This document shows positions 1 through 64,000 of a stretch of DNA of 64,000 nucleotides, one piece after another. Where the stretch lies: NCBI RefSeq assembly GCF_024700885.2, contig NZ_CP117016.1; one strand, written 5' to 3'. The stretch is from Escherichia coli (lineage in GTDB: Bacteria; Pseudomonadota; Gammaproteobacteria; Enterobacterales; Enterobacteriaceae). A model generated the notes under the pieces. The model was not told the DNA's origin, made no database searches, and was given only the letters and a program-made list of their open reading frames with translations. Positions within the stretch are counted from its first letter, which is position 1. Each line of letters starts with the position of its first letter. Made by a program: the position numbers and the translations under genes.

Positions 1-3000
1 AGCTGGATCTCGCCGCCAACAACGGTACGCAACATACGGTATTTTCCGGGCCGGAAGCCCGTCTCGCGGTATTTTGCGCCACGCTCTCGCAGCATGACAT
101 TAACTATCGTCGCCTGAGCGTAACCGGTGCGGCGCACTCCGCTTTACTGGAGCCGATACTCGATCGGTTCCTGGACACCTGCGCGGGACTGCACGCGGAG
201 CCGGGGCAAATACCGATTATTTCCACGCTCACCGCCGACGTCATTGATGAGTCAACGCTCAACCAGGCGGATTACTGGCGCCGACACATGCGCCAGCCGG
301 TGCGTTTTATCCAGAGTATTCAGGTGGCGCATCAGCTCGGCGCCCGCGTTTTTCTGGAGATGGGGCCCGATGCCCAGTTGGTTGCTTGCGGGCAGCGCGA
401 ATACCGCGATAACGCATACTGGATAGCCAGCGCCCGGCGTAACAAAGAGGCGAGCGATGTCCTCAATCAGGCCCTGCTCCAGCTTTACGCTGCCGGCGTC
501 GCCCTACCGTGGGCCGACCTGCTGGCGGGCGATGGACAACGTATCGCTGCGCCATGTTATCCGTTTGATACTGAACGTTACTGGAAAGAGCGCGTCTCCC
601 CGGCCTGCGAGCCTGCCGACGCAGCGCTGTCTGCCGGGCTGGAGGTGGCGAGTCGCGCCGCGACAGCGCTCGATCTCCCTCGCCTGGAAGCGCTTAAACA
701 GTGCGCCACGCGACTGCACGCCATCTACGTCGATCAACTGGTACAACGCTGTACCGGCGATGCCATTGAGAACGGCGTGGACGCCATGACCATCATGCGC
801 CGTGGACGTCTGCTGCCCCGCTACCAGCAGCTACTCCAGCGCCTGCTGAATAACTGCGTGGTCGACGGCGATTACCGCTGCACCGACGGGCGATACGTCC
901 GCGCCCGCCCCATTGAACATCAACAGCGGGAATCACTGCTGACGGAACTTGCCGGTTATTGTGAAGGTTTTCAGGCTATTCCCGACACCATCGCCCGTGC
1001 CGGCGATCGGTTATATGAAATGATGAGCGGCGCGGAAGAACCGGTGGCGATTATCTTCCCGCAAAGCGCCTCCGACGGCGTGGAAGTGCTGTATCAGGAA
1101 TTCAGCTTTGGCCGCTATTTCAACCAAATCGCCGCCGGGGTATTACGCGGCATTGTCCAGACGCGTCAGCCCCGCCAGCCGTTGCGTATTCTTGAAGTTG
1201 GCGGCGGAACCGGCGGCACCACCGCGTGGCTGCTGCCGGAACTCAACGGCGTTCCGGCACTGGAGTACCATTTCACCGATATCTCGGCGCTGTTCACCCG
1301 TCGCGCCCAGCAGAAATTCGCCGACTACGATTTTGTGAAGTATAGCGAGCTGGATCTCGAAAAAGAGGCGCAGTCTCAGGGTTTCCAGGCACAGTCTTAC
1401 GATCTTATCGTGGCAGCGAACGTGATTCACGCCACCCGCCATATTGGCCGCACGCTCGATAATCTGCGCCCCCTGCTCAAGCCGGGCGGGCGCCTGCTGA
1501 TGCGCGAAATCACCCAGCCAATGCGTCTGTTTGACTTCGTTTTCGGCCCGCTGGTTCTTCCGCTACAGGATCTCGACGCCCGCGAAGGTGAGTTATTCCT
1601 CACCACCGCTCAGTGGCAACAACAGTGCCGCCACGCCGGATTCAGCAAAGTGGCGTGGCTACCGCAGGATGGCAGCCCGAACGCCGGGATGAGCGAACAT
1701 ATCATTCTCGCCACGCTGCCCGGTCAGGCGGTTAGCGCCGTAACATTCACCGCGCCATCAGAACCCGTGTTGGGGCAGGCGCTGACGGATAACGGTGATT
1801 ATCTCGCCGACTGGTCTGATTGCGCAGGTCAGCCCGAACAGTTTAACGCCCGCTGGCAGGAGGCATGGCGTCTGCTTTCACAGCGTCATGGCGACGCTCT
1901 GCCTGTGGAACCGCCCCCCGTCGCCGCCCCGGAGTGGCTGGGGAAGGTTCGCTTAAGCTGGCAAAACGAAGCCTTTTCCCGCGGTCAGATGCGCGTTGAA
2001 GCCCGTCATCCTGCTGGCGAGTGGCTGCCGCTATCGCCCGCCGCGCCTCTTCCTGCGCCGCAAACGCATTATCAATGGCGCTGGACGCCCCTCAACGTCG
2101 CCAGCATTGACCATCCGCTTACCTTTAGCTTCAGCGCCGGTACGCTTGCGCGCAGCGACGAGCTGGCGCAATACGACATCATTCACGATCCGCACGCCTC
2201 TTCACGACTGATGATTGTTGAGGAGAGCGAGGATACGCTGGCCTTAGCGGAGAAAGTGATAGCAGCGCTCACCGCCAGCGCAGCCGGATTGATTGTGGTT
2301 ACTCGCCGCGCGTGGCGAGTCGAGGAAAATGAAGCACTCTCTGCATCCCATCACGCGCTATGGGCCTTGCTTCGCGTCGCGGCCAACGAACAGCCGGAAC
2401 GGTTGCTTGCCGCCATCGATCTCGCCGAAAACACCCCGTGGGAAACGCTGCATCAAGGGTTGAGCGCAGTCTCACTATCACAGCGCTGGCTCGCCGCACG
2501 GGGTGACACCCTTTGGCTTCCTTCACTGTCGCCCAATACGGGATGCGCCGCTGAATTACCGGCAAACGTGTTTACCGGCGATAGCCGCTGGCATCTGGTG
2601 ACCGGAGCGTTTGGCGGATTAGGCCGCCTTGCCGTGAACTGGCTCAGAGAAAAAGGGGCGCGACGCATCGCCCTGCTGGCGCCGCGCGTGGATGAGTCAT
2701 GGCTACGCGACGTGGAGGGCGGGCAGACGCGCGTCTGCCGTTGTGATGTGGGCGATGCCGGGCAACTGGCCACGGTTCTTGACGATCTGGCGGCCAACGG
2801 CGGCATTGCCGGAGCGATTCATGCCGCTGGCGTATTGGCTGACGCGCCCTTGCAGGAGCTTGATGACCACCAGCTGGCTGCCGTTTTCGCGGTAAAAGCG
2901 CAGGCGGCAAGCCAGCTGTTGCAAACCCTGCGCAACCACGACGGACGCTATCTTATTCTCTACTCTTCCGCTGCCGCCACCCTCGGCGCGCCGGGTCAGA

Positions 3001-6000
3001 GCGCCCATGCGCTGGCCTGCGGCTACCTGGACGGGCTGGCCCAGCAGTTTTCCACCCTTGATGCGCCGAAAACGCTCTCTGTCGCCTGGGGCGCATGGGG
3101 AGAAAGCGGTCGGGCGGCCACGCCGGAAATGCTGGCGACGCTCGCCAGCCGAGGTATGGGCGCGTTAAGCGATGCCGAAGGCTGCTGGCACCTGGAACAG
3201 GCGGTGATGCGCGGCGCCCCGTGGCGACTGGCGATGCGCGTTTTTACCGACAAAATGCCCCCGTTACAACAGGCTCTGTTTAACATCAGCGCCACAGAAA
3301 AAGCCGCAACGCCGGTCATTCCTCCTGCTGATGACAACGCCTTTAACGGCAGCCTGAGCGATGAAACAGCGGTGATGGCATGGCTGAAAAAGCGGATTGC
3401 GGTTCAGCTAAGGCTGAGCGATCCGGCGTCACTGCATCCAAACCAGGATCTGTTGCAACTCGGCATGGACTCGCTGCTCTTCCTTGAACTCAGTAGCGAT
3501 ATTCAGCACTACCTGGGTGTACGCATCAATGCGGAACGGGCGTGGCAGGATCTGTCTCCTCATGGACTCACGCAGCTTATCTGTTCTAAGCCAGAGGCGA
3601 CGCCTGCCGCTTCGCAGCCGGAAGTGTTGCGGCACGACGCCGACGAGCGTTATGCGCCCTTCCCTTTGACGCCCATTCAGCACGCCTACTGGCTGGGGCG
3701 AACCCACCTCATTGGCTATGGCGGCGTCGCCTGTCACGTCCTGTTTGAGTGGGATAAACGCCACGATGAGTTCGATCTCGCCATACTGGAGAAAGCATGG
3801 AACCAGCTCATCGCACGCCACGATATGTTGCGTATGGTGGTTGATGCCGACGGGCAGCAGCGAATCCTGGCGACAACGCCGGAGTATCACATCCCGCGTG
3901 ACGATCTGCGCGCGCTTTCCCCGGAAGAACAGCGCATCGCGCTGGAAAAACGGCGGCATGAACTGAGCTATCGCGTTTTGCCTGCCGACCAGTGGCCTCT
4001 TTTTGAGCTGGTGGTCAGCGAAATCGACGATTGCCATTACCGTCTGCATATGAACCTCGACCTTTTGCAGTTTGATGTGCAGAGTTTTAAAGTCATGATG
4101 GACGACCTGGCGCAGGTCTGGCGCGGTGAAACGCTGGCACCGCTCGCTATTACCTTCCGTGATTATGTGATGGCTGAACAGGCGCGCCGACAGACATCGG
4201 CATGGCACGATGCCTGGGATTACTGGCAGGAAAAACTGCCGCAACTGCCCTTAGCGCCAGAGCTGCCGGTGGTTGAGACGCCCCCGGAAACGCCACACTT
4301 CACCACCTTCAAATCGACGATCGGCAAGACAGAATGGCAGGCCGTGAAACAGCGCTGGCAGCAGCAAGGCGTCACACCGTCTGCCGCGCTGCTCACGCTG
4401 TTTGCCGCCACCCTTGAGCGCTGGAGCCGTACCACAACATTTACGCTGAACCTGACGTTCTTCAATCGCCAGCCGATCCATCCGCAAATCAACCAGTTGA
4501 TTGGTGATTTTACCTCCGTCACGCTGGTTGATTTTAACTTCTCAGCGCCGGTGACGTTGCAAGAGCAGATGCAACAGACCCAACAGCGCCTCTGGCAAAA
4601 CATGGCGCACAGTGAAATGAACGGTGTTGAGGTGATCCGTGAGCTGGGCCGCCTGCGCGGATCACAACGTCAACCGCTGATGCCGGTAGTGTTTACCAGT
4701 ATGCTGGGGATGACGCTGGAAGGCATGACTATCGATCAGGCGATGAGCCATCTGTTCGGCGAACCCTGCTATGTATTCACGCAAACGCCGCAGGTCTGGC
4801 TGGATCATCAGGTCATGGAGAGTGACGGCGAGTTGATGTTTAGCTGGTACTGCATGGACAACGTGCTGGAACCCGGCGCTGCCGAGGCGATGTTTAATGA
4901 CTATTGCGCCATCCTGCAAGCCGTCATCGCCGCCCCTGAAAGCCTGAAGACTCTCGCCAGCGGCATCGCCAGGCACATTCCCCGCCGACGCTGGCCGCTG
5001 AACGCGCAGGCGGACTACGACCTGCGGGATATTGAGCAGGCGACGCTCGAATACCCCGGCATCCGGCAGGCCAGAGCGGAAATAACCGAACAGGGCGCGT
5101 TGACGCTGGATATCGTGATGGCCGACGATCCTTCGCCATCAGCGGCGATGCCTGATGAGCACGAACTTACCCAACTGGCGCTGCCGTTGCCTGAGCAGGC
5201 GCAGCTTGATGAGCTGGAGGCGACCTGGCGCTGGCTGGAGGCGCGTGCGCTACAGGGGATCGCGGCTACGCTAAATCGTCACGGCCTGTTTACCACGCCG
5301 GAGATCGCCCATCGCTTTAGCGCAATAGTACAGGCGCTGTCCTCGCAAGCGTCTCACCAGCGTCTGCTGCGCCAGTGGCTACAGTGTCTGACGGAAAGAG
5401 AGTGGTTAATCCGCGAAGGTGAAAGCTGGCGCTGCCGCATTCCGCTCAGCGAGATTCCTGAGCCTCAGGAAGCGTGCCCGCAAAGCCAATGGAGCCAGGC
5501 GCTGGCGCAGTATCTGGAAACCTGCATCGCCCGGCACGACGCCCTCTTCTCCGGGCAGTGTTCTCCGCTGGAATTGCTGTTCAACGAGCAGCATCGCGTT
5601 ACCGACGCGCTGTATCGCGACAACCCCGCCAGCACCTGTCTGAATCGCTATACCGCGCAGATTGCCGCCTTGTGCAGCGCAGAACGGATTCTGGAGGTTG
5701 GCGCCGGAACCGCAGCCACTACCGCGCCGGTGCTGAAGGCCACGCGGAACACGCGACAGTCGTACCACTTCACGGACGTCTCCGCGCAGTTCCTCAATGA
5801 CGCCAGAGCCCGTTTCCATGATGAATCGCAGGTGTCTTATGCCTTGTTCGACATCAACCAGCCGCTGGATTTCACCGCCCACCCGGAGGCGGGTTACGAC
5901 CTGATCGTTGCCGTCAATGTGCTCCACGACGCCAGCCATGTCGTCCAGACGTTGCGCAGATTAAAACTGTTGCTGAAAGCCGGCGGACGTTTGCTGATCG

Positions 6001-7406
6001 TTGAAGCGACGGAGCGAAACAGCGTATTCCAGCTGGCGAGCGTGGGCTTTATTGAGGGATTAAGCGGATACCGCGATTTCCGCCGCCGGGATGAGAAACC
6101 GATGCTCACCCGCTCCGCATGGCAGGAGGTTCTCGTTCAGGCCGGGTTTGCAAACGAGCTGGCGTGGCCCGCGCAGGAATCGTCGCCGCTGCGCCAGCAT
6201 CTGCTGGTAGCGCGTTCGCCTGGCGTAAATCGCCCGGATAAAAAAGCCGTGAGCCGCTATTTACAGCAGCGCTTTGGCACCGGTCTGCCCATTTTACAGA
6301 TCCGGCAAAGAGAAGCGTTATTTACGCCGCTGCATGCCCCGTCTGATGCGCCGACTGAGCCAGCCAAACCCACGCCAGTTGCCGGGGGGAATCCGGCACT
6401 GGAAAAACAGGTGGCTGAACTCTGGCAATCGCTGCTGTCTCGCCCCGTGGCAAGGCATCACGACTTTTTCGAACTGGGCGGCGACAGCCTGATGGCGACA
6501 AGGATGGTCGCGCAGCTAAACCGGAGAGGGATTGCCAGGGCTAACCTTCAGGATCTGTTCAGCCATTCGACGCTGAGCGACTTCTGCGCCCATCTACAGG
6601 CGGCTACGTCAGGAGAGGACAACCCGATACCCCTTTGCCAGGGCGACGGTGAGGAAACCCTGTTTGTCTTCCACGCTTCAGACGGCGATATCAGCGCCTG
6701 GCTGCCGCTCGCTAGCGCGTTGAACAGGCGCGTTTTCGGCCTGCAAGCAAAATCGCCGCAGCGCCTTGCCACGCTCGACCAGATGATCGATGAGTATGTC
6801 GGGTGCATCCGTCGTCAGCAGCCTCACGGCCCTTATGTGCTGGCGGGTTGGTCGTATGGCGCGTTTCTTGCGGCGGGCGCCGCACAACGCCTGTACGCCA
6901 AAGGCGAGCAGGTTCGGATGGTGTTAATCGATCCCGTGTGCCGACAGGATTTCTGTTGCGAAAACCGGGCGGCCCTGCTGCGCCTGTTAGCCGAAGGACA
7001 AACGCCTCTGGCACTGCCCGAACATTTCGACCAGCAGACGCCCGACAGCCAGCTTGCCGACTTTATTAGCCTCGCTAAAACGGCCGGTATGGTGTCGCAA
7101 AACCTGACGCTGCAAGCGGCAGAAACGTGGCTCGACAACATCGCGCATCTGCTGCGTTTACTGACTGAGCATACGCCGGGCGAAAGCGTTCCGGTCCCCT
7201 GTCTCATGGTGTATGCCGCCGGGAGACCCGCGCACTGGACGCCAGCAGAAACCGAGTGGCAGGGCTGGATAAACAACGCCGACGACGCTGTGATTGAAGC
7301 CAGCCACTGGCAAATCATGATGGAAGCCCCCCACGTTCAGGCTTGTGCGCAACACATTACGCGCTGGCTTTGCGCAACCTCAACGCAACCGGAGAACACG
7401 TTATGA
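1..7406 (+). CDS. irp1: Yersiniabactin PKS/NRPS HMWP1, 5'-truncated at window edge (reading frame opens at nt 3; ORF-track Met at 288 is internal)
   Basis: Frame 3 is open from nt 3 to the stop at 7404-7406. Translation shows an acyltransferase motif (GAAHSALLEP), two SAM-methyltransferase motifs (LEVGGGTGG near 1195; LEVGAGTAA near 5695), a KR Rossmann motif (VTGAFGGLGR near 2600), carrier-protein serines (LGMDSLL near 3465; GGDSLMA near 6485), a cyclization-type D-rich motif near 4060 and a thioesterase GWSYG near 6850. Gene order matches the HPI. Confidence 0.9.
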   Translation, partial: LDLAANNGTQHTVFSGPEARLAVFCATLSQHDINYRRLSVTGAAHSALLEPILDRFLDTCAGLHAEPGQIPIISTLTADVIDESTLNQADYWRRHMRQPVRFIQSIQVAHQLGARVFLEMGPDAQLVACGQREYRDNAYWIASARRNKEASDVLNQALLQLYAAGVALPWADLLAGDGQRIAAPCYPFDTERYWKERVSPACEPADAALSAGLEVASRAATALDLPRLEALKQCATRLHAIYVDQLVQRCTGDAIENGVDAMTIMRRGRLLPRYQQLLQRLLNNCVVDGDYRCTDGRYVRARPIEHQQRESLLTELAGYCEGFQAIPDTIARAGDRLYEMMSGAEEPVAIIFPQSASDGVEVLYQEFSFGRYFNQIAAGVLRGIVQTRQPRQPLRILEVGGGTGGTTAWLLPELNGVPALEYHFTDISALFTRRAQQKFADYDFVKYSELDLEKEAQSQGFQAQSYDLIVAANVIHATRHIGRTLDNLRPLLKPGGRLLMREITQPMRLFDFVFGPLVLPLQDLDAREGELFLTTAQWQQQCRHAGFSKVAWLPQDGSPNAGMSEHIILATLPGQAVSAVTFTAPSEPVLGQALTDNGDYLADWSDCAGQPEQFNARWQEAWRLLSQRHGDALPVEPPPVAAPEWLGKVRLSWQNEAFSRGQMRVEARHPAGEWLPLSPAAPLPAPQTHYQWRWTPLNVASIDHPLTFSFSAGTLARSDELAQYDIIHDPHASSRLMIVEESEDTLALAEKVIAALTASAAGLIVVTRRAWRVEENEALSASHHALWALLRVAANEQPERLLAAIDLAENTPWETLHQGLSAVSLSQRWLAARGDTLWLPSLSPNTGCAAELPANVFTGDSRWHLVTGAFGGLGRLAVNWLREKGARRIALLAPRVDESWLRDVEGGQTRVCRCDVGDAGQLATVLDDLAANGGIAGAIHAAGVLADAPLQELDDHQLAAVFAVKAQAASQLLQTLRNHDGRYLILYSSAAATLGAPGQSAHALACGYLDGLAQQFSTLDAPKTLSVAWGAWGESGRAATPEMLATLASRGMGALSDAEGCWHLEQAVMRGAPWRLAMRVFTDKMPPLQQALFNISATEKAATPVIPPADDNAFNGSLSDETAVMAWLKKRIAVQLRLSDPASLHPNQDLLQLGMDSLLFLELSSDIQHYLGVRINAERAWQDLSPHGLTQLICSKPEATPAASQPEVLRHDADERYAPFPLTPIQHAYWLGRTHLIGYGGVACHVLFEWDKRHDEFDLAILEKAWNQLIARHDMLRMVVDADGQQRILATTPEYHIPRDDLRALSPEEQRIALEKRRHELSYRVLPADQWPLFELVVSEIDDCHYRLHMNLDLLQFDVQSFKVMMDDLAQVWRGETLAPLAITFRDYVMAEQARRQTSAWHDAWDYWQEKLPQLPLAPELPVVETPPETPHFTTFKSTIGKTEWQAVKQRWQQQGVTPSAALLTLFAATLERWSRTTTFTLNLTFFNRQPIHPQINQLIGDFTSVTLVDFNFSAPVTLQEQMQQTQQRLWQNMAHSEMNGVEVIRELGRLRGSQRQPLMPVVFTSMLGMTLEGMTIDQAMSHLFGEPCYVFTQTPQVWLDHQVMESDGELMFSWYCMDNVLEPGAAEAMFNDYCAILQAVIAAPESLKTLASGIARHIPRRRWPLNAQADYDLRDIEQATLEYPGIRQARAEITEQGALTLDIVMADDPSPSAAMPDEHELTQLALPLPEQAQLDELEATWRWLEARALQGIAATLNRHGLFTTPEIAHRFSAIVQALSSQASHQRLLRQWLQCLTEREWLIREGESWRCRIPLSEIPEPQEACPQSQWSQALAQYLETCIARHDALFSGQCSPLELLFNEQHRVTDALYRDNPASTCLNRYTAQIAALCSAERILEVGAGTAATTAPVLKATRNTRQSYHFTDVSAQFLNDARARFHDESQVSYALFDINQPLDFTAHPEAGYDLIVAVNVLHDASHVVQTLRRLKLLLKAGGRLLIVEATERNSVFQLASVGFIEGLSGYRDFRRRDEKPMLTRSAWQEVLVQAGFANELAWPAQESSPLRQHLLVARSPGVNRPDKKAVSRYLQQRFGTGLPILQIRQREALFTPLHAPSDAPTEPAKPTPVAGGNPALEKQVAELWQSLLSRPVARHHDFFELGGDSLMATRMVAQLNRRGIARANLQDLFSHSTLSDFCAHLQAATSGEDNPIPLCQGDGEETLFVFHASDGDISAWLPLASALNRRVFGLQAKSPQRLATLDQMIDEYVGCIRRQQPHGPYVLAGWSYGAFLAAGAAQRLYAKGEQVRMVLIDPVCRQDFCCENRAALLRLLAEGQTPLALPEHFDQQTPDSQLADFISLAKTAGMVSQNLTLQAAETWLDNIAHLLRLLTEHTPGESVPVPCLMVYAAGRPAHWTPAETEWQGWINNADDAVIEASHWQIMMEAPHVQACAQHITRWLCATSTQPENTL

Positions 7407-8503
7407 TGCCGTCCGCCTCCCCAAAACAACGCGTACTGATTGTGGGCGCCAAATTTGGCGAAATGTACCTGAATGCCTTTATGCAGCCCCCGGAGGGGCT
7501 GGAACTGGTCGGCCTGCTGGCGCAGGGAAGCGCCCGTTCAAGAGAGCTGGCTCATGCGTTTGGCATTCCGCTGTATACCTCGCCGGAACAGATAACCAGG
7601 ATGCCGGATATCGCCTGTATTGTCGTGCGTTCGACCGTCGCCGGAGGAACCGGTACGCAGCTTGCCAGACACTTTCTGACGCGCGGCGTACACGTCATTC
7701 AGGAGCATCCCCTCCACCCGGATGACATCAGTTCCTTACAAACGCTGGCGCAGGAACAGGGCTGCTGCTATTGGGTAAACACGTTTTATCCGCATACGCG
7801 CGCGGGACGCACATGGCTTCGCGATGCGCAGCAGCTGCGTCGCTGTCTGGCTAAGACGCCGCAGGTGGTCCACGCCACCACCAGCCGACAGTTGCTCTAC
7901 TCCACTCTGGATTTGTTGTTGCTGGCTCTGGGCGTTGATGCCGTCGCCGTGGAGTGCGACGTGGTTGGCAGCTTTAGCGATTTTCACTGTCTGAGACTCT
8001 TCTGGCCGGAGGGAGAAGCCTGCCTGCTGCTTCAGCGCTATCTCGATCCTGACGATCCAGATATGCATAGCCTTATCATGCACCGCCTGCTGCTGGGCTG
8101 GCCGGAAGGTCATCTTTCGCTGGAGGCGAGCTACGGCCCCGTCATCTGGTCATCCAGCCTGTTTGTCGCAGACCATCAGGAGAACGCCCACAGCCTCTAC
8201 CGCAGACCGGAGATCCTGCGCGATCTGCCGGGTCTGACGCGCAGCGCGGCGCCCCTGAGCTGGCGCGACTGCTGCGAAACCGTCGGGCCGGAGGGCGTCA
8301 GCTGGTTGCTACACCAGTTGCGCAGCCATCTGGCGGGCGAACATCCACCAGCGGCCTGCCAAAGCGTACATCAGATCGCGTTATCACGTTTATGGCAGCA
8401 GATTTTACGTAAGACCGGCAATGCGGAGATCAGACGCCTGACGCCGCCGCACCACGACCGGTTAGCCGGTTTCTACAACGATGATGATAAGGAGGCGCTG
8501 TGA
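7403..8503 (+). CDS. ybtU: Thiazolinyl imide reductase (yersiniabactin biosynthesis)
   Basis: 366-aa product starting MMPSASPKQRVLIVGAKFG; the ATG overlaps the irp1 stop (ATGA) and its own stop overlaps the ybtT GTG start. Position between irp1 and ybtT is conserved. Confidence 0.85.
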   Translation: MMPSASPKQRVLIVGAKFGEMYLNAFMQPPEGLELVGLLAQGSARSRELAHAFGIPLYTSPEQITRMPDIACIVVRSTVAGGTGTQLARHFLTRGVHVIQEHPLHPDDISSLQTLAQEQGCCYWVNTFYPHTRAGRTWLRDAQQLRRCLAKTPQVVHATTSRQLLYSTLDLLLLALGVDAVAVECDVVGSFSDFHCLRLFWPEGEACLLLQRYLDPDDPDMHSLIMHRLLLGWPEGHLSLEASYGPVIWSSSLFVADHQENAHSLYRRPEILRDLPGLTRSAAPLSWRDCCETVGPEGVSWLLHQLRSHLAGEHPPAACQSVHQIALSRLWQQILRKTGNAEIRRLTPPHHDRLAGFYNDDDKEAL

Positions 8504-9303
8504 CGCAATCTGCAATGTGCATACCGCTGTGGCCCGCCCGGAACGGCAATACTGCGCATCTGGTCATGTGCCCTTTCGCTGGCGGCAGCAGTAGCGCGTT
8601 TCGCCACTGGCAAGCTGAGCAACTGGCTGATTGCGCGCTTTCTCTGGTGACCTGGCCGGGGCGCGATCGCCTTCGCCATCTGGAACCGCTCAGAAGCATT
8701 ACACAACTGGCGGCACTGCTGGCGAACGAGCTGGAAGCATCCGTATCGCCTGACACGCCGCTTTTACTCGCCGGGCACAGCATGGGGGCGCAGGTGGCGT
8801 TTGAAACCTGCCGACTTCTGGAGCAACGGGGGCTTGCGCCACAAGGACTGATTATTTCCGGGTGCCATGCCCCGCATCTGCATTCTGAACGCCAGCTCAG
8901 CCATCGCGATGATGCCGACTTTATCGCTGAGCTGATAGACATTGGCGGATGTTCTCCTGAACTGCGGGAAAACCAGGAATTAATGTCGCTGTTTCTTCCT
9001 CTTCTGCGCGCTGATTTTTACGCCACCGAGAGCTATCACTACGACTCGCCCGACGTCTGTCCGCCGCTGCGCACGCCTGCGCTGTTATTGTGCGGCAGCC
9101 ACGATCGCGAAGCCTCCTGGCAGCAGGTCGATGCCTGGCGTCAGTGGCTGAGCCACGTTACAGGCCCGGTGGTGATTGACGGCGATCATTTCTATCCCAT
9201 TCAACAAGCCCGGTCCTTTTTTACGCAGATTGTCCGCCATTTTCCCCACGCATTTTCTGCAATGACCGCGTTGCAAAAACAGCCCAGTACTTCAGAAAGG
9301 TGA
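8500..9303 (+). CDS. ybtT: Type II thioesterase (yersiniabactin editing)
   Basis: 267 aa with an alpha/beta-hydrolase GHSMG motif; GTG start overlaps the ybtU stop. Confidence 0.85.
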   Translation: MTQSAMCIPLWPARNGNTAHLVMCPFAGGSSSAFRHWQAEQLADCALSLVTWPGRDRLRHLEPLRSITQLAALLANELEASVSPDTPLLLAGHSMGAQVAFETCRLLEQRGLAPQGLIISGCHAPHLHSERQLSHRDDADFIAELIDIGGCSPELRENQELMSLFLPLLRADFYATESYHYDSPDVCPPLRTPALLLCGSHDREASWQQVDAWRQWLSHVTGPVVIDGDHFYPIQQARSFFTQIVRHFPHAFSAMTALQKQPSTSER

Positions 9304-9306
9304 CGC

Positions 9307-10884
9307 ATGAATTCTTCCTTTGAATCTCTGATTGAACAGTATCCCTTACCCATTGCCGAACAGTTGCACCACTGGGCGGCCCGTTATGCCTCGCGAATTG
9401 CCGTCGTTGATGCAAAGGGGTCGTTAACCTACAGCGCGCTTGATGCACAAGTTGACGAACTTGCCGCAGGTCTGTCATCACTGGGTTTGCGTTCGGGGGA
9501 GCATGTAATTGTGCAGCTTCCCAACGACAATGCGTTTGTTACCCTGCTGTTCGCCTTGTTAAGACTGGGCGTTATCCCCGTGCTGGCGATGCCCTCGCAA
9601 CGGGCGCTGGATATCGACGCGCTGATTGAGCTGGCGCAACCCGTCGCTTACGTTATTCACGGGGAAAACCACGCAGAGCTGGCCCGACAGATGGCGCACA
9701 AACACGCCTGCTTGCGTCATGTTCTGGTCGCTGGAGAGACCGTGAGCGACGATTTTACGCCGCTCTTCTCCCTTCACGGTGAGCGACAGGCATGGCCGCA
9801 GCCTGATGTTTCCGCCACCGCGTTGTTGTTGCTCTCAGGCGGCACAACCGGCACGCCCAAACTCATCCCGCGCCGACATGCCGACTATAGCTATAACTTC
9901 AGCGCTTCTGCTGAACTGTGCGGCATCAGCCAACAGAGCGTGTATCTCGCCGTCCTCCCGGTGGCGCATAACTTTCCGCTGGCCTGCCCCGGTATTCTGG
10001 GAACGCTTGCCTGCGGCGGAAAAGTGGTGCTGACCGACAGCGCCAGCTGTGATGAGGTGATGCCTTTAATCGCGCAGGAAAGAGTGACTCACGTCGCCCT
10101 GGTTCCGGCGCTGGCGCAATTATGGGTGCAGGCCAGGGAGTGGGAAGACAGCGACCTTTCGTCGCTGCGCGTCATTCAGGCAGGCGGCGCCCGGCTCGAC
10201 CCGACGCTTGCTGAGCAGGTTATCGCCACCTTTGACTGTACCCTGCAACAGGTTTTCGGTATGGCGGAAGGCCTGCTCTGTTTTACCCGGCTGGACGATC
10301 CGCATGCCACCATTCTCCACAGCCAGGGGCGCCCGTTGTCCCCTCTGGATGAAATCCGCATCGTTGATCAAGACGAGAACGACGTCGCGCCGGGCGAAAC
10401 CGGGCAATTGTTAACGCGCGGCCCTTATACCATTTCGGGCTATTACCGCGCCCCTGCCCACAACGCGCAGGCCTTTACCGCGCAAGGGTTTTACCGCACA
10501 GGCGACAATGTCAGGCTGGATGAGGTGGGGAACCTGCACGTTGAGGGACGCATAAAAGAGCAGATCAACCGCGCCGGAGAAAAAATAGCCGCGGCTGAAG
10601 TGGAATCGGCACTGCTGCGTTTAGCGGAAGTGCAAGATTGCGCGGTGGTCGCCGCGCCGGACACGCTGCTTGGCGAGCGGATTTGCGCGTTTATCATCGC
10701 GCAGCAGGTGCCAACTGACTATCAGCAGTTGCGTCAACAACTGACCCGTATGGGGCTCAGCGCGTGGAAAATTCCTGACCAAATCGAGTTTCTGGACCAC
10801 TGGCCGCTCACCGCCGTCGGCAAGATAGACAAAAAACGCCTGACGGCTCTCGCCGTCGACCGTTATCGCCATTCTGCCCAATAA
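9307..10884 (+). CDS. ybtE: Salicyl-AMP ligase (adenylation enzyme)
   Basis: 525 aa with adenylate-forming enzyme motifs (SGGTTGTPK, GYYRAP, GDN, EGRIKEQINRAGEK). Confidence 0.9.
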   Translation: MNSSFESLIEQYPLPIAEQLHHWAARYASRIAVVDAKGSLTYSALDAQVDELAAGLSSLGLRSGEHVIVQLPNDNAFVTLLFALLRLGVIPVLAMPSQRALDIDALIELAQPVAYVIHGENHAELARQMAHKHACLRHVLVAGETVSDDFTPLFSLHGERQAWPQPDVSATALLLLSGGTTGTPKLIPRRHADYSYNFSASAELCGISQQSVYLAVLPVAHNFPLACPGILGTLACGGKVVLTDSASCDEVMPLIAQERVTHVALVPALAQLWVQAREWEDSDLSSLRVIQAGGARLDPTLAEQVIATFDCTLQQVFGMAEGLLCFTRLDDPHATILHSQGRPLSPLDEIRIVDQDENDVAPGETGQLLTRGPYTISGYYRAPAHNAQAFTAQGFYRTGDNVRLDEVGNLHVEGRIKEQINRAGEKIAAAEVESALLRLAEVQDCAVVAAPDTLLGERICAFIIAQQVPTDYQQLRQQLTRMGLSAWKIPDQIEFLDHWPLTAVGKIDKKRLTALAVDRYRHSAQ

Positions 10885-10893
10885 GCGCAAACC

Positions 10894-10960
10894 GACCCGA
10901 AACAGGTTGAAATAAACCCGTTTCGGGTAGCACTACTATTAGAAATAGTTATCATTTTCA
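10894..10960 (+). promoter_or_regulatory. fyuA upstream control region: inverted repeat (cccgaaac/gtttcggg, 10896-10927) and an AT-rich Fur-box-like sequence (agaaatagttatcattttc, 10941-10959)
   Basis: Read directly in the 130-bp ybtE–fyuA intergenic region; fyuA/psn is known to be Fur- and YbtA-regulated. Confidence 0.35.
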
Positions 10961-11014
10961 ATTCACCATTGTCGGTATTTTTGGCGTTTCGCCGTCTTAC
11001 AGGGACTCACAACA

Positions 11015-13036
11015 ATGAAAATGACACGGCTTTATCCTCTGGCCTTGGGGGGATTATTGCTCCCCGCCATTGCTAATGCCCAGACTTCACAGCAAGACGA
11101 AAGCACGCTGGTGGTTACCGCCAGTAAACAATCTTCCCGCTCGGCATCAGCCAACAACGTCTCGTCTACTGTTGTCAGCGCGCCGGAATTAAGCGACGCC
11201 GGCGTCACCGCCAGCGACAAACTCCCCAGAGTCTTGCCCGGGCTCAATATTGAAAATAGCGGCAACATGCTTTTTTCGACGATCTCGCTACGCGGCGTCT
11301 CTTCAGCGCAGGACTTCTATAACCCCGCCGTCACCCTGTATGTCGATGGCGTCCCTCAGCTTTCCACCAACACCATCCAGGCGCTTACCGATGTGCAAAG
11401 CGTGGAGTTGCTGCGAGGCCCACAGGGAACGTTATATGGCAAAAGCGCTCAGGGCGGGATCATCAACATCGTCACCCAGCAGCCGGACAGCACGCCGCGC
11501 GGCTATATTGAAGGCGGCGTCAGTAGCCGCGACAGTTATCGAAGTAAGTTCAACCTGAGCGGCCCCATTCAGGATGGCCTGCTGTACGGCAGCGTCACCC
11601 TGTTACGCCAGGTTGATGACGGCGACATGATTAACCCCGCGACGGGAAGCGATGACTTAGGCGGCACCCGCGCCAGCATAGGGAATGTGAAACTGCGTCT
11701 GGCGCCGGACGATCAGCCCTGGGAAATGGGCTTTGCCGCCTCACGCGAATGTACCCGCGCCACCCAGGACGCCTATGTGGGATGGAATGATATTAAGGGC
11801 CGTAAGCTGTCGATCAGCGATGGTTCACCAGACCCGTACATGCGGCGCTGCACTGACAGCCAGACCCTGAGTGGGAAATACACCACCGATGACTGGGTTT
11901 TCAACCTGATCAGCGCCTGGCAGCAGCAGCATTATTCGCGCACCTTCCCTTCCGGTTCGTTAATCGTCAATATGCCTCAGCGCTGGAATCAGGATGTGCA
12001 GGAGCTGCGCGCCGCAACCCTGGGCGATGCGCGTACCGTTGATATGGTGTTTGGGCTGTACCGGCAGAACACCCGCGAGAAGTTAAATTCAGCCTACGAC
12101 ATGCCGACAATGCCTTATTTAAGCAGTACCGGCTATACCACCGCTGAAACGCTGGCCGCATACAGTGACCTGACCTGGCATTTAACCGATCGTTTTGATA
12201 TCGGCGGCGGCGTGCGCTTCTCGCATGATAAATCCAGTACACAATATCACGGCAGCATGCTCGGCAACCCGTTTGGCGACCAGGGTAAGAGCAATGACGA
12301 TCAGGTGCTCGGGCAGCTATCCGCAGGCTATATGCTGACCGATGACTGGAGAGTGTATACCCGTGTAGCCCAGGGATATAAACCTTCCGGGTACAACATC
12401 GTGCCTACTGCGGGTCTTGATGCCAAACCGTTCGTCGCCGAGAAATCCATCAACTATGAACTTGGCACCCGCTACGAAACCGCTGACGTCACGCTGCAAG
12501 CCGCGACGTTTTATACCCACACCAAAGACATGCAGCTTTACTCTGGCCCGGTCGGGATGCAGACATTAAGCAATGCGGGTAAAGCCGACGCCACCGGCGT
12601 TGAGCTTGAAGCGAAGTGGCGGTTTGCGCCAGGCTGGTCATGGGATATCAATGGCAACGTGATCCGTTCCGAATTCACCAATGACAGTGAGTTGTATCAC
12701 GGTAACCGGGTGCCGTTCGTACCACGTTATGGCGCGGGAAGCAGCGTGAACGGCGTGATTGATACGCGCTATGGCGCACTGATGCCCCGACTGGCGGTTA
12801 ATCTGGTCGGGCCGCATTATTTCGATGGCGACAACCAGTTGCGGCAAGGCACCTATGCCACCCTGGACAGCAGCCTGGGCTGGCAGGCGACTGAACGGAT
12901 GAACATTTCCGTCTATGTCGATAACCTGTTCGACCGTCGTTACCGTACCTATGGCTACATGAACGGCAGCAGCGCCGTCGCGCAGGTCAATATGGGTCGC
13001 ACCGTCGGTATCAATACGCGAATTGATTTCTTCTGA
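11015..13036 (+). CDS. fyuA: TonB-dependent outer-membrane receptor for ferric yersiniabactin / pesticin
   Basis: 673 aa with signal peptide, TonB-box region, and a C-terminal aromatic residue ending the beta-barrel (…RIDFF). Confidence 0.9.
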   Translation: MKMTRLYPLALGGLLLPAIANAQTSQQDESTLVVTASKQSSRSASANNVSSTVVSAPELSDAGVTASDKLPRVLPGLNIENSGNMLFSTISLRGVSSAQDFYNPAVTLYVDGVPQLSTNTIQALTDVQSVELLRGPQGTLYGKSAQGGIINIVTQQPDSTPRGYIEGGVSSRDSYRSKFNLSGPIQDGLLYGSVTLLRQVDDGDMINPATGSDDLGGTRASIGNVKLRLAPDDQPWEMGFAASRECTRATQDAYVGWNDIKGRKLSISDGSPDPYMRRCTDSQTLSGKYTTDDWVFNLISAWQQQHYSRTFPSGSLIVNMPQRWNQDVQELRAATLGDARTVDMVFGLYRQNTREKLNSAYDMPTMPYLSSTGYTTAETLAAYSDLTWHLTDRFDIGGGVRFSHDKSSTQYHGSMLGNPFGDQGKSNDDQVLGQLSAGYMLTDDWRVYTRVAQGYKPSGYNIVPTAGLDAKPFVAEKSINYELGTRYETADVTLQAATFYTHTKDMQLYSGPVGMQTLSNAGKADATGVELEAKWRFAPGWSWDINGNVIRSEFTNDSELYHGNRVPFVPRYGAGSSVNGVIDTRYGALMPRLAVNLVGPHYFDGDNQLRQGTYATLDSSLGWQATERMNISVYVDNLFDRRYRTYGYMNGSSAVAQVNMGRTVGINTRIDFF

Positions 13037-13042
13037 TTATTG

Positions 13043-13075
13043 TAAAAGGGATACCGAAAAGGTATCCCTTTTACA
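13043..13075 (+). terminator. Rho-independent terminator after fyuA
   Basis: Perfect hairpin aaaagggatacc-gaaa-ggtatccctttt immediately 3' of the fyuA stop. Confidence 0.6.
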
Positions 13076-13551
13076 CCACTAGTTAAAACCAGTAACTCAG
13101 CAGAGTCGCAAAAAATATTAATCCATAGTGATTATTTAAACAATGAAATTGCGATTAGGATAAATAGATTTAACTTTCTCGTTCCTTTCTCTCCTTATAC
13201 TAAAGAAATAATCATATCAAAATAAAAATTCACAACAGTGCAACATTAAAAAATACAACCAACAAACAATCCTATATACAAGGCACATCTCCAGAATATA
13301 AAAGCACAGACAAACAACCTAAAAAAAACAACCCCATACATATAAATTATTTTATAGGTAAAATAGATTATATATTCTCATAGCTACCACAAACTATACT
13401 AGCCTGAACTATATTTATTCTGCTGCAATCAATGCATACATAACACAAATATCACTCAGGTACACTACTCAAACCACGCTGGGATTTTTCCTCAAGTTAT
13501 AATCATCACCCCGAAAATCATTCGGCATTTACTCATTAAATAGTCACCCCA
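13076..13551. other. AT-rich non-coding spacer at the HPI right end
   Basis: About 470 bp of strongly AT-biased sequence with no ORF of 60 codons or more, in sharp contrast to the GC-rich ybt genes. Confidence 0.5.
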
Positions 13552-13606
13552 GGTGATGCTGCCAACTTACTGATTTAGTGTATGATGGTGTTTTTGAGGT
13601 GCTCCA

Positions 13607-13882
13607 GTGGCTTCTGTTTCTATCAGCTGTCCCTCCTGTTCAGCTACTGACGGGGTGGTGCGTAACGGCAAAAGCACCGCCGGACATCAGCGCTATCTCT
13701 GCTCTCACTGCCGTAAAACATGGCAACTGCAGTTCACTTACACCGCTTCTCAACCCGGTACGCACCAGAAAATCATTGATATGGCCATGAATGGCGTTGG
13801 ATGCCGGGCAACTGCCCGCATTATGGGCGTTGGCCTCAACACGATTTTACGTCACTTAAAAAACTCAGGCCGCAGTCGGTAA
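13607..13882 (+). CDS. insA: IS1 InsA
   Basis: 91 aa starting [24 protein letters not shown] (zinc finger plus HTH). Confidence 0.9.
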
Positions 13883-14304
13883 CCTCGCGCATACAGCCGG
13901 GCAGTGACGTCATCGTCTGCGCGGAAATGGACGAACAGTGGGGCTATGTCGGGGCTAAATCGCGCCAGCGCTGGCTGTTTTACGCGTATGACAGGCTCCG
14001 GAAGACGGTTGTTGCGCACGTATTCGGTGAACGCACTATGGCGACGCTGGGGCGTCTTATGAGCCTGCTGTCACCCTTTGACGTGGTGATATGGATGACG
14101 GATGGCTGGCCGCTGTATGAATCCCGCCTGAAGGGAAAGCTGCACGTAATCAGCAAGCGATATACGCAGCGAATTGAGCGGCATAACCTGAATCTGAGGC
14201 AGCACCTGGCACGGCTGGGACGGAAGTCGCTGTCGTTCTCAAAATCGGTGGAGCTGCATGACAAAGTCATCGGGCATTATCTGAACATAAAACACTATCA
14301 ATAA
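13801..14304 (+). CDS. insB: IS1 InsB (expressed as an InsAB' fusion by -1 frameshift)
   Basis: 167-aa ORF overlapping the insA 3' end in the -1 frame. Confidence 0.85.
13856..13864 (+). promoter_or_regulatory. IS1 programmed -1 ribosomal frameshift motif (A6C)
   Basis: ttaaaaaac lies in the insA/insB overlap. Confidence 0.6.
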
Positions 14305-14319
14305 GTTGGAGTCATTACC

Positions 14320-14645
14320 CCGTATTGCAGTGTTATATTCTTCGCTAAATCTTTTATTTCTTTTAATGTTGCGTGATCCTGCATAGTCATTGTGACTAAT
14401 GTTAATTTAGTCTGTTCAAGTTTGAGCGCATTAAAGACTTCTAAATTAATTGTCGACGTAACAATTAATAGATGCTTAATTTTATGCAATTCAAGCGCCC
14501 GAATAACAGGAAAGATGGCCATAGCATCGCCAATCTGATCGGGAATATGTATGACAACAAAGTCTGTTTTTTCAATATTAAAATTATAAGCTTTATAATC
14601 GTAGTAACTAAATGCAATACGTCTCAACAATGATACTAAAAACAT
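14320..14645 (-). pseudogene. yeeL: Glycosyltransferase family 9 (heptosyltransferase-like) gene fragment, 3'-truncated by IS1
   Basis: Minus-strand ORF (MFLVSLLRRIAF…IHIPDQIGDAMAIFPVIRALE…) runs into the IS1 right end; position upstream of shiA matches yeeL in K-12. Symbol recalled from memory, not verified. Confidence 0.5.
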
Positions 14646-14959
14646 AACTAACCTCGCCTCCCTACTGGTTATAATGCAATGCAGTCTATCAGAATCATCA
14701 GGGTGCAATTTTGTGCATATGCGGACTTTTATGTTTCATATCTCGAACCTGTGGGCCATCTGCTTAATCCTTAAACAACACCAGCAACTCCTGCGCTTTC
14801 ATCTTCCATCGAATTTTTCATGTTGCCGCTAATCAGCCATAAAATCATTTGCAGATGCGCTCTGTCGAGGTAGTCTCATAAGGTTCGTTTATAGATCGAC
14901 GGCAATGTGAGTTACCTTTTCCATACTAATTATAAAAAGACAGTACAAACAGGATCATT

Positions 14960-16276
14960 ATGGACTCCACGCTCATCTCCACTCGTCCCGATGAAGGGAC
15001 GCTTTCGTTAAGTCGCGCCCGACGAGCTGCGTTAGGCAGTTTCGCTGGTGCCGTCGTCGACTGGTATGATTTTTTACTCTATGGCATTACCGCCGCACTG
15101 GTGTTTAATCGCGAGTTTTTCCCGCAAGTAAGCCCGGCGATGGGAACGCTCGCCGCATTTGCCACCTTTGGTGTCGGCTTCCTTTTCCGACCGCTCGGCG
15201 GTGTCATTTTCGGTCACTTTGGTGACCGACTGGGACGTAAGCGCATGTTAATGCTGACCGTCTGGATGATGGGCATCGCGACAGCCTTGATTGGTATTCT
15301 TCCTTCATTCTCGACCATTGGGTGGTGGGCACCTATTTTGCTGGTGACACTGCGTGCCATTCAGGGATTTGCCGTCGGCGGCGAATGGGGAGGCGCAGCG
15401 TTGCTTTCCGTTGAAAGTGCGCCGAAAAATAAAAAAGCCTTTTACAGTAGCGGTGTACAAGTTGGCTACGGAGTAGGTTTACTGCTTTCAACCGGACTGG
15501 TTTCATTGATCAGTATGATGACGACTGACGTACAGTTTTTAAGCTGGGGCTGGCGCATTCCTTTCCTGTTTAGCATCGTACTGGTACTGGGAGCATTGTG
15601 GGTGCGCAATGGCATGGAGGAGTCCGCGGAATTTGAACAACAGCAACATAATCAAGCGGCCGCGAAAAAACGCATCCCGGTTATCGAAGCTCTGTTACGA
15701 CATCCCGGTGCTTTCCTGAAGATTATTGCGCTACGACTGTGCGAGTTGCTGACGATGTACATCGTTACCGCCTTTGCACTTAATTATTCAACCCAGAATA
15801 TGGGGTTACCGCGCGAACTTTTCCTTAATATTGGTTTGCTGGTAGGTGGATTAAGCTGCCTGACAATTCCCTGTTTTGCCTGGCTTGCCGATCGTTTTGG
15901 TCGCCGCAGGTTTTATATCACAGGTGCGTTAATCGGAATGTTGAGCGCATTTCCTTTCTTTATGGCGCTTGAAGCACAATCTATTTTCTGGATAGTTTTC
16001 TTCTCCATAATGCTGGCAAACATTGCGCATGACATGGTGGTGTGTGTGCAACAACCGATGTTTACCGAAATGTTTGGTGCCAGTTATCGCTATAGTGGCG
16101 CTGGAGTCGGTTATCAGGTTGCCAGTGTGGTTGGTGGTGGATTTACACCTTTTATTGCCGCTGCACTCATCACTTACTTTGCCGGGAACTGGCATAGCGT
16201 CGCCATTTATTTGCTGGCTGGATGCCTGATTTCCGCAATAACCGCTTTGTTGATGAAAGACAATCAACGCGCTTGA
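14960..16276 (+). CDS. shiA: Shikimate transporter (MFS)
   Basis: 438 aa, multi-pass membrane protein with MFS motifs (GHFGDRLGRKRM); conserved position upstream of amn. Confidence 0.85.
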   Translation: MDSTLISTRPDEGTLSLSRARRAALGSFAGAVVDWYDFLLYGITAALVFNREFFPQVSPAMGTLAAFATFGVGFLFRPLGGVIFGHFGDRLGRKRMLMLTVWMMGIATALIGILPSFSTIGWWAPILLVTLRAIQGFAVGGEWGGAALLSVESAPKNKKAFYSSGVQVGYGVGLLLSTGLVSLISMMTTDVQFLSWGWRIPFLFSIVLVLGALWVRNGMEESAEFEQQQHNQAAAKKRIPVIEALLRHPGAFLKIIALRLCELLTMYIVTAFALNYSTQNMGLPRELFLNIGLLVGGLSCLTIPCFAWLADRFGRRRFYITGALIGMLSAFPFFMALEAQSIFWIVFFSIMLANIAHDMVVCVQQPMFTEMFGASYRYSGAGVGYQVASVVGGGFTPFIAAALITYFAGNWHSVAIYLLAGCLISAITALLMKDNQRA

Positions 16277-16377
16277 TAGCCTGGCGAAGATCATCCGATC
16301 TTCGCCTTACACTTTTGTTTCACATTCCTGTGACATACTATCGGATGTGCGGTAATTGTATGGAACAGGAGACACAC

Positions 16378-17832
16378 ATGAATAATAAGGGCTCCGGTCT
16401 GACCCCAGCTCAGGCACTGGATAAACTCGACGCGCTGTATGAGCAATCTGTAGTTGCTTTACGCAACGCCATTGGCAACTATATTACAAGTGGCGAATTA
16501 CCTGATGAAAACGCCCGCAAACAAGGTCTTTTTGTCTATCCATCACTGACCGTAACTTGGGATGGTAGCACAACCAATCCCCCTAAAACGCGCGCATTTG
16601 GTCGTTTTACTCACGCAGGCAGCTACACCACCACGATTACTCGCCCTACTCTCTTTCGTTCGTATCTCAATGAACAACTTACGTTGCTGTATCAGGATTA
16701 TGGTGCGCATATCTCGGTGCAACCCTCGCAGCATGAAATCCCTTATCCTTATGTCATTGATGGCTCTGAATTGACACTTGATCGCTCAATGAGCGCTGGG
16801 TTAACTCGCTATTTCCCGACAACAGAACTGGCGCAAATTGGCGATGAAACTGCAGACGGCATTTATCATCCAACTGAATTCTCCCCGCTATCGCATTTTG
16901 ATGCGCGCCGCGTCGATTTTTCCCTCGCGCGGTTGCGCCATTATACCGGTACGCCAGTTGAACATTTTCAGCCGTTCGTCTTGTTTACCAACTACACACG
17001 TTATGTGGATGAATTCGTTCGTTGGGGATGCAGCCAGATCCTCGATCCTGATAGTCCCTACATTGCCCTTTCTTGTGCTGGCGGGAACTGGATCACCGCC
17101 GAAACCGAAGCGCCAGAAGAAGCCATTTCCGACCTTGCATGGAAAAAACACCAGATGCCCGCGTGGCATTTAATTACCGCCGATGGTCAGGGTATTACTC
17201 TGGTGAATATTGGCGTGGGACCGTCAAATGCTAAAACCATCTGCGATCATCTGGCAGTACTACGCCCGGATGTCTGGTTGATGATTGGTCACTGTGGTGG
17301 CTTACGTGAAAGCCAGGCCATTGGCGATTATGTACTTGCACATGCTTATTTACGCGATGATCACGTTCTTGATGCGGTTCTGCCGCCCGATATTCCTATT
17401 CCAAGCATTGCTGAAGTGCAACGTGCGCTTTATGACGCTACCAAGTTAGTCAGCGGCAGGCCCGGTGAGGAAGTCAAACAGCGGCTGCGTACAGGTACTG
17501 TGGTAACCACAGATGACAGGAACTGGGAATTACGTTACTCAGCTTCTGCACTTCGTTTTAACTTAAGCCGGGCCGTGGCAATTGATATGGAAAGTGCAAC
17601 CATTGCCGCGCAAGGATATCGTTTCCGCGTGCCATACGGGACACTACTGTGTGTTTCAGATAAACCGTTGCATGGCGAGATTAAACTTCCCGGCCAGGCT
17701 AACCGTTTTTATGAAGGCGCTATTTCCGAACACCTGCAAATTGGCATTCGGGCGATCGATTTGCTGCGCGCAGAAGGCGACCGACTGCATTCACGTAAAT
17801 TACGAACCTTTAATGAGCCGCCGTTCCGATAA
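16378..17832 (+). CDS. amn: AMP nucleosidase
   Basis: 484 aa from the internal ATG (MNNKGSGLTPAQ…); the ORF-track N-terminal extension from 16222 overlaps the shiA 3' end and is discounted. Confidence 0.9.
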   Translation: MNNKGSGLTPAQALDKLDALYEQSVVALRNAIGNYITSGELPDENARKQGLFVYPSLTVTWDGSTTNPPKTRAFGRFTHAGSYTTTITRPTLFRSYLNEQLTLLYQDYGAHISVQPSQHEIPYPYVIDGSELTLDRSMSAGLTRYFPTTELAQIGDETADGIYHPTEFSPLSHFDARRVDFSLARLRHYTGTPVEHFQPFVLFTNYTRYVDEFVRWGCSQILDPDSPYIALSCAGGNWITAETEAPEEAISDLAWKKHQMPAWHLITADGQGITLVNIGVGPSNAKTICDHLAVLRPDVWLMIGHCGGLRESQAIGDYVLAHAYLRDDHVLDAVLPPDIPIPSIAEVQRALYDATKLVSGRPGEEVKQRLRTGTVVTTDDRNWELRYSASALRFNLSRAVAIDMESATIAAQGYRFRVPYGTLLCVSDKPLHGEIKLPGQANRFYEGAISEHLQIGIRAIDLLRAEGDRLHSRKLRTFNEPPFR

Positions 17833-18174
17833 TAAGTTATGAACCTTCTTATCAGAAATAGATGTGAAGGATTAAGTAAGACATCTGGCAAATAGCCTGC
17901 AATAAACGCGGGCTGTTTGCTTCCTTGGGCAGATGCGAGTTTTATTATCGTCTTAATGATTTCCACATATTAAAAGCAAGTATGCTTTCAAAACACAATT
18001 ATAAAAAATCCCGCCAACAACATTAGTTTTTATAAAATTAAATATAAGATTATGGCTTTAGAATATTTTTATTTCTAATAGACGAGATTTTTCCTGTTAT
18101 GATATAATATGCTGAATTAACACATGTTAACGATTTACCAGTAATGTAAATAAATTTTCGAGGAGATCATTCCA

Positions 18175-18891
18175 GTGGGACGTAAATGGGCCAATATTGT
18201 TGCTAAAAAAACGGCTAAAGACGGTGCAACGTCTAAAATTTATGCAAAATTCGGTGTAGAAATCTATGCTGCTGCCAAACAAGGTGAACCCGATCCAGAA
18301 TTAAACACATCTTTAAAATTCGTTATTGAACGTGCAAAGCAGGCACAAGTTCCAAAGCACGTTATTGATAAAGCAATTGATAAAGCCAAAGGCGGTGGAG
18401 ATGAAACGTTCGTACAGGGACGTTATGAAGGCTTTGGTCCTAATGGCTCAATGATTATTGCTGAGACATTGACTTCAAATGTTAACCGTACGATTGCTAA
18501 CGTTCGCACAATTTTCAATAAAAAAGGCGGCAATATCGGAGCGGCAGGTTCTGTCAGCTATATGTTTGACAATACGGGTGTGATTGTATTTAAAGGAACA
18601 GACCCTGACCATATTTTTGAAATTTTGCTTGAAGCTGAAGTTGATGTTCGTGATGTAACTGAAGAAGAAGGTAATATTGTTATTTATACTGAACCTACTG
18701 ACCTTCATAAAGGAATCGCGGCGCTAAAAGCAGCTGGAATCACTGAGTTCTCAACAACAGAATTAGAAATGATTGCTCAATCTGAAGTTGAGCTTTCCCC
18801 AGAAGATTTAGAAATCTTTGAAGGGCTTGTTGATGCCCTTGAAGATGACGACGATGTACAAAAAGTTTATCATAACGTCGCAAATCTCTAA
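18175..18891 (+). CDS. yeeN: YebC/PmpR-family transcriptional regulator
   Basis: 238 aa; GAGGAG RBS 9 nt upstream of a GTG start. Confidence 0.85.
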
Positions 18892-18900
18892 TTATATGTT

Positions 18901-18931
18901 AAAGAAATCTGTCTTTATGGCAGATTTCTTT
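18901..18931 (+). terminator. Hairpin terminator after yeeN
   Basis: aaagaaatctg…cagatttcttt inverted repeat directly after the stop. Confidence 0.45.
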
Positions 18932-19345
18932 AATCTCATATAATCCTTATAAAAATATAATGTTTAACTCGTCATATTGCTTATAAAAAATCCCCGTTCC
19001 CAGAGAAATAATATTTATTAAAATGGCAGGTCTTCTTTTTCTGATTACCGAAGACAAAGTGGCAATTACGTATAGTTTCCCGATAAAGACGCGACAGCTA
19101 CATCCCGCATAAGGCATTTTTCTCTTTATCTTTGTACGGTACTTCATGGAACAGAATTTTTGACCTTGTGAATCGTGATGTCTGTTGGGGAGGAGCAATT
19201 TGCTCACTGAAGCGTGAGACTCGATTAAGCGCACGAAACACAGAAATCAAAAAACCCGGCCACTTTTTTACAAACTGACCGGGTAAAAATAATTTTTATT
19301 TTTTAACTGCCTTGAGACTCATAGAGATGTCTCAAAACTAAAATT

Positions 19346-19421
19346 TGGCTCCTCTGACTGGACTCGAACCAGTGACATACGGATTAACAGTCCGCCGTTC
19401 TACCAACTGAACTACAGAGGA
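19346..19421 (-). tRNA. asnW: tRNA-Asn
   Basis: 76-nt reverse complement of the tRNA-Asn sequence ending CCA; differs from the two plus-strand copies at one D-arm position. Confidence 0.9.
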
Positions 19422-19521
19422 ATCGTGAGAACGAGGCGAATATTAGCGATGCCCACCCACAATGTCAAAGCCTGTTTTTTAAATTTGAAATCGTTTGCTG
19501 AAATAATCTGCATTTTGTTGT

Positions 19522-21009
19522 TTATTCCGACACAACTGGCTTTTTTTCACACTTTTGCGGTTCGGGTCGAGGGTATTTCCATAGCCAACGTCCAGTAACC
19601 ATTCGCCAGTAAAACAGCACGGCCCGCACAGCCCAGTCGGCAAACATTCCCATCCAGACACCAACCACACCCCAGCCAAGCATGATGCCCAGCACATAAC
19701 CGACGACAACCCGGCAACCCCACATGCTCAACATAGAAACCCACATAGCGTAACGGGCGTCACGAGCCCCCTTAAATCCAGCGGGTAGCACCCATGAGGC
19801 GGACCAAATAGGCATAAATAAAGCATTTAGCCAAATCAGAATCACAACGACATGTTTAACCTGTGGATCCTGGGTGTAAAACGATGCCATAACCCCGGCA
19901 AAGGGAGCCGTTAGCCAGGCGATGGCCGTTAATCCAAGAGTGGACAGCCAGAAGACATGCCGCAACTGAATCTCTGCTTGCGCTATCTGCCCTACCCCTA
20001 ACCTTCGGCCTGTAATGATCGTAGAAGCAGAGCCGAGCGCACTTCCGGGTAAGTTGATAAGAGCCGCAATTGAAAACGCGATAAAATTTCCGGCAATAAC
20101 ACTGGTCCCCATCCCGGCAACGAACATTTGGGTTAATAACCGACCACTGGTAAATAACACTGATTCGACACTCGCTGGAATACCAATCCCCATGACTTCC
20201 CAGATAATGCTAAAATTCAGCGGTTTAAAATAGCTCTTTAACGAAATCCTTAGCGCAGGATTAAAACCAATCGCCAGCACCCACAAAATTGCAACTGCGC
20301 CAATATAACGAGAAATGGTTAAACCCAACCCAGCCCCGACAAATCCCAGTCCCGGCCAGGAGAAAAGGCCGTAAATCAATATGCCGCTAATAATAATATT
20401 AAGAATATTCAGGCTACCGTTAATCAGTAGCGGTATTTTCGTATTCCCTGCACCACGAAGTGCCCCGCTACCAATCAAAGTGATGGCAGCTGCTGGATAA
20501 CTGAGTACCGTCAGCTCCAGATAAGTCAACGCCAGTGCTTTAACTTCTGTCGTGGCATCACCCGCGACGAAATCAATAATTTGCTCGCCAAAATGATGAA
20601 TAAGCGTTGCCAACAGTACGGCAAACAACGTCATGATCACCAATGACTGCCGCGTCGCCACCCTCGCTCGTCGTCGATCCCGCTTACCGAGACTAAATGC
20701 CACAACGACAGTAGTACCAAGATCGATAGCAGCAAAAAAAGCCATAATGACCATATTGAAGCTGTCCGCCAATCCCACGCCGGCCATCGCATCTTTTCCC
20801 AGCCAGCTGACCAGAAAAGTGCTCAGAACCCCCATCAACAGGACACAGGCATTCTCCATGAAGATAGGAACAGCAAGCGGGGTTATCTCGCGCCAGAACA
20901 ACACTTTGTAGCTCTTGCGTTTAGCGTGCCAGCGAGTGCCGTGAACAACCTGGCGTAAAGCAGAGGAGATATTCAAAGCCGACCTTAATTGCAGAAAGTG
21001 AAACCACAT
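19522..21009 (-). CDS. yeeO: MATE-family efflux transporter
   Basis: 495 aa from the MWFHFLQLRS start; multi-pass membrane protein. The upstream 51-codon extension in the ORF track is discounted. Confidence 0.8.
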   Translation of the reverse strand: MWFHFLQLRSALNISSALRQVVHGTRWHAKRKSYKVLFWREITPLAVPIFMENACVLLMGVLSTFLVSWLGKDAMAGVGLADSFNMVIMAFFAAIDLGTTVVVAFSLGKRDRRRARVATRQSLVIMTLFAVLLATLIHHFGEQIIDFVAGDATTEVKALALTYLELTVLSYPAAAITLIGSGALRGAGNTKIPLLINGSLNILNIIISGILIYGLFSWPGLGFVGAGLGLTISRYIGAVAILWVLAIGFNPALRISLKSYFKPLNFSIIWEVMGIGIPASVESVLFTSGRLLTQMFVAGMGTSVIAGNFIAFSIAALINLPGSALGSASTIITGRRLGVGQIAQAEIQLRHVFWLSTLGLTAIAWLTAPFAGVMASFYTQDPQVKHVVVILIWLNALFMPIWSASWVLPAGFKGARDARYAMWVSMLSMWGCRVVVGYVLGIMLGWGVVGVWMGMFADWAVRAVLFYWRMVTGRWLWKYPRPEPQKCEKKPVVSE

Positions 21010-21169
21010 TTCAAATAATGAGGGAGAATCAGCAAAGCTGCAAAGATTTTCGCCAACAAATTGTCTGCAAATGCAACAAACTGTTGATAGAAACGGCAAA
21101 CAGTTGGGGAATTTAAAAATCGGGTTTGACAAAAGATTTTTCGCCGTTAAGATGTGCCTCAACAGCGAT

Positions 21170-21245
21170 TCCTCTGTAGTTCAGTCGGTAGAACGGCGGA
21201 CTGTTAATCCGTATGTCACTGGTTCGAGTCCAGTCAGAGGAGCCA
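21170..21245 (+). tRNA. asnU: tRNA-Asn
   Basis: TCCTCTGTAGTTCAGTCGGTAGAACGGCGGACTGTTAATCCGTATGTCACTGGTTCGAGTCCAGTCAGAGGAGCCA. Confidence 0.95.
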
Positions 21246-21254
21246 AATTTCTGA

Positions 21255-21284
21255 AAAGCCCGCTTTTATAGCGGGCTTTTTGCT
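21255..21284 (+). terminator. Rho-independent terminator after asnU (bidirectional with cbl)
   Basis: aaagcccgc-ttttata-gcgggcttttt. Confidence 0.6.
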
Positions 21285-22233
21285 ATATCTGATAATCAAT
21301 TTCCTCTTCACTGTTTTCCATCACCTGGCGCTTGATATCCTCAACTGACAGTCCTGCATTACAAAGTTCCAGAAAGCGCCAGACATAGTTACGCTGAAGT
21401 TGTCCTCGCTTGAGTCCCAACCAGACAGTATTAGCATCGAAAAGATGCCGCGTATCCAGGCGGATTAAATTCTTTTCCTCTTGTTCACCGCTGGATTGTT
21501 CGGCAACTAATCCGATCCCAAGCCCAAGAGCAACATAGGTTTTAATGACATCAGAATCCTGCGCACTTAATACAATATCTGCCAGCAAACCTTTGCGGGC
21601 AAATGCGTCATCAATACGTGAGCGCCCCGTAATCCCCTGTCGGTAAGTGATTAACGGCCACTTCGCTATTGATTCCAGCGTCAATGGTGTAATTTGCGTC
21701 AAGGGATGATCGTGTGGAACAAGCAAACTATGGTGCCAACGAAACCACGGGAAGGCGACGAGCTGCGGGTCATTACTCAAACGCTCGCTGGCGATACCAA
21801 TATCAGCTTCGCCATTTTGCAACAACGTCGCAATTTCCTGTGGCGTACCCTGGATTAGCTCCAGCCGAACCTCCGGGAAAAGTTCGCGAAAAGCTTTAAT
21901 GACCTCAGGCAAGCTATAACGTGCCTGAGTATGCGTTGTTGCAATAGTGAGAACGCCAGACGTATCGTTGGTAAACAGGTCTGCAAGCCGACGAACATTA
22001 CTGGCTTCATTCAGAATACGTTCTGCAATGACCAGTAATGCTTTGCCCGGTTCAGTCATGCCCAGCAGTCGCTTACCTCGTCGAACAAATATTTCGATGC
22101 CAAGTTCATCCTCCAGTTCCCGAATATGACGGCTGACGCCGGACTGTGAGGTAAAAAGCATATTCGCAACCTCTGTCAGGTTGTAATCCTGACGTGCAGC
22201 CTCGCGGATTATCTTTAGTTGTTGGAAATTCAC
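21283..22233 (-). CDS. cbl: LysR-family regulator of the sulfonate/taurine utilisation regulon
   Basis: 316 aa with N-terminal LysR HTH; adjacent to nac. Confidence 0.85.
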   Translation of the reverse strand: MNFQQLKIIREAARQDYNLTEVANMLFTSQSGVSRHIRELEDELGIEIFVRRGKRLLGMTEPGKALLVIAERILNEASNVRRLADLFTNDTSGVLTIATTHTQARYSLPEVIKAFRELFPEVRLELIQGTPQEIATLLQNGEADIGIASERLSNDPQLVAFPWFRWHHSLLVPHDHPLTQITPLTLESIAKWPLITYRQGITGRSRIDDAFARKGLLADIVLSAQDSDVIKTYVALGLGIGLVAEQSSGEQEEKNLIRLDTRHLFDANTVWLGLKRGQLQRNYVWRFLELCNAGLSVEDIKRQVMENSEEEIDYQI

Positions 22234-22334
22234 GGTAAACTCCGGGCAGTTCAGATTTTCCGTTATTGTTAAAGTCTAATGCCCGGCATAACAAATAATA
22301 AAAACCCGCATCTTATTCCATCCCGATATAACGC

Positions 22335-23252
22335 TTAGCTCACCAATTGCCACTGCCTTTTTTCCATCACTGGAGAACTCATCACTGACATTAACAACTC
22401 TTTCACTGCCTGTGCCTGTGGTGATAAGTTCGCTCTGGCGGGTAAATTTAATGACAAAGAGAGACTCATGGAAGGTGTGGTAATGCGTGACATCCACCCG
22501 TTTACTGCGCCACATAACGAACGCGCGGCCGATTCGGGTAATACTGCAACGCCCATGCCGCTGGCAATCGCTGCGGTAAGCGTGGCAATAGACTCAATTT
22601 CACCAATGACTTTTGCCGTGAGTCGCCGTAGGGAAAAAGCCTCATCAACACGAAGTCTAACAGCACTGTAATCACTGGGAAGAAAGAGGTTCATTTGCGC
22701 AATAGCATTAACATCAACGCTTTGCCCCGGACAATCTTGAGTCCCTACCAGGAAAAGATCTTCTTTCAGTAAAGCCTGACTGGATACACCAGCCACAGGG
22801 GAATGCTCATAAATCACCGCCATATCGAGTTGGTGATTTATCAGTTTTTCGTTAAGCACTGCACCACTATTTTCATGAAGATAGATAACGACCTCCGGGA
22901 ATTCAGCGCGAACCGCCTGTAATAAGGGCATGGTGATGGATGACGCAGCGGTTCCTGGCGCAAAGCCAATCGAGACTTGCCCCGATAATGACTGACCAAC
23001 GTTATGCACCGCCAGTTGGGCCTGCTCACACTGACGTAAAATGGCCCGCGCATGGGTATAGAGAATTTTTCCGGCGTCTGTTGGCGTAACGCCCCGTTTT
23101 GTGCGAATCAAAAGTTGTTGATTTAACTCACCTTCCAGTGTGGCAACCTGCTGGCTGAGCGCTGGTTGTGCGATATGCAATACTTCAGCAGCCTGAGTCA
23201 GGCTACCAATATCTACAATTTTTACGAAGTATTTCAGGCGTCTGAAGTTCAT
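22335..23252 (-). CDS. nac: Nitrogen assimilation control protein (LysR family)
   Basis: 305 aa from MNFRRLKYFVKIVDIGSLTQAAE; a sigma-54 promoter lies upstream. Confidence 0.85.
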   Translation of the reverse strand: MNFRRLKYFVKIVDIGSLTQAAEVLHIAQPALSQQVATLEGELNQQLLIRTKRGVTPTDAGKILYTHARAILRQCEQAQLAVHNVGQSLSGQVSIGFAPGTAASSITMPLLQAVRAEFPEVVIYLHENSGAVLNEKLINHQLDMAVIYEHSPVAGVSSQALLKEDLFLVGTQDCPGQSVDVNAIAQMNLFLPSDYSAVRLRVDEAFSLRRLTAKVIGEIESIATLTAAIASGMGVAVLPESAARSLCGAVNGWMSRITTPSMSLSLSLNLPARANLSPQAQAVKELLMSVMSSPVMEKRQWQLVS

Positions 23253-23307
23253 GTTGCCTCCGGTTTTTGAGAATCGGCCCAAGTGCCGCCATTACTTACA
23301 ACCAGAC

Positions 23308-23324
23308 TGCAAGATGCTTGCCAG
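23308..23324 (-). promoter_or_regulatory. Sigma-54 (-24/-12) promoter of nac
   Basis: Minus strand reads TGGCAA-gcatc-TTGCA with canonical GG/GC spacing, about 55 nt upstream of the nac start. Confidence 0.5.
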
Positions 23325-23577
23325 TTTTATTTTGGCGTTGATGTACAAGCTAACCAACTGTCAAATAAGAGATTATGATAGATTCGTCATTGGCTCTTTT
23401 CACCAGCAGTCGCGTTCCCCTGCCCTATAAAAGGAGGGTATGCACCACGATGGTTCATTACCAATAAGATTGAAATCTCATCACTTTGTTGAAATTGACA
23501 GCAAACAAACAAAAAAATGCATTTCACCCTTTGACATCACCATGCACTGCCATTAATATGCGCCCCGTTCACACGAT

Positions 23578-23653
23578 TCCTCTGTAGTTCAGTCGGTAGA
23601 ACGGCGGACTGTTAATCCGTATGTCACTGGTTCGAGTCCAGTCAGAGGAGCCA
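23578..23653 (+). tRNA. asnV: tRNA-Asn
   Basis: Identical 76-nt tRNA-Asn sequence. Confidence 0.95.
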
Positions 23654-23658
23654 AATTC

Positions 23659-23688
23659 AAAAAAGCCTGCTTTCTAGCAGGCTTTTTG
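23659..23688 (+). terminator. Rho-independent terminator after asnV
   Basis: aaaaagcctgc-tttcta-gcaggcttttt. Confidence 0.6.
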
Positions 23689-23708
23689 CTTTCTAATTAC
23701 CAACGCTC

Positions 23709-24641
23709 TTAAAACATCTGTCTTGAACCAGAACTAATTTGCACAGGCATTCCCGATCGACGTTGCAACGCAGCATTTGCGCGATTCACATCAACTTCTT
23801 GCCCGTTGATAAACGCCCGCAAAGATGGGGTTACCGGCAATGGCACTTTTCGGTCAGACTCATATTCTGCACGATTGCGCGACAGCGGCTCATGAACTTC
23901 CAGCCAGTTCGAGCCATCTGGTTCAGTGGTGTATTTTACTGGCTGGTCGATAATTTGCACACGCGTTCCAACAGGAACATTATCAAACAGATATTTGATA
24001 TCGTCATTGCGCAGACGAATACAGCCCTGACTTACCCGAAGTCCAATACCAAAATTGGCATTGGTACCGTGGATGGCATACAACCTGCCAATATAAATCG
24101 CGTACAGCCCCATGGGATTATCGGGCCCCGCAGGAACAAATGCGGGCAAACTCTCCCCTCGTTTCGCATATTCGCGCCGAGTGTTCGGCGTTGGCGTCCA
24201 GGTTGGAGCTTCTTGTTTACGTTCAACGGTAGTCACCCAGTTACGCGGGGTTTCTCGCCCAGCCTGGCCGATACCAATAGGAAAGACTTCCACAGTATTA
24301 CTGTCTGGCGGGTAGTAATAAAGACGCATCTCAGCGACGTTAACCACAATCCCTTTACGAACAGTGGCGGGCAAAATCAGTTGCTGCGGAATGGTGAGTT
24401 GCGAGCCAGACTTCGGCAAGAAAACATCAGCGCCCGGATTCGCTTCCAGCATGTTACTTAACCCTTGCCCGTATTGTGCGGCAAAAGTCTCCAGCGGCTG
24501 GGTATTGTGATCAGGAACAGTTACAGTAAGCGACTGCCCCACCAAACGGCTACCCTCTGGAGGTAATGGATAAGTTACCGCCAGGCTAGTATGGCTGGCA
24601 AAAAGCAGAGCAAATGAGCAAAGAATATTTACACGACGCAT
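23709..24641 (-). CDS. ldtA: L,D-transpeptidase (YkuD domain)
   Basis: 310 aa from [15 protein letters not shown] (signal peptide); catalytic HGT…GCIRL motif. Confidence 0.8.
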
Positions 24642-24705
24642 CATGTCCCTTTCCTATGTCGCGAAAGCTATCCGTTAAGTATAGCTTTTATCAGACTTTT
24701 CGTTT

Positions 24706-25785
24706 TTAACTGTTCAAATCAGAAGTCGTATTCCCCGGTAGAACAATATTACTGGCAGCAAGTTCGCCCATGTTGTTATATATCGCACAGGCAGCTTCGA
24801 TGATGGGCATCGCCAGAGCTGCGCCACTCCCCTCACCTAAACGCATCTCCATATTGAGATAAGGCTCCAGCCCCAAATGCGACAGCGCTATACGCGCCCC
24901 TTTTTCTGCCGACAGGTGAGAAGGAATGAGATACGGTTTGATTGCAGGAGACATCTGGCAGGCTGCGAGCGCAGCAGCATAAGAAAGAAATCCATCCAGC
25001 AACACGGGTAAACCGCAGGAAGCAGCGCCTAACATCACGCCAGCCATTCCGACCAAATCAAATCCCCCCACTTTTGCCAGAACATCAACGCCATCCTGCG
25101 GATTTGGTTGATTCAACGTAATCGCCCGGCGCACAACATCAATTTTATTAGCCAGTTTATCTGTCGGCAGGTTTGCGCCAATCCCAACCACTTCTTCAGG
25201 ATCCCGGCCAGTGATTGTGCTGACTATTGCCGCTGCCGGTGTCGTGTTTGCCATCCCCAGTTCACCTACACCAAACAGCGTGACACCGTTTTTTGCCAGC
25301 TCCCGCGTATAACATATGACGTCCAAAAGCAACTTTTCAGCCTGACGGCGACTCATTGCCGGAGCTGAAGCAATATTGCCGCTACCTCGTGCGACACGCA
25401 TGTTGATAAGCCCGGGGATAGGCTCAGCACTATCAATACCAACATCAACTACGTGGACGTTAGCGCCCGCTTGTGCTGCCAGCACACACACGCCGGTTGT
25501 TCCGCGGGTCATATTTTCAGCCTGAATGGCTGTCACTTCTTTTGGGGAAATAGCGACCCCTTCCTCCCAGACGCCGTGATCGGCACACATAACCAGTACC
25601 GCTTTTTTGCCCACATGCGGTATGCCATTCAACCCCGGCATTCCCGCCAGTTGTATGGCAAGCGCCTCCAGCCTTCCCAGGCTACCAACAGGTTTGAGTA
25701 ACCCGTCAATATGCCGTTGTGCACGCGACATAGCGGCAGGATCGATAGCAGGGATCGTATTCAGTAAATCGGCAAGTGTTTGCAT
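24706..25785 (-). CDS. cobT: Nicotinate-nucleotide–dimethylbenzimidazole phosphoribosyltransferase
   Basis: 359 aa; conserved cobU-cobS-cobT operon. Confidence 0.9.
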
Positions 25786-25796
25786 GTCACGTCTCT

Positions 25797-26540
25797 TTAT
25801 AGCAGTGCCAGCAGGAAGACCAGTTCACCAAGCTCTATAGCAGCTCCCAGCGTATCGCCGGTTTGCCCGCCCAGCGTACGTTTGAGAAGCTGACCGAGGA
25901 TGAAAATCGCCACCATCGTCACCACCATAGCAGCCACACCATGCATACCCGGCAATAATACGGCAGCAAAAATAGCGGCTAAGCCGAGTGTGACGCAGGT
26001 TTGTCGCCCATCAATTTTGCCAATGAACACATTGCCAAGCCCTTCTTCCCGGGCATAACGATGACGATACATCAATAATGCGGCAGTCCCGCGGCTGACC
26101 GCACATGCTGCCGCCAGCGATGCAAGGATCGGTTCGCCACGCAGAGCCAACTCGCTTAATACCAGAATCTTTGCCAGTACAACAAAAATCAATGCCAGAC
26201 CGCCATGGGTGCCTAAACGGCTATCACGCATGATTTCCAACATGCGATCGCGGCTACGTGCAGAAAATACGCCATCACAGGTATCGGCGAGGCCGTCTAG
26301 GTGGAATCCCCCGGTCATCAGCGCCAGCACAAGTACGCTAAACAGTGCCGCCAGTGGTACGCCACACCATGCCTGCAGCACCATGAAGACCAGCCCGCTA
26401 ATCGCGCCAAGCAATAATCCAATTAAAGGAAAAGTAATAATACCGCGAGAATAATGCTCGAAATCCAGTCCCTGGGACCAGCGACGCAGTACAGGCAGAC
26501 GCGTAATAAATGAGAGCATCGCCCAAAATAATTTACTCAT
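25797..26540 (-). CDS. cobS: Cobalamin (5'-phosphate) synthase
   Basis: 247 aa from MSKLFWAML; membrane protein; start overlaps the cobU stop. Confidence 0.85.
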
Positions 26541-27082
26541 TTGATTTTTACTCCAATACCCGAAACCACCAGCCATACTTCATTTGCCGCAGCGGCCAGC
26601 TGCTGATTTACCCGCCCGGCAATATCACGAAAATGTCGTGCCAGACGACTCTCCGGCACAATCCCCATTCCCACTTCGTTAGTCACTAATACAACCTTTG
26701 CGGGGCAACGTTGGCAGGCAGCAATCAACGACTGAATCTCAGCATTAATCGCCTGTTCCATCGCCTGATAATCCCATTCATCAGGGTCTTTATCGCCGCC
26801 ATAATCAAACAACAGATTAGTCACCATTGTGGTAACGCATTCCAGCAACACAGCTTCATGCGGGTTAATGTCTGCATAAATTAATTCATCAAGATGTTGC
26901 CAACGCTCCACCGTGCGCCAGTGCGCCGGACGGCCTTGCCGATGATGTTCTATCCGTGCAGCCATCTCGCCATCAAGGATTTGCGAGGTGGCGATATACA
27001 GAACCTGTGAAGAGTCCCCAATAAGCGCCTCTGCGTGGCGACTCTTCCCGCTCCGTGCGCCCCCCGTCACCAAAATCATCAT
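26537..27082 (-). CDS. cobU: Adenosylcobinamide kinase / adenosylcobinamide-phosphate guanylyltransferase
   Basis: 181 aa with P-loop GGARSGKS. Confidence 0.9.
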
Positions 27083-28570
27083 ACCGACTCCTGATTCAAT
27101 TGTATGATGGTATTCATTGAACAGAACAATGGATCCCCCACCATTGCTGACCGCAAAACATTTACACGATCAATACTGCGCGTAATATAATTAAAAATCC
27201 AGCATTCTCAATCCATTACGAAAGAAGATGGCATTGTGGAATAGCCAGACTTCCTCGTGTTAACGTCCGACAAAATGCGTCATTGACAGCGGTTTCTGTG
27301 GATTGACACATTTCATTCAGATAATGAATTAATGCTACTGCCGGACCAACCAGCAAACGGGCATTGTGTTCTGAAATCCAGGCTATTGATTCAACGTCAG
27401 CGACAGATCTGCGCTGTAAAAGAACTTGTAAAACAACGCAATAGAATTATCCGGAATGGTGGCGACTATGCACTAGAACACCACAATTTCGCTCTCTCGG
27501 TAAGGCACTGTCACAGCATTCAACAGAATGTGACTTGCCAGATTTATTAGCGCCACCAGATGTTTAACCGGGTAACCACGACCCAGTCGGGGATATATTC
27601 CATCTTCTCGCTGACATCATCAAGAATAAAAAGGTTTATCACACTCAGAGCAACGTTCTTCAGCAGGCGGGATAATTCTTCAACATTTAAAAGATGTGTT
27701 ATTAAAGGCATACAAACTGGACGTATTGTATTTTCTTTTGGTGGTTGACCTAAGGTAGCAGTTTATCCTGATGCGCTGAGATTTCTGTAATATCTACGTC
27801 AACATTCTCCTCGAATAGAAAATGCAGCCTCGGCAAGTGATTCACATTTTTTAACAAAACGTTGTTAGCGTGCCATTTTCAGAAGCTCTCCAAGAAAGCG
27901 AATTCTTTTCTCAAATTCTGCATTCTCAGACACAGCTTTCTACTCCATGGCAATGGCCCAAATACGAAGTTGCTCAGGATCATTAGTGGTGCTGAGAAGT
28001 TAAATAACCATGCGGAGTACCACTCGTCATCACGTATTTATATATCATGAAGCTATTGTTGTGTTTTGTACATCAGTAGATGTATTCTGATATACTCCTT
28101 TTGCTAGACATAACCTTTCACCTGCTTGCAAAGCTTCTGTGTTCTGACATTGCCAAATTGTTGCAATTCTGTATCCAGCCTTCTTTCAGTCATAGCTTCG
28201 GGCCGCGATAAGACTCACTGATCTGACCCTGATTCCTCTTGCAGACTTTATAGACCAATTAAAATGCAGTTTCTGCAGGTCAACGTCTGACCATCATTGT
28301 CATCACTCTGGCCATTAGAGTAACCTTCTGCATTCATCCTTTTGTAAAAAGTTTATGTCAGTATCAGCAATTAACCGGACCTGATACTGATATGAGTCTT
28401 ACCGCATATACGGTCAATTTCAGCAATTAATTACATTATCCACGCCAAAGTGTTTGTCATCGCAATGATGGTACCTTCTTTCAGACACCATTTTTTCAAC
28501 TCCGTTTTCCACGGACCGCACTCTTATGTCAAGAGTGCGGTGATCCTACCCACGTAATATGGACACAGGC

Positions 28571-29393
28571 CTAAGCGAGGTTCTTGTTTTCAAATTGTTC
28601 CGGACTGAGGCCGCCACACCAACTGTGCCGCCGCCACCGATTGTAATCACATTCGATATAATTAAACACCGTTGCCCGCATTATTTCCCGGCTGATAAAG
28701 TGTTCTCCATGGATACATTCCACTTTCAGCGAATGAAAGAAGCTTTCCACGCAGATTATGCCGCTTCAGTTGCGCCTGATAATCTGCTGAACAGTACTGG
28801 CCTCCACGGTCCGTGTGAACGATAACGTTCCGGGGCCTCTTACGCCGCCATAGCGCCATCTGCAGGGCATCGCAGGCCAGTTGCGCCGTCATGCGTGGCG
28901 ACATTGACCAGCCAATAACGGCACGTGACCACAGGTCAATGACCACTGCCAGATACAGCCAGCCTTCATCTGTACGTAAGTACGTGATGTCTCCTGCCCA
29001 CTTCTGGTTCGGGCCACTGGCGTAAAAATCCTGCTCCAACAGATTTTCTGACACAGGCAGGCCGTGTGCGCGGTAGCTGACCGGGCTGAACTTCCGGGAG
29101 GCCTTTGCCCTCAGTCCCTGACGGCGCAGGCTTGCCGCCACGGTTTTTACGTTAAAGGGGTAACCCTGAGCACGCAGTTCATCCGTCAGGCGTGGGGCAC
29201 CGTAACGCTGTTTTGACCGGGTAAAAGCCGCGAGGACAACGCTGTCGCAGTGTTGGCGGAACTGCTGACGCGTGCTTATCCTTGTCCGCCGCTGACACCA
29301 CGTATACCAGCCGCTGCGGGCCACCCGGAGCACGCGGCACATTGCTTTGATGCTGAACTCAGCCTGATGTTTTTCAATAAAGACATACTTCAT
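28571..29393 (-). pseudogene. insF: IS3 OrfB transposase disrupted by an internal out-of-frame deletion
   Basis: Translation matches InsF up to …KRHNLRG, then about 13 residues are missing and the remaining C-terminus ([18 protein letters not shown]…ENKNLA) continues in another frame. Confidence 0.8.
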
Positions 29394-29689
29394 TTCAGGC
29401 GCTTCGCGAAGTATGTCGCGGCCTTTTGGAGGATAGCCAGCTCTTCATCCCGTTCTGCCAGCTGGCGTTTGAGACGTGCAATCTCGGTAGACATCTCCAG
29501 TTCACGTTCAGAAGACGTCTGCTGATTTTGCTGTTTACTGCGCCAGTTGTAGAGCTGTGATTCATACAGGCTGAGTTCACGGGCTGCGGCAGTAACACCG
29601 ATGCGTTCAGCAAGCTTCAGGGCTTCACTGCGAAATTCAGGCGAATGCTGTTTACGGGGTTTTTTACTGGTTGATACTGTTTTTGTCAT
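29390..29689 (-). CDS. insE: IS3 OrfA transposase subunit
   Basis: 99 aa starting [25 protein letters not shown]. Confidence 0.85.
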
Positions 29690-29775
29690 GTGAGTCACCT
29701 CTGACTGAGAGTTTACTCACTTAGCCGCGTGTCCACTATTGCTGGGTAAGATCACCTTATTGCTGCGCTGATAAT

Positions 29776-30606
29776 ATGGACCGCAAACCTATTGAAGATG
29801 TGATCTTCGAAATTAATAACTTTATCTCGCTCGGTGGTCGCACCATTGTTGATGCCACAGGGTCTGAGTCTATCGGACGAGATGCGCAGGCATTACGAGA
29901 AGTCGCATTAAAAACAGGTCTGAATATTGTTGCTTCCTCCGGTCCCTACCTGGAAAAATTTGAAAGCCAGAGAATTCATAAAACGGTTGATGAACTGGCG
30001 GCAACGATTGATAAAGAATTGAATCAAGGGATTGGCGATACGGATATTCGTGCCGGAATGATCGGTGAAATAGGTGTCTCACCGACATTTACCGAAGCCG
30101 AGCATAACAGCTTGCGGGCTGCCTCGCTGGCACAGATTAACAATCCTCATGTGGCGATGAATATTCACATGCCGGGCTGGCTTCGTCGCGGTGATGAAGT
30201 ACTCGACATTGTGTTAGGTGAAATGGGCGTCTCGCCAAATAAAGTCTCTCTCGCACACTCGGATCCGTCAGGAAAAGACGTGGCGTATCAGCGGAAAATG
30301 CTTGATAAGGGTGTCTGGCTGGAATTCGACATGATTGGCCTAGACATTACCTTCCCGAAAGAGGGAATAGCGCCAGGGGTGCAGGAGACTGCCGATGCCG
30401 TCGCTCATCTCATTGAGTTGGGATACGCCGATCAGCTTGTTCTCAGCCACGATGTCTTCCTTAAACAAATGTGGGCTAAAAATGGCGGTAATGGCTGGGG
30501 ATTTGTTCCAGATGTTTTTCTGGCCTATCTGGCGGAGCGCGGCGTCGATAAAACGATCCTCAAAAAACTCTGTATCGATAATCCCGGACGATTATTGACC
30601 GCATAA
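29776..30606 (+). CDS. Phosphotriesterase-related protein (amidohydrolase fold), probably N-terminally truncated by the IS3 insertion
   Basis: 276 aa with php/yhfV-like fold motifs; the reading frame is open back to the IS3 end at 29755 and lacks the N-terminal HxH metal-binding motif. Confidence 0.6.
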   Translation: MDRKPIEDVIFEINNFISLGGRTIVDATGSESIGRDAQALREVALKTGLNIVASSGPYLEKFESQRIHKTVDELAATIDKELNQGIGDTDIRAGMIGEIGVSPTFTEAEHNSLRAASLAQINNPHVAMNIHMPGWLRRGDEVLDIVLGEMGVSPNKVSLAHSDPSGKDVAYQRKMLDKGVWLEFDMIGLDITFPKEGIAPGVQETADAVAHLIELGYADQLVLSHDVFLKQMWAKNGGNGWGFVPDVFLAYLAERGVDKTILKKLCIDNPGRLLTA

Positions 30607-30613
30607 AACCATT

Positions 30614-30639
30614 ATCCCCCGGCACACTGCGCCGGGGGA
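30614..30639. terminator. Bidirectional hairpin terminator
   Basis: tcccccggc-acactgc-gccggggga between convergent ORFs. Confidence 0.5.
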
Positions 30640-30646
30640 TGTCAAT

Positions 30647-30990
30647 TAATACCCCGCCGTTAAATCATCCACCAAGCGCGAGTCGGATGCGCCGTACAAC
30701 TCACCATCCGACCCAACCATAATGCTTTGCGTGCTGCCCATCGCCTCATTCAGCGCCACTTTCTGACCTTTTGCTTCCAGCAGCTTGAGCGTATCCGGAC
30801 TAAACCCTTTTCAACACGCAGCTCGTCCGGCAACCACTGATGGTGGAAACGAGGCGCATTGGTCGCTTCGGCAACATTCATTCCACAATTGATGCTGTTC
30901 ACCACCATTTGCAGCACGGTAGTGATGATTCAGCTACCGGTAACAAAGTGAGTACATAAAGGCCATACTGTCACGAACAGTGCAAAAGTG
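30647..30990 (-). pseudogene. ggt: Gamma-glutamyltranspeptidase C-terminal fragment with frameshift and nonsense lesions
   Basis: Minus-strand translation …SIMVGSDGELYGASDSRLVDDLTAGY* and, in a shifted frame, …IITTVLQMVVNSINCGMNVAEATNAPRFHHQWLPDELRVEKG, matching the GGT small-subunit C-terminus. Confidence 0.6.
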
Positions 30991-31029
30991 GCTCTTCCGC
31001 AACCTAGGTGAAGATTTTCATGCCAGTGG

Positions 31030-32650
31030 ACTCATTACCCTCCGCCTAAGTAGTTCAAATCCGGCTCGACCATACATCTGGCGTATCAGCACCTTCAGGC
31101 GATTTACATGACCTTCGACAACACCATTACTCCAGCGACTGCTGATTGCCTCACATATAGCCGCAGCATCAGCTTCCATCCCCGCAGCTACGCACCGAAG
31201 TTCTGCTGAGCCGCTTTCGTGGACTCGAGTGAACCAGCTGCTTAGCTGTGATTTATTTTAGGTTTTCAGAATACGGTAGAACTCGAGTACCAGTTGCTGT
31301 GCTATTTTCAACTCCGGTTCTTTTTCACACATCAGACTAATAAATCGGGATGCATAATTTTCTTCGCCCCTGATTATTCTCCAGGGCATCAACCAGCGGC
31401 TTACCCGGAACACTGAAGGAAGTCTTGCGGCAGTAGTAACCGGTGGGTTCCAGCCTTTACGCCATTTGGCAACAGTATCCCTGACGATGGTTTCACTGCC
31501 TGTCCCCCCCCCTGGGCCACCATTTCCCGCCATATCCGGCTGGCATTATAATTACCACTTTCTCGTTGCTCTTTTAACCACTCCCTCCATGGGTCCAGAA
31601 GCCCTCGCTTTGGAGGCCGGGTTGACATTTCAGGGAATGTTCCTGAACGCACCCAGCGACTGACTGTCACTCGCGACAGGCCTGTAATACGGGATATTTC
31701 CCTGAAACTACATCCCTTGTTATGCAGGGCCATAACCTCTGTCCAATGCTGATGCCGTTTTTTGCGGGTTTGCTGTTTAAGGCGTTCCGGACGACGGAGC
31801 GATGCTACAGGCACAGATATTTCTGGCTCAGGTGATTTCTTCAGTGATAACTCTCTGACAACAAGACGTATCAGAGGCATATGTCTGTACATCATTCGTT
31901 CAGGCTCATCACCAATATTTTTTAGCAGGTGCCATCGATCGGCCACCTGTCTGGCCTGAGGTGCACCTTCACGTGCTGCTGTCGCATAGACTCCACTGCG
32001 ATCACGCGAGACAACCTGTATTTCCGGATATTTTCTGAACCAGGTCGCCAGCGTACGCTGATCACGGCCGGGAAGCAGGACGAGGGGACGGTGAGTATCA
32101 AGATTGACTATTAACATACCGCAGCAGTGGCCCCGATGCCACGCCCACTCATCAATACCGACATGAGGCGCGCCTGACTGTTTCGTCTCCGGGGTATTGA
32201 TAACCCTGCGAAGAAGAGTATCAGCACTGCAACGGAGACCCGCTGCCGTTGCAGCCCGTTTTCCAGCCTCACCTCCAGCTATTAATCCCAGTTGACGTTG
32301 TAAATTTTGTAACGCCTGTGAAGACTGTTGGTGTGAACCGGCGAAGGGAGCAAGCGACTCGGCAAAAATTTTACGTGAACAAGCTGGGTTACGGCAGTAC
32401 CAGTGGCGGACGGAAAATACAAGCCATAGCGTCTGTCCTGATCAGGGTAGATGCTGTATCCGGCGCCGACAACAACTATGAACAGAGTCGCTACGCTTAA
32501 AGCATTCAGGACATTGTGCTGTTTTGCGTTTTCCGTGGAGATGGAGGGTTATACCGTCAGAGCTAATAATTTGTCGACTGCATCGCCATCCGCAAGGTAA
32601 CTGTAGAAGTGTCTTAAGAGAGTGCATTGGGTTGCCCATAACTTAAAACA
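31030..32650 (-). pseudogene. ISL3-family transposase remnant (multiple frameshifts)
   Basis: Minus-strand fragments: zinc-finger N-terminus (CPECFKRSDSVHSCCRRR, 32442-32639), central region (VVSRDRSGVYATAAREGAPQARQVADRWHLLKN, 31401-32117) and C-terminus (SNGVVEGHVNRLKVLIRQMYGRAGFEL, about 31040-31130), split across three frames. Element boundaries are approximate. Confidence 0.55.
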
Positions 32651-32922
32651 GCTTAGATCCTTGTTCGCCAGAAAGTTTCATCCATTTTCTTCCACCCAGG
32701 TTGCGGAAGAACCACTTTTCATCCGTCGTTGACAGATGTGAAGTATGCGGGAGAAAAAGTGAATATCTAACTGTAATAACTCAGACCGGTACGAGTACTC
32801 GGGGCGTCTACAATCATTCAGGGCAAAGTGCTAAAATTTCTCTATCCCGGGATGCCCCTACCAACGCAGCACTCCCGGAGATATCATTACAGCTCTGCAA
32901 CTGATTTCCGCGACTGAACCGC

Positions 32923-45400: not shown

Positions 45401-45597
45401 TGGGGACTTCCACTGCAGGCAGCGGGATGACGTTCTCTCCCTCACAGAATGGCACATCACTGGACCTGCAGGCCGGACTGGAAGCCCGTGTCCGGGAAAA
45501 TATCACCCTGGGCGTTCAGGCCGGTTATGCCCACAGCGTCAGCGGCAGCAGCGCTGAAGGGTATAACGGTCAGGCCACACTGAATGTGACCTTCTGA
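42479..45597 (+). pseudogene. flu: Antigen 43 self-associating autotransporter with an apparent 1-nt deletion frameshift near 44768-44771
   Basis: Start MKRHLNTCYRLVWNHITGAF; passenger and beta-barrel domains present, C-terminus …GQATLNVTF. The reading frame shifts after …GGIARG (window cgtgggccacg; the +1 frame continues TPESSGSYGFVRLEGDL…). Confidence 0.8.
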
Positions 45598-45711
45598 CAG
45601 AACCATCGCCTCTCTGTGGTCCCGGTCATCATGACCGGGACCCGGACCGGCGCAACGGATCTTCAACGCCACATTCGCTGGCATTAACAATAACATGATA
45701 TTCATCACGGA

Positions 45712-48234
45712 GTGACTATGTTACAGATAGTCGGCGCGCTGATCCTGCTGATCGCAGGATTTGCCATTCTTCGCCTTTTGTTCAGAGCATTAATCAGCAC
45801 GGCTTCTGCGCTGGCAGGGCTCATATTGCTGTGTCTGTTCGGCCCGGCCTTACTGGCTGGCTATATCACCGAACGCATAACCCGGTTGTTCCATATTCGC
45901 TGGCTGGCAGGCGTATTTCTGACGATTGCCGGAATGATCATCAGCTTCATGTGGGGACTTGATGGTAAACATATCGCGCTGGAGGCTCACACCTTTGACT
46001 CTGTGAAATTTATTCTGACCACCGCTCTCGCCGGTGGTCTGCTGGCTGTTCCCCTGCAGATCAAAAACATTCAGCAGAACGGGATCACACCAGAAGATAT
46101 CAGCAAGGAAATTAACGGGTATTACTGCTGTTTTTATACTGCCTTTTTCCTTATGGCGTGTTCTGCATGCGCACCATTGATCGCGTTACAGTACGATATT
46201 TCACCGTCACTGATGTGGTGGGGCGGGTTGTTGTACTGGCTGGCTGCATTAGTGACGCTGCTATGGGCGGCCAGCCAGATCCAGGCGCTGAAAAAACTGA
46301 CCTGTGCCATCAGCCAGACACTGGAAGAACAACCGGTGCTCAACAGTAAATCGTGGCTGACCAGTTTGCAAAACGATTACAGCCTTCCTGACTCACTGAC
46401 GGAGCGCATCTGGCTGACGCTCATTTCTCAACGGATTTCCCGGGGAGAGCTGAGGGAATTTGAACTGGCAGACGGAAACTGGTTACTGAACAATGCCTGG
46501 TATGAAAGAAACATGGCAGGGTTTAACGAACAGTTGAAAGAGAACCTGTCATTCACACCTGATGAACTGAAAACGCTCTTCCGGAACCGCCTGAATTTAT
46601 CACCGGAAGCGAATGACGATTTTCTCGATCGTTGCCTGGACGGCGGTGACTGGTATCCCTTTTCAGAAGGTCGCCGTTTTGTATCATTCCATCACGTGGA
46701 TGAGCTTCGTATCTGTGCCTCCTGCGGGCTGACAGAAGTACATCATGCCCCGGAAAATCATAAGCCGGATCCGGAATGGTACTGCTCCTCTCTTTGTCGC
46801 GAAACAGAAACACTGTGTCAGGAAATTTATGAACGCCCTTACAACAGCTTTATTTCCGATGCAACGGCGAATGGTCTGATTCTCATGAAACTGCCGGAAA
46901 CCTGGAGTACAAATGAGAAAATGTTTGCTTCCGGAGGGCAGGGACATGGGTTTGCCGCTGAACGGGGAAACCATATTGTCGACAGAGTCCGTCTGAAAAA
47001 CGCACGGATCCTCGGTGATAATAATGCCAGAAATGGAGCAGACAGACTGGTCAGCGGAACAGAAATCCAGACGAAATATTGTTCAACTGCAGCCCGTAGC
47101 GTCGGTGCGGCATTCGACGGACAAAACGGACAGTATCGTTACATGGGAAATAATGGCCCCATGCAACTGGAAGTCCCCCGTGATCAGTATGCCGGCGCTG
47201 TTGAAACCATGAGGAATAAGATCCGCGAAGGTAAAGTACCCGGTGTAACCGATCCCGCAGAAGCGTCCCGGCTGATTCGTCGGGGACATCTGACTTATAC
47301 TCAGGCCCGTAATATCACCCGGTTCGGGACCATCGAATCGGTCACTTATGATATTGCCGAGGGTTCGGTTGTCAGTCTGGCGGCCGGAGGGATCAGTTTT
47401 GCCCTGACGGCATCGGTCTTCTGGCTCAGCACCGGCGATCGCGATGCTGCCCTGCAGACAGCTGCTGTCCAGGCAGGAAAAACCTTCACCCGCACACTGG
47501 CTGTCTACATCACAACCCAGCAACTCCACCGGCTCAGTGTTGTTCAGGGTATGCTGAAGCACATTGATTTTTCGACTGCCAGCCCGACTGTCCGACTGGC
47601 TCTTCAGAAGGGGACCGGTGCAGGAAATATCAGTGCCCTGAACAAAGTAATGAAGGGTACGCTGGTGACATCTCTGGCACTGGTAGCTGTCACAACCGGC
47701 CCTGACATGATCAAAATGTTGCGGGGACGGATCTCCGGTGCGCAGTTCATCAGGAATCTTGCCGTGGCATCTTCCGGTGTGGCAGGTGGAGCTGTCGGGT
47801 CAGTGGCGGGCGGGATACTGTTCAGTCCACTGGGACCATTTGGTGCACTGACAGGGCGTGTGGTTGGCGGTGTTCTGGGGGGAATGATTGCCTCCGCTGT
47901 ATCAGGAAAAATTGCCGGAGCGCTGGTTGAAGAAGATCGCGTCAAAATTCTGGCAATGATTCAGGAGCAGGTGACATGGCTTGCCGGCAGTTTCCTGCTG
48001 ACCGGACATGAGATTGAAAATCTGAACGAGAATCTGGCCCGTGTTATCGATCAGAATGCTCTGGAGATCATTTTCGCCGCCGGTATACAACAACGGGCCG
48101 CGACCAATATGTTAATCAAACCACTGGTGGTCAGTATCATCAGGCAACGCCCCGTCATGGAATATGATGCATCCCATCTCGGCAATATGGTTAACCGACT
48201 GGAAGAAGCATTACCCCCGGAGTTACCGGCATAA
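45712..48234 (+). CDS. yeeR: YeeR-like inner-membrane protein, long form (840 aa)
   Basis: N-terminal multi-pass membrane region, then a large soluble domain and a C-terminal glycine-rich hydrophobic segment; position immediately after flu. ATG at 45718 is an alternative start. Confidence 0.65.
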   Translation: MTMLQIVGALILLIAGFAILRLLFRALISTASALAGLILLCLFGPALLAGYITERITRLFHIRWLAGVFLTIAGMIISFMWGLDGKHIALEAHTFDSVKFILTTALAGGLLAVPLQIKNIQQNGITPEDISKEINGYYCCFYTAFFLMACSACAPLIALQYDISPSLMWWGGLLYWLAALVTLLWAASQIQALKKLTCAISQTLEEQPVLNSKSWLTSLQNDYSLPDSLTERIWLTLISQRISRGELREFELADGNWLLNNAWYERNMAGFNEQLKENLSFTPDELKTLFRNRLNLSPEANDDFLDRCLDGGDWYPFSEGRRFVSFHHVDELRICASCGLTEVHHAPENHKPDPEWYCSSLCRETETLCQEIYERPYNSFISDATANGLILMKLPETWSTNEKMFASGGQGHGFAAERGNHIVDRVRLKNARILGDNNARNGADRLVSGTEIQTKYCSTAARSVGAAFDGQNGQYRYMGNNGPMQLEVPRDQYAGAVETMRNKIREGKVPGVTDPAEASRLIRRGHLTYTQARNITRFGTIESVTYDIAEGSVVSLAAGGISFALTASVFWLSTGDRDAALQTAAVQAGKTFTRTLAVYITTQQLHRLSVVQGMLKHIDFSTASPTVRLALQKGTGAGNISALNKVMKGTLVTSLALVAVTTGPDMIKMLRGRISGAQFIRNLAVASSGVAGGAVGSVAGGILFSPLGPFGALTGRVVGGVLGGMIASAVSGKIAGALVEEDRVKILAMIQEQVTWLAGSFLLTGHEIENLNENLARVIDQNALEIIFAAGIQQRAATNMLIKPLVVSIIRQRPVMEYDASHLGNMVNRLEEALPPELPA

Positions 48235-48309
48235 CGGCTATTCTGCGCCTTTTACGCTTTATCACCTGATTTGTCAGTGTCATCGTCATGACTCAGAGAG
48301 GTAAATACC

Positions 48310-48765
48310 ATGATTCACCTGTTCAAAACCTGCATGATTACCGCCTTCATTCTGGGGTTAACGTGGTCTGCCCCACTCCGGGCACAGGATCAACGTTACA
48401 TCAGTATACGCAATACAGATACGATATGGCTCCCGGGAAATATTTGTGCTTACCAGTTCCGGCTGGATAATGGCGGAAACGATGAAGGATTTGGCCCCCT
48501 CACCATCACTCTGCAACTCAAAGACAAATATGGTCAGACGCTGGTGACCAGAAAAATGGAAACGGAAGCCTTTGGTGACAGTAATGCCACGCGAACCACA
48601 GACGCATTTCTGGAAACGGAGTGCGTGGAAAATGTCGCCACAACCGAAATCATTAAAGCAACTGAAGAAAGTAACGGCCATCGTGTCAGTCTGCCGTTAT
48701 CGGTTTTCAATCCCCAGGACTACCATCCACTGCTGATTACCGTTTCCGGAAAAAACGTTAACTGA
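48310..48765 (+). CDS. Hypothetical secreted protein (151 aa)
   Basis: Signal peptide MIHLFKTCMITAFILGLTWSAPLRAQ; AGAGAGG RBS. Confidence 0.5.
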   Translation: MIHLFKTCMITAFILGLTWSAPLRAQDQRYISIRNTDTIWLPGNICAYQFRLDNGGNDEGFGPLTITLQLKDKYGQTLVTRKMETEAFGDSNATRTTDAFLETECVENVATTEIIKATEESNGHRVSLPLSVFNPQDYHPLLITVSGKNVN

Positions 48766-48843
48766 TCCCTGAAGTCAGTTTCATGCTTCAGCCTCTGTCA
48801 CAACGCGTGGCAGAGGCTTTTTATTTATCAGGAGAAAACAGAT

Positions 48844-49077
48844 ATGCCGGGTTACACAGAGTATGTCCTGGCTGAAGGATCTTTCTCATACGGGCAGGCG
48901 GTTGCTGTCATAACCGCTTACCGCAATGTGTTTATCCAGGATGACCCGGGAATGCATTTCCGTCGGGTTATCCGCAACGCGGAAGGTCAGCGACGCTGGC
49001 GCTGCCGGAATTCTGAACCCGATGCCGGAAAGGTGCTTAATACGCGGCTCGCCAGTGACGGTCTTCTCAGACAATAA
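48844..49077 (+). CDS. DUF905-like small protein (YkfF/YpjJ-like)
   Basis: 77 aa; resemblance to small proteins of CP4-type islands recalled from memory; GGAGAA RBS. Confidence 0.45.
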
Positions 49078-49176
49078 ACGTCATTCATTTCACCCATCAG
49101 GCCGCGTCTTCTCCGGGAGACGTGGCTTTTTCATTTATTACACCAGTAAATCTTAACCACCGATAAGGAGCAAATT

Positions 49177-49995
49177 ATGCGACTAGCCAGTCGTTTTGGT
49201 TATGCGAACCAGATACGCCGTGACCGTCCGCTGACACACGAAGAACTGATGCACTATGTGCCGGGGATTTTCGGGGAAGATAAACACACGTCCCGAAGCC
49301 AGAACTATACGTACATCCCCACCATCACCGTACTGGAAAGCCTGCAGCGGGAAGGCTTTCAGCCATTCTTCGCCTGCCAGACCCGTGTGCGCGACCCGGG
49401 CCGCCGGGGATACACAAAACACATGCTGCGTCTGCGGCGGGCCGGAGAGATAAACGGAGAACATGTCCCTGAAATTATTCTGCTCAACTCTCATGACGGT
49501 ACCTCCAGCTACCAGATGCTGCCGGGGTACTTCAGGTTCGTCTGCCAGAACGGCTGCGTCTGTGGTCAGTCTCTGGGGGAAGTACGTGTTCCGCACCGGG
49601 GAAATGTGGTGGACAGAGTCATTGAAGGGGCTTACGAGGTGGTGGGCGTGTTTGACCGGATAGAGGAGAAGCGTGATGCCATGCAGTCGCTGGTCCTGCC
49701 GCCACCGGCACGCCAGGCGCTGGCACAGGCGGCACTGACTTACCGTTATGGTGACGAACATCAGCCCGTCACCACCGCCGACATTCTGACGCCGCGACGC
49801 CGGGAGGATTACGGTAAGGACCTGTGGAGCGCATATCAGACCATCCAGGAGAATATGCTGAAAGGCGGGATTTCCGGTCGCAGTGCAAAAGGAAAACGTA
49901 TCCATACCCGGGCCATTCACAGCATTGATACCGACATTAAGCTCAATCGCGCATTGTGGGTGATGGCAGAAACGATGCTGGAGAGCCTGCGCTGA
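49177..49995 (+). CDS. DUF932-domain protein (YafZ/YfjQ-like)
   Basis: 272 aa; typical member of the CP4-island conserved gene set; AGGAG RBS. Confidence 0.65.
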   Translation: MRLASRFGYANQIRRDRPLTHEELMHYVPGIFGEDKHTSRSQNYTYIPTITVLESLQREGFQPFFACQTRVRDPGRRGYTKHMLRLRRAGEINGEHVPEIILLNSHDGTSSYQMLPGYFRFVCQNGCVCGQSLGEVRVPHRGNVVDRVIEGAYEVVGVFDRIEEKRDAMQSLVLPPPARQALAQAALTYRYGDEHQPVTTADILTPRRREDYGKDLWSAYQTIQENMLKGGISGRSAKGKRIHTRAIHSIDTDIKLNRALWVMAETMLESLR

Positions 49996-50076
49996 TGCCG
50001 TTTCCCTGAGTGAGGGAATCATTCAGCTTTCGTTCCTGAAAAACACACATTTATTTGTTATTTAAGGAGTTATCTC

Positions 50077-50556
50077 ATGAAAACCGTTTCTCAGAATACC
50101 CCCACAATTTATTCAGCTACAACACCAGAGAATAATCCGCCTCAGTTGGTTGCCAGCCTCGTCCCTGATGAACAGCGCATCAGCTTCTGGCCGCAGCATT
50201 TTGGCCTCATTCCACAGTGGGTGACCCTGGAGCCCCGTGTCTTCGGCTGGATGGACCGTCTGTGCGAAGACTACTGCGGTGGTATCTGGAATCTGTACAC
50301 CCTGAACAACGGCGGGGCATTTATGGCACCCGAACCGGATGACGATGATGACGAAACATGGGTACTGTTCAATGCCATGAACGGTAACCGCGCAGAAATG
50401 AGCCCGGAAGCCGCCGGTATTGCCGCCTGTCTGATGACGTACAGTCATCATGCCTGTCGTACGGAGAATTATGCCATGACGGTCCATTATTACCGGTTGC
50501 GGGATTACGCCCTGCAGCATCCGGAATGCAGCGCCATTATGCGCATCATCGACTGA
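50077..50556 (+). CDS. Antirestriction protein (ArdB/KlcA family; YfjX/YafX-like)
   Basis: 159 aa with an acidic stretch (PEPDDDDDETW) and ArdB-like architecture. Confidence 0.65.
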   Translation: MKTVSQNTPTIYSATTPENNPPQLVASLVPDEQRISFWPQHFGLIPQWVTLEPRVFGWMDRLCEDYCGGIWNLYTLNNGGAFMAPEPDDDDDETWVLFNAMNGNRAEMSPEAAGIAACLMTYSHHACRTENYAMTVHYYRLRDYALQHPECSAIMRIID

Positions 50557-50571
50557 ATGGAGAGAAGCACA

Positions 50572-51048
50572 ATGCAACAACTTTCCTTTCTGCCCGGAGA
50601 GATGACGCCCGGCGAGCGCAGCCTCATTCAACGGGCCCTGAAAACCCTGGACCGCCATCTTCATGAACCCGGCGTGGCCTTCACCTCCACCCGTGCGGCA
50701 CGGGAATGGCTGATTCTGAACATGGCGGGACTGGAGCGTGAAGAGTTCCGGGTGCTGTATCTGAATAACCAGAATCAGCTGATTGCCGGTGAAACCCTCT
50801 TCACCGGCACCATCAACCGCACGGAAGTCCATCCCCGGGAAGTGATTAAACGCGCCCTGTACCACAATGCCGCTGCCGTGGTACTGGCACACAATCACCC
50901 GTCCGGTGAAGTCACACCCAGTAAGGCAGACCGGCTTATCACCGAACGTCTGGTACAGGCACTGGGCCTGGTGGATATCCGGGTGCCGGACCATCTGATA
51001 GTCGGTGGCAACCAGGTTTTCTCCTTTGCCGAACATGGTCTGCTTTAA
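50572..51048 (+). CDS. yeeS: RadC-like JAB-domain protein
   Basis: JAMM motif HNHPSGEVTPSKAD; start MQQLSFLPGEM with GGAGAG RBS. Confidence 0.8.
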   Translation: MQQLSFLPGEMTPGERSLIQRALKTLDRHLHEPGVAFTSTRAAREWLILNMAGLEREEFRVLYLNNQNQLIAGETLFTGTINRTEVHPREVIKRALYHNAAAVVLAHNHPSGEVTPSKADRLITERLVQALGLVDIRVPDHLIVGGNQVFSFAEHGLL

Positions 51049-51110
51049 CCCTTCACAACCACATCACACCTGTTTTCACTTTTATCTTCTGTCTTCAGAG
51101 GTATCCCATT

Positions 51111-51332
51111 ATGAAAATTATCACCCGTGGTGAAGCCATGCGTATTCACCAACAACATCCGACATCCCGTCTTTTTCCGTTCTGTACCGGTAAATACCGC
51201 TGGCACGGCAGTGCTGAAGCGTATACCGGTCGTGAAGTGCAGGATATTCCCGGTGTGCTGGCCGTGTTTGCTGAACGCCGTAAGGACAGTTTTGGTCCGT
51301 ATGTCCGGCTGATGAGCGTCACCCTGAACTGA
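51111..51332 (+). CDS. yeeT: DUF987-family protein
   Basis: 73 aa from MKIITRGEAMRIHQQHP; conserved position upstream of cbeA. Confidence 0.7.
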   Translation: MKIITRGEAMRIHQQHPTSRLFPFCTGKYRWHGSAEAYTGREVQDIPGVLAVFAERRKDSFGPYVRLMSVTLN

Positions 51333-51405
51333 GTGGGAATTCTGATGAGCAGAATTATCGCCACTACCGGACCATTCTTAGCCGATTTTCTGTAAGGATT
51401 TTATC

Positions 51406-51774
51406 GTGTCAGACACACTCCCCGGGACAACACTTCCCGACGACAATCACGACCGCCCCTGGTGGGGGCTGCCCTGCACCGTGACGCCCTGTTTCGGGGC
51501 ACGTCTGGTGCAGGAGGGTAACCGGTTGCATTACCTTGCCGACCGCGCCGGTATCAGAGGCCTGTTCAGCGATGCAGATGCGTACCACCTGGACCAGGCC
51601 TTTCCGCTGCTGATGAAACAACTGGAACTCATGCTCACCAGCGGTGAACTGAATCCCCGCCATCAGCATACCGTCACGCTGTATGCAAAAGGGCTGACCT
51701 GCAAAGCCGATACCCTCAGCAGTTGTGGTTACGTTTATCTGGCTGTTTATCCGACGCCCGAAATGAAAAATTAA
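51406..51774 (+). CDS. cbeA: Type IV antitoxin CbeA (cytoskeleton bundling-enhancing factor)
   Basis: 122 aa from MSDTLPGTTLPDDNHDRPWWGL; immediately upstream of the cbtA remnant. Confidence 0.8.
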   Translation: MSDTLPGTTLPDDNHDRPWWGLPCTVTPCFGARLVQEGNRLHYLADRAGIRGLFSDADAYHLDQAFPLLMKQLELMLTSGELNPRHQHTVTLYAKGLTCKADTLSSCGYVYLAVYPTPEMKN

Positions 51775-51862
51775 CTCTCCAGAATAGCCTTCTGCTACGG
51801 CCTGGTGTTTTCACCACGCCACTTTTCCATTTTTATATCTGCATATCAGGAAAATCTTCAGT

Positions 51863-52054
51863 ATGAAAACATTACCTGTATTACCCGGGCAGGCGGCCAG
51901 TTCTCGCCCGTCTCCTGTTGAAATCTGGCAGATACTGCTGTCCCGACTGCTGGACCAGCACTATGGCCTCACACTGAATGACACACCTTTTGCCGATGAA
52001 CGTGTGATTGAGCAGCATATTGAGGCAGGCATTTCACTGTGTGATGCGGTGAAC
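51863..52054 (+). pseudogene. cbtA: CbtA toxin gene truncated after codon 64 by insertion of a Mu-like prophage
   Basis: N-terminal 64 residues [64 protein letters not shown] are intact; the sequence then switches abruptly to a phage-end sequence starting TGATGCGCC at 52055. Confidence 0.8.
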
Positions 52055-52132
52055 TGATGCGCCGCGCGATAAATGCACTCTATCTTGTGCGATAAATGGC
52101 ATCCACGCGGCGTTTCATTATTTGAAAAAGAA

Positions 52133-52705
52133 TTACATTTCAGGTTGCGTTATGACAGTCCCAACAGGGTGATAGCGGTAGATCGTTGACAGTCCAATAT
52201 CATAGATAATTGCCAGCCGCTTTCTGTCATACCCTTTCTGGAGCAATCTTGCGATCTGCTCATGCTGCTCCTTCGTCAGTTTCGGGCGACGTCCTCCAAC
52301 TCTTCCTTGTGCTCGCGCAGCAGCCAGTCCAGCCAGCGTGCGCTCAACTATCAGTTCACGCTCCATTTCTGCCAGTGCACCCATCATATGAAAAAAGAAC
52401 CTTCCCATCGGAGTGCTGGTATCGATTGAATCCGTCAGACTGCGAAAATTGACACCTTTTGCGCGTAGCTCTTCTGTGAGAGCAATGAGGTGTTTCATTC
52501 TTCTACCCAACCGATCCAGCTTCCAGACCACCAATGTATCCCCTCTTTTAAGGCACTTTAAAGCGCGTTTCAGGCCTGGTCGTTCCGACTTGGTTCCGCT
52601 CATTTTGTCCTCAAAAATCTGTTCACATCCTGCGCACATTAATGCATTGCGTTGCAAATCTGTGTTTTGGTCATTTGTTGACACACGTATGTAGCCAATC
52701 AGCAT
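52133..52705 (-). CDS. Serine recombinase, DNA invertase of the Gin/Pin/Hin/Cin family
   Basis: 190 aa from MLIGYIRVSTNDQNTDLQRNAL (catalytic Ser in YIRVST), C-terminal HTH; AAGGGAG RBS. The ORF-track extension to 52834 is discounted. Confidence 0.8.
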   Translation of the reverse strand: MLIGYIRVSTNDQNTDLQRNALMCAGCEQIFEDKMSGTKSERPGLKRALKCLKRGDTLVVWKLDRLGRRMKHLIALTEELRAKGVNFRSLTDSIDTSTPMGRFFFHMMGALAEMERELIVERTLAGLAAARAQGRVGGRRPKLTKEQHEQIARLLQKGYDRKRLAIIYDIGLSTIYRYHPVGTVITQPEM

Positions 52706-52776
52706 TAAAAATACTCCCTTTTGAGTGGTTAAAGTACTGAGATAATGTGGGGAGGATTTGAGAGATAAACGTTGGT

Positions 52777-53205
52777 TTGGGGGAAGGCTCGGCGCTGCCC
52801 GTTGGTGTACCTGTTCCGTGGCCCACTGCCACACCGCCAGCAGGCTGGTTAAAGTGCGACGGGCGCGCCTTTACAAAAGAACAATATCCTGTTCTGGCCA
52901 GAGTCTACCCGACCCTCCGTCTTCCCGATTTGCGCGGTGAGTTTATCCGTGGATGGGACGACGGGCGAAAAGTGGATACAGGGCGCGATCTGCTTTCACG
53001 GCAGGATGGTACAAGTTTTTCTCATTACGCAGGTAATTTTGACATTGGGTCTGGTCATTCAATCAATAACTATGACCAAATCCTTGACAACCAACCTGGA
53101 TTCTCCCGTTTTTCATTTGCAGGTCCTTCGCGAGGCGATGGGGTTAATTATGTGACCATTCGTCCCCGTAACATTGCGTTTAATTACATCGTAAGGGCGG
53201 CATAG
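52777..53205 (+). other. Promoterless alternative tail-fibre C-terminal cassette B (no start codon of its own), inverted relative to the tail-fibre gene
   Basis: Begins with the same ~200-bp block (GEGSALPVGVPVPWPTATPPAGWLKCDGRAFTKEQYPVLARVYPTLRLPDLRGEFIRGWD) as the 3' part of the tail-fibre gene, then diverges and ends …RPRNIAFNYIVRAA. Confidence 0.6.
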
Positions 53206-53215
53206 AAACGTTGGT

Positions 53216-53677
53216 TTGGGGGAAGGCTCTGCATTGCCTGTTGGTGTACCGGTTCCATGGCCCACCGCCACACCGCCAGCAGGCTGGTTACAGTGCAACG
53301 GAGCTACGTTCACCAAAGAACAATATCCTGTTCTGGCCAGAGTCTACCCGACCCTCCGTCTTCCCGATTTGCGCGGTGAGTTTATCCGTGGATGGGACGG
53401 TGGTCGCAAGGTTGATACCGGGCGTGCGCTACTTTCATTTCAGGAAGGGACTATCGTATCCGGTTTTGATGATAATGATACCGGAGATATCAGTTCGCTC
53501 GGCTCTACACAATACGGATTTGGTGACGCTTTAACCTCTAATCAACTGGGGGTCTTAAATGGCAAAAAGTGGATATTTGATGCATCCTCTAAAGGTGCAC
53601 AAAGATATGACTGGTGGGCTTATGTATCAGCTCGCCCCCGCAATATCGCATTTAACTATATCGTGAGGGCGGCGTGA
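53216..53677 (+). other. Promoterless alternative tail-fibre C-terminal cassette C
   Basis: Same conserved block as cassette B with a different variable region; ends …RPRNIAFNYIVRAA. Confidence 0.6.
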
Positions 53678-53683
53678 TACCGT

Positions 53684-54298
53684 TCAGCCGGCAAGCGCCA
53701 GTGGCGCTTCCGGCCAGCTGATTTCAGGTGCCTTGCTGATATCCAGTGCGTTCAGCTCGTCGATATAATCCAGCACGGCGTTCAGTTTTGCCGTTTCTTC
53801 TGGTTTCAGACTGCGACCAGCACGCAGTTTGAGGTTGATAAGATCGACGGACGCCATCGCCTGTTTCACCCGTTGCTGGCGTTGCTGTCTGGCAACCTCC
53901 AGTTCTGCGGCTCGCTGCCGTTCAGTATCGGTTACCCACGCCTCACCGTTCCAGGTATCCCATGGCGTGGCTGGCTGTTTTGTGGTGGTGTCCGCCGGGT
54001 AATCACCCGGTTGGGTAATCAGAACGGGGTTACCGTTCTCCGTGCTGTATACCGTCTCGCCGCGGTGATCAGGCACATGCTCCCACCCGTTCAGCGTGGC
54101 AGTCCGGCAAACCACGTAACCCGAAATTGCTTCCGGCGGTGCATCGGCGCACGAATGTGCCGGAGTACCCACCCCAAGGGCGAGATACTCCACAGAGGAT
54201 GAGGTGTATTCCCGGGTTTCCTCGTCATAGTGATATACAGTGATATCGCCCGCTACAGTGGCGATACCGTTTTCATCCAGAACTGCAGTGTTACTCAT
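53684..54298 (-). CDS. Tail fibre assembly protein (Tfa; Mu U-like)
   Basis: 204 aa immediately downstream of the tail-fibre gene with ATGA overlap. Confidence 0.75.
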   Translation of the reverse strand: MSNTAVLDENGIATVAGDITVYHYDEETREYTSSSVEYLALGVGTPAHSCADAPPEAISGYVVCRTATLNGWEHVPDHRGETVYSTENGNPVLITQPGDYPADTTTKQPATPWDTWNGEAWVTDTERQRAAELEVARQQRQQRVKQAMASVDLINLKLRAGRSLKPEETAKLNAVLDYIDELNALDISKAPEISWPEAPLALAG

Positions 54299-55971
54299 TA
54301 AACTGCCCTCACAATGTAATTAAGTGCAATGCTACGGGGTCTGACAGTGATACCCTTCGCATACCCGCTTCTGATAGAGGTCAGAATAGTAGCCTGCATA
54401 CCATTGTCTGACATTGCCACGACAGGATCGCTGAATGTTGTCCCGTCCGGCATTTTAAAGCTGCCCTCACGAAGGTCTGTAATGGAATCTTCATTGTTGA
54501 ATCCCATGCCGACTATCCCCGAGGTTCCCGTAGTGTCCTGGTTATAATAATCCAGCATTGCTGTTCTTAACAGCGTTGCCCCTTGTGCGGACAGCAACTT
54601 ACGTCCTGTATCAACTTTGCGCCCGTCGTCCCATCCACGGATAAACTCACCGCGTAAATCGGGAAGACGGAGGGTCGGGTAGACTCTGGCCAGAACAGGA
54701 TATTGTTCTTTTGTAAAGGCGCGCCCGTCGCACTTTAACCAGCCTGCTGGCGGTGTGGCGGTGGGCCACGGAACAGGCACACCAACGGGTAGCGCCGAGC
54801 CTTCTCCTAAACCAAGGTAATTGAGGACATCTTTTATACTGCCCTTAGCGATAATAGCGCGACCAATAGCTGTAAGGGTTGCCAGCTCTGCGCGGTCTGC
54901 TCCGGTAAAATAAGGCAACCGATCTGCTGCAGTGGCAAGTCCTGCCAGAGCAGTGAGCGTGGCATCTGCCGGTTGTTTTCCGTTTGCCAGATCGTATGCA
55001 GCCTTGACCGCTTTCGGTGTGGCGGCCAGTATTTCAGACGTGCTGTTGATGGCACTGCTCAATTGTACGGTGCCTTTTGCCGTCAGCGAGGCAGCAGGCA
55101 CTCCCGTTATCTGACTCCACGGGTGAGTGTGGCTGACGGGCGCCTTGCCGGCTGCAAGGTCGTATGCAGCCTTGACCGCCTTCGGCGTGGCAGCCTCAGT
55201 TTCTGATTGACTGTCCGTGGCGCTGCTCAGTTGTACGGTGCCTTTTGCCGTCAGCGAGGCAGCAGGCACTCCCGTTATCTGACTCCACGGGTGAGTGTGG
55301 CTGACGGGCGCCTTGCCGGCTGCAAGGTCGTATGCAGCCTTGACGGCCTTTGGTGTGGCGGCCAGCGTTTCAGAGGTGCTGTTGGTGTCACTGCTCAATT
55401 GTACGGTGCCTTTTGCCGTCAGCGAGGCAGCAGGCACTCCCGTTATCTGACTCCACGGGTGAGTGTGGCTGACGGGCGCCTTGCCGGCTGCAAGGTCGTA
55501 TGCAGCCTTGACCGCCTTCGGCGTGGCAGCCTCAGTTTCTGATTGACTGTCCGTGGCGCTGCTCAGTTGTACGGTGCCTTTTGCCGTCAGCGAGGCAGCA
55601 GGCACTCCCGTTATCTGACTCCACGGGTGAGTATGGCTGACGGGGGCCTTGCCGGCAGCCAGGTCATATGCAGCCTTGACGGCCTTTGGTGTGGCGGCCA
55701 GCGTTTCAGAGGTGCTGTTGGTGGCACTGCTCAGTTGGGTGAACCCCTTAGCTGTCAGTGTCGCGTCCGGGTGGTTACGGGAACGTACGTGTTCAGCCAG
55801 TGACTGTGCGGCTTCCTCCGTTTTTTTCTTCAGCCATTTCGTCCTGTTTGCCAGTTGCCGGGGGGCTCGATTTGATATCCCGTCTGCACCACCCAGAACC
55901 GGATCTGATGTCTCCAGTTGATAGATATTTTCTTCCCACTTTTCTGTTTCATTCAGGTTTCCCATAATCAA
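54298..55971 (-). CDS. Tail fibre protein (Mu S-like) with internal tandem repeats and collar-type C-terminus
   Basis: 557 aa with five copies of a 56-aa repeat (TAKGTVQLSS…AATPKAVKAAYDLAAGKAPVSHTHPWSQITGVPAASL) and a C-terminus sharing the GEGSALPVGVPVPWP block with cassettes B and C. Confidence 0.85.
   Translation of the reverse strand: MIMGNLNETEKWEENIYQLETSDPVLGGADGISNRAPRQLANRTKWLKKKTEEAAQSLAEHVRSRNHPDATLTAKGFTQLSSATNSTSETLAATPKAVKAAYDLAAGKAPVSHTHPWSQITGVPAASLTAKGTVQLSSATDSQSETEAATPKAVKAAYDLAAGKAPVSHTHPWSQITGVPAASLTAKGTVQLSSDTNSTSETLAATPKAVKAAYDLAAGKAPVSHTHPWSQITGVPAASLTAKGTVQLSSATDSQSETEAATPKAVKAAYDLAAGKAPVSHTHPWSQITGVPAASLTAKGTVQLSSAINSTSEILAATPKAVKAAYDLANGKQPADATLTALAGLATAADRLPYFTGADRAELATLTAIGRAIIAKGSIKDVLNYLGLGEGSALPVGVPVPWPTATPPAGWLKCDGRAFTKEQYPVLARVYPTLRLPDLRGEFIRGWDDGRKVDTGRKLLSAQGATLLRTAMLDYYNQDTTGTSGIVGMGFNNEDSITDLREGSFKMPDGTTFSDPVVAMSDNGMQATILTSIRSGYAKGITVRPRSIALNYIVRAV
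54980..55810 (-). repeat. Intragenic tandem repeat, 168-bp unit, about 5 copies (336-bp higher-order alternation)
   Basis: The motif ttgtacggtgccttttgccgtcagcgaggcagc recurs at 55063, 55231, 55399 and 55567, with a diverged copy near 55735. Confidence 0.8.
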
Positions 55972-56546
55972 CTGCTCCCGTGGTTATAACTGCCATCATG
56001 GATGGCGGTATTGTTATAGCGAATGGCCACAGACTGATACTCCAGGCTGGCCAGATGGCAGCGGGCCGGTGCAAATGCAGCGAGCGTCTGACGCAGCATC
56101 GCGGCCTGATCGTTAGTAATGGGCTGTTTCAGAATAACGCGATAAACTGCCCAAGCGGCTGCATCTCCATGAACAAACAGTCCGTTATAGCTGCGATTGC
56201 CGTCGTAACTGAGACGACCTGTGCCTTCAATCAGATCCACTTCACCAAAGCCAAAACGGCGGATAACTTCCCGGATTGACCACGGCGTCCCTTTATACCG
56301 GTGCAGTTCGATGGCTGCTTTTATAAGCATGCGGCGAACATCGTCCGATTCCGCCAGCTCCCAGCCATCGCCAGACAGTGAGAACTGCTCGCCCAGCCAT
56401 GGCAGCGCGGAACTGTCGACGATATCGACGAGAAAGACCATCAGTACGCTCAGGTCGATGTTATCCAGCCGTCCTGCCAGTCTTCCCAGCGTCCTGAGAC
56501 TGATATCACCCTCAAGCGGTGGCGGGAGTTGTAATGGCTCAGTCAT
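55968..56546 (-). CDS. Tail protein (Mu gp48 / P2 gpI-like)
   Basis: 192 aa between the baseplate J-like gene and the tail fibre; start overlaps upstream gene. Confidence 0.65.
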   Translation of the reverse strand: MTEPLQLPPPLEGDISLRTLGRLAGRLDNIDLSVLMVFLVDIVDSSALPWLGEQFSLSGDGWELAESDDVRRMLIKAAIELHRYKGTPWSIREVIRRFGFGEVDLIEGTGRLSYDGNRSYNGLFVHGDAAAWAVYRVILKQPITNDQAAMLRQTLAAFAPARCHLASLEYQSVAIRYNNTAIHDGSYNHGSS

Positions 56547-57642
56547 CAGACACTCCAGTCATGTTAAGAGTGATTGCCGTACAGTTTGCCCATTCGTTTT
56601 CTGCCACCACCCGCAGTGCCGGTGTCACCAGTTCAACCTGGTACACCCCGGAAACGGACAATGCACTGATAATCTGGCTGGGGACAATATCGCGCCCCAG
56701 CGTGGCGGCACGTGATGCCACCCAGTTCTGTATGGCGCTGTTAGCGGCATCTTTTACAGACCTGGCATCCTGATCACGATAGATCGTAATCTTGGCTTCA
56801 ATGGTGTAATCCACCTTCACTGGTGTTTTAGCCCGCACTGTATCAGTGAGTGGCCTGACTTTCTCATCAGAGCAGAAACTCTCTACCAGCGTGAGAACAC
56901 CGCCGTCCGGCAGACCGGTACTGAGCAGCGGATACAGATCTACGGTCCCGGGAACCGGGGAAAGCACAGCAACATCGACAATGTTGGGATGGGCCTGCAT
57001 GGCATGAAAGCGGTATGCGCCACGGCTTCCGGCATTGGTGAATGACTCCGGGGCCAGCCTGATACGCTCCCGGAGCCTGTCATCGTCTTCCTGTTCTGAA
57101 CCGCCGGAACTGGCCGTCAGATTGCTCACCAGCAGGTCGACGTTATCAATCTCATCGAGTAACTGACTGACCTGCGCAGGTTGCCAGCCGTTACCAGCGG
57201 TACCGGGTTCGGTACAGGTGGACGTGACATTGACCAGCAGCAATCCGGCCTTCAGTACCACATCTGTATCGGTGGCAAAAATAACGCTGTCGGAAGCGCT
57301 GACGCGGGTGCCTGCCGGGATCAGCACATCAATGGCCAGTGCCTCATCTACGGAGAACTGGAGCGTGGTAGTGGCAGGCTGCGCGGCAAGACGGTATACA
57401 CCGACCAGTTCACCGAGGTAATCAATCATCGGCTCACGGGCAAAGGCGACCAGATTCTGCTTTGCTGCCTCCTGTACCGCAACCCTGACCAGCATTTCGC
57501 GATAGGCCCACAGATCAATCAGCAGACGTTCTGCCTGTGCCGGGTACAGCGTTTTGCCGGTATCCGCTTCATACTTCGCAATCATTTCTGCCGTGATTTT
57601 GTCGGCATCGCGTTCAATAAAATCGGGTTCTGTCAGCGCCAT
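56539..57642 (-). CDS. Baseplate J-like protein (Mu gp47)
   Basis: 367 aa; conserved position. Confidence 0.75.
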   Translation of the reverse strand: MALTEPDFIERDADKITAEMIAKYEADTGKTLYPAQAERLLIDLWAYREMLVRVAVQEAAKQNLVAFAREPMIDYLGELVGVYRLAAQPATTTLQFSVDEALAIDVLIPAGTRVSASDSVIFATDTDVVLKAGLLLVNVTSTCTEPGTAGNGWQPAQVSQLLDEIDNVDLLVSNLTASSGGSEQEDDDRLRERIRLAPESFTNAGSRGAYRFHAMQAHPNIVDVAVLSPVPGTVDLYPLLSTGLPDGGVLTLVESFCSDEKVRPLTDTVRAKTPVKVDYTIEAKITIYRDQDARSVKDAANSAIQNWVASRAATLGRDIVPSQIISALSVSGVYQVELVTPALRVVAENEWANCTAITLNMTGVSDD

Positions 57643-57980
57643 AGCAGCTCCTGAGTCCGGGTCTGTCCGTCTGAGCCTTTCCAGCTCACCCGGAGCGTAA
57701 GATGTTCGCCGTCGACGGCGGGTTTAACTGACATAAGCTGGCAGCGGGGCTCCCAGCGCCGGATGGCATCGACGGATTCGCGCACCACATGCGGAATGGC
57801 CCGGTCTACAGGCCAGTCGATATAAAGATGCAGATTGCTGCCGAACTCCGGGCGATGCGGGTCGCTGCCGCGGGGAGTCCGCAGGATAATTTGAATCGCC
57901 TGCCGGATATCATCCAGCCCCCGGACAATTTCGCCGGGAGCCTGCAGGGTCGGTTGCCAGAATACTGAGGTTGTTTTCAT
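57633..57980 (-). CDS. Baseplate wedge protein (GPW/gp25 family; Mu gp46)
   Basis: 115 aa; position between the spike and J-like genes. Confidence 0.7.
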   Translation of the reverse strand: MKTTSVFWQPTLQAPGEIVRGLDDIRQAIQIILRTPRGSDPHRPEFGSNLHLYIDWPVDRAIPHVVRESVDAIRRWEPRCQLMSVKPAVDGEHLTLRVSWKGSDGQTRTQELLWR

Positions 57981-58034
57981 GGGGGCAGTATTGCCCCCGT
58001 GCGGGAACGCTGATATTAAAGGCGTTTAAAAAGC

Positions 58035-58631
58035 TCAGTGGGAGTGGTGGCTGGAGTTTTCGCCATCAGACAACATACTGCCCGTGGCATGGGCATTCCC
58101 TTTAATCTCGATATTGCCATGGATGGTCGCGGTAACACCTTCACCACCAGAACCCGCCATGCCTCCTTCGTAAATCAGCTTACCCCTGACACGCAGATCT
58201 CCGGTAAGTTCGGTTTCCGGTGCGTCAATCGTGGCTTTCTGTGTTTTCAATACCACATCAGCACCACACTCAATGACAATATGCTCAATGCCGCCCCGGA
58301 TGGTCAGAGTGTGCGTCTTCCGGTTGTAGCTGTACTCTGCACCATCAGCAAACCGGGTTCCCCGGATATTTTTGTCACTGAACGGTGGTTTATCGACGTC
58401 TGAATACACCGCGCCCAGAATAACACCATCCTCGCCGTTGGCATCGAGCAGCACCTCAACCTGCTCCCCCACGTCAGGGAGCCAGTAATCTTTGTTATCC
58501 TGGGTATTGCGCTGCAGCACGTTAAGCCAGTTTGTGCGCAGGTTATCGCATTCAGGCAGACGAACGCGGGCCTGAACCCTGTCGGCATCAACGGCACTGA
58601 CCGTACCGACCTGACGAGTGACACCAGTCAT
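58035..58631 (-). CDS. Baseplate spike/assembly protein V-like (Mu gp45)
   Basis: 198 aa with a C-terminal glycine-rich tip. Confidence 0.7.
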   Translation of the reverse strand: MTGVTRQVGTVSAVDADRVQARVRLPECDNLRTNWLNVLQRNTQDNKDYWLPDVGEQVEVLLDANGEDGVILGAVYSDVDKPPFSDKNIRGTRFADGAEYSYNRKTHTLTIRGGIEHIVIECGADVVLKTQKATIDAPETELTGDLRVRGKLIYEGGMAGSGGEGVTATIHGNIEIKGNAHATGSMLSDGENSSHHSH

Positions 58632-59782
58632 TTTTTCTTCTCCTTAATCACCGTCGATGTACTGCCATCCGGGTGATAAACCGTGAGTTTCTGAGTTTTT
58701 TGTTTTTTCCCTCTTGTGACTGGCCCCCGTGCCACTTCCAGCTCTGTGGTGTAGCCGCTGTTACGGTCAAACGCATGGCGGGCAGTGGTTATGAGCCATG
58801 GCCCGGATAACTGCCCAAAACCCACCAGTTCAATTTTGTTGCCTGCTGTCAGTTGAGGTGTTCCCGTCAGCGTCAGGGAGCCGTTCTGCTGGTATTCGTT
58901 ATGTCTGGCCAGTGCTGAATCCGCTTTAATCCGGGCACTGTCCGGGTCGCTGACGCGGCTGTTAACTTTAAGTGAGTCAGCGCTGGTAACCTTACCACCT
59001 TTGAGCTTTTTGTCGCTTTCACGGGTACCACCATCAGCTTCGTAGACGATCAGTTTTTTACTGCTGCTTTTCTGGTGTTTTACCTTTGCAGATTTATAGA
59101 CCCGGTTGATGGTGTCACGCAGGGAAAAGCGGGCCACATCCTGCGGTTTTAACTGCCTGACCGGCTCCTGACTGCGCAGTGTGGCCAGATGAGAAAAAAT
59201 CAGCTGGTCACTGACCACTTTCACTGCATAACCATACTCGCTGGCCAGCCGGCGCAGAAAACCCACGTCGGTTTCAGCATACTGGGTCACCCGGTCGATT
59301 CTGATGGACTCAATGCTGCCCACCAGTTTCAGTCGGTGCTTTCTGGCAATCCGCCCCGCAACAGCTGCCAGCGTGGTGTTCTCAAAACCACGACTGGTTT
59401 TAGTCCGCAGGGCACTGTTAACCGAGGTGGCCACCCCACGGATAGAAACAACGGAAGCGGGCGAACTCACTTCGATCTCGTCTATAGAGAACGTACCGCA
59501 GGACAGCAGCTTCTCGCCCTGATAGCCCATTTTCAGCGTCAGCGTGTCACCCTTGCCCGGATACCATTTATCCAGCCAGCGGCCATCGGTGTCGTCCAGC
59601 TCCACCTCAATGGTATCGGACTCATTTTTGATGTTATCGCTCCAGGTCACACGGGTGACATAAGGCGCGATATCAGAGGTGATGTTTTTCTGCAGATACC
59701 ACAAAGTGAACACCGGTGTCAGCACATCGCTGACGCCGGTTAACGCTGATGTGACTTGCGCAGTGCTGTTTATCTCAGCCAT
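58628..59782 (-). CDS. Baseplate hub protein (phage late control D family; Mu P/gp44-like)
   Basis: 384 aa; position after the tail X-like gene. Confidence 0.7.
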   Translation of the reverse strand: MAEINSTAQVTSALTGVSDVLTPVFTLWYLQKNITSDIAPYVTRVTWSDNIKNESDTIEVELDDTDGRWLDKWYPGKGDTLTLKMGYQGEKLLSCGTFSIDEIEVSSPASVVSIRGVATSVNSALRTKTSRGFENTTLAAVAGRIARKHRLKLVGSIESIRIDRVTQYAETDVGFLRRLASEYGYAVKVVSDQLIFSHLATLRSQEPVRQLKPQDVARFSLRDTINRVYKSAKVKHQKSSSKKLIVYEADGGTRESDKKLKGGKVTSADSLKVNSRVSDPDSARIKADSALARHNEYQQNGSLTLTGTPQLTAGNKIELVGFGQLSGPWLITTARHAFDRNSGYTTELEVARGPVTRGKKQKTQKLTVYHPDGSTSTVIKEKKK

Positions 59783-59985
59783 GGGGCAATATCCTCTTCT
59801 GTACGGGCTTCTTCAGCCTCAATCACCGGGATCAGTAACAACAGCCCGGAGGGCAGCACCGGCGTGATGGCCACGTGCGGATTGGCGGCAATAATCCGGG
59901 GATAGCCCAGCGGGTCACCGTAGTACTGCCATGCCAGCGAATCCCAGCGCTCTCCGTCACGGGTAACATGTTCAAGAAACATCAC
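59770..59985 (-). CDS. Tail protein X-like (LysM-like)
   Basis: 71 aa; motif DSLAWQYYGDPLGYPRIIAANPHVA. Confidence 0.55.
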   Translation of the reverse strand: MMFLEHVTRDGERWDSLAWQYYGDPLGYPRIIAANPHVAITPVLPSGLLLLIPVIEAEEARTEEDIAPWLR

Positions 59986-60866
59986 ACACTCCTCGTCAGT
60001 ATTCTGGCGGCCATTGCACTTAATTCCGGAGACATGCGGTTGAATGCTGTGCCGGCGGCGTTAAGCTGCCCGGAAACGGTATCCAGAGCACCTGCAATAT
60101 TTCTTTTGTCCACACCACTCAGCGCAGACTGTGCCTGCTGTACATACGTGGCTGCTTCGCTGGCTGTTCTGGCCAGACTGATGGCATCGGGCATGGATTC
60201 AGAGAGTGCGTTAAACGCCGGAACACTTTTCCCCAGAGCCCCGGAGATATTACCCAGTCCGCTCATCAGCCCCGGCACACGGGTCAGTGCGACAACGGGG
60301 TTATCCTTCATTTTCTGTGTCACCCGAACGGCGCTGATAGTGGTCTGGAGTACAGACTGCGCCTGTTTCGCATAGTTGACGCCGTTGCGGATGAACTGCG
60401 CCACCCCTGAAGGTGAAGGTATGGCACCGGAGACCGCCCCGACACCCGGGAGCTTCGTGCGTATTGCCGGTGGTTGCAGAGGATTTTTCGGGTCACCGGT
60501 GTATTCCCGGAGAGACACGGTGGCACTGACAGCCAGCACGTTGCCGGTACTGTCAGTCTGCTCGCTGGTTGCAGTCACATCGGTAATCACGAACCAGCCG
60601 CGATAGTCACCGTTGCCGAAGACCAGCGCCAGTGCCTGATGGGCTTTCATGGCTGTTCGCAGTCTCGCCAGCTCCACATCGGGTACACAATAATGCTGAT
60701 GGAAAACCAGAGTTATCTGGATTTCGTCCAGCCTGTCGCCGACGAACTGCAGGCCAGGCTTACCCCCGATGCGGGCATGCTCCGCATAATCGACGCCGAA
60801 CGTGGCCTCGAAGCCGTCCCAGTAGGTAATCAGCTCAAACTCAATATCACCCAGTACGGCAAACAT
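59982..60866 (-). CDS. Tail protein at the Mu gpN / P2 gpU position
   Basis: 294 aa directly downstream of the tape measure gene; assignment is by position only. Confidence 0.45.
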   Translation of the reverse strand: MFAVLGDIEFELITYWDGFEATFGVDYAEHARIGGKPGLQFVGDRLDEIQITLVFHQHYCVPDVELARLRTAMKAHQALALVFGNGDYRGWFVITDVTATSEQTDSTGNVLAVSATVSLREYTGDPKNPLQPPAIRTKLPGVGAVSGAIPSPSGVAQFIRNGVNYAKQAQSVLQTTISAVRVTQKMKDNPVVALTRVPGLMSGLGNISGALGKSVPAFNALSESMPDAISLARTASEAATYVQQAQSALSGVDKRNIAGALDTVSGQLNAAGTAFNRMSPELSAMAARILTRSV

Positions 60867-63556
60867 CAGCGGTACTCCTTACGTTGTTTCTGAGCCAGCA
60901 GACGCTCCAGCATTTTTTCCAGCTCATGCAGACTCATATTCAGGGCACCAGTCAGTCCTGCAGGCGCTGTGGTTTCCCTGCCATTGAGGAAAAACTGAGG
61001 ATTAAAGCTGACCTGGATACCACCAGACGTTCCACCGCCGGTTGCAGCTGCACCACGGCCTGAATATCCGGCAGCCAGGATTTCAGGCGAGGGGATACGG
61101 GGAACATCCGGTGTCATCTCATTTGCCAGACGTTGCCCTGGTAAAATCGATGCCCGGGTGGAGAGCGGAATAGCGGGCATGGAAGACAAACTATTGATTA
61201 CGGCTCCGATCGCATTTTTAGCAGACGACATAAACCCATTGATATCGGGCAACGGCATACTGAAGCGAACACCTGAAGTGTTATCCCGTATTTCTGGCCC
61301 CTGGATGCTCACGGGCATTCTGGGGAGCAGTTCACTGGCCATTCGCTGCCCGGCCAGAGCTGCAAGCGGAGTGGTCCGCTGCAGGCCAATGGCGGCCCCC
61401 TGCGCGATATTGTCACCAAAGCCCATAAACACGCGGCTCGGCGAATGAATGCCCAGCTTTTCGCTGAACCAGCCACTGATGCTGTCACCCATTCCGGTTA
61501 CACTGGATTTGAGCGACTCCCATTTGTTTTTGATACCGTTAATCAGACCATCGACAAGATGGCCACCGAAGTCGGTAAACTTTGCCGGCAGATCAACACC
61601 AAGATATTTCAGCGCAGCTGCAAAGGCTTTATAGAGCAGGCCTGCCGGCGACCAGTTAATCAGTAACTTACCAATTCCCACAATGCCGCCGTTAAAGGCT
61701 TCCTGAATGTCTGCCCAGCGCTGTTTAAACCAGCCACTGACTGCCCCCCAGTTGCGGTAGATAAGGTAAGCTGCTGCCGCGACAGCGGTGATAACGAGAC
61801 CGATGGGATTCATCATCAGCGCACGTCCAATCCAGAGAACAGCACGTCCGGCGAGCATAATTCCGCGAACCAGCCCCCCGGAGAGCACGCCACTCAGTGT
61901 TCTGGCTCCTCTGGCGACGGCGCTAAATCCGGTCACCAGCCAGCGGAGCTTACCGCCTTGCCCCAGTGCGAGCGACAGACGAAGCCAGTTGGCCCGAAGT
62001 AAAACAGCATTTTTCCAGACACTTACAAAGGGGGAAATAAGGAGATTCAGCCCCAGTTTGAGACCAACAGTCGCTATCTTAATCGCAAGGAGCGCACTGA
62101 TGAGCTTAAAAGCCCCACTGACAAATTGCGGGTGAGTCGCTACCCAGTGTTTTGCCCCCTGAATGAGTGGAAGCAGTTCCTGAGTCAAAGAAATAAAAGA
62201 TGGAGCTAATTGATCGCCCAGCGTAATTGCCAGATCGCGACTGCTGACCATAAGTGTTTTAGTGGCTTCAAGGGGAGATTTCAGCCGCTGATCATAAGCA
62301 CTGGCAAGCAAATCGTTATCCGCAGCCCTGAGAGCACCGGCACGGATCTCTCGATATCTGTCCATGTTGGCCAGCATCGGGCGGATAAATGCCATGACCT
62401 GCATATCCGCGAACATATCGCCCAGACCAAAGTTTTTCGCCAGAGCCTGAAGTGCCTCATCTCTTGCCGTATCATTCTTTATTTTCATGGCTGATTTGAA
62501 GCCGGCCAGCGCTTCGGGGCTTTTGGCATTGAGGTAACGTTCTATAACACTCAACATCCCTTCAATCGGAGAGATCCCCGCAGCTTTATAACTCGCAATA
62601 GATCCCTGCAAATCAATACCCAGATCAGCAAACTGTTTCTGAGTATCGCGGGCAAAAATTTTGGTAAGAAAGTTTTTAAAATTATTGGCTGCTTCGTCGG
62701 TGGAACCTGCACCGATTTTTGCTATCTGGAGACTGGCCCCGATTTCAGCAACAGCCTCTTTTCCACTGGCAATACCCGCCATCATTGGGGCCAGGGACTG
62801 CATCCACTTGACCTGATCCGGGATTTCAAATGACCCCTGGTCACCGGCATAAGCCATAATATTCTGAACGGCACCAAAATCTCTGGCCGCACCTTTCAGG
62901 GAGTTTTGCCAGACTGCGGCCACTTTTGCCCAGTCCTGAGCAGACGTGCGTGTTGCCGTTGCCGCGCGGGCAATATCCGGCATCAGAAAACCGATATCTG
63001 ACACATTATCAATATTGTCGCTGATGAGTGAACCCACCGCCTCCTGCAGCTCATCCTGATACTGATTGTATTTAAGCGCCCAGCCTTTTATCTGTCCGGC
63101 AAGTCCATCCCGCGTTTTATTGTCATATTTTGCGGTGATCGACATATCAATCATTTTGTCCTGAAAAGACATGGACTGCTGAACGGCAGGGGAAACCGTA
63201 TGATAAACAGTCTGTGCCATGCCATACGCTTCAATCCCCTGACCATACAGCGCCATGCGGTTAGCTTTCAGCGCATCACTGGTAGCGGATGCCGCTGACA
63301 GACGGCGCTGCTGGCGCTCAATTTGCTCCATGGTGCGGCTTACCCGCAGCAGCTCGCTGTTGAGATGCTGCATCCGGGAAGAACCCAGTTGACCATAACG
63401 TTCTGTTGCACGGGTTAAAGCGTTCTGACGTTCCTGCAGGCGGCGTGAGGTATCGCTCAGGGAATCAAGCGCACGGCGGGTACCGCTCATTGCAGAACGG
63501 AATGTGCTACCAATCATCCCGCCGATAACAACGCCGACTGAAAACTGTCCCGACAT
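60866..63556 (-). CDS. Tail tape measure protein
   Basis: 896 aa, largely alpha-helical with hydrophobic central segments, located between the chaperone and baseplate genes. Confidence 0.8.
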   Translation of the reverse strand: MSGQFSVGVVIGGMIGSTFRSAMSGTRRALDSLSDTSRRLQERQNALTRATERYGQLGSSRMQHLNSELLRVSRTMEQIERQQRRLSAASATSDALKANRMALYGQGIEAYGMAQTVYHTVSPAVQQSMSFQDKMIDMSITAKYDNKTRDGLAGQIKGWALKYNQYQDELQEAVGSLISDNIDNVSDIGFLMPDIARAATATRTSAQDWAKVAAVWQNSLKGAARDFGAVQNIMAYAGDQGSFEIPDQVKWMQSLAPMMAGIASGKEAVAEIGASLQIAKIGAGSTDEAANNFKNFLTKIFARDTQKQFADLGIDLQGSIASYKAAGISPIEGMLSVIERYLNAKSPEALAGFKSAMKIKNDTARDEALQALAKNFGLGDMFADMQVMAFIRPMLANMDRYREIRAGALRAADNDLLASAYDQRLKSPLEATKTLMVSSRDLAITLGDQLAPSFISLTQELLPLIQGAKHWVATHPQFVSGAFKLISALLAIKIATVGLKLGLNLLISPFVSVWKNAVLLRANWLRLSLALGQGGKLRWLVTGFSAVARGARTLSGVLSGGLVRGIMLAGRAVLWIGRALMMNPIGLVITAVAAAAYLIYRNWGAVSGWFKQRWADIQEAFNGGIVGIGKLLINWSPAGLLYKAFAAALKYLGVDLPAKFTDFGGHLVDGLINGIKNKWESLKSSVTGMGDSISGWFSEKLGIHSPSRVFMGFGDNIAQGAAIGLQRTTPLAALAGQRMASELLPRMPVSIQGPEIRDNTSGVRFSMPLPDINGFMSSAKNAIGAVINSLSSMPAIPLSTRASILPGQRLANEMTPDVPRIPSPEILAAGYSGRGAAATGGGTSGGIQVSFNPQFFLNGRETTAPAGLTGALNMSLHELEKMLERLLAQKQRKEYR

Positions 63557-63631
63557 AGTGGTTAACCTCCGGGGAAGGTGAAAAGACGTGAGGGGATAAC
63601 GCAGAACAGCCGCTACTGGCGGCTGTCTGTA

Positions 63632-64000: not shown

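What the first reader, a model, noticed from the sequence alone, without database searches (positions are those of the whole stretch)
1..13036. Yersiniabactin siderophore locus (irp1–ybtU–ybtT–ybtE–fyuA) with translationally coupled gene junctions
This is the hallmark ExPEC/Yersinia virulence determinant. The irp1–ybtU (ATGA) and ybtU–ybtT (GTGA) junctions overlap by 4 nt, and the ybtT–ybtE gap is only 3 nt. The fyuA upstream region carries an inverted repeat and a Fur-box-like sequence.
Basis: established knowledge. Interest (0 to 1): 0.35.

Follow-up and report, generated by a model that had tools for sequence, protein, structure and literature searches.

The report
Yersiniabactin siderophore genes, already known

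Summary
Window 1-13036 holds the 3' 78% of irp1 (cut by the window edge), then ybtU, ybtT, ybtE and fyuA. It is 100% identical to E. coli MLI114 and at least 99% identical in 2266 of 5426 complete E. coli genomes. FyuA matches the Y. pestis pesticin receptor (PDB 4EPA) at 652 of 653 aligned residues.

The ATGA (7403-7406) and GTGA (8500-8503) overlaps and the 3-nt ybtT-ybtE gap are real. They are kept in Klebsiella and Raoultella ybt loci that are only 86-91% identical.

The inverted repeat upstream of fyuA (10895-10928) is most likely the published YbtA "repeated sequence" operator. The same repeat, an AAATAAA spacer and a Fur-like box about 12 nt downstream recur upstream of irp2 and, in degenerate form, in the ybtA/ybtP region. 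The Fur-like site (10941-10959) matches the consensus at 13 of 19 positions and is conserved across genera.

Translational coupling itself is inferred, not shown. Nothing departs from the published high-pathogenicity island. Novelty: already known. Interest is low.

Side notes: a rare IS1-associated deletion just downstream of fyuA, and an inverted prophage tail-fibre segment.

The parts
1..7406 (+). irp1 (HMWP1 polyketide synthase / NRPS hybrid), 3' 78% only. Codons start at nt 3 and encode residues 697-3163. Domains in window coordinates: AT C-terminal part 9-452; C-methyltransferase about 1128-1658; KR 2589-3101; ACP with GMDSL serine motif at 3462; cyclisation (Cy) domain 3618-4937; second methyltransferase 5634-6026; PCP 6408-6596 with GGDSL at 6477; thioesterase from 6657 with GWSYG at 6846.
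   Evidence: RefSeq annotation of the identical record; Pfam hits; open frame; motif positions; Cy domain matches HMWP2 and EpoB Cy structures
7403..8503 (+). ybtU, thiazolinyl imide reductase (366 aa). Its ATG overlaps the irp1 stop codon as ATGA at 7403-7406.
   Evidence: TIGR01761 at 534 bits against a cut-off of 189; Pfam Irp3-like_C; PDB 4GMF/4GMG YbtU/Irp3 at 829 bits; sequence
8500..9303 (+). ybtT, type II (editing) thioesterase (267 aa). Its GTG start overlaps the ybtU stop codon as GTGA at 8500-8503. Shine-Dalgarno AAGGAGG lies at 8489-8495.
   Evidence: Pfam Thioesterase at 234 bits; PDB 6BA8 YbtT aligned 1-267 to 1-267; sequence
9307..10884 (+). ybtE, salicyl-AMP ligase (525 aa). 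It starts 3 nt after the ybtT stop codon.
   Evidence: RefSeq annotation; AMP-binding domains; closest solved structures are salicylate-AMP ligase 5WM2, DhbE and PchD; sequence
10895..10928 (.). Inverted repeat ACCCGAAACAGGTT-GAAATA-AACCCGTTTCGGGT. This is most likely the YbtA-binding repeated sequences (RS) of the fyuA promoter.
   Evidence: the repeat finder I1; the same module lies upstream of irp2, with a degenerate copy in the ybtA/ybtP spacer; 33-34 of 34 bases identical in Raoultella and Klebsiella loci whose overall identity is 86-91%; RS sites described in PMC5634559 and PMC8725597
10941..10959 (-). Fur-box-like site GAAAATGATAACTATTTCT, 13 of 19 matches to the consensus. It overlaps a candidate -10 hexamer TATCAT at 10950-10955 (the -10 assignment is my inference).
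   Evidence: Consensus scoring; equivalent sites with 15 of 19 matches at the same offset from the RS module in the irp2 and ybtA/ybtP promoters; 18-19 of 19 bases conserved in other genera
11015..13036 (+). [quoted passage not shown]
   Evidence: TIGR01783 at 498 bits; Plug and beta-barrel domains; 652/653 identical to PDB 4EPA, Y. pestis pesticin receptor
13041..13075 (+). Perfect 15-bp stem-loop (UGUAAAAGGGAUACC gaaaa GGUAUCCCUUUUACA) starting 5 nt after the fyuA stop codon. The G+C-rich core of the stem is followed by UUUU. Likely the intrinsic terminator of fyuA.
   Evidence: RNA fold -24.1 kcal/mol, z = -7.2, 0 of 200 shuffles as stable. It was missed by the simple terminator scan because only 4 T follow the stem.

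Best explanation
[quoted passage not shown] It holds the distal part of the irp2-irp1-ybtU-ybtT-ybtE biosynthetic operon and the separately transcribed receptor gene fyuA.

From established knowledge of the pathway:
- YbtE adenylates salicylate and loads it on HMWP2.
- HMWP1 (irp1) adds the malonyl-derived polyketide unit (KS-AT-MT-KR-ACP), then the third cysteine-derived thiazoline (Cy-MT-PCP), and releases the product with its TE domain.
- YbtU reduces the middle thiazoline to a thiazolidine.
- YbtT is a type II thioesterase that clears mis-primed carrier domains.
- FyuA imports metal-yersiniabactin across the outer membrane using TonB.

The 4-nt overlaps and the 3-nt gap place each start codon within reach of a ribosome that is terminating on the upstream gene. 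The small downstream enzymes are therefore probably translated by re-initiation or by local unfolding of the mRNA. This is inferred, not shown.

fyuA has its own promoter. The inverted repeat at 10895-10928 is the operator for the AraC-type activator YbtA. It abuts a weak -35 region. The Fur-like box at 10941-10959 overlaps the probable -10 hexamer. Transcription would therefore be repressed by Fe-Fur and activated by YbtA with yersiniabactin.
For: Identity:
- 100% identical to annotated HPI genes in E. coli MLI114, and at least 99% identical in 2266 of 5426 complete E. coli genomes.
- The upstream part of the same record carries irp2, ybtA, ybtPQXS, an integrase and tRNA-Asn, which is the complete HPI layout.

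Protein families and structures:
- YbtU: TIGR01761 and PDB 4GMF. YbtT: PDB 6BA8. YbtE: closest to salicylate-AMP ligases. FyuA: 652/653 identical to Y. pestis Psn, PDB 4EPA.
- HMWP1 domain order AT-MT-KR-ACP-Cy-MT-PCP-TE, with carrier serine motifs and a GWSYG thioesterase motif.

Junctions:
- Read directly from the sequence.
- Retained in ybt loci of K. oxytoca, K. michiganensis and R. ornithinolytica at 86-91% identity.

Promoter:
- The same module (RS inverted repeat, AAATAAA, GGGTAG, about 12 nt, Fur-like box) occurs in all three HPI regulatory regions.
- The repeat and the Fur site are nearly invariant across genera, while the 12 nt between them and the flanks vary.
- The literature states that the irp2, fyuA and ybtA/irp6 promoters carry YbtA-binding RS sites and Fur boxes, and that there are four HPI operons (PMC5634559, PMC8725597).
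Against: No result contradicts the identification.

Weak points:
- The Fur site matches the consensus at only 13 of 19 positions.
- The simple sigma-70 scan reported no promoter on the + strand upstream of fyuA. This is expected for an activator-dependent promoter with a poor -35, but it leaves my -10/-35 assignment unverified.
- No canonical terminator separates ybtE from fyuA, so read-through from the biosynthetic operon is not excluded.
- Translational coupling is inferred from geometry only.
- The ybtU-ybtT junction of K. oxytoca (L005) did not align well enough to check.
Confidence: 0.97

Rival explanations
1. The inverted repeat 10 nt after the ybtE stop codon acts mainly as an RNA element. 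It would be a 3' stem-loop that terminates or stabilises the irp2-ybtE transcript, rather than a DNA operator for YbtA.
For: As RNA it folds into a stable hairpin (-20.2 kcal/mol, z = -4.7). It starts 10 nt after the ybtE stop codon. No other terminator-like site on the + strand lies between ybtE and fyuA.
Against: No U-tract follows the stem; the sequence continues AGCACUACUAUUAG. The same repeat lies upstream of irp2, after a separate canonical hairpin-plus-T terminator for ybtA. A degenerate, poorly self-complementary copy sits in the divergent ybtA/ybtP spacer, where there is no upstream transcript to terminate. Published work treats these repeats as YbtA binding sites. The two roles are not mutually exclusive.
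Confidence: 0.1
2. The gene overlaps are incidental products of genome compaction and have no role in expression. Each downstream gene would be translated independently from its own Shine-Dalgarno sequence.
For: Each start codon has its own purine-rich sequence at a normal distance: GGAG 8 nt before ybtU, AAGGAGG 4 nt before ybtT, and AAAGGTGA before ybtE. From general knowledge, 4-nt overlaps are the commonest overlap class in bacterial operons.
Against: The exact junction geometry is kept in loci that differ at 9-14% of positions. That is expected if the arrangement is under selection, but it does not distinguish coupling from simple compaction.
Confidence: 0.3
3. The locus is a decayed, non-functional HPI remnant rather than a working yersiniabactin system.
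For: An IS1 lies 515 bp downstream of fyuA, with an associated deletion of neighbouring chromosomal genes. Frameshifted irp1 alleles do exist in other E. coli, for example L007.
Against: All five reading frames in the window are open. They are annotated as intact in the identical RefSeq record, whose upstream half of the island is also annotated intact. The IS1 lies beyond the fyuA terminator hairpin.
Confidence: 0.05

Closest known systems
Yersinia high-pathogenicity island (HPI) ybt locus of Y. pestis, Y. enterocolitica 1B and E. coli: the irp2-irp1-ybtU-ybtT-ybtE operon plus fyuA/psn
   Same: Gene order, gene junctions, protein sequences (FyuA 652/653 identical to Y. pestis Psn), the promoter module with YbtA repeated sequences and a Fur box, and integration next to a tRNA-Asn gene with a tyrosine integrase in the identical record.
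   Different: Nothing within 1-13036. Downstream of the island, this strain has an IS1 where most HPI-positive E. coli have yeeJ and an intact yeeL.
ybt loci of Klebsiella and Raoultella (ICEKp-type yersiniabactin clusters)
   Same: Same genes and order from irp1 to fyuA, the same ATGA and GTGA junctions and 3-nt gap where they could be aligned, and the same RS inverted repeat and Fur-like box upstream of fyuA.
   Different: Only 86-91% nucleotide identity to the window. They form a separate lineage of the same system.
Pyochelin system of Pseudomonas aeruginosa (pchDCBA / pchEFG / fptA with the AraC-type regulator PchR)
   Same: A salicylate-capped thiazoline siderophore made by the same enzyme types. 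YbtE resembles PchD (PDB 7TYB, 506 bits). YbtU belongs to the thiazolinyl imide reductase family TIGR01761, to which PchG also belongs (my knowledge). HMWP1 matches dihydroaeruginoic acid synthetase (PDB 7EMY) across its ACP-Cy region. Regulation is by Fur plus an AraC-type activator that responds to the siderophore (established knowledge).
   Different: A distinct, distantly related gene cluster with no polyketide module. It resembles this locus in mechanism only.

Membership tests
Yersinia HPI yersiniabactin (ybt) locus | Gene set and order irp1-ybtU-ybtT-ybtE-fyuA on one strand | tested here: met
   ORFs and RefSeq annotation of a 100% identical record
Yersinia HPI yersiniabactin (ybt) locus | Near-identity of the proteins to the Yersinia reference proteins | tested here: met
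   FyuA is 652/653 identical to Y. pestis Psn, PDB 4EPA. YbtU scores 829 bits over 365 aa against 4GMF/4GMG. YbtT scores 611 bits over 267 aa against 6BA8. No Yersinia DNA could be fetched for a nucleotide comparison: both genome-contig scans returned no Yersinia locus.
Yersinia HPI yersiniabactin (ybt) locus | HMWP1 architecture KS-AT-MT-KR-ACP-Cy-MT-PCP-TE, 3163 aa | tested here: met
   AT (partial), MT, KR, ACP, Cy, MT, PCP and TE were found in order. The length adds up to 3163 aa with the 696 residues outside the window. The KS domain lies outside the window and was not examined.
Yersinia HPI yersiniabactin (ybt) locus | Remainder of the island: irp2, ybtA, ybtPQXS, a P4-type integrase, and insertion at a tRNA-Asn gene | tested here: met
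   These features are present upstream in the identical record NZ_CP117013.1. They lie outside the window itself.
YbtA/Fur-regulated HPI promoters | YbtA repeated sequences (RS) shared among the fyuA, irp2 and ybtA/ybtP promoters | tested here: met
   The ACCCGAAAC/GTTTCGGGT arms are exact in the fyuA and irp2 promoters, with a degenerate copy in the ybtA/ybtP spacer. The literature describes the RS sites. YbtA binding itself is not testable here.
YbtA/Fur-regulated HPI promoters | Fur box near the -10 region | tested here: met
   13 of 19 matches to the consensus at 10941-10959. The paralogous sites match at 15 of 19. The site is conserved across genera. Fur binding itself is not testable with these tools.
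Translationally coupled operon junctions | Stop and start codons overlapping or within a few nucleotides | tested here: met
   ATGA at 7403-7406, GTGA at 8500-8503, and a 3-nt gap at 9304-9306
Translationally coupled operon junctions | Downstream translation depends on translation of the upstream gene | not testable with these tools
   This needs translational fusions with premature stop codons in the upstream gene.

The most novel reading that the evidence does not exclude
The YbtA operator upstream of fyuA, which lies only 10 nt past the ybtE stop codon, may have a second role. It could act as a stable RNA hairpin without a U-tract at the 3' end of the roughly 20-kb irp2-ybtE transcript. In that role it would protect the transcript or partly attenuate read-through into fyuA. 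One palindrome would then link receptor and biosynthesis expression at both the DNA and the RNA level.
Probability: 0.08. Interest if true: 0.3.

Novelty: already known. Interest (0 to 1): 0.05.

Why it matters
The yersiniabactin locus is an important virulence and fitness determinant of extraintestinal E. coli, Yersinia and Klebsiella. Finding it identifies the source as an HPI-positive E. coli. It has been characterised genetically, biochemically and structurally for about 30 years, and this copy is identical to many deposited genomes. The finding is therefore a correct annotation and does not add new knowledge. The only untested element is the assumed translational coupling, which is of minor interest.

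Tried and rejected
- Exact-pattern scan of genome contigs with the 39-nt fyuA operator gave 0 hits.
- A relaxed pattern gave only three loci, from Raoultella ornithinolytica, Klebsiella oxytoca and K. michiganensis. No Yersinia DNA was obtained, so identity to Yersinia rests on proteins with solved structures rather than on DNA alignment.
- The simple promoter and terminator scan gave no + strand promoter upstream of fyuA and missed the fyuA terminator. The hairpin was confirmed by folding instead.
- NCBIfam has no yersiniabactin-specific models that pass cut-off for HMWP1, YbtT, YbtE or FyuA. Only the thiazolinyl reductase and TonB siderophore receptor subfamily models passed. Naming therefore rests on RefSeq annotation of the identical record and on PDB matches.
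- The ORF list shows irp1 as 288..7406, which raised the possibility of an upstream stop codon. I rejected this: the frame is open from nt 3, and 288 is simply the first ATG.
- Rfam found no RNA family inside 1-13036.
- I considered the inverted repeat as a terminator for ybtE and rated this unlikely as its main role (see rival explanations).
Full report
**What is there.** The ORF list for 1-16000 shows a long + strand frame ending at 7406. It is followed by frames at 7403-8503 (the annotated ATG lies inside the listed 7343..8503 ORF), 8500-9303, 9307-10884 and 11015-13036. Megablast of 1-13036 against 5426 complete E. coli genomes found the whole stretch at 99% identity or more in 2266 genomes. 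Several matches are 100% identical, and the RefSeq features under the match are irp1, ybtU, ybtT, ybtE and fyuA. In the best record (E. coli MLI114, NZ_CP117013.1) the gene coordinates map exactly onto the window. The first 21036 window bases have no mismatch to that record.

irp1 is only partly inside the window. The gene is 9492 nt long and the window begins 2086 nt into it. The frame is open from nt 3, with 2467 codons and no stops. The '288' start in the ORF list is simply the first ATG.

**The junctions.** I read these directly from the sequence.
- ATGA at 7403-7406: ybtU start and irp1 stop.
- GTGA at 8500-8503: ybtT GTG start and ybtU stop, preceded by AAGGAGG at 8489-8495.
- TGA at 9301-9303, then cgc, then ATG at 9307: the ybtT-ybtE gap.

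The chosen starts agree with the crystallised proteins. YbtU residues 2-366 align to 4GMF residues 1-365, and YbtT 1-267 aligns to 6BA8 1-267.

The same junction geometry is kept in ybt loci of Klebsiella oxytoca, K. michiganensis and Raoultella ornithinolytica, which are only 86-91% identical overall. ATGA is kept in both loci that reach that far. GTGA is kept in K. michiganensis, while the K. oxytoca junction did not align well enough to judge. TGA-NNN-ATG is kept in all three. Whether translation is actually coupled cannot be decided from sequence. Each start also has its own Shine-Dalgarno-like sequence.

**The proteins.**
- The partial HMWP1 shows, in order: the end of an acyltransferase domain, a methyltransferase, a ketoreductase, a carrier domain (GMDSL), a condensation-type cyclisation domain, a second methyltransferase, a second carrier domain (GGDSL) and a thioesterase (GWSYG). 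The cyclisation domain matches solved Cy domains of HMWP2, EpoB and BmdB. With the 696 residues left of the window the total is 3163 aa. This fits the published HMWP1 architecture (my knowledge of the literature).
- YbtU passes the thiazolinyl imide reductase model at 534 bits against a cut-off of 189.
- YbtT is a stand-alone thioesterase.
- YbtE is an aryl-acid adenylating enzyme. Its closest solved relatives are salicylate-AMP ligases and DhbE/PchD.
- FyuA is a TonB-dependent siderophore receptor. It is identical to the Y. pestis pesticin receptor of PDB 4EPA at 652 of 653 aligned residues.

**The fyuA promoter region (10885-11014).** The repeat finder reports an inverted repeat with arms at 10895-10908 and 10915-10928, 14 nt each and 93% complementary.

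I fetched the rest of the island from the identical record. It carries irp2, ybtA, ybtP, ybtQ, ybtX, ybtS, an integrase and tRNA-Asn. I then compared the three regulatory regions.
- The irp2 upstream region carries the same arms (ACCCGAAAC ... GTTTCGGGT), the same AAATAAA centre and the same GGGTAG.
- About 12 nt further on, it has a Fur-like site with 15 of 19 matches.
- The ybtA/ybtP divergent spacer has a degenerate copy of the same module, with another 15 of 19 Fur-like site.
- In fyuA the Fur-like site is at 10941-10959, with 13 of 19 matches on the minus strand.
- Across the Klebsiella and Raoultella loci, the repeat is identical at 33-34 of 34 bases and the Fur-like site at 18-19 of 19. 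The 12 nt between them and the flanks vary.

Two papers in the library state that the HPI has four operons (ybtA; fyuA; irp2 to ybtE; ybtP to ybtS). They also state that the irp2, fyuA and ybtA/irp6 promoters carry YbtA-binding 'repeated sequences' and Fur boxes (PMC5634559, PMC8725597).

My reading of GTAGCA (10927-10932) as a weak -35 and TATCAT (10950-10955) as the -10 is inference. The simple scan, which needs 4 of 6 matches in each hexamer, did not report it.

**A rival reading of the repeat.** The repeat lies 10 nt after the ybtE stop codon and would fold as RNA at -20.2 kcal/mol. It could therefore also mark the 3' end of the biosynthetic transcript. Three points argue against this being its main role.
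- No U-tract follows it.
- The copy upstream of irp2 comes after a separate canonical terminator for ybtA.
- The ybtA/ybtP copy is poorly self-complementary and has no upstream transcript.

**End of the unit.** A perfect 15-bp hairpin begins 5 nt after the fyuA stop codon (13041-13075, -24.1 kcal/mol, z = -7.2). It is probably the fyuA terminator. The next 515 bp (13037-13551) are very A+T-rich, and at least 80% of a query covering that stretch is present in 2235 genomes. They belong to the conserved E. coli form of the island.

**Comparison with what is known, and verdict.** Every defining feature of the HPI ybt locus that could be tested was met. Nothing within 1-13036 departs from deposited sequences. 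The finding is a correct annotation of a system characterised for decades, so it is already known and of low interest. The most novel reading I cannot exclude is a dual DNA/RNA role for the operator palindrome. I rate its probability at about 0.08.

**Outside the finding.** An IS1 (13552-14319) sits where most HPI-positive E. coli carry yeeJ and an intact yeeL. Only a 5' fragment of yeeL is left next to it. This junction occurs in at most 8 of 5426 genomes, three of them as a single uninterrupted match.

Farther on, window 53208-54815 is inverted relative to MLI114. It lies in a prophage tail-fibre region next to a recombinase gene, as expected for an invertible host-range segment.

Noticed in passing
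window 13552-14645: An IS1 element (about 13552-14319; its left inverted repeat GGTGATGCTGCC begins at 13552) sits 515 bp after fyuA. It abuts a truncated glycosyltransferase family 9 gene (yeeL fragment, about 14319-14645, minus strand). In a typical HPI-positive E. coli (L007), the inverse autotransporter gene yeeJ and an intact yeeL lie here. So there is an IS1-associated deletion of about 3-4 kb of chromosomal DNA. The fyuA-side junction occurs in at most 8 of 5426 complete genomes, 3 of them as a single uninterrupted match.
   Followed up: partly
window 53208-54815 (recombinase gene at about 52132-52704): This segment of about 1.6 kb is inverted relative to the otherwise colinear E. coli MLI114 chromosome, with overlapping alignments of about 215 bp at both ends. 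It lies among prophage tail-fibre and tail-fibre-assembly genes, next to a 'recombinase family protein'. That pattern fits a Gin/Cin/Pin-type invertible host-range switch caught in the opposite orientation.
   Followed up: partly
window 19349-19421 (-), 21170-21242 (+), 23578-23650 (+): Three tRNA genes with identical scores. In the matching record they are tRNA-Asn genes, interspersed with yeeN, yeeO, cbl, nac and ldtA. From gene order as I recall it in K-12, they are likely asnW, asnU and asnV. A fourth tRNA-Asn next to the HPI integrase lies left of the window. No island is inserted at the first of the three, next to yeeO.
   Followed up: partly
window about 27.0-52.0 kb: Downstream of cobUST lies a mosaic island. 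It holds several decayed IS elements (IS3, IS4, ISL3 and IS110 family pseudogenes), an Rfam IS102 RNA match at 42255-42458, a frameshifted Ag43 autotransporter gene, a CP4-44-like block (YfjI family, antirestriction, JAB/RadC-like, and a cbeA antitoxin with a truncated cbtA toxin), and then a P2-like prophage tail module. All names are from the annotation of the near-identical MLI114 record. I did not examine this region further.
   Followed up: no
L002:8330-8400 (minus strand; outside the window, upstream of irp2): A canonical hairpin-plus-T terminator (GAGGCCCGGAT-ACCCC-ATCCGGGCCTC followed by TGTTCTTT) lies between ybtA and the RS/Fur module of the irp2 promoter. ybtA and irp2 are therefore separate transcription units although they are co-directional.
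   Followed up: no

Follow-up and report, generated by a model that had tools for sequence, protein, structure and literature searches.

Described islands and IS1-promoted deletions

The high-pathogenicity island (HPI) of E. coli features a unique deletion of its fyuA-side border and ends in a canonical truncated junction (Schubert et al. 2009, PMC2606025). At this canonical border, as present in strains 19M19 and EC931, the tail of the HPI runs directly into yeeJ, approximately 218 nt inside the K-12 gene. The HPI/yeeJ junction is uninterrupted in 2,239 of the 5,426 complete E. coli genomes that form the collection compared here. Between fyuA and yeeJ of EC931 and 19M19, no copy of the 17-bp asn-tRNA repeat is found at up to four mismatches. 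As judged by these genome comparisons, the canonical E. coli border is itself a deletion, and the IS1 event described below is secondary to it. The locus under study is the fyuA-side border of an HPI in a stretch of 64,000 nucleotides of E. coli DNA, which was analysed as a whole and is referred to as the window. It shares with the published canonical island the same ybt–fyuA core, the same first 515 bp of the tail, and the lack of a 17-bp repeat on the fyuA side. Unlike in the canonical island, the border in the window is formed by IS1 and a truncated yeeL (yeeL′), the canonical junction having been removed by a second, lineage-specific deletion. With its fyuA side devoid of the 17-bp direct repeat, the island is unable to excise by site-specific recombination.

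The ICE-type HPI is of the ECOR31/ICEEc1 kind and is represented here by strain 3502. Its AT-rich tail after fyuA is 98–99% identical to that of the window. Unlike in the window, this tail leads into a conjugation/mobilisation module (AlpA, TraR, TrbC/VirB2), which is wholly absent from the window. The HPI tail is 98–99% identical to the start of this extra module up to the junction, and the alignment fits a canonical island that is a right-truncated ICE. The ICE-type HPI of strain 3502 also carries an IS1 in its tail, 42 bp further on, as a simple insertion with an 8-bp duplication.

Adjacent deletions promoted by IS1 were reportedly described by Reif and Saedler in 1975 for the gal region. 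An IS-promoted adjacent deletion is classically recognised by one fixed end combined with far endpoints that vary, and IS-mediated deletion with loss of the target duplication is textbook knowledge. The target preference of IS1 is for AT-rich DNA. The locus in the window resembles the classical cases in several respects: the deletion starts at the end of the IS, the IS is kept, the outer junction is fixed with variable far ends, no target duplication is left, and AT-rich DNA surrounds the endpoints. Unlike the cases of classical IS1 genetics, it is natural and chromosomal, and it is reconstructed by comparative genomics.

The pgm locus of Yersinia pestis, which includes the HPI, is lost via recombination of two flanking IS100 copies, with a loss of approximately 102 kb. 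The locus in the window is similar in that an IS adjoining the HPI would drive deletion at the edge of the island. Unlike Y. pestis, it keeps the island genes, and its loss is confined to 3.8 kb at the border and next to it.

Island tail, IS1 and core DNA in the window

Over 12,160 bp (window 7472–19631), the window agrees at 100% identity with the reverse complement of MLI114, an E. coli genome from human stool in Mali (NZ_CP117013.1). Outside of the locus, the window differs from version 2 of MLI114 by homopolymer indels, by approximately 50 substitutions, and by the inversion of a 1.6-kb phage segment; it therefore represents a different assembly version or a sister isolate. The genomic background is phylogroup-D-like, with window flanks near-identical to E. 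coli 042 and EC931. The features on the fyuA side are the following:

11015–13036, + strand: fyuA, yersiniabactin receptor gene and last core gene of the HPI (open reading frame; fyuA annotated in the identical MLI114 sequence)
13041–13075, + strand: perfect hairpin with a 15-bp stem, directly 3′ of the fyuA stop codon (repeat scan)
13037–13551: retained AT-rich HPI tail, 515 bp (GC content and match to HPI-positive genomes)
13543–13551: left flank of IS1, GTCACCCCA, presumably the one copy of the initial 9-bp target duplication that survived, at a junction common to three genomes

The gene order ybtU–ybtT–ybtE–fyuA is annotated in MLI114 and EC931, with irp1 upstream in EC931. The hairpin at 13041–13075 is likely the terminator of fyuA—it is not flagged by a simple terminator scan because its T run is short. 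In a combined promoter and terminator scan, the number of sites was no higher than in shuffled sequence, and therefore no claim of an IS1-made promoter is made. In addition, no match to a known RNA was obtained in 12900–15000 at the gathering thresholds of Rfam. The spacer at 13037–13551 has a GC content of 31% versus 56% for fyuA; its identity to HPI-positive genomes is approximately 100% and ends exactly at position 13551. By composition and match, it is HPI/ICE DNA and not E. coli core DNA. The order given in the first-pass annotation—fyuA, an AT-rich spacer, and then a complete IS1—is thus borne out, with the spacer at 31% GC and IS1 occupying 13552–14319:

13552–14319, + strand: IS1 of the IS1A type, complete, 768 bp (repeats, open reading frames, profile match and MLI114 annotation)
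13552–13574 and 14297–14319: terminal inverted repeats of IS1, IRL and IRR (repeat scan)
13607–13882, + strand: insA, open frame (list of open reading frames)
13801–14304, + strand: insB′ frame, open (list of open reading frames)
13856–13864: A6C slippery motif TTAAAAAAC, the frameshift site (read from the sequence)

The inverted repeats comprise 23 nt each and are 78% complementary. Jointly, insA and insB′ span positions 1–199 of the NCBIfam profile NF033558 (IS1 family transposase) end to end, insB′ scoring 145.6 bits and insA 91.3 bits, the latter slightly below the whole-protein cut-off of 100 bits. The identical sequence of MLI114 is carried in RefSeq as an IS1A transposase with a programmed frameshift. 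As judged by these features, the element is complete and apparently coding-competent. It matches IS1 copies in 5,425 of the 5,426 E. coli genomes, and within the whole window it is the single IS1 copy.

On the far side of IS1, the window continues with the following features:

14320–14328: right flank of IS1, CCGTATTGC, deletion endpoint inside yeeL
14320–14645, − strand: yeeL′ remnant, the 5′ 326 nt, equal to the N-terminal 108 codons (MLI114 annotation and translation)
14646–14959: divergent intergenic region yeeL–shiA, intact
14960–16276, + strand: shiA, intact (open reading frame and MLI114 annotation)
19346–19421, − strand: asnW, tRNA-Asn gene
21170–21245, + strand: asnU, tRNA-Asn gene
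23578–23653, + strand: asnV, tRNA-Asn gene

Intact yeeL has a length of 1,053 nt and encodes a family-9 glycosyltransferase of 350 aa, the C-terminal half of which gives a weak heptosyltransferase-like profile match. The full-length gene is found in EC931 and HSP60; yeeL of K-12 is a pseudogene. In the window, the yeeL′ frame enters the IRR of IS1 for six codons (VMTPTY) and then meets a stop codon, and RefSeq lists it for MLI114 as a pseudogene, ‘glycosyltransferase family 9 protein, missing C-terminus’. The downstream order yeeL–shiA–amn–yeeN–asnW is that of the asnT neighbourhood of K-12; the window begins inside the island, and its int/asnT end falls outside. A search of the window for an attR-like copy of the 17-bp asn-tRNA 3′-end repeat, CCAGTCAGAGGAGCCAA, yielded matches at up to three mismatches only within asnW, asnU and asnV, and these three copies are true tRNA genes, not attR. 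The absence of such a repeat on the fyuA side had already been pointed out in the first-pass annotation and is confirmed. It is, however, not an effect of IS1, since the IS1-free relatives EC931 and 19M19 are already without the repeat; its absence therefore predates IS1 and is not to be attributed to the IS. A placement of IS1 exactly at the border between island and core was considered and rejected, the canonical border being located 490 bp further on.

Loss of 3,833 bp and of the target duplication

The nearest IS1-free relative of the window is EC931, with 3 mismatches in approximately 24.8 kb of flanks. Window 5385–13551 corresponds to EC931 locus 1–8167 with 1 mismatch in 8,167 bp, and window 14320–31000 to EC931 locus 12001–28681 with 2 mismatches in 16,681 bp. 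The segment in between, EC931 locus 8168–12000 (3,833 bp), is replaced by IS1, and homology restarts at the first base beyond each end of the IS. It comprises the final 490 bp of the HPI tail, the canonical HPI/yeeJ junction (EC931 locus 8658/8659), a yeeJ pseudogene remnant, the yeeJ–yeeL spacer, and the 3′ 727 nt of yeeL. The canonical tail/yeeJ junction, which falls within this deleted segment, is accordingly lacking in the window. In most of the HPI-positive genomes among the 5,426 complete ones, the match to the left flank stops at the base preceding IS1; in HPI-negative genomes, the match to the right flank starts with the first base past the element. A displacement of yeeJ or other lost DNA to another site in the window was considered and rejected, as neither yeeJ nor the remaining missing segment has a match anywhere in the window.

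IS1 in the window is not flanked by a target duplication. The left flank GTCACCCCA and the right flank CCGTATTGC agree at 0 of 9 positions, and a repeat scan with a seed of 7 found no direct or offset duplication of 8–9 bp around the element. As a control, simple IS1 insertions in the tail or the yeeL neighbourhood of other genomes were examined, and 7 of 7 carry duplications of 8–9 bp (AREA_494, 3502, AHB12, CUVET19-1426, MIN12, K_EC180, and the second IS1 of B19695). The missing duplication marks the IS1 of the window as a rearranged member of the family, not a non-member.

We put the probability that the locus arose by an IS1-associated deletion at roughly 95%. Several points of the first-pass annotation can be judged on these data. 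It had described the flanks of IS1 as free of a target-site duplication and had named an 8–9-bp direct duplication across the element as the observation that would speak for simple insertion; the flanks and the repeat scan agree with the former and give no sign of the latter. Its proposal that a deletion at IS1 took the right junction of the HPI and fused the island to a truncated yeeL is upheld by the comparison with EC931, in which the 3,833 bp missing here are present. The comparison with HPI-positive genomes that it had suggested leads to the same result, as the DNA to the right of the IS1 position is contiguous in EC931 and missing in the window. It had further presumed that yeeJ was removed. 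This holds insofar as yeeJ is absent from the window, but what was there to be removed was only an already-dead pseudogene remnant—in IS1-free relatives, it is already 5′-truncated, internally deleted, and frameshifted.

Nested deletions anchored on one IS1

The left junction at 13551 is present in 3 of the 5,426 complete genomes, namely MLI114, HSP60, and B19695. Over 3,800 + 2,600 nt of flank, not a single mismatch separates these three from one another or from EC931, and the anchored IS1 lacks a target duplication in all three. They differ in how far the deletion reaches to the right:

HSP60 (urine, Brazil): deletion of 2,971 bp, right junction at 12822 (19M19 coordinate), full-length yeeL kept
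B19695 (Ireland): deletion of 3,706 bp, right junction at 13557 (19M19 coordinate), extra divergent IS1 in yeeL with the 9-bp duplication GCTAAATCT
MLI114 (Mali): deletion of 3,833 bp, right junction at 13684 (19M19 coordinate), yeeL reduced to its first 108 codons

The right junction IS1/CCGTATTGC is found in MLI114 only (1 of 5,426). The three junctions thereby show nested one-sided deletions with a fixed left IS1 junction and a stepwise loss to the right within a small sublineage.

The IS1 copies at this junction are not all alike. The window IS1 is 100% identical to the IS1 of HSP60 at the same left junction, and a mosaic trace of a second, different IS1 was not seen in it. The anchored IS1 of B19695 is of the IS1B type—6 of 7 differences, over positions 262–396, match IS1B—where those of HSP60 and MLI114 are IS1A, which shows that sequence has been exchanged between IS1 copies here. 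The second IS1 of B19695 lies in yeeL in direct orientation, 23 bp from the endpoint of the window. B19695 was considered as the direct precursor of the window and rejected, because a crossover between its IS1 copies would end at 19M19 position 13707 and not at 13684, i.e., 23 bp off.

Further IS1 activity is seen around yeeL. In 37 other genomes, an IS1 is located within a few hundred bp at yeeL, and the gene has been struck by IS1 at at least four other sites in other lineages. Strain G8 features an IS1-bounded inversion of yeeL′–shiA–amn with reciprocal duplication halves. None of the 5,426 complete genomes has IS1 at the 13551 site as a simple insertion with its duplication, as a progenitor would. 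In metagenome contigs, the progenitor right junction (the IS1 end, an 8- or 9-bp duplication, and the tail) had 0 matches. The observed left junction likewise had 0 matches in metagenome contigs, and this absence is weak evidence because short-read assemblies usually break at IS1.

Mechanism of the deletion

The most likely mechanism is a transposase-driven adjacent deletion, for which we see slightly better than even odds. IS1 would at first have inserted into the HPI tail with a 9-bp duplication, probably GTCACCCCA, and later deletions would have taken the right-hand copy of this duplication plus more DNA. A deletion of 2,971 bp like that of HSP60 may have come first, followed by an extension of 862 bp. 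The anchored IS1 would have undergone intramolecular replicative transposition, in the same orientation, into an AT-rich target close by, with the intervening segment excised as a circle and IS1 kept together with its outer junction. Three endpoints emanating from one anchor, an IS1 identical to that of HSP60, and the AT-rich endpoints argue for such a course. The GC content at the endpoints is 31–35% in the tail, and in yeeL it is 38% overall and 32% in the retained fragment; both endpoints are AT-rich and therefore fit the target preference of IS1. Adjacent deletions by IS as a general concept are summarised in PMC11708052, which also covers stepwise growing deletions beside a resident IS150 in the long-term evolution experiment.

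RecA-dependent homologous recombination between the tail IS1 and a second, direct IS1A at the 14320 site, with the interval deleted and a hybrid IS1 left behind, would yield an identical end product, and therefore the window sequence cannot separate the two. We regard this route as plausible without being probable. B19695 exhibits just such a geometry, with the anchored IS1 and a direct IS1 in yeeL bordered by the GCTAAATCT duplication, and the IS1B-like stretch of its anchored copy shows that exchange between IS1 copies occurs; yet its crossover endpoint (13707) is not the observed one (13684). That yeeL is a frequent landing site for IS1, as seen in the 37 other genomes, and that G8 carries an IS1-bounded inversion speak for recombination as well, and PMC11708052 names recombination between IS copies among the frequent reasons why duplications are missing. 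The lack of a simple-insertion progenitor in 5,426 genomes or metagenome contigs also counts against the adjacent deletion. On the other hand, each deletion by recombination takes two events, the three endpoints call for a second insertion on three separate occasions, and the partner must have been an identical IS1A, as the window IS1 does not differ from that of HSP60. In addition, in none of the genomes of the collection do both halves of yeeL accompany an IS1 at the 14320 site.

The same lack of a simple-insertion progenitor among the complete genomes and metagenome contigs would also follow if an incoming IS1 had inserted and deleted 3.8 kb in a single step, with never any duplication or stepwise growth, and movements of IS5 and IS481 with deletion and without duplications have been proposed (PMC11708052). 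This scenario, however, is improbable and would require IS1 to have struck one nucleotide three times independently, each time in the same orientation; given the common left junction, the identical flanks, and the three right ends, a shared ancestor with one anchored IS1 is by far the more economical account. Least credible of all is that no DNA was lost, be it that IS1 simply inserted or that the assembly collapsed at a repeated IS1. IS copies are generally where assemblies fail, and homopolymer indels elsewhere do separate the window from version 2 of MLI114. Against an artefact stand the complete MLI114 assembly, the 100% identity of the locus with RefSeq MLI114 over 12,160 bp, and the occurrence of the same left junction in HSP60 (Brazil) and B19695 (Ireland), both sequenced independently. 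Simple insertion without loss is effectively refuted by the flanks being 3,833 bp apart in EC931 and by the absent duplication, and yeeJ and the missing segment are not in the window. Beyond the adjacent deletion favoured here, the tail–yeeJ–yeeL interval could be a recurrent IS1 hotspot from which the anchored IS1 is still removing DNA in one phylogroup-D-like sublineage, given three different endpoints in the isolates from Mali, Brazil, and Ireland, and the loss of YeeL or of the chimeric open reading frame might be selected and not neutral; on the present genome comparisons, we consider this unlikely.

Consequences for the island and its neighbourhood

As judged by gene content, yeeL is inactivated by the deletion and is the only previously intact gene destroyed. 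Also lost, on comparison with the IS1-free relatives, are the dead yeeJ remnant and the chimeric open reading frame of the old junction. The ybt–fyuA genes, the yeeL–shiA intergenic region, and shiA are untouched at the sequence level. The island is still locked in the chromosome, excision having been impossible already before the IS1 event. The biological consequence is hence small, and the case is an ordinary strain-level IS-mediated deletion. IS1A, the E. coli HPI, its published truncated border, and IS deletion with loss of the duplication are all known biology; for this particular IS1/yeeL′ junction, no published description was found.

The border of the island in this strain is set by a secondary IS1-anchored deletion and not by the original integration or the ancestral truncation. 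The series of 2,971, 3,706, and 3,833 bp is a clean natural example of a single IS copy eroding its neighbourhood, and the junctions of the three genomes could serve as a lineage marker. For annotation, an absent target duplication is a reliable sign of lost DNA.

Recurrent IS1 insertion in yeeL

The gene yeeL is a repeated target of IS1. The insertion sequence is found at yeeL in 37 other genomes, with the loci L008, L009, and L010 as examples, and the region hit is the DNA that lies immediately to the left of the equivalent of window position 14320. The insertions occupy at least four distinct sites, each of them with an 8–9-bp duplication, and are spread over unrelated lineages, with dog, pig, and human as sources. 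The count of 37 rests on a query that picks up one orientation only, and the real number of IS1 hits in yeeL is, therefore, probably higher.

In E. coli G8 (L007, NZ_CP060057.1), at 4313–9894, the counterpart of window ~14320–17900, a yeeL'–shiA–amn segment lies inverted between two inverted copies of IS1A. Two duplications are represented in the flanks by reciprocal halves, namely CGTAATTT/AAATTACG and GCACTTGCC/GGCAAGTGC. IS1 has here mediated an inversion, in the neighborhood that also holds the IS1 of the window.

The canonical HPI/yeeJ junction

The canonical junction between the yersiniabactin island (HPI) and yeeJ is present in 2,239 genomes. It creates a chimeric ORF—named "inverse autotransporter beta domain-containing protein" in RefSeq—whose first part lies in island (ICE-derived) DNA and whose remainder lies in yeeJ.

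Chimeric HPI/yeeJ ORF (deleted in the window)
8344–9055 in EC931 (L014), the nearest IS1-free relative
10029–10739 in 19M19 (L002), an HPI genome with the canonical junction

E. coli 3502 (L012, NZ_CM168000.1) carries an HPI of the ICE type (region 5993–10202), in which fyuA and an AT-rich tail are followed by genes for AlpA, DUF2857, TraR/DksA, a lytic transglycosylase, and TrbC/VirB2. Its homology to the canonical E. coli HPI tail stops exactly at the canonical junction.

Further variation along the window

In JE86-ST05 (L015), the yeeO–asnU–cbl–nac block between asnW and asnV (17027–21334; window 19346–23653) is inverted relative to the window, which shares its orientation with EC931 and K-12. 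This inversion presumably arose by recombination between inverted tRNA-Asn genes. JE86-ST05 also has an integrase-led island with an IS1B adjoining asnV.

Past cobUST, the window features a degraded mosaic of IS and gene remnants.

Mosaic within window ~27000–51000 (MLI114 annotation)
IS remnants: IS4, IS3, ISL3, IS110
gene fragments: phosphotriesterase-related, gamma-glutamyltransferase

A CP4-44-like element follows within the same range, in which, according to the same annotation, agn43 is frameshifted and cbtA truncated, with the adjoining cbeA intact.

The window is not byte-identical to the RefSeq genome of MLI114 (NZ_CP117013.1): a C7/C8 homopolymer indel at ~40364, a few other indels, and ~50 substitutions are scattered through 14015–64000, and the IS1 locus shows no difference. 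The window probably stems from a different version of the assembly or from a sister isolate. In the tail-fiber region of a P2-like prophage, a 1.6-kb segment (window 53211–54818) adjoining a "recombinase family protein" gene is oriented opposite to version 2 of RefSeq MLI114 and looks like a Gin/Cin-type invertible tail-fiber switch in its alternative state.

Follow-up and report, generated by a model that had tools for sequence, protein, structure and literature searches.

Based on our analysis, we conclude that asnW of Escherichia coli strain MLI114 is very probably an intact tRNA-Asn(GUU) gene of expressed type, with a genuine, rare and derived C17-to-T transition in its unpaired D-loop. 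The change is real, derived and recent, and it arose at least twice in E. coli. It belongs to a kind of feature that is already known, namely a rare recurrent SNP in an annotated tRNA gene, and is ordinary strain-level variation; the SNP is probably near-neutral and probably matters little. It makes a small correction to the usual view of the E. coli asn tRNA genes as identical, and typing schemes or read mapping that assume this identity could be affected. T17 is also a natural marker by which asnW transcripts can be separated from those of asnT, asnU and asnV in tRNA sequencing.

The variant gene and its locus

The stretch of DNA analysed here, which we call the window, is 64,000 nt long and belongs to MLI114, an E. 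coli strain from human stool in Mali whose RefSeq version 2 record is NZ_CP117013.1. Over 41.3 kb the window is identical to that record apart from one intergenic homopolymer (40357-40364), which is C8 in the window and C7 in the record; the window probably comes from another assembly version than RefSeq version 2. ARAGORN, run on the whole window, found exactly three tRNA-Asn(GTT) genes, which are given below with the variant nucleotide and the genes on either side of asnW.

19346..19421, minus strand: asnW, tRNA-Asn(GTT), 76 nt, CCA encoded, the variant copy with U17 (ARAGORN; Rfam RF00005, 72.6 bits; yeeN/yeeO flanks as in K-12)
19405..19405, minus strand: variant nucleotide in the D-loop (tRNA position 17), T for the canonical C (alignment; sole mismatch to EC931 in 11,701 bp)
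21170..21245, plus strand: asnU, tRNA-Asn(GTT), canonical C17 (ARAGORN; alignment; Rfam; RefSeq annotation)
23578..23653, plus strand: asnV, tRNA-Asn(GTT), canonical C17 (ARAGORN; alignment; Rfam; RefSeq annotation)
18175..18891, plus strand: yeeN, conserved gene flanking asnW at its 3' end, at a distance of 455 bp (MLI114 RefSeq annotation; K-12 collinearity)
19522..21009, minus strand: yeeO, conserved neighbour on the 5' side of asnW (RefSeq annotation)

An earlier note on this DNA had described asnW as differing from asnU and asnV at a single D-arm position. Our alignment of the three genes bears this out: 75 of the 76 columns are identical, and column 17 alone differs, with T in the minus-strand copy and C in both plus-strand copies. 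The window base at 19405 is A on the plus strand, and the sequences quoted in that note, TTCAGTTGGTAGAAC and TTCAGTCGGTAGAAC, match the window exactly. Position 17 is an unpaired nucleotide of the D-loop and not a stem base. The Rfam model puts it in an insert column, so Rfam cmscan gives no score difference between the C17 and T17 alleles. All three copies are full-length matches to RF00005 (model positions 1-71) and score 72.6 bits each, far above the gathering threshold of 29, in agreement with the view that the three asn tRNA genes are intact. ARAGORN places the anticodon GTT at positions 34-36 of asnW, and in the alignment the conserved U8, A14, G18, G19, U33, G53-T54-T55-C56 and A58, together with the 3' CCA, are all present and unaltered by the SNP.

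The gene order in MLI114 is shiA-amn-yeeN-tRNA(-)-yeeO-tRNA(+)-cbl-nac-tRNA(+)-ldtA-cobT-cobS-cobU, and the RefSeq annotation of K-12 has the same order. In both genomes, the gene that we call asnW lies between yeeN and yeeO on the strand opposite to asnU and asnV. Since the flanking order is that of K-12, the names asnW, asnU and asnV, which had been assigned to these genes before, are correct.

The three loci had further been described as unoccupied members of a family known as a hotspot of island integration, and both parts of this description stand. The region is collinear with K-12: the window between 14900 and 26600 spans 11,701 bp against 11,699 bp in K-12, with three small gaps and no insertion. 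No integrase adjoins asnW, asnU or asnV in the RefSeq annotation of the window, and since yeeN is only 455 bp away from the tRNA, the asnW attachment site is empty. The hotspot character of the family is seen in strain 1190, which has a tyrosine integrase directly at the 3' end of asnW, and in the report that pks is located at asnW/asnU/asnV and the High-Pathogenicity Island (HPI) at asnT (PMC8209727). In MLI114, the fourth copy, asnT, is occupied by the yersiniabactin HPI about 17 kb to the left of the window. There, asnT lies at 2139126-2139201 of the MLI114 record with an adjacent integrase, followed by ybtS...irp2-irp1 (the left stretch spans 2121715-2139201 of the record), and the far end of the island falls in the window.

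1..13036, plus strand: right end of the yersiniabactin High-Pathogenicity Island (irp1 partial, ybtU, ybtT, ybtE, fyuA; RefSeq annotation)

The SNP probably has no connection with the attachment sites being empty, because such islands integrate at the 3' end of the tRNA gene and are not known to replace more than that end, and position 17 is in the 5' half.

Frequency and origins of the T17 allele

The frequency of the allele was surveyed by megablast, with the 76-nt T17 gene as query against 5,426 complete E. coli genomes, in which 21,691 tRNA-Asn places were found. An exact T17 match occurs in 3 of 5,424 genomes, the other 5,421 being free of T17 copies, a frequency of 0.06% that refers to this allele, since the megablast summary gives only the best place per genome and leaves other single-base tRNA-Asn variants uncounted. 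The three are MLI114, B19695 (Ireland) and Z142-3 (China). A comparison with other strains had been proposed in the earlier note as a check, and it thus recovered T17 in three separately deposited assemblies. In all three genomes, the T17 copy is the gene between yeeN and yeeO, that is, asnW; no occurrence is in asnT, asnU or asnV, and in the MLI114 genome the other three asn copies, identical to one another, read C17.

The allele is found on two distinct haplotypes, and each has a close relative with the canonical base. EC931 and the window are identical across 11,701 bp but for base 19405, and PM22 and Z142-3 are identical across 12,076 bp but for tRNA position 17. The window and Z142-3 haplotypes differ from each other at 243 positions over 11.1 kb (2.2%), and those closest to the tRNA gene are 28 bp and 35 bp away from its ends; any tract transferred between them would therefore have to be shorter than 138 bp. 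Since T17 sits on two haplotypes that are 2.2% apart, each with a C17 sister differing only there, we conclude that the allele had at least two origins by point mutation.

Other genera interchange C and U freely at this position; set against that, the rarity in E. coli suggests that purifying selection acts on the four copies or that gene conversion takes place among them. A fully neutral U17 might be expected in more than 3 of 21,691 gene copies, so that some constraint or homogenisation may be at work in E. coli. The low frequency would then reflect the recent origin of the allele, plus purifying selection and/or gene conversion that holds the four copies identical.

How MLI114 and B19695 came to share the allele is best considered together with their genomic backgrounds. 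Sampling of the core genome at two segments, pnp-agaW and modC-cydA, places MLI114 in a group of about 24 genomes with an identity of at least 99%; strain 1190 belongs to this group, and B19695, HSP60 and EC931 are absent from it. Between MLI114 and B19695, the core genome has 406 mismatches in 24.9 kb, and the divergence is 1.3-2%, which rules out that the two are clone-mates sharing T17 by vertical descent. The window from 1 to 52055, which comprises the HPI end, shiA to cobU and the agn43 island, is in contrast nearly identical to HSP60, EC931 and B19695. Within window 1-52 kb, MLI114 and HSP60 agree without exception over 14.3 kb and differ 5 times over 31.7 kb, T17 being one of the five, and MLI114 and B19695 have about 10 orthologous differences across the asn/HPI segment, a count that leaves aside the agn43 recombinant cluster and non-orthologous IS1 copies. 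The clone-mate 1190 is only 97.7% identical to MLI114 in the same 1-52 kb segment. Taking the near-identity with HSP60 and B19695 despite the divergence of the core together with the lower identity of 1190, we reason that the segment was recombined in. The HPI-asn-agn43 segment of MLI114 (at least 52 kb) thus looks like an import by homologous recombination from another lineage, and spread of the HPI by homologous recombination is a known mode. These surroundings are biologically weightier than the SNP but represent a known phenomenon: asnT carries an HPI, and clonal frames that are unrelated have in common a region of at least 52 kb (window 1-52,055). MLI114 and B19695 share no clearly derived site other than T17, and the simplest reading of T17 is one origin on the haplotype followed by transfer with the segment; a third, independent origin of T17 in one of the two strains is a conceivable but less simple alternative.

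Several other features of the window can be compared among the same strains. At 13552-14319 there is an IS1 copy and directly next to it, at 14319-14645, a truncated yeeL-like gene of glycosyltransferase family 9. This IS1 is present in HSP60 too, where the glycosyltransferase gene is intact and the DNA is 861 bp longer, and the arrangement suggests an IS1-adjacent deletion in MLI114 at 13552-14645; B19695 has further IS1 copies in this region and one more inside yeeO. MLI114 has a private SNP at 26970 in cobU (C, against T in HSP60 and B19695), and its cobU protein accession is unique among the genomes examined; a second private SNP is at 37072. Downstream of cobU, the region 27200-34500 holds degraded remnants of IS4, IS3, ISL3 and IS110 along with fragments of phosphotriesterase-related and gamma-glutamyltransferase genes, and this patch is conserved in HSP60 and B19695. 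The agn43 gene (Ag43 autotransporter, 42479-45597) is frameshifted, with one G at 44768 missing relative to HSP60 and B19695, and is a pseudogene in RefSeq; the agn43 of B19695 has about 40 substitutions clustered at 44530-45408, typical of recombination between agn43 alleles.

At the right end, a phage tail module occupies 52055-64000, with annotated baseplate, tape measure, late control D and tail fibre genes. It starts at a truncated cbtA, the toxin gene of a CP4-44-like island, of which a remnant is left at 51863-52054. B19695 has an intact cbtA-yeeW there, and the annotation suggests that a prophage inserted into cbtA. Within the module, a 1.6-kb tail-fibre segment (53211-54818) has opposite orientations in the window and in RefSeq version 2, with 99.9% identity, and is adjoined by a serine-recombinase (invertase-like) gene at 52133-52705. 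The arrangement resembles an invertible host-range switch of the Gin/Cin type, of which both states have been captured.

Likely consequences of U17 and competing explanations

The U17 change is probably neutral or nearly so, because position 17 makes no pair in the cloverleaf and because the anticodon and G73 are untouched. The identity elements for AsnRS are the anticodon and G73, and both are the same in asnW as in the canonical copies of the alignment; G18/G19 and the T-loop are unaltered as well. As for folding, a nearest-neighbour model gives the cloverleaf an energy of -23.3 kcal/mol for C17 and U17 alike. Besides the cloverleaf, the model predicts a competing fold of another shape with a pair between base 17 and G26, at -24.5 kcal/mol with C17 versus -22.5 kcal/mol with U17; it is favoured for C17 only. 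The minimum free energy fold of the U17 allele is the cloverleaf, and the cloverleaf probability in silico rises from 0.04 for C17 to 0.30 for U17, values to which we give little weight as the model leaves out tertiary contacts and modifications. U17 might thus have a small effect on folding.

A second possible consequence concerns modification. The U17 D-loop, AGUUGGUA, is the same as the D-loop of all five tRNA-Lys genes of the MLI114 genome. In E. coli, D17 is made site-specifically by DusB, in whose substrates U17 is always followed by G18 (PMC5814906). The variant asnW likewise has U17 followed by G18. Judged by this sequence criterion, the U17 transcript would be a substrate of DusB and would carry dihydrouridine at position 17 (D17). 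If expression is roughly equal among the four copies, about a quarter of the cellular tRNA-Asn would be this second isodecoder, with the decoding of AAC and AAU unchanged.

The sequences flanking asnW contain candidate signals for its transcription.

19440..19468, minus strand: promoter-like site for asnW, TTGACA, 17-nt spacer, TAATAT (consensus scan, 10/12 matches; a consensus match alone)
19248..19284, minus strand: probable intrinsic terminator of asnW, a GC-rich hairpin (CCCGGUCAG...GGCCGGG) with U6 after it (ViennaRNA fold of the 3' flank)

The promoter-like site, a strong one by its consensus match, lies upstream of asnW and stops 19 nt before the mature 5' terminus. Downstream of asnW, a strict terminator scan made no call, the loop being too long for its rule, and the fold shows a hairpin with a long loop and U6; we therefore grade the terminator only as probable. 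Directly after the 3' end of asnW and ahead of this element, there is a 12-bp hairpin (UUGAGAC...GUCUCAA core) at 19309-19338 on the minus strand, which could be a processing signal.

Other accounts of T17 have to be weighed against a genuine point mutation of little effect. That the T17 of the source assembly goes back to faulty sequencing, assembly or polishing is very improbable. Polishing can go wrong at repeated tRNA genes, and the C8/C7 homopolymer between the window and RefSeq version 2 shows that the assembly had errors; but the genome contains no other T17 copy that could be a source of mis-mapping, and the revised assembly of MLI114 (RefSeq version 2) keeps the T, though it differs elsewhere by the homopolymer and the inversion. 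Moreover, B19695 from Ireland and Z142-3 from China, each deposited separately, have the identical change, and the site is outside homopolymers and outside Dam and Dcm motifs. A systematic error linked to methylation can be set aside, given that no Dam or Dcm motif is at the site and that three identical copies in the same genome read C. We likewise see hardly any chance that T17 itself was imported, either by horizontal transfer from a U17 species (for example Yersinia, the source of the HPI) or as a short patch of between-strain gene conversion. The exact 76-nt T17 tRNA does exist in Yersinia aldovae, Y. pekkanenii and other Enterobacterales, the HPI is nearby, and the whole MLI114 region was clearly gained by recombination. 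The flanks of asnW, however, are identical to those of the E. coli sisters right to the gene edge on both haplotypes, with no foreign DNA attached, and the length limit derived above would apply to any tract in Z142-3. The HPI is at asnT and not at asnW, and islands of this kind are not known to replace a tRNA gene beyond its 3' end, where position 17 does not lie. The pure E. coli flanks and this mode of replacement together lead us to reject, in particular, an import from Yersinia with the HPI. Between-strain transfer with a large segment, for its part, is already contained in the best explanation for MLI114 and B19695.

The recurrence of the C17-to-U change in asnW could, alternatively, be non-neutral and reflect a paralog-specific mutational hotspot or selection for a useful second isodecoder, D17-bearing or with a cleaner fold; we regard this as unlikely. 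It would fit with asnW having changed at this one base on two or more haplotypes that are unrelated to each other. It would also fit with the orientation of asnW, which alone among the asn copies is on the strand of positive GC skew and co-oriented with replication, so that its sense-strand C may be prone to deamination, and with the predicted loss of the competing misfold in U17 (cloverleaf probability in silico, 0.04 to 0.30, as above). There are only 2-3 events, however, and the chance that these would hit the same copy is about 1/4 to 1/16. A frequency of 0.06%, with each occurrence at a tip beside a C17 sister, is the pattern of a recent change that is unselected or mildly deleterious. 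Effects of strand asymmetry are small, and tRNA folding in vivo is dominated by tertiary contacts and modifications that are outside the model. If the recurrence were non-random after all, it would be a minor case of paralog-specific mutation bias or isodecoder evolution. A more elaborate scheme, in which a recurrent asnW C17-to-U change is favoured by bias or selection, yields a D17-bearing isodecoder less prone to misfolding, and travels between clones on the HPI-flanking segment, seems to us decidedly unlikely. We thus favour a genuine, derived and near-neutral transition in an intact asnW gene.

Comparison with known tRNA-Asn genes and asn loci

The closest known counterpart of the variant gene is asnW of K-12, which is identical to its paralogs asnT, asnU and asnV. 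The two share the yeeN-yeeO locus, the length, the strand relation to the other copies, the anticodon GTT, G73, the CCA end and 75 of 76 bases; K-12 asnW has C17, whereas MLI114 asnW has T17. In the literature, the asn tRNA genes are treated as 100% identical (PMC8209727). The asn loci that are occupied by islands of the HPI and pks types belong to the same family of attachment sites, with the integrase at asnT in MLI114 and at asnW in 1190. The asnW, asnU and asnV of the window differ from them in being without an integrase and without extra DNA relative to K-12. Within E. coli, the variant D-loop has a counterpart in tRNA-Lys(UUU) of the lysT cluster, which has the same 8-nt D-loop, A14-G15-U16-U17-G18-G19-U20-A21, and differs from the variant asnW in identity, D-stem and anticodon.

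U17 also occurs in tRNA-Asn outside E. coli. In our species scan, with each bacterial species represented by one genome, the 36-nt T17 core turned up at 98 loci in other species, and its carriers include whole Shewanella tandem arrays, all sampled Rosenbergiella, Buchnera and Wigglesworthia. The full 76-nt T17 tRNA is identical at 15 loci, including those of Yersinia aldovae, Y. pekkanenii, Rosenbergiella, Prodigiosinella and Lonsdalea. In several Shewanella arrays, C17 and T17 copies stand side by side, in proportions such as 1 T to 7 C or 4 T to 1 C, and C/U17 heterogeneity among tRNA-Asn paralogs is common in this genus. The native tRNA-Asn of Y. aldovae, Y. pekkanenii, Rosenbergiella spp., Prodigiosinella confusarubida, Lonsdalea iberica and several insect endosymbionts is identical to the variant asnW at 76 of 76 nt. 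The genomic contexts of these foreign genes are unrelated to that of E. coli asnW, and their U17 is the state of the representative genome, often in multiple copies, whereas in E. coli it is a rare allele in one copy out of four.

Follow-up and report, generated by a model that had tools for sequence, protein, structure and literature searches.

IS3 of Escherichia coli K-12, a member of the IS3 group of the IS3 family, is a 1258-bp insertion sequence that carries the genes insE (orfA) and insF (orfB) between imperfect terminal inverted repeats of about 40 bp (5'-TG...CA-3'). In enterobacteria, IS-associated adjacent deletions and recombination between two IS copies are known to leave a single element between two unrelated flanks, with no target duplication and with the DNA in between gone. 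The PTE-family enzymes of the amidohydrolase superfamily include the metal-dependent carboxylesterase Pmi1525 from Proteus mirabilis (PDB 3RHG / 4QSF), for which PMC5341072 cites an esterase activity stimulated by metal, and E. coli itself encodes Php (YhfV, PDB 1BF6), of Pfam family PF02126. Here we compare with these systems a locus in a stretch of E. coli chromosomal DNA of 64,000 nucleotides (contig NZ_CP117016.1; hereafter the window), at which a shortened IS3 copy lies between a truncated palindrome and a truncated PTE-family gene (Table 1). We are highly confident that this IS3 copy sits at the scar of a deletion of about 13 kb and that a later loss of 44 bp in place would account for its present form, the outcome being a dead IS copy, a pseudogene and the stump of a palindrome.

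The element, on the minus strand, is 1214 bp long versus 1258 bp for full-length IS3. Its bounds are given by the terminal motifs of IS3: the right-end motif TGATCCTACCC... begins at 28541 and the left-end motif TGATCTTACCC..., in reverse complement, finishes at 29754, each occurring once in the window against 0 occurrences expected by chance in a pattern search, and the termini bounding the element read TGATCCTACCCACG... from 28541 on and, in reverse complement, TGATCTTACCCAGC... up to 29754. Alignment to the full-length 1258-bp IS3 of strain ZYS9073 (L002:501-1758) revealed one 44-bp gap and one SNP, and alignment to a K-12-derived IS3 the identical 44-bp gap and 2 SNPs, which corresponds to 99.8% nucleotide identity with K-12 IS3 outside the gap. 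The two ends of the window copy align with each other over about 40 nt at 80% identity by blastn and are both identical to the reference, and the K-12 element has the same terminal repeats; an exact-seed repeat search missed them because they share no 8-nt exact seed, and they were confirmed by the pattern search and blastn instead. By megablast, more than 4000 records match the window IS3 at 99% identity or more, and IS3 was found in 4685 of the 5426 complete E. coli genomes that served as our reference set, seven of which hold a 100%-identical 1214-bp copy.

Much of the coding sequence agrees with that of K-12 IS3: insE is identical, insF is the same for 216 codons, orfB starts at element nt 362 and overlaps orfA, and the same A-AAA-G motif, CCAAAAGG, is present, from which programmed -1 frameshifting would be predicted. 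RefSeq marks a 'programmed frameshift' in full-length IS3 copies and labels the corresponding copy of E. coli MLI114 (NZ_CP117013.1) "IS3 family transposase, frameshifted". MLI114 is 100% identical to the window at positions 1-29714; the rest of the window is about 99.7-99.9% identical to it, apart from one inverted prophage segment. Judged by its sequence, the window element is a defective member of IS3 by descent.

The defect lies in insF. The gap spans reference positions 1001-1044, between two 10-bp direct repeats, CTGCGTGGAA, at 1001-1010 and 1045-1054. Intact IS3 holds this repeat twice and the window keeps one copy, giving the junction ctgcgtggaaagc, so that the lost 44 bp consist of one repeat and the 34 bp between the two copies. 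The loss amounts to 14 2/3 codons; because 44 is 2 modulo 3, the two repeats are out of frame with each other, and joining them shifts the frame of InsF. The window protein has 243 residues versus 288, of which the first 216 are identical to the reference, and the C-terminal 72 residues of K-12 InsF are missing. Accordingly, the motifs WAGDITY and HTDRGG are present in the translation and CVESFF is absent from the frame, D135 and D195 are retained and E231 is lost, leaving the DD(35)E triad incomplete, and the Pfam rve match to the truncated InsF ends at profile position 93 of 102. Since the frame shifts after InsF residue 216, an OrfAB fusion would keep both aspartates and lack the catalytic glutamate as well as the entire C-terminus; such a transposase is predicted to be inactive, and the 1214-bp copy would be unable to transpose on its own. 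The OrfA regulator could still be made and, in principle, the element might be moved by the transposase of another IS3. The repeats and the deletion are directly visible, and we infer that the deletion arose by slipped mispairing or microhomology between the 10-bp repeats. A literature search found no paper on a 44-bp deletion in IS3.

These results bear out most of what an earlier note, made from the letters of the window, had proposed for the element itself, namely an IS3 copy at 28541-29754, 1214 instead of 1258 bp long, with a frameshifting insF deletion of 44 bp between short direct repeats that is predicted to inactivate it; the alignment to an IS3 reference that the note suggested fixed the deleted bases and disclosed no full-length insF, and only its figure of about 13 codons removed was too low. 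We also rejected the idea that the 44-bp gap is an artefact of assembly or sequencing. Assemblies can, as a general point, collapse repeats, but the exact 40-nt junction recurs in 530 independently assembled complete genomes and in 17 PLSDB plasmids and the whole 1214-bp copy in the seven genomes mentioned above, and with this recurrence in independent assemblies the chance of an artefact is practically nil.

Table 1. Features of the IS3 locus in the window, and frequency of its junctions in 5426 complete E. coli genomes
Feature	Position	Strand	Remarks
Palindrome remnant	28508..28541	.	5' arm 28508-28525 (18 nt), loop 28526-30, 3' arm 10-11 nt
Defective IS3 copy	28541..29754	-	Alignments to full-length IS3; terminal motifs each unique in the window
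IRR, right terminal inverted repeat, insF 3' side, intact	28541..28580	-	Exact match
Stranded insF 3' remnant, original frame, ends ...ENKNLA	28571..28744	-	ORF 28571-28750; detached from the upstream ORF
Truncated insF' (orfB)	28662..29393	-	216 native residues and a 27-residue out-of-frame tail
Deletion junction, single retained CTGCGTGGAA	28745..28754	-	Its GAA triplet is the former catalytic Glu codon, now in another frame
insE (orfA)	29390..29689	-	99 codons and stop; translation equals reference; PF01527 HTH_Tnp_1
Programmed -1 frameshift motif, intact	29422..29429	-	Element nt 326, as in the reference
IRL, left terminal inverted repeat, intact	29715..29754	-	Exact match
3' fragment of PTE-family / Pmi1525-like amidohydrolase gene, pseudogene	29755..30606	+	nt 184-1035, codons 62-344 and stop
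Left junction (palindrome stump to IS3)			545/5426 genomes
Right junction (IS3 to php nt 184)			493/5426 genomes
40-nt junction of the 44-bp deletion			530/5426 genomes; 543 chromosomal places, 21 plasmid places

On the right, IS3 adjoins nt 184 of a 1035-bp gene, the first 183 nt (61 codons) of which are gone. The remaining open reading frame belongs to PF02126 (E = 4.2e-43, 148 bits, cut-off 22.4), the match beginning at profile position 28 of 298. An intact version of the gene (1035 bp, 344 aa) is found in Nissle 1917, strain 2000-3039 and strain 4/1-1, where it closes a cluster encoding a PfkB kinase, a glutamine amidotransferase, a DMT transporter and the PTE-like protein, and the PTE-like gene is present in about half of the reference genomes (2695/5426). 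The nearest solved structure is that of Pmi1525; the alignment of this protein with WP_000656349.1, the intact 344-aa orthologue of E. coli, runs from end to end (E = 3.6e-174, 582 bits), whereas Php is distant (90 bits, aligned residues 77-340), so that the label 'php-like' used in the earlier note holds at the family level only. The note was right that the reading frame stays open as far as the IS end and has lost the N-terminal metal-binding motif: the 61 lost codons include LPH23EH25L, the HxH metal motif of strand beta-1, which codons 62-344, the part kept in the window, are without, in contrast to Pmi1525. The fragment does show the motifs GEIG, NIHMPG, LAHSD and SHDVF, candidates for the remaining metal-ligand positions of the family. 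Because the HxH motif is lost, the binuclear metal site would be unable to form, and on this sequence evidence we regard the fragment as a dead pseudogene; its RefSeq annotation in MLI114 reads 'phosphotriesterase-related protein, incomplete, missing N-terminus'.

The left flank has a different origin. Thousands of genomes contain the 150 bp to the left of 28541 without an adjoining IS3, and in K-12, Ecol_745 and O157 Xuzhou21 this sequence continues for about 210 bp into the gene of a TonB-dependent receptor (yoeA in K-12). Upstream of the receptor gene, all three strains carry a complete and perfect palindrome, TCCACGGACCGCACTCTT-ATGTC-AAGAGTGCGGTCCGTGGA, which on folding forms an 18-bp stem (-24 kcal/mol, z = -11). 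The left IS3 junction cuts the 3' arm of this palindrome, leaving 10 nt of that arm, or 11 when the T with which IS3 begins is included. What is left at 28516-28540 folds at -12.7 kcal/mol (z = -5.9), and with that T its stem is 11 bp long. The hairpin with a 10-bp stem that had been noticed at the IS end thus exists, but it is incomplete, a stump of the native 18-bp-stem palindrome, and therefore not made by the IS.

A breakpoint inside so unusually stable a palindrome raises the question of whether its position at the foot of the stem is a coincidence. Palindromes promote breakage and slippage, and some members of the IS3 family (IS1397 and ISKpn1) reportedly insert specifically in palindromic units, both of which would favor a palindrome that is functional or that IS3 prefers as a target. 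We nevertheless consider this quite improbable: there is a single instance, and the break lies in an arm and not in the loop. The palindrome occurs once in the window, where it has no Rfam match at a permissive threshold (the intact K-12 version has two sub-threshold chance matches); it was not called a terminator in a terminator/promoter scan and has no T-run on either strand. Moreover, one arm has a G-to-A mismatch in strain 4/1-1 that the other arm does not compensate. Several of these results argue against a conserved role for the palindrome.

The earlier note had the IS3 copy inserted into the php-like gene, and one half of that proposal stands, as the right junction does lie inside a PTE-family reading frame that is open up to the IS end. 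A simple insertion, with the two halves of the gene flanking the IS, is nonetheless refuted for this window and, in our estimation, extremely unlikely, since the DNA on the left comes from upstream of yoeA and not from php, and the triplets flanking the element, cgg on the left and cct on the right, do not form a 3-bp target duplication, unlike those of simple IS3 insertions used as controls (GAT/GAT in K-12 and TAT/TAT in plasmid p573-4). The missing 5' segment of php, which the note had proposed to seek upstream of 28541, is nowhere in the window: sensitive blastn and tblastn searches with the 183 nt returned chance-level matches only, nor does the window match any part of the 5 kb that lie upstream of php in Nissle. 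Finally, neither of the reciprocal junctions, that of the php 5' part with the IRR of IS3 and that of the IRL of IS3 with the yoeA upstream region, is found in the 5426 genomes.

Instead, the two flanks are distant parts of one region. In strain 4/1-1 the breakpoints lie 13,021 bp apart in the same orientation, with similar distances in SA186 and 2/0. By the gene content of 4/1-1, the segment absent from the window comprises yoeA, genes for an ibrB-like protein and a PAPS reductase (ibrB/ibrA-like), a PIG-L deacetylase gene, a polysaccharide cluster with yaiP, an acetyltransferase gene and yaiO, an IS66 fragment, the genes for the PfkB kinase, the glutamine amidotransferase and the DMT transporter, and the 5' end of php; no part of it was found elsewhere in the window. 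Given the 13 kb between the breakpoints and the differing triplets, we conclude that IS3 marks an IS-associated deletion, and that the target duplication is absent because this deletion adjoins the element. The locus differs from known IS-associated deletions in that no intermediate state, whether a single IS3 simply inserted at one of the breakpoints or a pair of IS3 copies around the 13-kb segment, occurs among the 5426 genomes.

Based on these comparisons, we propose that an IS3-associated deletion of about 13 kb, in an island next to cobU, removed the region from yoeA through the first 183 nt of the Pmi1525-like esterase gene and left IS3 at the scar. Most likely, either two directly oriented IS3 copies recombined or one end of a single IS3 attacked a site in the same molecule (intramolecular transposition); either route would leave a single IS whose flanks are unrelated and form no target duplication. 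The resident IS3 would then have lost 44 bp, presumably by slippage or microhomology between the CTGCGTGGAA repeats, which start 44 bp apart. Two other strains carry informative alleles of the same scar. Strain ZYS9073 (L002) has a full-length IS3 at exactly the two junctions of the window, and the copy of strain ECL27829 (L005) keeps the 44 bp and has lost the first 138 nt (the IRR end) together with 48 bp of flank, in a different microhomology deletion. Both alleles fit a rearrangement that came first, followed by independent decay in place in sublineages, which makes this order likely; it is not proven, because IS3 copies at other loci share the 44-bp deletion, and its SNP backgrounds number at least three.

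Each junction was counted separately in the 5426 complete genomes (Table 1). Roughly a tenth of sequenced E. coli genomes have the 44-bp deletion allele, which RefSeq annotates in them as a frameshifted IS3 transposase, and carriers of the junctions include O26:H11 11368, O103, strain 042, NCTC86 and ETEC strains. IS3 copies at unrelated plasmid loci have the identical deletion in 17 PLSDB records, of which we examined three cases: an ETEC 146-kb plasmid, pDEC5B-5 and p573-4, the deleted copy in p573-4 being flanked by a perfect 3-bp duplication, TAT/TAT. Overall, the deletion occurs on at least three SNP haplotypes. For the plasmid copies, a hot spot at the 10-bp repeats, trans-mobilisation and gene conversion all come into consideration, and we favor recurrence or conversion.

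This distribution bears on whether the element came to the scar, or replaced the resident copy, with the 44 bp already missing, either as a trans-mobilised non-autonomous derivative or by gene conversion. Arrival of an already deleted copy or gene conversion is possible, although we judge it unlikely on balance. The identical deletions at unrelated plasmid loci are what it would predict, both terminal repeats of the window copy are intact, and MLI114 has three places that match IS3. The perfect duplication around the p573-4 copy points the same way, but it is equally expected if the deletion came after insertion, and a deletion that sits on at least three SNP haplotypes fits a repeat-flanked hot spot at which it recurs. 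The transposases of the IS3 family prefer to act in cis, which speaks against mobilisation in trans, and the alleles of ZYS9073 and ECL27829, which retain the 44 bp at the exact same junctions, fit a loss in place. We therefore retain the rearrangement followed by loss in place as the likely order of events.

Everything at this locus is known in kind: it is ordinary genome decay around a known element, already annotated as pseudogenes in public genomes, and it carries little weight beyond correct annotation. The repeat-mediated 44-bp deletion is mildly interesting in that it recurs, identical, in IS3 copies at other loci. It is conceivable, though we think it rather improbable, that the 1214-bp variant represents a non-autonomous derivative of IS3, recurrent or mobilised in trans, whose OrfA and glutamate-less OrfAB could dampen IS3 transposition; if so, transposition of IS3 could be dampened in the carriers of the variant, roughly 10% of E. 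coli genomes. The 44-bp-deleted IS3 together with the 13-kb deletion forms a fixed, lineage-marking scar next to cobU, whose junctions could serve for typing, and because of this scar the genes for yoeA, the PfkB kinase, the amidotransferase, the DMT transporter and the esterase are absent or truncated in these strains.

The 44-bp deletion in insF carried by the chromosomal IS3 copy recurs, identically, in IS3 elements at three plasmid loci, one of them on plasmid p573-4 (NZ_CP102857.1), where a TAT triplet on each side of the element forms a perfect target duplication of 3 bp. The plasmid sites are unrelated loci. Because the deletion is found on at least three SNP haplotypes, comparison of the sequences suggests either a deletion hot spot or mobilisation of the deleted element in trans.

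At the same chromosomal locus in strain ECL27829 (L005 3880-3990, corresponding to window 28493-28678), the 44 bp are kept. The right end of this IS3 (138 nt) is gone together with 48 bp of flank, and the loss includes the native palindrome upstream of yoeA. This is a short-homology deletion other than the 44-bp one, and the ECL27829 allele is the same IS3 copy decaying independently. The palindrome also varies in strain 4/1-1 (L015 ~1029-1069, corresponding to window 28508-28541), in which its 3' arm bears an uncompensated G-to-A change. K-12-type genomes have an AT-rich motif resembling a Fur box, GATAATAATTATCATTAC, in the stretch that separates yoeA from the palindrome.

On the 3' side of the php-like gene, the remnants of a gamma-glutamyltransferase gene and an ISL3-family transposase gene are pseudogenes kept in Nissle 1917, 2000-3039 and MLI114. 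The IS110-family element, inserted between or within zinc-ribbon protein genes, appears in the MLI114 annotation as a pseudogene interrupted by an internal stop, and three tRNA-Asn genes lie between the IS1A copy with its adjoining truncated glycosyltransferase gene and cobT.

Coordinates of deleted IS3 copies, other mobile elements and the prophage inversion region
Feature	Location	Remark
IS3, identical 44-bp deletion	L013 (p573-4) 1612-2825	plasmid locus
IS3, identical 44-bp deletion	L011 2312-3525	plasmid locus
IS3, identical 44-bp deletion	L014 1612-2825	plasmid locus
Yersiniabactin high-pathogenicity island, end	within window 1-14304	irp1, ybtU, ybtT, ybtE, fyuA
IS1A	window ~13607-14304	after island end; abuts truncated glycosyltransferase gene
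Gamma-glutamyltransferase gene fragment	window ~30646-30929	start of region 30646-32640
Decayed ISL3-family transposase gene	within window 30646-32640	after gamma-glutamyltransferase fragment
IS110-family element, 1165 bp	window 33344-34508	insertion relative to Nissle 1917
Recombinase family protein gene, Gin/Pin-type	window ~52133-52705	adjoins invertible segment
Whole inversion region	window 52769-54818	invertible part 53208-54815
Inverted repeats, 229 nt	52769-52997 / 53208-53436 vs 54590-54818	bound invertible segment

Within the prophage, a tandem array of four 168-nt units (window 54977-55780; copies 78-96% identical) is contained in a tail-fibre ORF of 557 codons (54298-55971). Sequence comparison with MLI114, otherwise ~99.9% identical, revealed that the invertible part of the tail-fibre region lies in the opposite orientation. 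In this arrangement the segment resembles an active inversion switch for host range, which the window and MLI114 would show in opposite states.

Follow-up and report, generated by a model that had tools for sequence, protein, structure and literature searches.

Decayed mobile elements and a cobalamin gene remnant upstream of cobU at the left edge of a CP4-44-type island in Escherichia coli

What occupies the 1458 bp directly upstream of cobU on an Escherichia coli chromosome (27083-28540), where no intact gene is apparent? The region belongs to the window, that is, the whole 64-kb stretch of DNA analyzed (64,000 nucleotides), 82% of which is covered by ORFs of at least 100 aa; positions 27083-28661 (1579 bp) form its longest stretch free of such ORFs. 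The G+C content of the region is 40-42% versus approximately 50% in the flanks. Its longest ORF in any frame has 72 aa (27332-27550, plus strand), and 500 shuffles of the region gave a longest ORF of 77 +/- 19 aa, so the ORF content is that expected by chance. The first-pass annotation had reported only short ORFs in all frames and no intact gene, as is indeed the case. It had also described the translations as decayed coding sequence, and had named a lack of significant protein matches in every frame as the outcome that would speak against it; instead, four significant protein homologies were obtained: (i) an ORF that is a relic of cbiG, (ii) an IS4-family transposase, (iii) TnpC of the IS66 family, and (iv) the C-terminus of an IS110-family transposase. 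With stop codons replaced by X, a six-frame Pfam search revealed no domain in 27083-28540, and an Rfam search of the region at permissive thresholds gave no credible family. The short length of the fragments and their frameshifts explain the silence of Pfam; comparison with intact relatives was the sole approach that succeeded. The features are as follows (window positions; basis in brackets).

26537-27082, minus strand: cobU (ORF list)
27083-27215, minus strand: spacer from the stop of the cbiG relic to the cobU start codon, chromosomal backbone and not island (133 bp)
27184-27211, minus strand: predicted sigma-70 promoter of cobUST with -35 TTGAGA, a 16-nt spacer, and -10 TATATT (consensus scan)
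27216-27389, minus strand: cbiG' remnant, the last 57 codons and stop of a 145-codon ORF (tblastn)
27378/27379, unstranded: left limit of the CP4-44-type island, where a deletion joined cbiG' to the IS4-family fragment (comparison with strain C5)
27386-27574, minus strand: piece from the interior of an IS4-family transposase (residues 166-228 of 445), interrupted once by an in-frame stop (tblastn); yeeH' (b4639) by K-12 translation
27473-27476, unstranded: CTAG, the IS5H target site of K-12, duplicated in K-12 and unoccupied in the window (K-12 alignment)
27568-28011, minus strand: IS66-family TnpC relic covering codons 1-151 of 511 (tblastn); same sequence as yoeG' (b4640) by K-12 translation
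28048-28107, minus strand: IS66 TnpB relic, the last 20 codons, residues 107-126 (tblastn, 55% over 20 aa, E 1e-4)
28110-28379, minus strand: decayed 3' non-coding end of an IS110-family element inserted in IS66 tnpB (alignment)
28380-28540, minus strand: IS110-family transposase relic, the last approximately 54 codons, with two in-frame stops (tblastn); same sequence as yoeH' (b4641) by K-12 translation
28541-29754, minus strand: defective IS3 of 1214 bp with a broken orfB (terminal repeats, ORF list)

We conclude that 27083-28540 is, with little doubt, non-functional debris that lies across the point where the chromosomal backbone meets a CP4-44-type island. Every base is assigned to the promoter spacer, to the cbiG remnant, or to one of three truncated mobile elements; all relic pieces are read on the minus strand. 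None of the pieces contains an intact reading frame, terminal repeats, or a catalytic domain, and no protein product is expected from the debris. The earlier description of the region as a relic of past insertions is correct for 27379-28540 (approximately 80%, the IS4, IS66, and IS110 pieces) but not for the leftmost 296 bp, which are backbone.

The spacer next to cobU is colinear with the island-free strains C5 and Res13 at 93-99% identity, and in other Escherichia the same spacer of approximately 134 bp separates an intact 144-codon ORF from cobU (8435 to 8570 in locus L013). The TTGAGA-16-TATATT site at 27211-27184 (minus strand) was the top consensus match in the promoter scan (10/12), and a genomic SELEX study (PMC3946193) lists these hexamers as the constitutive RpoD promoter of cobUST. 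This promoter is the only element in the region with functional evidence and, located in the first approximately 130 bp, is likely the sole part of the region to act.

The adjacent remnant was recognized by comparison with the 145-aa protein P0005, residues 86-145 of which match 27389-27219 with 78% identity over 60 aa (tblastn, E 4e-26); relative to strain C5, the window copy has a 9-bp in-frame deletion. RefSeq labels 27216-27377 (minus strand) as 'cobalamin biosynthesis protein, missing N-terminus'. Five intact ORFs of 144/145 aa match positions 1-126 of 351 in the NCBIfam profile NF004463 for cobalt-precorrin-5A hydrolase (CbiG) (E 4e-19 to 2e-21). At 69-77 bits, the intact Escherichia ORF falls below the curated full-length cutoff of 546 bits, because it is a fragment, and thus does not qualify as a full-length CbiG. 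By this single NCBIfam profile, the 144/145-codon ORF is the predicted N-terminal third of CbiG; the family has no Pfam match, and a profile search of PDB sequences was empty. Thus, the 144-codon form itself lacks two-thirds of CbiG, whereas the window retains just 57 of its codons. An assignment of the remnant beside cobU to cbiP was our first assumption and was dropped, since the NCBIfam match is to the N-terminus of CbiG.

With the longer cbiG' of C5, an island-free strain, as the query, matches were confined to Escherichia and Shigella; intact 144/145-aa ORFs were seen in E. albertii, E. marmotae, and other Escherichia. The gene order in other Escherichia is the pdu operon, pduF, pocR, a full cobalamin riboswitch, the cbiG' ORF, and cobUST. 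The riboswitch (RF00174) upstream of the intact cbiG' ORF scores 109 bits in L013, and no RF00174 match was found in 27083-28600 at E values up to 10. The comparison shows that the Escherichia lineage cut the cob operon down to the riboswitch, cbiG' (144 codons), and cobUST. A search of E. coli genomes for distant, Salmonella-like cbiP-cobU junctions returned none, and every match had an identity of 90% or more. A 1995 article by Lawrence and Roth in J Bacteriol reportedly deals with the E. coli cob genes.

The 144-codon ORF itself lies between the riboswitch and cobU in loci of other Escherichia species (L013 7608-8435 and L010 8001-8435) and is open in at least six divergent Escherichia lineages at 63-76% identity. 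Its pairwise dN/dS is 0.35 versus 0.025 for cobS and 0.065 for pocR. This ORF is relaxed but not neutral, and therefore may still be a gene outside E. coli.

The boundary of the island was determined from island-free strains. In strain C5, cobU is followed by a cbiG' of 119 aa, a C-terminal pduV fragment (Pfam PduV-EutP, E 2e-27), and tmaR. Positions 1-305 after cobU in C5 align to 27083-27378 of the window, where DNA homology ends, and in K-12 the homology to C5 restarts at 2078749, the very position annotated as the right end of CP4-44. These two endpoints show that island-free E. coli carry a cbiG'(119 aa)-pduV' scar, and that in most E. coli, the window and K-12 included, 280 bp of this scar has given way to the island, which abuts cbiG' at codon 86. 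The edge of the island is likewise shown to be a stack of nested, truncated mobile elements.

Two other strains have different arrangements at this locus. In strain Res13-Lact-ER01-35 (L008 5001-5360), cobU, 188 bp, and pduV' follow in series with no island; the right junction is 6 bp from the K-12 island end, a position that suggests loss of the island by deletion. In strain Ec-050-T5-ESBL (L009 5001-5900), an IS1 is found 140 bp from cobU, followed by intact genes for a DMT transporter and a phosphotriesterase-related protein.

The outermost island piece, the IS4-family fragment, has 73% identity over 63 aa in a local tblastn search (E 6e-24) and 72-73% identity to matches in a 7.3-Gb plasmid collection (E about 1e-21 to 2e-22). 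The left portion corresponds to yeeH' of K-12, and the RefSeq label of the fragment is 'IS4 family transposase, internal stop, missing N- and C-terminus'. A complete DDE transposase with terminal inverted repeats of the IS4 family is absent, and both borders join unrelated relics. At the CTAG site, the K-12 alignment stops at 27476 and restarts at 27473, with the 1195-bp IS5H between. A separate observation concerns a GenBank record entitled 'Campylobacter phage B14' (MG065683.1, 2504 bp), the first 284 bp of which are 99.6% identical to window positions 27473-27756. This match, the only one in the phage collection, begins exactly at the K-12 IS5H insertion point, and the record probably contains E. 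coli K-12 DNA.

The second element belongs to the IS66 family. The TnpC relic shows 47% identity over 152 aa (tblastn, E 5e-23); its aligned frame is interrupted by five in-frame stops, and local frameshifts place homologous pieces in two other frames. At the DNA level, the relic is 71% identical to plasmid IS66 elements over approximately 570-577 bp (blastn, E 1e-71); the homology extends to about 28126, and the alignment to L005 and L006 is unbroken across the tnpB-tnpC junction, including the spacer. Both ends of the homology, at 27568 and at about 28110-28126, are internal breakpoints, and the terminal inverted repeats and target-site duplication of a complete IS66 element are absent; a repeat scan gave no matching terminal repeats. 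No TnpA match was found in the region (best E 2), and instead of intact tnpA, tnpB, and tnpC, homology is limited to TnpB residues 107-126 and TnpC residues 1-151. The sequence that the relic has in common with the intact IS66 element on plasmid pESBL3171-IncF (L006) covers the tnpB stop, the spacer between the two genes, and 151 codons at the start of tnpC; the relic differs from that element in the absence of tnpA, the larger part of tnpB, 70% of tnpC, and both ends, and in its stops and frameshifts.

The third element is of the IS110 family. Its transposase relic matches residues 282-337 of 339 with 50% identity over 56 aa (tblastn, E 2e-8); the N-terminal catalytic domain is absent, and IS3 replaces the remainder. 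The adjoining 28110-28379 segment is 68% identical to 3348-3643 of plasmid L004, within a 1.5-kb IS110-family insert, and aligns end to end with the approximately 270-nt 3' ends of four intact E. coli copies. Thus, the relic and the intact elements share the last 54 transposase codons and the whole 3' non-coding end, whereas the window copy lacks the catalytic N-terminal domain and the 5' end, and its fold is eroded. A consensus fold of 60 pairs, 10 of them compensated, is common to the four intact copies, which retain 57-60 pairs; the window copy, the fifth sequence compared, keeps 44 of 60. RefSeq names one relative 'IS110 family RNA-guided transposase'. From published work on the family, the 3' end would be the bridge/seek RNA region, and 28110-28379 is a decayed copy of what is probably this guide RNA region. 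An Rfam search with an intact relative gave no credible family.

IS110-family relatives were found within IS66-family elements three times, in independent arrangements at three positions: window 28110-28540 (3' end of tnpB), L004 3331-4825 (codon ~40 of tnpC), and L020 1799-3290 (middle of tnpB). The element in strain 21KM1392 is located within IS66 tnpB, and that of plasmid L004 within IS66 tnpC. These occurrences hint at a preference of the IS110-family relatives for IS66 sequences. The 3' ends of these relatives, 272 nt long, have the fold with 10 compensated pairs in common. Elsewhere in the window, a distant IS110-family transposase-like frame at 33672-34484 (plus strand) has 25% identity to the L004 protein over 317 positions (E 1.5e-6); it contains at least one stop and partly overlaps, on the opposite strand, a RefSeq 'inovirus Gp2 family protein' gene.

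The right end of the region at 28540, as given in the first-pass annotation, is exact, because the terminal repeat of IS3 (TGATCCTACCC) begins at 28541. This IS3, labeled by RefSeq as 'IS3 family transposase, frameshifted', is approximately 44 bp shorter than the canonical element of 1258 bp, and its orfB is split into two ORFs. Its flanks, CGG and CCT, show no target duplication; on one side of it is the IS110 relic and on the other a phosphotriesterase-related gene truncated at the N-terminus. K-12 lacks the IS3, and its homology ends at 28541. In place of the IS3, K-12 has a perfect palindrome, CCACGGACCGCACTCTT-atgtc-AAGAGTGCGGTCCGTGG, with a 17-bp stem and a 5-nt loop, followed by yoeA. 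This palindrome (L003 7390-7428, corresponding to window 28508-28540 plus lost sequence) is located where the IS110 transposase homology ends; the window IS3 cuts its right arm, and an inverted duplication or a hairpin may have left the palindrome as a scar. Beyond this point, 28542-41598 comprises approximately 13 kb of island absent from K-12, which includes the IS3, fragments of phosphotriesterase-related and gamma-glutamyltransferase genes, a broken ISL3, and zinc-ribbon genes; K-12 instead has yoeA interrupted by IS2. The two chromosomes match again from yeeP/flu onwards, and thus the window contains a CP4-44-type island with 13 kb of extra DNA. Since no sequence is shared with K-12 over the 13 kb past IS3, the IS3 is tied to a rearrangement and not to a simple insertion.

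Apart from IS5H, K-12 is colinear with the window over all 1458 bp at 98.8-99.3% identity. In the K-12 locus L003, 1-5159 corresponds to window 22319-27476 and 6355-7423 to 27473-28541, the latter at 99.25%. The island part is thereby closer to K-12 (99.25%) than the adjacent backbone (97.7%), which is explained more simply by a recent shared origin of the island than by constraint. The K-12 pseudogenes yeeH', yoeG', and yoeH', at the left edge of the CP4-44 cryptic prophage, are the nearest known counterpart: they occupy the orthologous position beside cobU in near-identical colinear DNA, and K-12 differs by IS5H at 27473-27476, by the absence of IS3, and by the palindrome and yoeA at the right. 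The region is 100% identical to that in E. coli 042 and many other strains; among complete E. coli genomes, 3445 of 5426 contain at least 80% of it and 5403 of 5426 at least a part. The statement that other strains carry IS elements and yoeA-type pseudogenes at this position agrees with IS5H in K-12 and IS1 in one strain, but yoeA of K-12 lies outside the region, 215 bp beyond its right end.

A rival reading is that the debris is retained because it acts in cis on cobUST, with internal promoters or H-NS binding that would set or insulate transcription at the island border. Genomic SELEX placed RpoD promoters before yoeG and yoeH, so that parts may be transcribed, and an H-NS site at yoeH; moreover, the relics share a strand with cobUST, have the low G+C content given above, and contain a promoter-like TGTACA/CATGAT site at 28045-28073. 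However, promoter-like sites in the region are at the level of shuffled sequence (3 found versus 3.9 expected), and K-12 tolerates the separation of the relics from cobU by a 1.2-kb IS5. Furthermore, strains C5, SE11, and Res13 and the IS1-truncated strain keep 140-305 bp upstream of cobU, including the promoter at 27184-27211, while the relics are wholly absent, which argues against a required cis role of the relics. We consider such a role improbable and not needed to explain the region; the debris is kept by descent and linkage, not by selection.

A still less probable reading is that the region hides a small gene or RNA, either the 54-aa ORF at 27547-27711 or an orphan guide RNA from 28110-28379. 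The ORF is annotated in some genomes as the RefSeq hypothetical protein WP_001128468.1, but it is merely the TnpC-homologous frame (the 'VSEKMEYIP..VVV' segment) between two stops. As for the RNA, the structured 3' end with covariation in intact IS110-family relatives contrasts with the loss of 16 of the 60 consensus pairs in the window copy, the own fold of which is no better than shuffles (z +0.6) and has no Rfam match; its cognate transposase is down to 54 codons with two stops. Equally remote is the related prospect that a transcript from the eroded IS110 3' end (28110-28379) or from the yoeG/yoeH promoters is still made, and would serve as an orphan guide RNA for IS110-family recombinases elsewhere or read through into cobUST. 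If true, a widely conserved 'pseudogene' stretch of E. coli would gain a regulatory role.

The proposal of a decayed yoeA-type TonB-dependent receptor or a cbiP remnant, prompted by K-12 yoeA beyond the right end and by cbiP, which we take to be the gene directly upstream of cobU in the Salmonella operon, can practically be discarded, since the remnant beside cobU matches the CbiG profile (positions 1-126) and not cobyric acid synthase, and 27379-28540 is wholly explained by IS4, IS66, and IS110 homology. The comparison with receptor and cbi-operon proteins that had been proposed as a check gave the cbi match described above and no receptor: the best tblastn match of K-12 YoeA in the region had an E value of 2.6, no plug-domain homology was found, and a YoeA relic was rejected.

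For the debris assigned to the three mobile elements, the junctions permit a tentative history. They connect internal positions to internal positions, namely, IS4 residue 228 to cbiG' codon 86 and IS4 residue 166 to TnpC residue 151, which points to deletions after nested insertions. From the junctions only, we infer the following order: (i) an IS110-family element would have inserted into tnpB of an IS66-family element, (ii) an IS4-family element would have inserted into tnpC of the same IS66 element at codon 151, (iii) deletions would have left the internal IS4 fragment, the piece with the 3' part of tnpB and the 5' part of tnpC, and the 3' end of the IS110-family element, (iv) point mutations and frameshifts would have built up, and (v) the strain-specific events would have come last, that is, IS3 at 28541 with a rearrangement in the window lineage and IS5 at CTAG 27473 in K-12.

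The region is ordinary and is already catalogued in K-12 (yeeH', yoeG', and yoeH' at the CP4-44 edge) and partly in RefSeq; the papers searched contain only incidental mentions of yoeG and yoeH. The significance of the analysis is therefore small beyond annotation: the cobU-proximal gap is fully explained, and a family can be named for each piece of 27575-28540, which RefSeq leaves unannotated in most genomes. The cbiG'-IS4 junction at 27378/27379 sets the left edge of the CP4-44-type island approximately 40 bp more precisely than the K-12 feature table and is mildly useful as a marker. The nested relics also preserve a record of how Escherichia lost the cbi/pdu cluster step by step.

Follow-up and report, generated by a model that had tools for sequence, protein, structure and literature searches.

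Gene remnants and mobile elements at the locus

The window analysed here is a 64,000-nucleotide stretch of Escherichia coli DNA (assembly GCF_024700885.2, contig NZ_CP117016.1). Between a defective IS3 and a dead ISL3-family element it carries a fragment of a phosphotriesterase (PTE)-family gene, PTE', and the 3' tail of the gamma-glutamyltranspeptidase gene, ggt' (Table 1). The original prediction had assigned PTE', ggt' and the ISL3 remnant to these same families, and matches to Pfam PF02126, PF01019 and PF01610 bear it out, with both the ggt-like and the ISL3-like translations aligning to their families. Its picture of a junkyard of decaying, IS-shaped fragments at an island edge also holds. 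The pieces are adjacent as it described but not co-oriented in tandem, PTE' being on the + strand and ggt' and the ISL3 transposase on the − strand. RefSeq annotation by PGAP lists the same three pseudogenes (PTE, ggt and ISL3) in identical sequence from many genomes, and no Rfam families were found in the region.

Table 1. Coordinates of features at the locus (window positions; a dot marks features given without strand)
Feature	Position	Strand	Details
Defective IS3	28541..29754	-	Both terminal inverted repeats; IRL end abuts PTE codon 62
5'-truncated PTE-family pseudogene (PTE')	29755..30606	+	Codons 62-344 kept; first ATG 29776
GC-rich, terminator-like hairpin between convergent PTE and ggt 3' ends	30614..30640	.	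12-pair stem, 9 GC pairs; T-rich tail on - strand
ggt 3' tail (ggt')	30646..30944	-	~100 codons plus stop; Pfam PF01019 and K-12 ggt identity
Spacer between end of ggt homology and ISEc38-like terminus	30945..30968	.	24 bp; identical in S88
Dead ISEc38-like ISL3-family IS	30969..32734	-	1766 bp; transposase pseudogene 31018-32639; terminal inverted repeats

The open reading frame of PTE' (276 aa, 29776-30606) matches PF02126 over profile positions 37-297 of 298 (E=1.9e-42; 146.2 bits against a cut-off of 22.4), and its frame is open back to 29755, where the IS3 end abuts. Codons 1-61 of the intact 344-aa protein encoded in strain S88 have no counterpart in the fragment, and with them the HEH metal-binding motif (S88 residues 23-25) is gone; the metal-ligand role of such HxH motifs is established for the amidohydrolase superfamily. 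The barrel is therefore incomplete, with N-terminal strand 1 and the HxH ligands missing, so that the predicted phosphotriesterase-like gene is right as to family but not as to being a gene. The label "php-like" holds at the level of the family only. Over its full length, the intact S88 protein aligns with Pmi1525 of Proteus mirabilis (PDB 3RHG/4QSF; E=3.7e-173 against 3RHG), whereas the match to E. coli Php (YhfV, PDB 1BF6) covers residues 77-340 (E=1.3e-24), indicating that Php, which belongs to the same PF02126 family and amidohydrolase TIM-barrel superfamily and lies at a different locus, is only a distant paralogue. PTE' is instead the ortholog of STM3550 and Pmi1525, the last gene of the rikA cluster. 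In protein searches, PTE identity jumps from 99-100% within E. coli to 91% or less with nothing between. One divergent E. coli allele at 91% identity was considered as a clue to a second locus and was rejected because it sits at the same cobU site.

The ggt tail matches PF01019 with E=3.1e-8 (33.3 bits against a cut-off of 27). With ~100 of about 580 codons left, no intact ggt is present; the original prediction had correctly recognised a C-terminal tail but put its length at ~110 codons, compared with the ~98-103 found here. Over 295 bp the fragment is 92.5% identical (BLAST) to the 3'-terminal 295 bp of K-12 ggt, and identity lies between 91.5 and 93% for every E. coli ggt sampled. By contrast, identity to Citrobacter and Salmonella ggt is 81-83% by BLAST and 80-82% in a trimmed MAFFT alignment, in which K-12 ggt itself is 83-84% identical to the same genes. 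Substitutions on the branch leading to the fragment fall at all codon positions in the MAFFT alignment, whereas six of the seven on the K-12 branch are at third positions. The predicted CGA-to-TGA-type nonsense codon and frameshift were both recovered, as a TGA at 30936-30938 (CGG in K-12, CGA in Citrobacter) and a 1-bp deletion in an A-run, and there is a 12-bp slip deletion at the 5' edge of the fragment. The intergenic hairpin is also present in S88. The idea that it is homologous to sequence downstream of K-12 ggt, and hence that PTE once stood there, was rejected, as no homology was found and each species has its own hairpin.

The ISL3 transposase matches PF01610 (DDE_Tnp_ISL3; E=3.4e-12), and the element is 95.6% identical in nucleotides over 1,764-1,766 bp to annotated copies of ISEc38, a name taken from how RefSeq labels copies on plasmids ("ISL3-like element ISEc38 family transposase"). 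Positions 30969 and 32734 mark the limits of homology, and the inverted-repeat arms (30968-31010 and 32693-32735) are 43 nt long and 79% complementary. Codons 66 and 460 of the 540-codon transposase gene are in-frame stops, and a +2-bp change at 31513-31514 shifts the frame; the gene is thus split as predicted, although over two frames rather than three. An 8-bp target-site duplication is a hallmark of the ISL3 family. None was found at the ends of this element, where the flanks are GGCCATAC and GATGTGAA, and the 24-bp spacer on its ggt' side has no similarity to K-12 or Citrobacter ggt or to ISEc38 copies. Because target duplications are absent and this 24-bp orphan separates ggt' from the ISL3 end, the two may have come to adjoin by something other than a plain insertion. 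The window copy shares its termini and inverted repeats with ISEc38, but it is dead and without target duplication, and it is fixed at one chromosomal site in ~2,500 genomes.

An IS3 element stands in place of 4,840 bp

The IS3 that flanks PTE', an element missing from the original prediction, accounts for the truncation of the PTE gene. It is ~98% identical to K-12 IS3A with both ends present, and a 44-bp internal deletion in orfB near 28755 explains its length (1214 bp + 44 bp = 1258 bp); PGAP annotates it as "IS3 family transposase, frameshifted". No 3-bp target duplication was found at its ends, the flanks GCG and CCT being different. In S88 the IS3 is absent and 4,840 bp stand there instead: window positions 26001-28541 correspond to S88 9814-12354 and positions 29755-33343 to S88 17195-20781, both at 98.3% identity, with the IS3 between them. 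An apparent IS3 scar in K-12 at the left junction was also considered and was rejected, since K-12 continues across this junction exactly like S88 and the shared breakpoint is an artefact of the IS3 in the window.

The IS3::PTE' junction is present in 491 of 5,426 genomes. Chimeric queries representing a simple IS3 insertion at each deletion endpoint were used in a search for intermediates with IS3 at one endpoint only, and none of the 5,426 genomes covered at least 80% of either query. The 4,840-bp deletion may have arisen via recombination between two IS3 copies or via a one-step adjacent deletion.

The intact cluster at cobU and its counterpart at the ggt locus

The order in S88 is cobU-cbiP'-IS4'-tnp'-IS66'-rikA-GATase-DMT-PTE-ggt'-ISL3'. 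S88 is one of ~1,900 complete E. coli genomes, another being APEC O1, in which all four genes persist at the cobU position along with this ggt tail and this inactivated ISL3; a rikA-to-PTE query is covered to 80% or more in 1,915 genomes. Independent IS hits were found inside the rikA cluster of other strains. The position of PTE as last gene of the cluster is accordingly seen in the intact allele at this site in S88 and the ~1,900 genomes; the three upstream genes are deleted in the window. In S88 the block is bracketed by an IS66-family remnant on the left and ISL3 on the right; in the window the corresponding pair is IS3 and ISL3, and no duplications were found. With two different families at its ends, the block is no classical composite transposon.

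The gene order of the intact E. coli cluster is the same as that of rikA-STM3548-STM3549-STM3550 in Salmonella Typhimurium, STM3547-3550 being the rikA cluster of Salmonella (PMC13432705). In Citrobacter and Salmonella, the rikA, amidotransferase, DMT-transporter and PTE genes converge on ggt; in Citrobacter and S. diarizonae, the PTE gene encodes 344 aa and the convergent ggt is full-length and lies beside yhhA-ugpQCE, the same position that ggt occupies in K-12. Thus, whereas the Salmonella and Citrobacter cluster lies beside a working ggt, the E. coli cluster lies at cobU with a scrap of ggt. Window positions 29755-30939 align without a break to the ggt loci of Citrobacter and S. diarizonae over 1,186-1,196 bp at 75.5-77.5% nucleotide identity, indicating that PTE' and ggt' form a single contiguous 1.19-kb block, collinear with the Citrobacter/Salmonella locus down to the intergenic spacing. 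In S88 the block collinear with Citrobacter extends over 4.47 kb, from rikA to ggt' (S88 locus coordinates 13906-18378). The donor context of the PTE and ggt pieces, for which the original prediction had proposed a search, would therefore be a rikA-to-ggt locus like that of Citrobacter and Salmonella. Because the ggt tail is much closer to E. coli ggt than to that of Citrobacter or Salmonella, the block points to the ggt locus of an Escherichia lineage. In a scan of species representatives, the rikA cluster was not found next to ggt in any Escherichia, so this donor locus is reconstructed rather than observed.

A probable relocation and a later deletion

Taken together, these results indicate that the 29-32.7 kb stretch is very probably a non-functional fossil with a history of two steps, relocation followed by IS3-linked deletion, and IS elements are the likely cause of both. 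In the older step, a 4.47-kb piece of an Escherichia-lineage chromosome would have been placed beside cobU, at the left edge of a cobU/CP4-44-type island, whether by an intragenomic move or via a close relative. The piece would have begun ~95 bp before rikA, taken in that gene with those for the amidotransferase, the DMT transporter and the PTE-family protein, and ended ~300 bp inside the convergent 3' end of ggt, with its left edge abutting an IS66-family end and its right edge beside the ISEc38-like ISL3, which would have been inactivated since via the shared Q460 stop. The resulting arrangement is common to ~2,500 complete E. coli genomes. The younger step, in the 491 genomes that include that of the window, would have brought in the IS3 copy and removed the 4,840 bp, and with them two older transposase remnants, rikA, the amidotransferase and transporter genes and the first 61 PTE codons with the HxH ligands, after which the IS3 itself would have lost 44 bp. 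The ggt tail is thus a hitch-hiking scrap that records the origin of the operon, a small one for sugar metabolism, and not a separately captured gene.

The original prediction suggested, by contrast, repeated IS-mediated capture at the integrase-proximal end of the island, with PTE, ggt' and ISL3 arriving separately. The packing of several IS families (IS4', IS3, ISL3 and IS110') within 5 kb and the absence of target duplications could be read in this way. However, PTE and ggt' are collinear with one Citrobacter/Salmonella locus, spacing included, and the ~1,900 genomes still have both, along with the other genes of the operon, so that what the window adds is loss; nor is an integrase or integrase pseudogene annotated from cobU (27 kb) to the end of the window (64 kb). 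Serial capture is accordingly very improbable. Hardly more credible, in our view, is that the block was recently acquired horizontally, whether from the chromosome of Citrobacter, of Salmonella or of some other genus with the ggt-PTE arrangement. The closest non-E. coli PTE proteins are those of Citrobacter (89% aa), S. bongori (88%) and S. diarizonae (87%), within a Salmonella/Citrobacter range of 86-89%, and the arrangement of the cluster beside ggt was seen only in these genera. Nucleotide identity of the cluster to Citrobacter, on the other hand, is only 74-78%, about what core genes show (76-83% for the flanking yhhY, yhhA, ugpQCE and ggt), and the higher identity of the ggt tail to E. 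coli ggt also argues against such an import.

It could also be reasoned that the truncated PTE frame starting at ATG 29776 is a live gene, either neofunctionalised or expressed from signals adjacent to the IS3. The frame is intact over its 276 codons, it differs from the intact S88 gene at 7 nt in 852 bp (5 synonymous and 2 non-synonymous), and the junction is fixed in 491 genomes. However, barrel strand 1 with its HEH metal ligands is missing, no promoter-like site was found between the IS3 and the ATG of PTE', the other genes of the operon have been deleted, and so small a number of changes is better explained by the deletion being recent than by selection. A live gene is therefore most unlikely, and as judged from the sequence, nothing in the fossil region is predicted to be expressed or functional. 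The two-step history, one relocated segment and then a deletion, corrects the reading of the locus as a product of serial capture.

The cobU island and the rikA operon in E. coli

The region, whose pseudogenes RefSeq already flags, represents ordinary IS-driven decay in a known island, that of cobU/CP4-44. The cobU island (PAI-CFT073-cobU, GI-CFT073-cobU) and CP4-44 of K-12 occupy the same site downstream of cobU, after a cbiP remnant, and share a backbone of YeeP GTPase, IsrC, Ag43, YeeR/S/T and CbeA/CbtA.

We tentatively suggest, as a possibility somewhat short of an even chance, that the only copy of the rikA-PTE operon in E. coli is the ancestral operon of the Escherichia-lineage ggt locus, carried into the cobU island by IS66-family and ISEc38-like elements before yhhZ-yrhA-yrhB replaced the original at ggt. 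If so, a core metabolic operon would have been "rescued" onto a pathogenicity-type island and would now be being lost again, lineage by lineage. That the E. coli rikA cluster lies within the cobU island, its origin given away by a scrap of ggt, is a point absent from the 2026 rikA paper, in which ggt goes unmentioned (PMC13432705). Functional studies of the rikA cluster in E. coli should weigh that it is intact in about one third of complete genomes and has suffered repeated IS hits. The IS3::PTE' junction, for its part, provides a clean lineage marker among complete genomes. Finally, while CP4-44 in K-12 has lost the whole rikA-ggt'-ISL3 part, the version in the window keeps its right end, in which just codons 62-344 of the last gene of the rikA-STM3550 cluster are retained.

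Composition of the fragment region

Profile searches and RefSeq pseudogene annotation recovered all three families named in the original prediction, and because the ggt-like and ISL3-like translations align to their families, the observation of a true junkyard of gene fragments stands. The php-like gene does belong to the phosphotriesterase (PTE) family (PF02126) but is a fragment rather than a whole gene: the 276-aa ORF at 29776-30606 matches the profile (E=1.9e-42) from position 37 on only and is without the HEH metal ligands, and no promoter-like site was found upstream of it. The intact E. coli PTE protein aligns over nearly its full length with Pmi1525 of Proteus mirabilis (PDB 3RHG; E=3.7e-173); its relation to E. 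coli Php (1BF6) is no closer than that of a remote paralogue.

The gamma-glutamyltranspeptidase match is above cut-off on the minus strand (30750-30917). The ggt tail carries the expected nonsense codon and frameshift, although it spans ~98-103 codons rather than ~110. Its defects are a TGA where K-12 ggt has CGG (TGG in S88, an E. coli strain with the intact cluster; CGA in Citrobacter), a 1-bp deletion in an A-run, present in S88 too, and, at the 5' edge, the loss of 12 bp between two GGTAGC repeats. Several pieces on the minus strand (31018-32117) match DDE_Tnp_ISL3, within an element 95.6% identical to plasmid copies annotated ISEc38. Measured against an undamaged ISEc38 transposase gene of 540 codons, it is interrupted by stops at codons 66 and 460 and by a 2-bp insertion (31513-31514); the transposase is thus broken as proposed, but over two frames with two stops instead of three frames. 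The codon-460 stop is the only lesion of the S88 copy, indicating that it is the oldest. The pieces are not co-oriented in tandem, their orientations being different.

None of the components is new, and all of them carry pseudogene annotation already, RefSeq labelling identical sequences in many genomes 'phosphotriesterase-related protein, missing N-terminus', 'gamma-glutamyltransferase, frameshifted, missing N-terminus' and 'ISL3 family transposase, frameshifted, internal stop'. Given the state of the PTE fragment, the broken ggt tail and ISL3 transposase, and the lack of any Rfam match in the region, function anywhere in 29755-32734 is unlikely. What is mildly new is limited to taking the ggt scrap as a sign of where the E. 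coli rikA cluster originated.

Features of the window around cobU
Feature	Position	Strand	Remark
IS1A	~13600-14650		L050 4208-5246; beside truncated glycosyltransferase family 9 gene
tRNA-Asn (n=3)	19349-19421, 21170-21242, 23578-23650
cobU	26537-27082	-
cbiP C-terminal remnant, IS4-family fragment	27216-27574		directly downstream of cobU
Hairpin CCACGGACCGCACTCTTATGTCAAGAGTGCGGTCCGTGG	28498-28541		S88 L053 12311-12360
IS3	28541-29754		both ends present
PTE fragment	29755-30606	+
ggt tail	30646-30944	-
24-bp segment	30945-30968		between ggt homology and ISEc38-like end
ISL3 element	30969-32734	-	43-nt imperfect inverted repeats
Zinc-ribbon gene	32923-33333
IS110-family element	33344-34508		internal stop (PGAP)
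Zinc-ribbon gene	34497-34895
IS102 RNA (IsrC sRNA)	42255-42458		Rfam, 253 bits; upstream of Ag43 gene, as in K-12
Truncated cbtA, then prophage module	~52060-64000

PTE and ggt fragments derive from one block

When one genome per bacterial species was scanned with the PTE fragment, its closest relatives were in Citrobacter (89% aa) and Salmonella diarizonae (87%). At the DNA level 29755-30939 forms one unbroken ~1.19-kb alignment to these loci, crossing the PTE stop and the intergenic spacer and ending within ggt. In Citrobacter portucalensis the order is yhhY-orf-[PfkB/DeoR kinase]-[GATase1-like]-[YdcZ-type DMT]-[PTE, 344 aa], convergent with a full-length ggt that is followed by yhhA-ugpQ-ugpC-ugpE. 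This is the same housekeeping ggt locus as in K-12, where yhhZ-yrhA-yrhD-yrhB stand in place of the four-gene cluster. In Salmonella this cluster is STM3547-3550; a recent study identified STM3547 as the ribose kinase RikA, the remaining three being uncharacterised (PMC13432705).

Using the Citrobacter rikA-to-PTE sequence as query against E. coli complete genomes, we found matches in 2,167 genomes (at least 80% of the query in 1,915), all at ~75.7% identity, and every copy examined lies at cobU. S88 reads cobU-cbiP'-IS4'-tnp'-IS66'-rikA-GATase-DMT-PTE(344 aa)-ggt'-ISL3'-zinc ribbon, the same order as in the window except that the operon is whole. The stretch that S88 and Citrobacter have in common (L053, the S88 locus, 13906-18378) begins right after the IS66-family end and ends 295 bp into ggt; the 24-bp segment beyond it is identical in S88 and matched nothing else among the sequences compared. 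The window is 98.3% identical to S88 on either side of IS3 and lacks S88 12355-17194 (4,840 bp). The resulting junction of IS3 with the PTE fragment occurs in 491 of 5,426 genomes, and ~2,531 carry a ggt tail at least 95% identical, counts consistent with one another and with that of the cluster.

K-12 has lost the whole segment, and in other strains the cluster has been hit independently by IS3 or ISVsa5 or carries stop codons. The rikA cluster is undergoing repeated inactivation in E. coli, and these lesions fit weak selection on it. Strain EC1722-1 (L059) and further hits show rikA interrupted by an intact IS3, ISVsa5 within the cluster and an internal stop in DMT.

Origin of the block

BLAST gives the ggt tail 92.5% identity to K-12 ggt, against 81-83% to the Citrobacter/Salmonella genes; after MAFFT alignment and trimming, identity to the latter is 80-82% for the tail and 83-84% for K-12 ggt. 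Resident ggt genes of E. coli genomes without the fragment are uniformly 91.5-93% identical to it, and no allele among those sampled was noticeably closer. Differences were polarised with four outgroups, the first five boundary columns being set aside. About 10 fragment-specific changes fall across all codon positions, indicating neutral decay, while six of the seven K-12-specific changes are third-position, indicating purifying selection. Between K-12 and Citrobacter the flanking core genes are 76-83% (nt) and 83-93% (aa) identical, much as the cluster is to its Citrobacter counterpart (74-78% nt, 80-94% aa). Taken together, ggt identities, change polarity and cluster divergence place the donor on the Escherichia branch, with a split later than the Citrobacter/Salmonella separation and no later than the diversification of today's E. 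coli ggt alleles. An Escherichia genome with the cluster beside ggt turned up neither in the species-representative scan nor in the protein search. The block may have moved within one genome or by way of a close relative with the help of a mobile element.

Rather than the repeated IS capture originally suggested, the region records the relocation of a single operon end and, later, a deletion associated with IS3. The boundaries of the relocated piece were probably made by the IS66-family and ISEc38-like elements. IS3, whose IRL end abuts the PTE frame at 29755 and which lacks 44 bp within orfB relative to K-12 IS3A, would have caused the later 4,840-bp loss, through either recombination of two IS3 copies or adjacent deletion. 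Neither IS3 nor ISL3 has a target duplication, with which both routes are compatible, and no single-IS3-insertion intermediate was found in the 5,426-genome collection. The PTE fragment agrees with the S88 gene at all but 7 of 852 nt (5 of the differences synonymous, 2 non-synonymous), so the deletion is young relative to the strain split. The left IS3 junction lies inside a perfect hairpin that is uninterrupted in S88 and K-12, possibly reflecting target preference or coincidence.

Genomic setting

The site is PAI/GI-cobU of ExPEC and CP4-44 in K-12. The window is part of an E. coli chromosome, and strain MLI114 matches it at 100% over 8000-29000 and 29400-33000. From the right end of the yersiniabactin island (ybtE, fyuA) the order is shiA-amn-yeeN-asnW-yeeO-asnU-cbl-nac-asnV-ldtA-cobT-cobS-cobU, then the cbiP remnant, the IS4-family fragment and the region itself. 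Beyond it lies a CP4-44-type backbone (zinc-ribbon genes, YfjI, YeeP GTPase, IsrC, Ag43, YeeR/S/T-like, CbeA/CbtA). The annotation shows no integrase between cobU and the window end (27-64 kb), which does not bear out the proposed integrase-proximal position.

The IS1A copy marks the junction of the fyuA end of the yersiniabactin island with shiA. The cbiP (cobalamin biosynthesis) and IS4 remnants, common to K-12 (yeeH/yoeG region), S88 and the window, look like a scar from cbi gene loss in E. coli. The IS110-family element is inserted between two zinc-ribbon genes that adjoin in S88, which is without it. At the window end, truncated cbtA is followed by an invertase-type serine recombinase and a contractile-tail module (tail fibre, baseplate, tape measure, sheath), and this island toxin gene appears to be the insertion point of a prophage.

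What the first reader, a model, noticed from the sequence alone, without database searches (positions are those of the whole stretch)
51863..52140. Mu-like transposable prophage inserted inside the cbtA toxin gene of a cbeA–cbtA pair
cbtA is intact for 64 codons and then the sequence switches at 52055 to TGATGCGCCGCGCGATAAATGC…, which resembles the Mu right-end transposase-binding sites; the invertase gene ends only about 78 bp inside. The toxin is disrupted while the antitoxin cbeA remains whole. Transposable phages insert near-randomly, so this is a datable insertion event with a predictable 5-bp target duplication at the far end.
Basis: partly seen in the sequence, partly recalled or inferred. 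Interest (0 to 1): 0.65.

Follow-up and report, generated by a model that had tools for sequence, protein, structure and literature searches.

The report
BcepMu-like transposable prophage splitting cbtA
A 37-kb transposable prophage that is common in E. coli has jumped into the cbtA toxin gene of the CP4-44 island, splitting it cleanly and leaving the antitoxin gene intact; this is a real but ordinary event of a known kind.

Summary
The window is E. coli MLI114. cbtA runs for 64 codons (51863-52054), and phage DNA starts at 52055 (TGATGCGCC...). The invertase gene ends 78 bp inside.

The other prophage end lies outside the window, 37,120 bp away in the RefSeq chromosome. It is followed by cbtA codons 63-124 and yeeW. 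Removing the prophage and one repeat copy restores a 124-aa CbtA ORF. A 270-bp stretch across the restored junction is 100% identical to K-12.

Two details need correction.
- **Target duplication:** it is 6 bp (GTGAAC), not 5 bp. All five insertions of this prophage family that I examined have 6-bp duplications.
- **Phage type:** it is not Mu proper but a BcepMu-like (Bcepmuvirus) transposable phage.
  - The transposase has only an rve domain. It is 68% identical to BcepMu gp09 and shows no BLASTP similarity to MuA.
  - The early operon is inverted, so Mor lies at the far end.
  - The motif G[C/A]GATAWWT sits at positions 12-20 and 35-43 of both ends, as in BcepMu.

The phage is 99.6% identical to the deposited Escherichia phage PhiKM. 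It occurs at many sites in about 11% of complete E. coli genomes, including ST131. Only this genome has the cbtA insertion. Low interest.

The parts
51406..51774 (+). cbeA (yeeU), type IV antitoxin gene, intact (122 aa)
   Evidence: ORF. RefSeq annotates it as WP_001285585.1, the same protein as in strain 720632, whose locus carries no prophage.
51863..52054 (+). cbtA (yeeV) 5' fragment, codons 1-64. The next triplet, TGA at 52055-52057, comes from the phage terminus and ends the ORF.
   Evidence: It is 100% identical to K-12 cbtA up to the junction.
52049..52054 (.). Near copy of the 6-bp target-site duplication GTGAAC. The second copy follows the far prophage end, outside the window.
   Evidence: Removing one copy together with the prophage restores intact cbtA.
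52055..52132 (.). Invertase-proximal prophage terminus. It starts with 5'-TG and carries the putative transposase-binding motif GCGATAAAT at 52066-52074 and 52089-52097 (positions 12-20 and 35-43 from the end).
   Evidence: The motif sits in the same register at the other end of this prophage and at both ends of BcepMu. The terminal 22 nt are 17/22 identical to the Mu right end.
52133..52705 (-). Gin/Pin-type serine DNA invertase gene (190 aa)
   Evidence: phrog_125 DNA invertase, E = 1.3e-94. RefSeq calls it a 'recombinase family protein'.
52767..54818 (.). Invertible tail-fibre region. It holds three homologous recombination arms, alternative fibre C-terminal cassettes (52777-53205 and 53216-53677) and a tail-fibre assembly gene (53684-54298, minus strand).
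   Evidence: Repeats. Segment 53208-54815 is inverted in the window relative to the RefSeq record of the same strain.
54298..55971 (-). Tail-fibre gene (557 aa in this orientation) with 4 x 168-bp internal tandem repeats
55968..63556 (-). Baseplate and tail module: gpI-like, gpJ-like, gpW-like, gpV-like, gpD-like, gpX-like, a 294-aa tail protein and the tape-measure protein (896 aa)
   Evidence: ORFs. RefSeq product names. PhiKM annotation.
63557..64000 (-). 3' part of the tail assembly chaperone gene, with a TAG at 63777-63779. The prophage runs on for 25,174 bp beyond the window end.

Best explanation
A 37,120-bp BcepMu-like (Bcepmuvirus-type) transposable myovirus has integrated by DDE transposition into codon 63/64 of cbtA. 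This cbtA is the cytoskeleton-binding toxin gene of the cbeA-cbtA type IV toxin-antitoxin pair in the CP4-44-like island of E. coli MLI114.

Shown:
- Both junctions are present.
- The element has TG...CA termini.
- A 6-bp direct repeat (GTGAAC) flanks it.
- Removing the element and one repeat copy exactly restores cbtA.

Inferred mechanism:
- The Tn552/IS1604-related transposase binds the paired G[C/A]GATAWWT sites at each end, and a B-type ATPase assists it.
- The transposase makes staggered cuts 6 bp apart in the target and joins the phage 3' ends to them.
- Repair of the gaps produces the 6-bp duplication.

Consequences:
- CbtA is truncated to 64 aa by a TGA supplied by the phage terminus.
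- cbeA stays intact.
- The cbtA 3' fragment and yeeW are displaced 37 kb downstream.

The window holds only the invertase-proximal 11.9 kb of the prophage.
For: **Far end and duplication**
- The cbtA 3' fragment and yeeW lie beyond the far end.
- The prophage is 37,120 bp long with TG...CA ends, and GTGAAC occurs on both sides.

**Empty site**
- The rebuilt site encodes an intact 124-aa CbtA.
- 270 bp across the rebuilt junction are 100% identical to K-12 MG1655.
- The junction is present in only 1 of 5426 genomes.

**The same prophage elsewhere**
- About 640 genomes carry it, at other sites.
- Each of the four other insertions examined has a 6-bp duplication:
  - lplA, TCAATG
  - between yehK and yehI, GCTGGT
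  - EcPF7, CCATTT
  - EC958, upstream of ycaL, GAAGAA
- The TCAATG and CCATTT cases are unambiguous at exactly 6 bp.

**Transposition proteins and gene order**
- The transposase has only an rve domain in Pfam.
- It is 68% identical to BcepMu gp09 and has no BLASTP similarity to MuA.
- The B ATPase is 59% identical to BcepMu gp08.
- Gene order matches BcepMu.
- The end motifs are in register with both BcepMu ends.

**Identity with known phages**
- The phage is 99.6% identical to phage PhiKM, which is classified as Bcepmuvirus.

**Literature**
- B3/Tn552-family transposable phages make 6-bp duplications and have TG-CA ends (PMC8705779).
- TG...CA termini are characteristic of BcepMu-related prophages with an Rve core (PMC2628397).
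Against: Nothing found contradicts integration by transposition. Some points remain open.
- For cbtA itself, the base after the repeat is T at both junctions. This site alone cannot fix the end to the nearest base, so the exact 6-bp length rests on the unambiguous lplA and EcPF7 insertions.
- Binding of the transposase to the repeated motif is inferred from position and conservation. It was not tested.
- This copy may no longer be a viable phage. It has a nonsense codon in the tail assembly chaperone gene and an extra G in a G-run in the neighbouring gene, relative to R3 and PhiKM.
Confidence: 0.96

Rival explanations
1. It is a true Mu-type (Muvirus) prophage. It would use a MuA-family transposase, make a 5-bp duplication and have the c-ner-A-B left end at the far junction.
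For: - The invertase-proximal terminal 22 nt are 17/22 identical to the Mu right end, and CGATAAATGC is shared with Mu R2.
- A gin-like invertase and an invertible fibre segment sit at this end, as in Mu.
- MuA and this transposase fall in the same remote-homology family, phrog_310.
Against: - The duplication is 6 bp in five of five insertions.
- The transposase shows no BLASTP similarity to MuA and lacks about the first 130 profile positions that MuA covers.
- The far end is next to Mor, with the early operon inverted.
- There is no com/mom between the invertase gene and the terminus: 78 bp here against about 1 kb in Mu.
- Megablast against the phage collection does not hit Mu.
Confidence: 0.02
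2. The junction is not a transposition product. It would instead be an assembly chimera, or a deletion or recombination that happened to join a prophage end to a truncated cbtA.
For: - Only one genome of 5426 shows the junction.
- The window and the RefSeq record differ by an inversion nearby.
Against: - Both junctions exist and are exactly complementary. The two cbtA halves plus one copy of GTGAAC rebuild the gene without loss or gain of a base.
- The breakpoints coincide with the same phage termini seen at four other loci.
- The nearby inversion lies between the invertase's own recombination arms, not at the junction.
Confidence: 0.01
3. The insertion is real but not neutral. Loss of CbtA would have been selected, for example because the toxin harms the phage or the host, or cbtA would be a preferred target.
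For: None directly. The toxin is hit and the antitoxin is spared, which is the non-lethal way to disrupt a toxin-antitoxin pair.
Against: - Among 646 genomes carrying the phage (719 places), this is the only one with the cbtA junction.
- The other sites examined are unrelated genes and intergenic regions.
- The five duplicated hexamers share no obvious consensus.
- The split gene shows no further decay: 270 bp across the rebuilt junction are 100% identical to K-12. That fits a recent chance event.
Confidence: 0.03

Closest known systems
Burkholderia phage BcepMu (genus Bcepmuvirus; Summer et al. 2004, cited in PMC2628397)
   Same: - Gene order is the same: Mor and GemA sit at one terminus on the reverse strand, followed by the B ATPase, the rve transposase and a divergent repressor, then holin/SLT, head and tail genes.
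- The transposase is 68% identical and the B ATPase 59% identical.
- The termini are TG...CA, with G[C/A]GATAWWT at positions 12-20 and 35-43 of both ends.
   Different: - The host differs (Escherichia against Burkholderia), and there is no nucleotide-level match by megablast.
- This phage ends in an invertase and an invertible multi-cassette tail-fibre region. BcepMu ends with a tail-fibre gene and an acyltransferase gene.
- This phage carries a Gam homologue and an adenine methylase gene.
Escherichia phage PhiKM (PQ738613.1) and the Bcepmuvirus prophage of ST131 E. coli (e.g. EC958, JJ1886)
   Same: - It is 99.6% identical to PhiKM over 24.5 kb.
- Both terminal regions are 100% identical in many genomes.
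- EcPF7 and others are about 100% identical over 24.5 kb.
- Bcepmuvirus prophages have been reported in ST131 genomes (bioRxiv 10.1101/2022.05.07.487787).
   Different: - The insertion site differs. Only MLI114 has the phage in cbtA.
- This copy carries a nonsense codon in the tail chaperone gene and a 1-bp insertion in the neighbouring gene.
Escherichia phage Mu (Muvirus)
   Same: - Both are transposable temperate myoviruses with A/B transposition genes, Gam, GemA and Mor.
- Both have TG...CA ends with two adjacent binding sites about 22-23 bp apart.
- Both have a Gin-type invertase and an invertible fibre segment at the right end.
   Different: - The duplication is 6 bp here and 5 bp in Mu.
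- The transposase is Tn552-related, with no BLASTP similarity to MuA.
- The early region is inverted.
- There is no com/mom, and no nucleotide similarity to Mu.
Pseudomonas phage B3 / Tn552-family transposable phages
   Same: - Tn552-related transposase.
- 6-bp target duplication.
- TG-CA ends (PMC8705779).
   Different: I did not compare it directly with B3. A megablast against the phage collection found only a 101-bp match within gam in a Pseudomonas phage.
CP4-44 cbeA-cbtA (yeeU-yeeV) type IV toxin-antitoxin pair of E. coli K-12
   Same: - The chromosomal locus is the same: cobUST on one side, and yeeW, tmaR, yeeA, sbmC, dacD and sbcB on the other.
- 270 bp of the rebuilt cbtA, spanning the junction, are 100% identical to K-12.
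   Different: The toxin gene is split by the prophage, and only codons 1-64 remain next to cbeA.

Membership tests
Transposable (Mu-like, 'saltovirus') phages in the broad sense | Encodes a DDE transposase and an AAA+ target-binding ATPase (A and B) | tested here: met
   - Transposase: phrog_310, E = 3.7e-147.
- B protein: phrog_296 DNA transposition protein, E = 2.2e-93.
- rve domain present.
- MuA and MuB fall in the same two PHROG families.
Transposable (Mu-like, 'saltovirus') phages in the broad sense | 5'-TG...CA-3' termini carrying inverted repeated transposase-binding sites | tested here: met
   The ends read TGATGCG... and ...TAATCA. The motif G[C/A]GATAWWT lies at positions 12-20 and 35-43 of both ends. 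Actual binding was not tested.
Transposable (Mu-like, 'saltovirus') phages in the broad sense | Short target-site duplication, and insertion at many different sites | tested here: met
   Five insertions have five different 6-bp duplications at five unrelated loci. There are 719 places in 646 genomes.
Transposable (Mu-like, 'saltovirus') phages in the broad sense | Virion DNA carries variable host DNA at its ends; replication is by replicative transposition | not testable with these tools
   This needs virion DNA sequencing or induction experiments.
Muvirus (phage Mu sensu stricto) | MuA-type transposase | tested here: not met
   BLASTP against MuA gives E = 0.48. The only Pfam hit with E <= 0.001 is rve. 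The PHROG match starts at profile position 130, whereas MuA starts at position 6.
Muvirus (phage Mu sensu stricto) | 5-bp target duplication | tested here: not met
   The duplication is 6 bp in 5 of 5 insertions, two of them unambiguous.
Muvirus (phage Mu sensu stricto) | Left end carrying c, ner, A and B transcribed inward; gin-com-mom at the right end | tested here: not met
   The far end is next to Mor, and the early operon is transcribed outward. The repressor gene is internal. Only 78 bp separate the invertase gene from the terminus, so there is no com/mom.
BcepMu-like phages (Bcepmuvirus) | Tn552/IS1604-related rve transposase and ExeA-type ATPase | tested here: met
   68% identity to BcepMu gp09 and 59% to gp08.
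BcepMu-like phages (Bcepmuvirus) | Genome organisation: an inverted early operon ending in GemA and Mor at one terminus, a divergent repressor, then lysis, head and tail genes | tested here: met
   The RefSeq annotation of the prophage matches the BcepMu annotation.
BcepMu-like phages (Bcepmuvirus) | Formal genus membership (nucleotide identity to the type species at ICTV thresholds) | tested here: inconclusive
   Megablast finds no match to BcepMu. The near-identical PhiKM is filed under Bcepmuvirus in NCBI taxonomy. I did not compute genome-wide identity.
cbeA-cbtA (CP4-44) type IV toxin-antitoxin pair | A 124-aa CbtA toxin gene directly downstream of cbeA, at the CP4-44 locus | tested here: met
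   The rebuilt ORF is 124 aa. 270 bp across the rebuilt junction are 100% identical to K-12. In this strain the toxin gene is interrupted.

The most novel reading that the evidence does not exclude
The most novel reading left open has two parts. First, the hit on a toxin gene might not be a chance event: CbtA-type toxins might interfere with this phage's lysogeny, so that cbtA-disrupted lysogens are favoured. Second, the Mu-like terminal sequence (17/22 identity to Mu R1, same two-site spacing), kept by a transposase with no pairwise similarity to MuA, might point to a conserved end-recognition architecture across very distant transposable-phage transposases. Neither part was tested here. The single occurrence among 646 phage-carrying genomes argues against the first.
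Probability: 0.04. Interest if true: 0.45.

Novelty: already known. Interest (0 to 1): 0.15.

Why it matters
It matters little beyond annotation.
- It gives a clean example of the 6-bp target duplication made by the Tn552-related (BcepMu/B3-type) transposable phages in E. coli. Five independent sites show it, which helps delimit these very common prophages. About 11% of complete E. coli genomes carry one, including ST131.
- For strain MLI114, the CP4-44 CbtA toxin is inactivated while CbeA remains.
- The insertion is a lineage-specific marker that could be used for typing or dating.

Tried and rejected
- **Far end in the window:** I searched the window for the far phage end and for the cbtA 3' part. 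Neither is there, so I used the public genome instead.
- **First comparator:** strain 720632 turned out to have its own frameshift in cbtA. I replaced it with a collection-wide search, where K-12 matches 100%.
- **Mu proper:** rejected on transposase, duplication length, gene order and nucleotide similarity.
- **5-bp duplication plus one chance-matching base:** considered for the cbtA site. Rejected because the lplA and EcPF7 insertions are flanked by exactly 6 repeated bases with mismatches on both sides.
- **Literature on the BcepMu duplication length:** the original BcepMu paper is not in the library. The 6-bp rule is cited from PMC8705779, which describes the B3/Tn552 family.
- **Technical failures:** one malformed reference and one script timeout gave nothing. 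Some fetched loci were not visible to Python, so I read those ends with get_sequence and typed them in.
- **PhiKM and host-DNA packaging:** I did not use the PhiKM record to test this, because that record is a partial, permuted assembly lacking the invertase region.

Full report
**1. The observation**

The window region 51000-53500 and the ORF list show the following.
- cbeA lies at 51406-51774 and encodes 122 aa.
- A 64-codon ORF at 51863-52057 begins [22 protein letters not shown] and ends ...SLCDAVN followed by TGA.
- The sequence from 52055 reads TGATGCGCCGCGCGATAAATGCACTCTATCTTGTGCGATAAATGG.
- A serine invertase gene on the minus strand has its stop codon at 52133, 78 bp inside the switch point (phrog_125 DNA invertase, E = 1.3e-94).

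A megablast of 51400-52700 against 5426 complete E. coli genomes found thousands of 100% matches that all stop at query base 656, which is window 52055. A single genome continues through the junction: strain MLI114, NZ_CP117013.1, a human stool isolate from Mali.

**2. Source of the window**

Outside the invertible segment, the overlap of window 49716-64000 with the fetched record is identical to its reverse complement, except for one SNP at 56154. Segment 53208-54815 is inverted in place. The window is therefore this strain, or a near-identical assembly of it.

**3. The far end**

The far end is not in the window. In the RefSeq record the phage DNA runs for 37,120 bp, from TGATGCG... to ...AAGTCTAATCA. 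It is followed directly by GTGAACTTTCTCGTGGAAAAATACGCG..., which is the rest of cbtA, and then by yeeW.

The hexamer GTGAAC occurs on both sides: at window 52049-52054 and again right after the far end. Deleting the prophage and one hexamer gives an uninterrupted 124-aa CbtA ORF. A 270-bp query spanning the rebuilt junction is 100% identical to K-12 MG1655 and many other strains. 4856 genomes hold at least 80% of that query uninterrupted.

**4. Length of the duplication**

At cbtA the base after the repeat is T on both sides, so this one site cannot by itself exclude a shift of one base. I therefore read both junctions of four other insertions of the same prophage.

| Site | Duplicated hexamer | Flanking bases |
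|---|---|---|
| Inside lplA (strain R3) | TCAATG | differ on both sides |
| Between yehK and yehI (B20123) | GCTGGT | match on both sides, so ambiguous |
| EcPF7 | CCATTT | differ on both sides |
| Upstream of ycaL (ST131 strain EC958) | GAAGAA | base after the repeat matches |

In all five cases the element is TG...CA and the repeat is 6 bp. The predicted 5-bp Mu-type duplication is wrong.

A 6-bp duplication is the published footprint of the B3/Tn552-family transposable phages, which also have TG-CA ends (PMC8705779). TG...CA termini are described as characteristic of BcepMu-related prophages with an Rve core (PMC2628397).

**5. What phage it is**

The RefSeq annotation of the prophage reads as follows, starting from the far end:
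- on one strand, Mor, gp16/GemA, several small genes, Gam, an ExeA-family ATPase, a 589-aa DDE transposase and small HTH genes;
- then a divergent HTH repressor, an adenine methylase, holin, SLT transglycosylase, head genes, sheath, tube and tape measure;
- then baseplate genes, the tail fibre, the invertible cassettes and the invertase at the near end.

This is the BcepMu layout, not the Mu layout.

Protein and sequence comparisons agree.
- The transposase has only an rve domain in Pfam. It is 68% identical to BcepMu gp09, annotated 'Tn552/IS1604 rve transposase'.
- It has no BLASTP similarity to MuA (E = 0.48). Both do fall into the remote-homology family phrog_310, where the prophage protein starts at about profile position 130 and MuA at position 6.
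- The B ATPase is 59% identical to BcepMu gp08.
- At nucleotide level the prophage is 99.6% identical over 24.5 kb to Escherichia phage PhiKM (PQ738613.1, from uropathogenic E. coli), which NCBI files under Bcepmuvirus. It is about 86% identical to Escherichia phage Phi06_2974 B and Klebsiella phage KP12. Mu is not hit.

**6. The ends**

Read inward, the two ends are:
- TGATGCGCCGC**GCGATAAAT**GCACTCTATCTTGT**GCGATAAAT**GG (invertase side)
- TGATTAGACTT**GAGATAAAT**GACAGGGAATAAGT**GAGATATTT**AT (Mor side)

Both ends of BcepMu carry the same motif, G[C/A]GATAWWT, at exactly the same positions, 12-20 and 35-43. These are very probably the paired transposase-binding sites. That is an inference from position and conservation.

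17 of the terminal 22 nt are identical, and none of 20,000 shuffles reached that value. The second motif lies one base out of register with Mu R2, which contains the same CGATAAATG. The likeness to the Mu left end is at chance level.

**7. How common it is**

- The Mor-side 1.5 kb occurs in 640 of 5426 genomes.
- The invertase-side 0.7 kb occurs in 721 genomes. Of its 807 places, 161 are on plasmids, and 143 records match at only 60-80% identity. I did not examine these. They probably reflect related invertase genes rather than this phage.
- 608 genomes hold at least 80% of a 24.5-kb stretch. There are 719 places in 646 genomes, with up to three copies per genome.
- The closest copies (EcPF7, FCI23, JMK_KBN3987, TUM1857) are about 100% identical over 24.5 kb but sit at other loci.
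- The many ST131 genomes, such as EC958 and JJ1886, carry it near 1.0 Mb. Bcepmuvirus prophages in ST131 have been reported (bioRxiv 10.1101/2022.05.07.487787).

The element is therefore a known, widespread and evidently mobile E. coli phage. Only its position in cbtA is peculiar to this strain.

**8. Context and consequences**

The locus is the CP4-44 island of K-12 geography.
- Upstream in the window lie the yersiniabactin island, shiA, amn, yeeN, yeeO, cbl, nac, ldtA and cobTSU. Next comes an IS-ridden island with a frameshifted agn43, followed by genes for a DUF932 protein, an antirestriction protein, the JAB/RadC-like YeeS and YeeT, and then cbeA.
- Beyond the prophage lie yeeW, tmaR, yeeA, sbmC, dacD and sbcB.

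The toxin is cut after Asn64, and a stop codon supplied by the phage terminus follows. From memory, not tested here, residue F65 of CbtA is needed for FtsZ binding, so the fragment is expected to be inactive. Losing the toxin of a toxin-antitoxin pair is harmless. Nothing suggests selection or targeting: this is one occurrence among about 700 insertions, and the five hexamers share no consensus.

**9. State of this copy**

Relative to R3 and PhiKM, the MLI114 prophage has two differences.
- CAG is changed to TAG in the tail assembly chaperone gene (window 63777-63779, minus strand). The change is synonymous in the overlapping frame, which probably encodes the frameshift product.
- An extra G sits in a G-run in the neighbouring small gene, outside the window.

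These may be real defects or consensus errors. The fibre segment lies in opposite orientations in two versions of the same genome, which points to an active invertase.

**10. Verdict**

Two corrections apply: the duplication is 6 bp, and the phage is BcepMu-like rather than Mu. The finding is a routine insertion of a known phage and deserves a low interest score.

Noticed in passing
window 52767-54818: The tail-fibre region has three ~230-nt homologous arms: 52767-53012 and 53206-53451 in direct orientation, and 54590-54818 inverted. It also holds three alternative fibre C-terminal cassettes but only one tail-fibre assembly gene (53684-54298). Segment 53208-54815 is inverted in the window relative to the RefSeq record of the same strain, so the invertase (52133-52705) appears to be active. 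In the RefSeq orientation the assembly gene is not co-oriented with the fibre gene.
   Followed up: partly
window 54977-55780: The tail-fibre gene contains four tandem copies of a 168-bp unit (56 aa each), 78-96% identical to the reference copy. The fibre gene length differs between copies of the prophage: 557 aa here, and 1995 bp in strains R3 and B20123.
   Followed up: no
window 63777-63779 (minus strand); L001 about 33375: The tail assembly chaperone gene has TAG where strains R3 and PhiKM have CAG. The change is synonymous in the overlapping reading frame, which is probably the frameshift product. The adjacent small gene, outside the window, has an extra G in a G-run. The prophage may be tail-defective, or these may be sequencing errors.
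   Followed up: partly
window 52055-52100 versus Mu right end (L006) and BcepMu ends (L007, L014): The terminal 22 nt are 17/22 identical to the Mu right end, and the two-site spacing is the same. Yet the transposase has no pairwise similarity to MuA. All four E. coli prophage and BcepMu ends share G[C/A]GATAWWT at positions 12-20 and 35-43.
   Followed up: partly
window about 42479-45597: The agn43 (antigen 43 autotransporter) gene of the CP4-44-like island is split into two ORFs (42323-44827 and 44845-45597). RefSeq annotates it as frameshifted.
   Followed up: no
window 1-14300: The window opens inside the yersiniabactin high-pathogenicity island (irp1, ybtU, ybtT, ybtE, fyuA). An IS1 copy and a truncated glycosyltransferase gene follow. 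Three tRNA-Asn genes lie among the chromosomal genes between here and the CP4-44-like island.
   Followed up: no
window 56154: A single-base difference between the window and NZ_CP117013.1. It is the only one outside the invertible segment in 49716-64000.
   Followed up: no
L002 (E. coli 720632), cbtA at locus 1964-2337: This strain's otherwise intact cbtA carries its own 1-bp frameshift about 28 bp downstream of the position hit by the prophage in MLI114. It is an independent inactivation of the same toxin gene.
   Followed up: no
L001 17873-18637 (outside the window): The prophage carries a Dam-like adenine methylase gene in its central region and has no com/mom module next to the invertase gene. 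The central 'accessory' region differs between copies: R3 and B20123 have other genes there.
   Followed up: no
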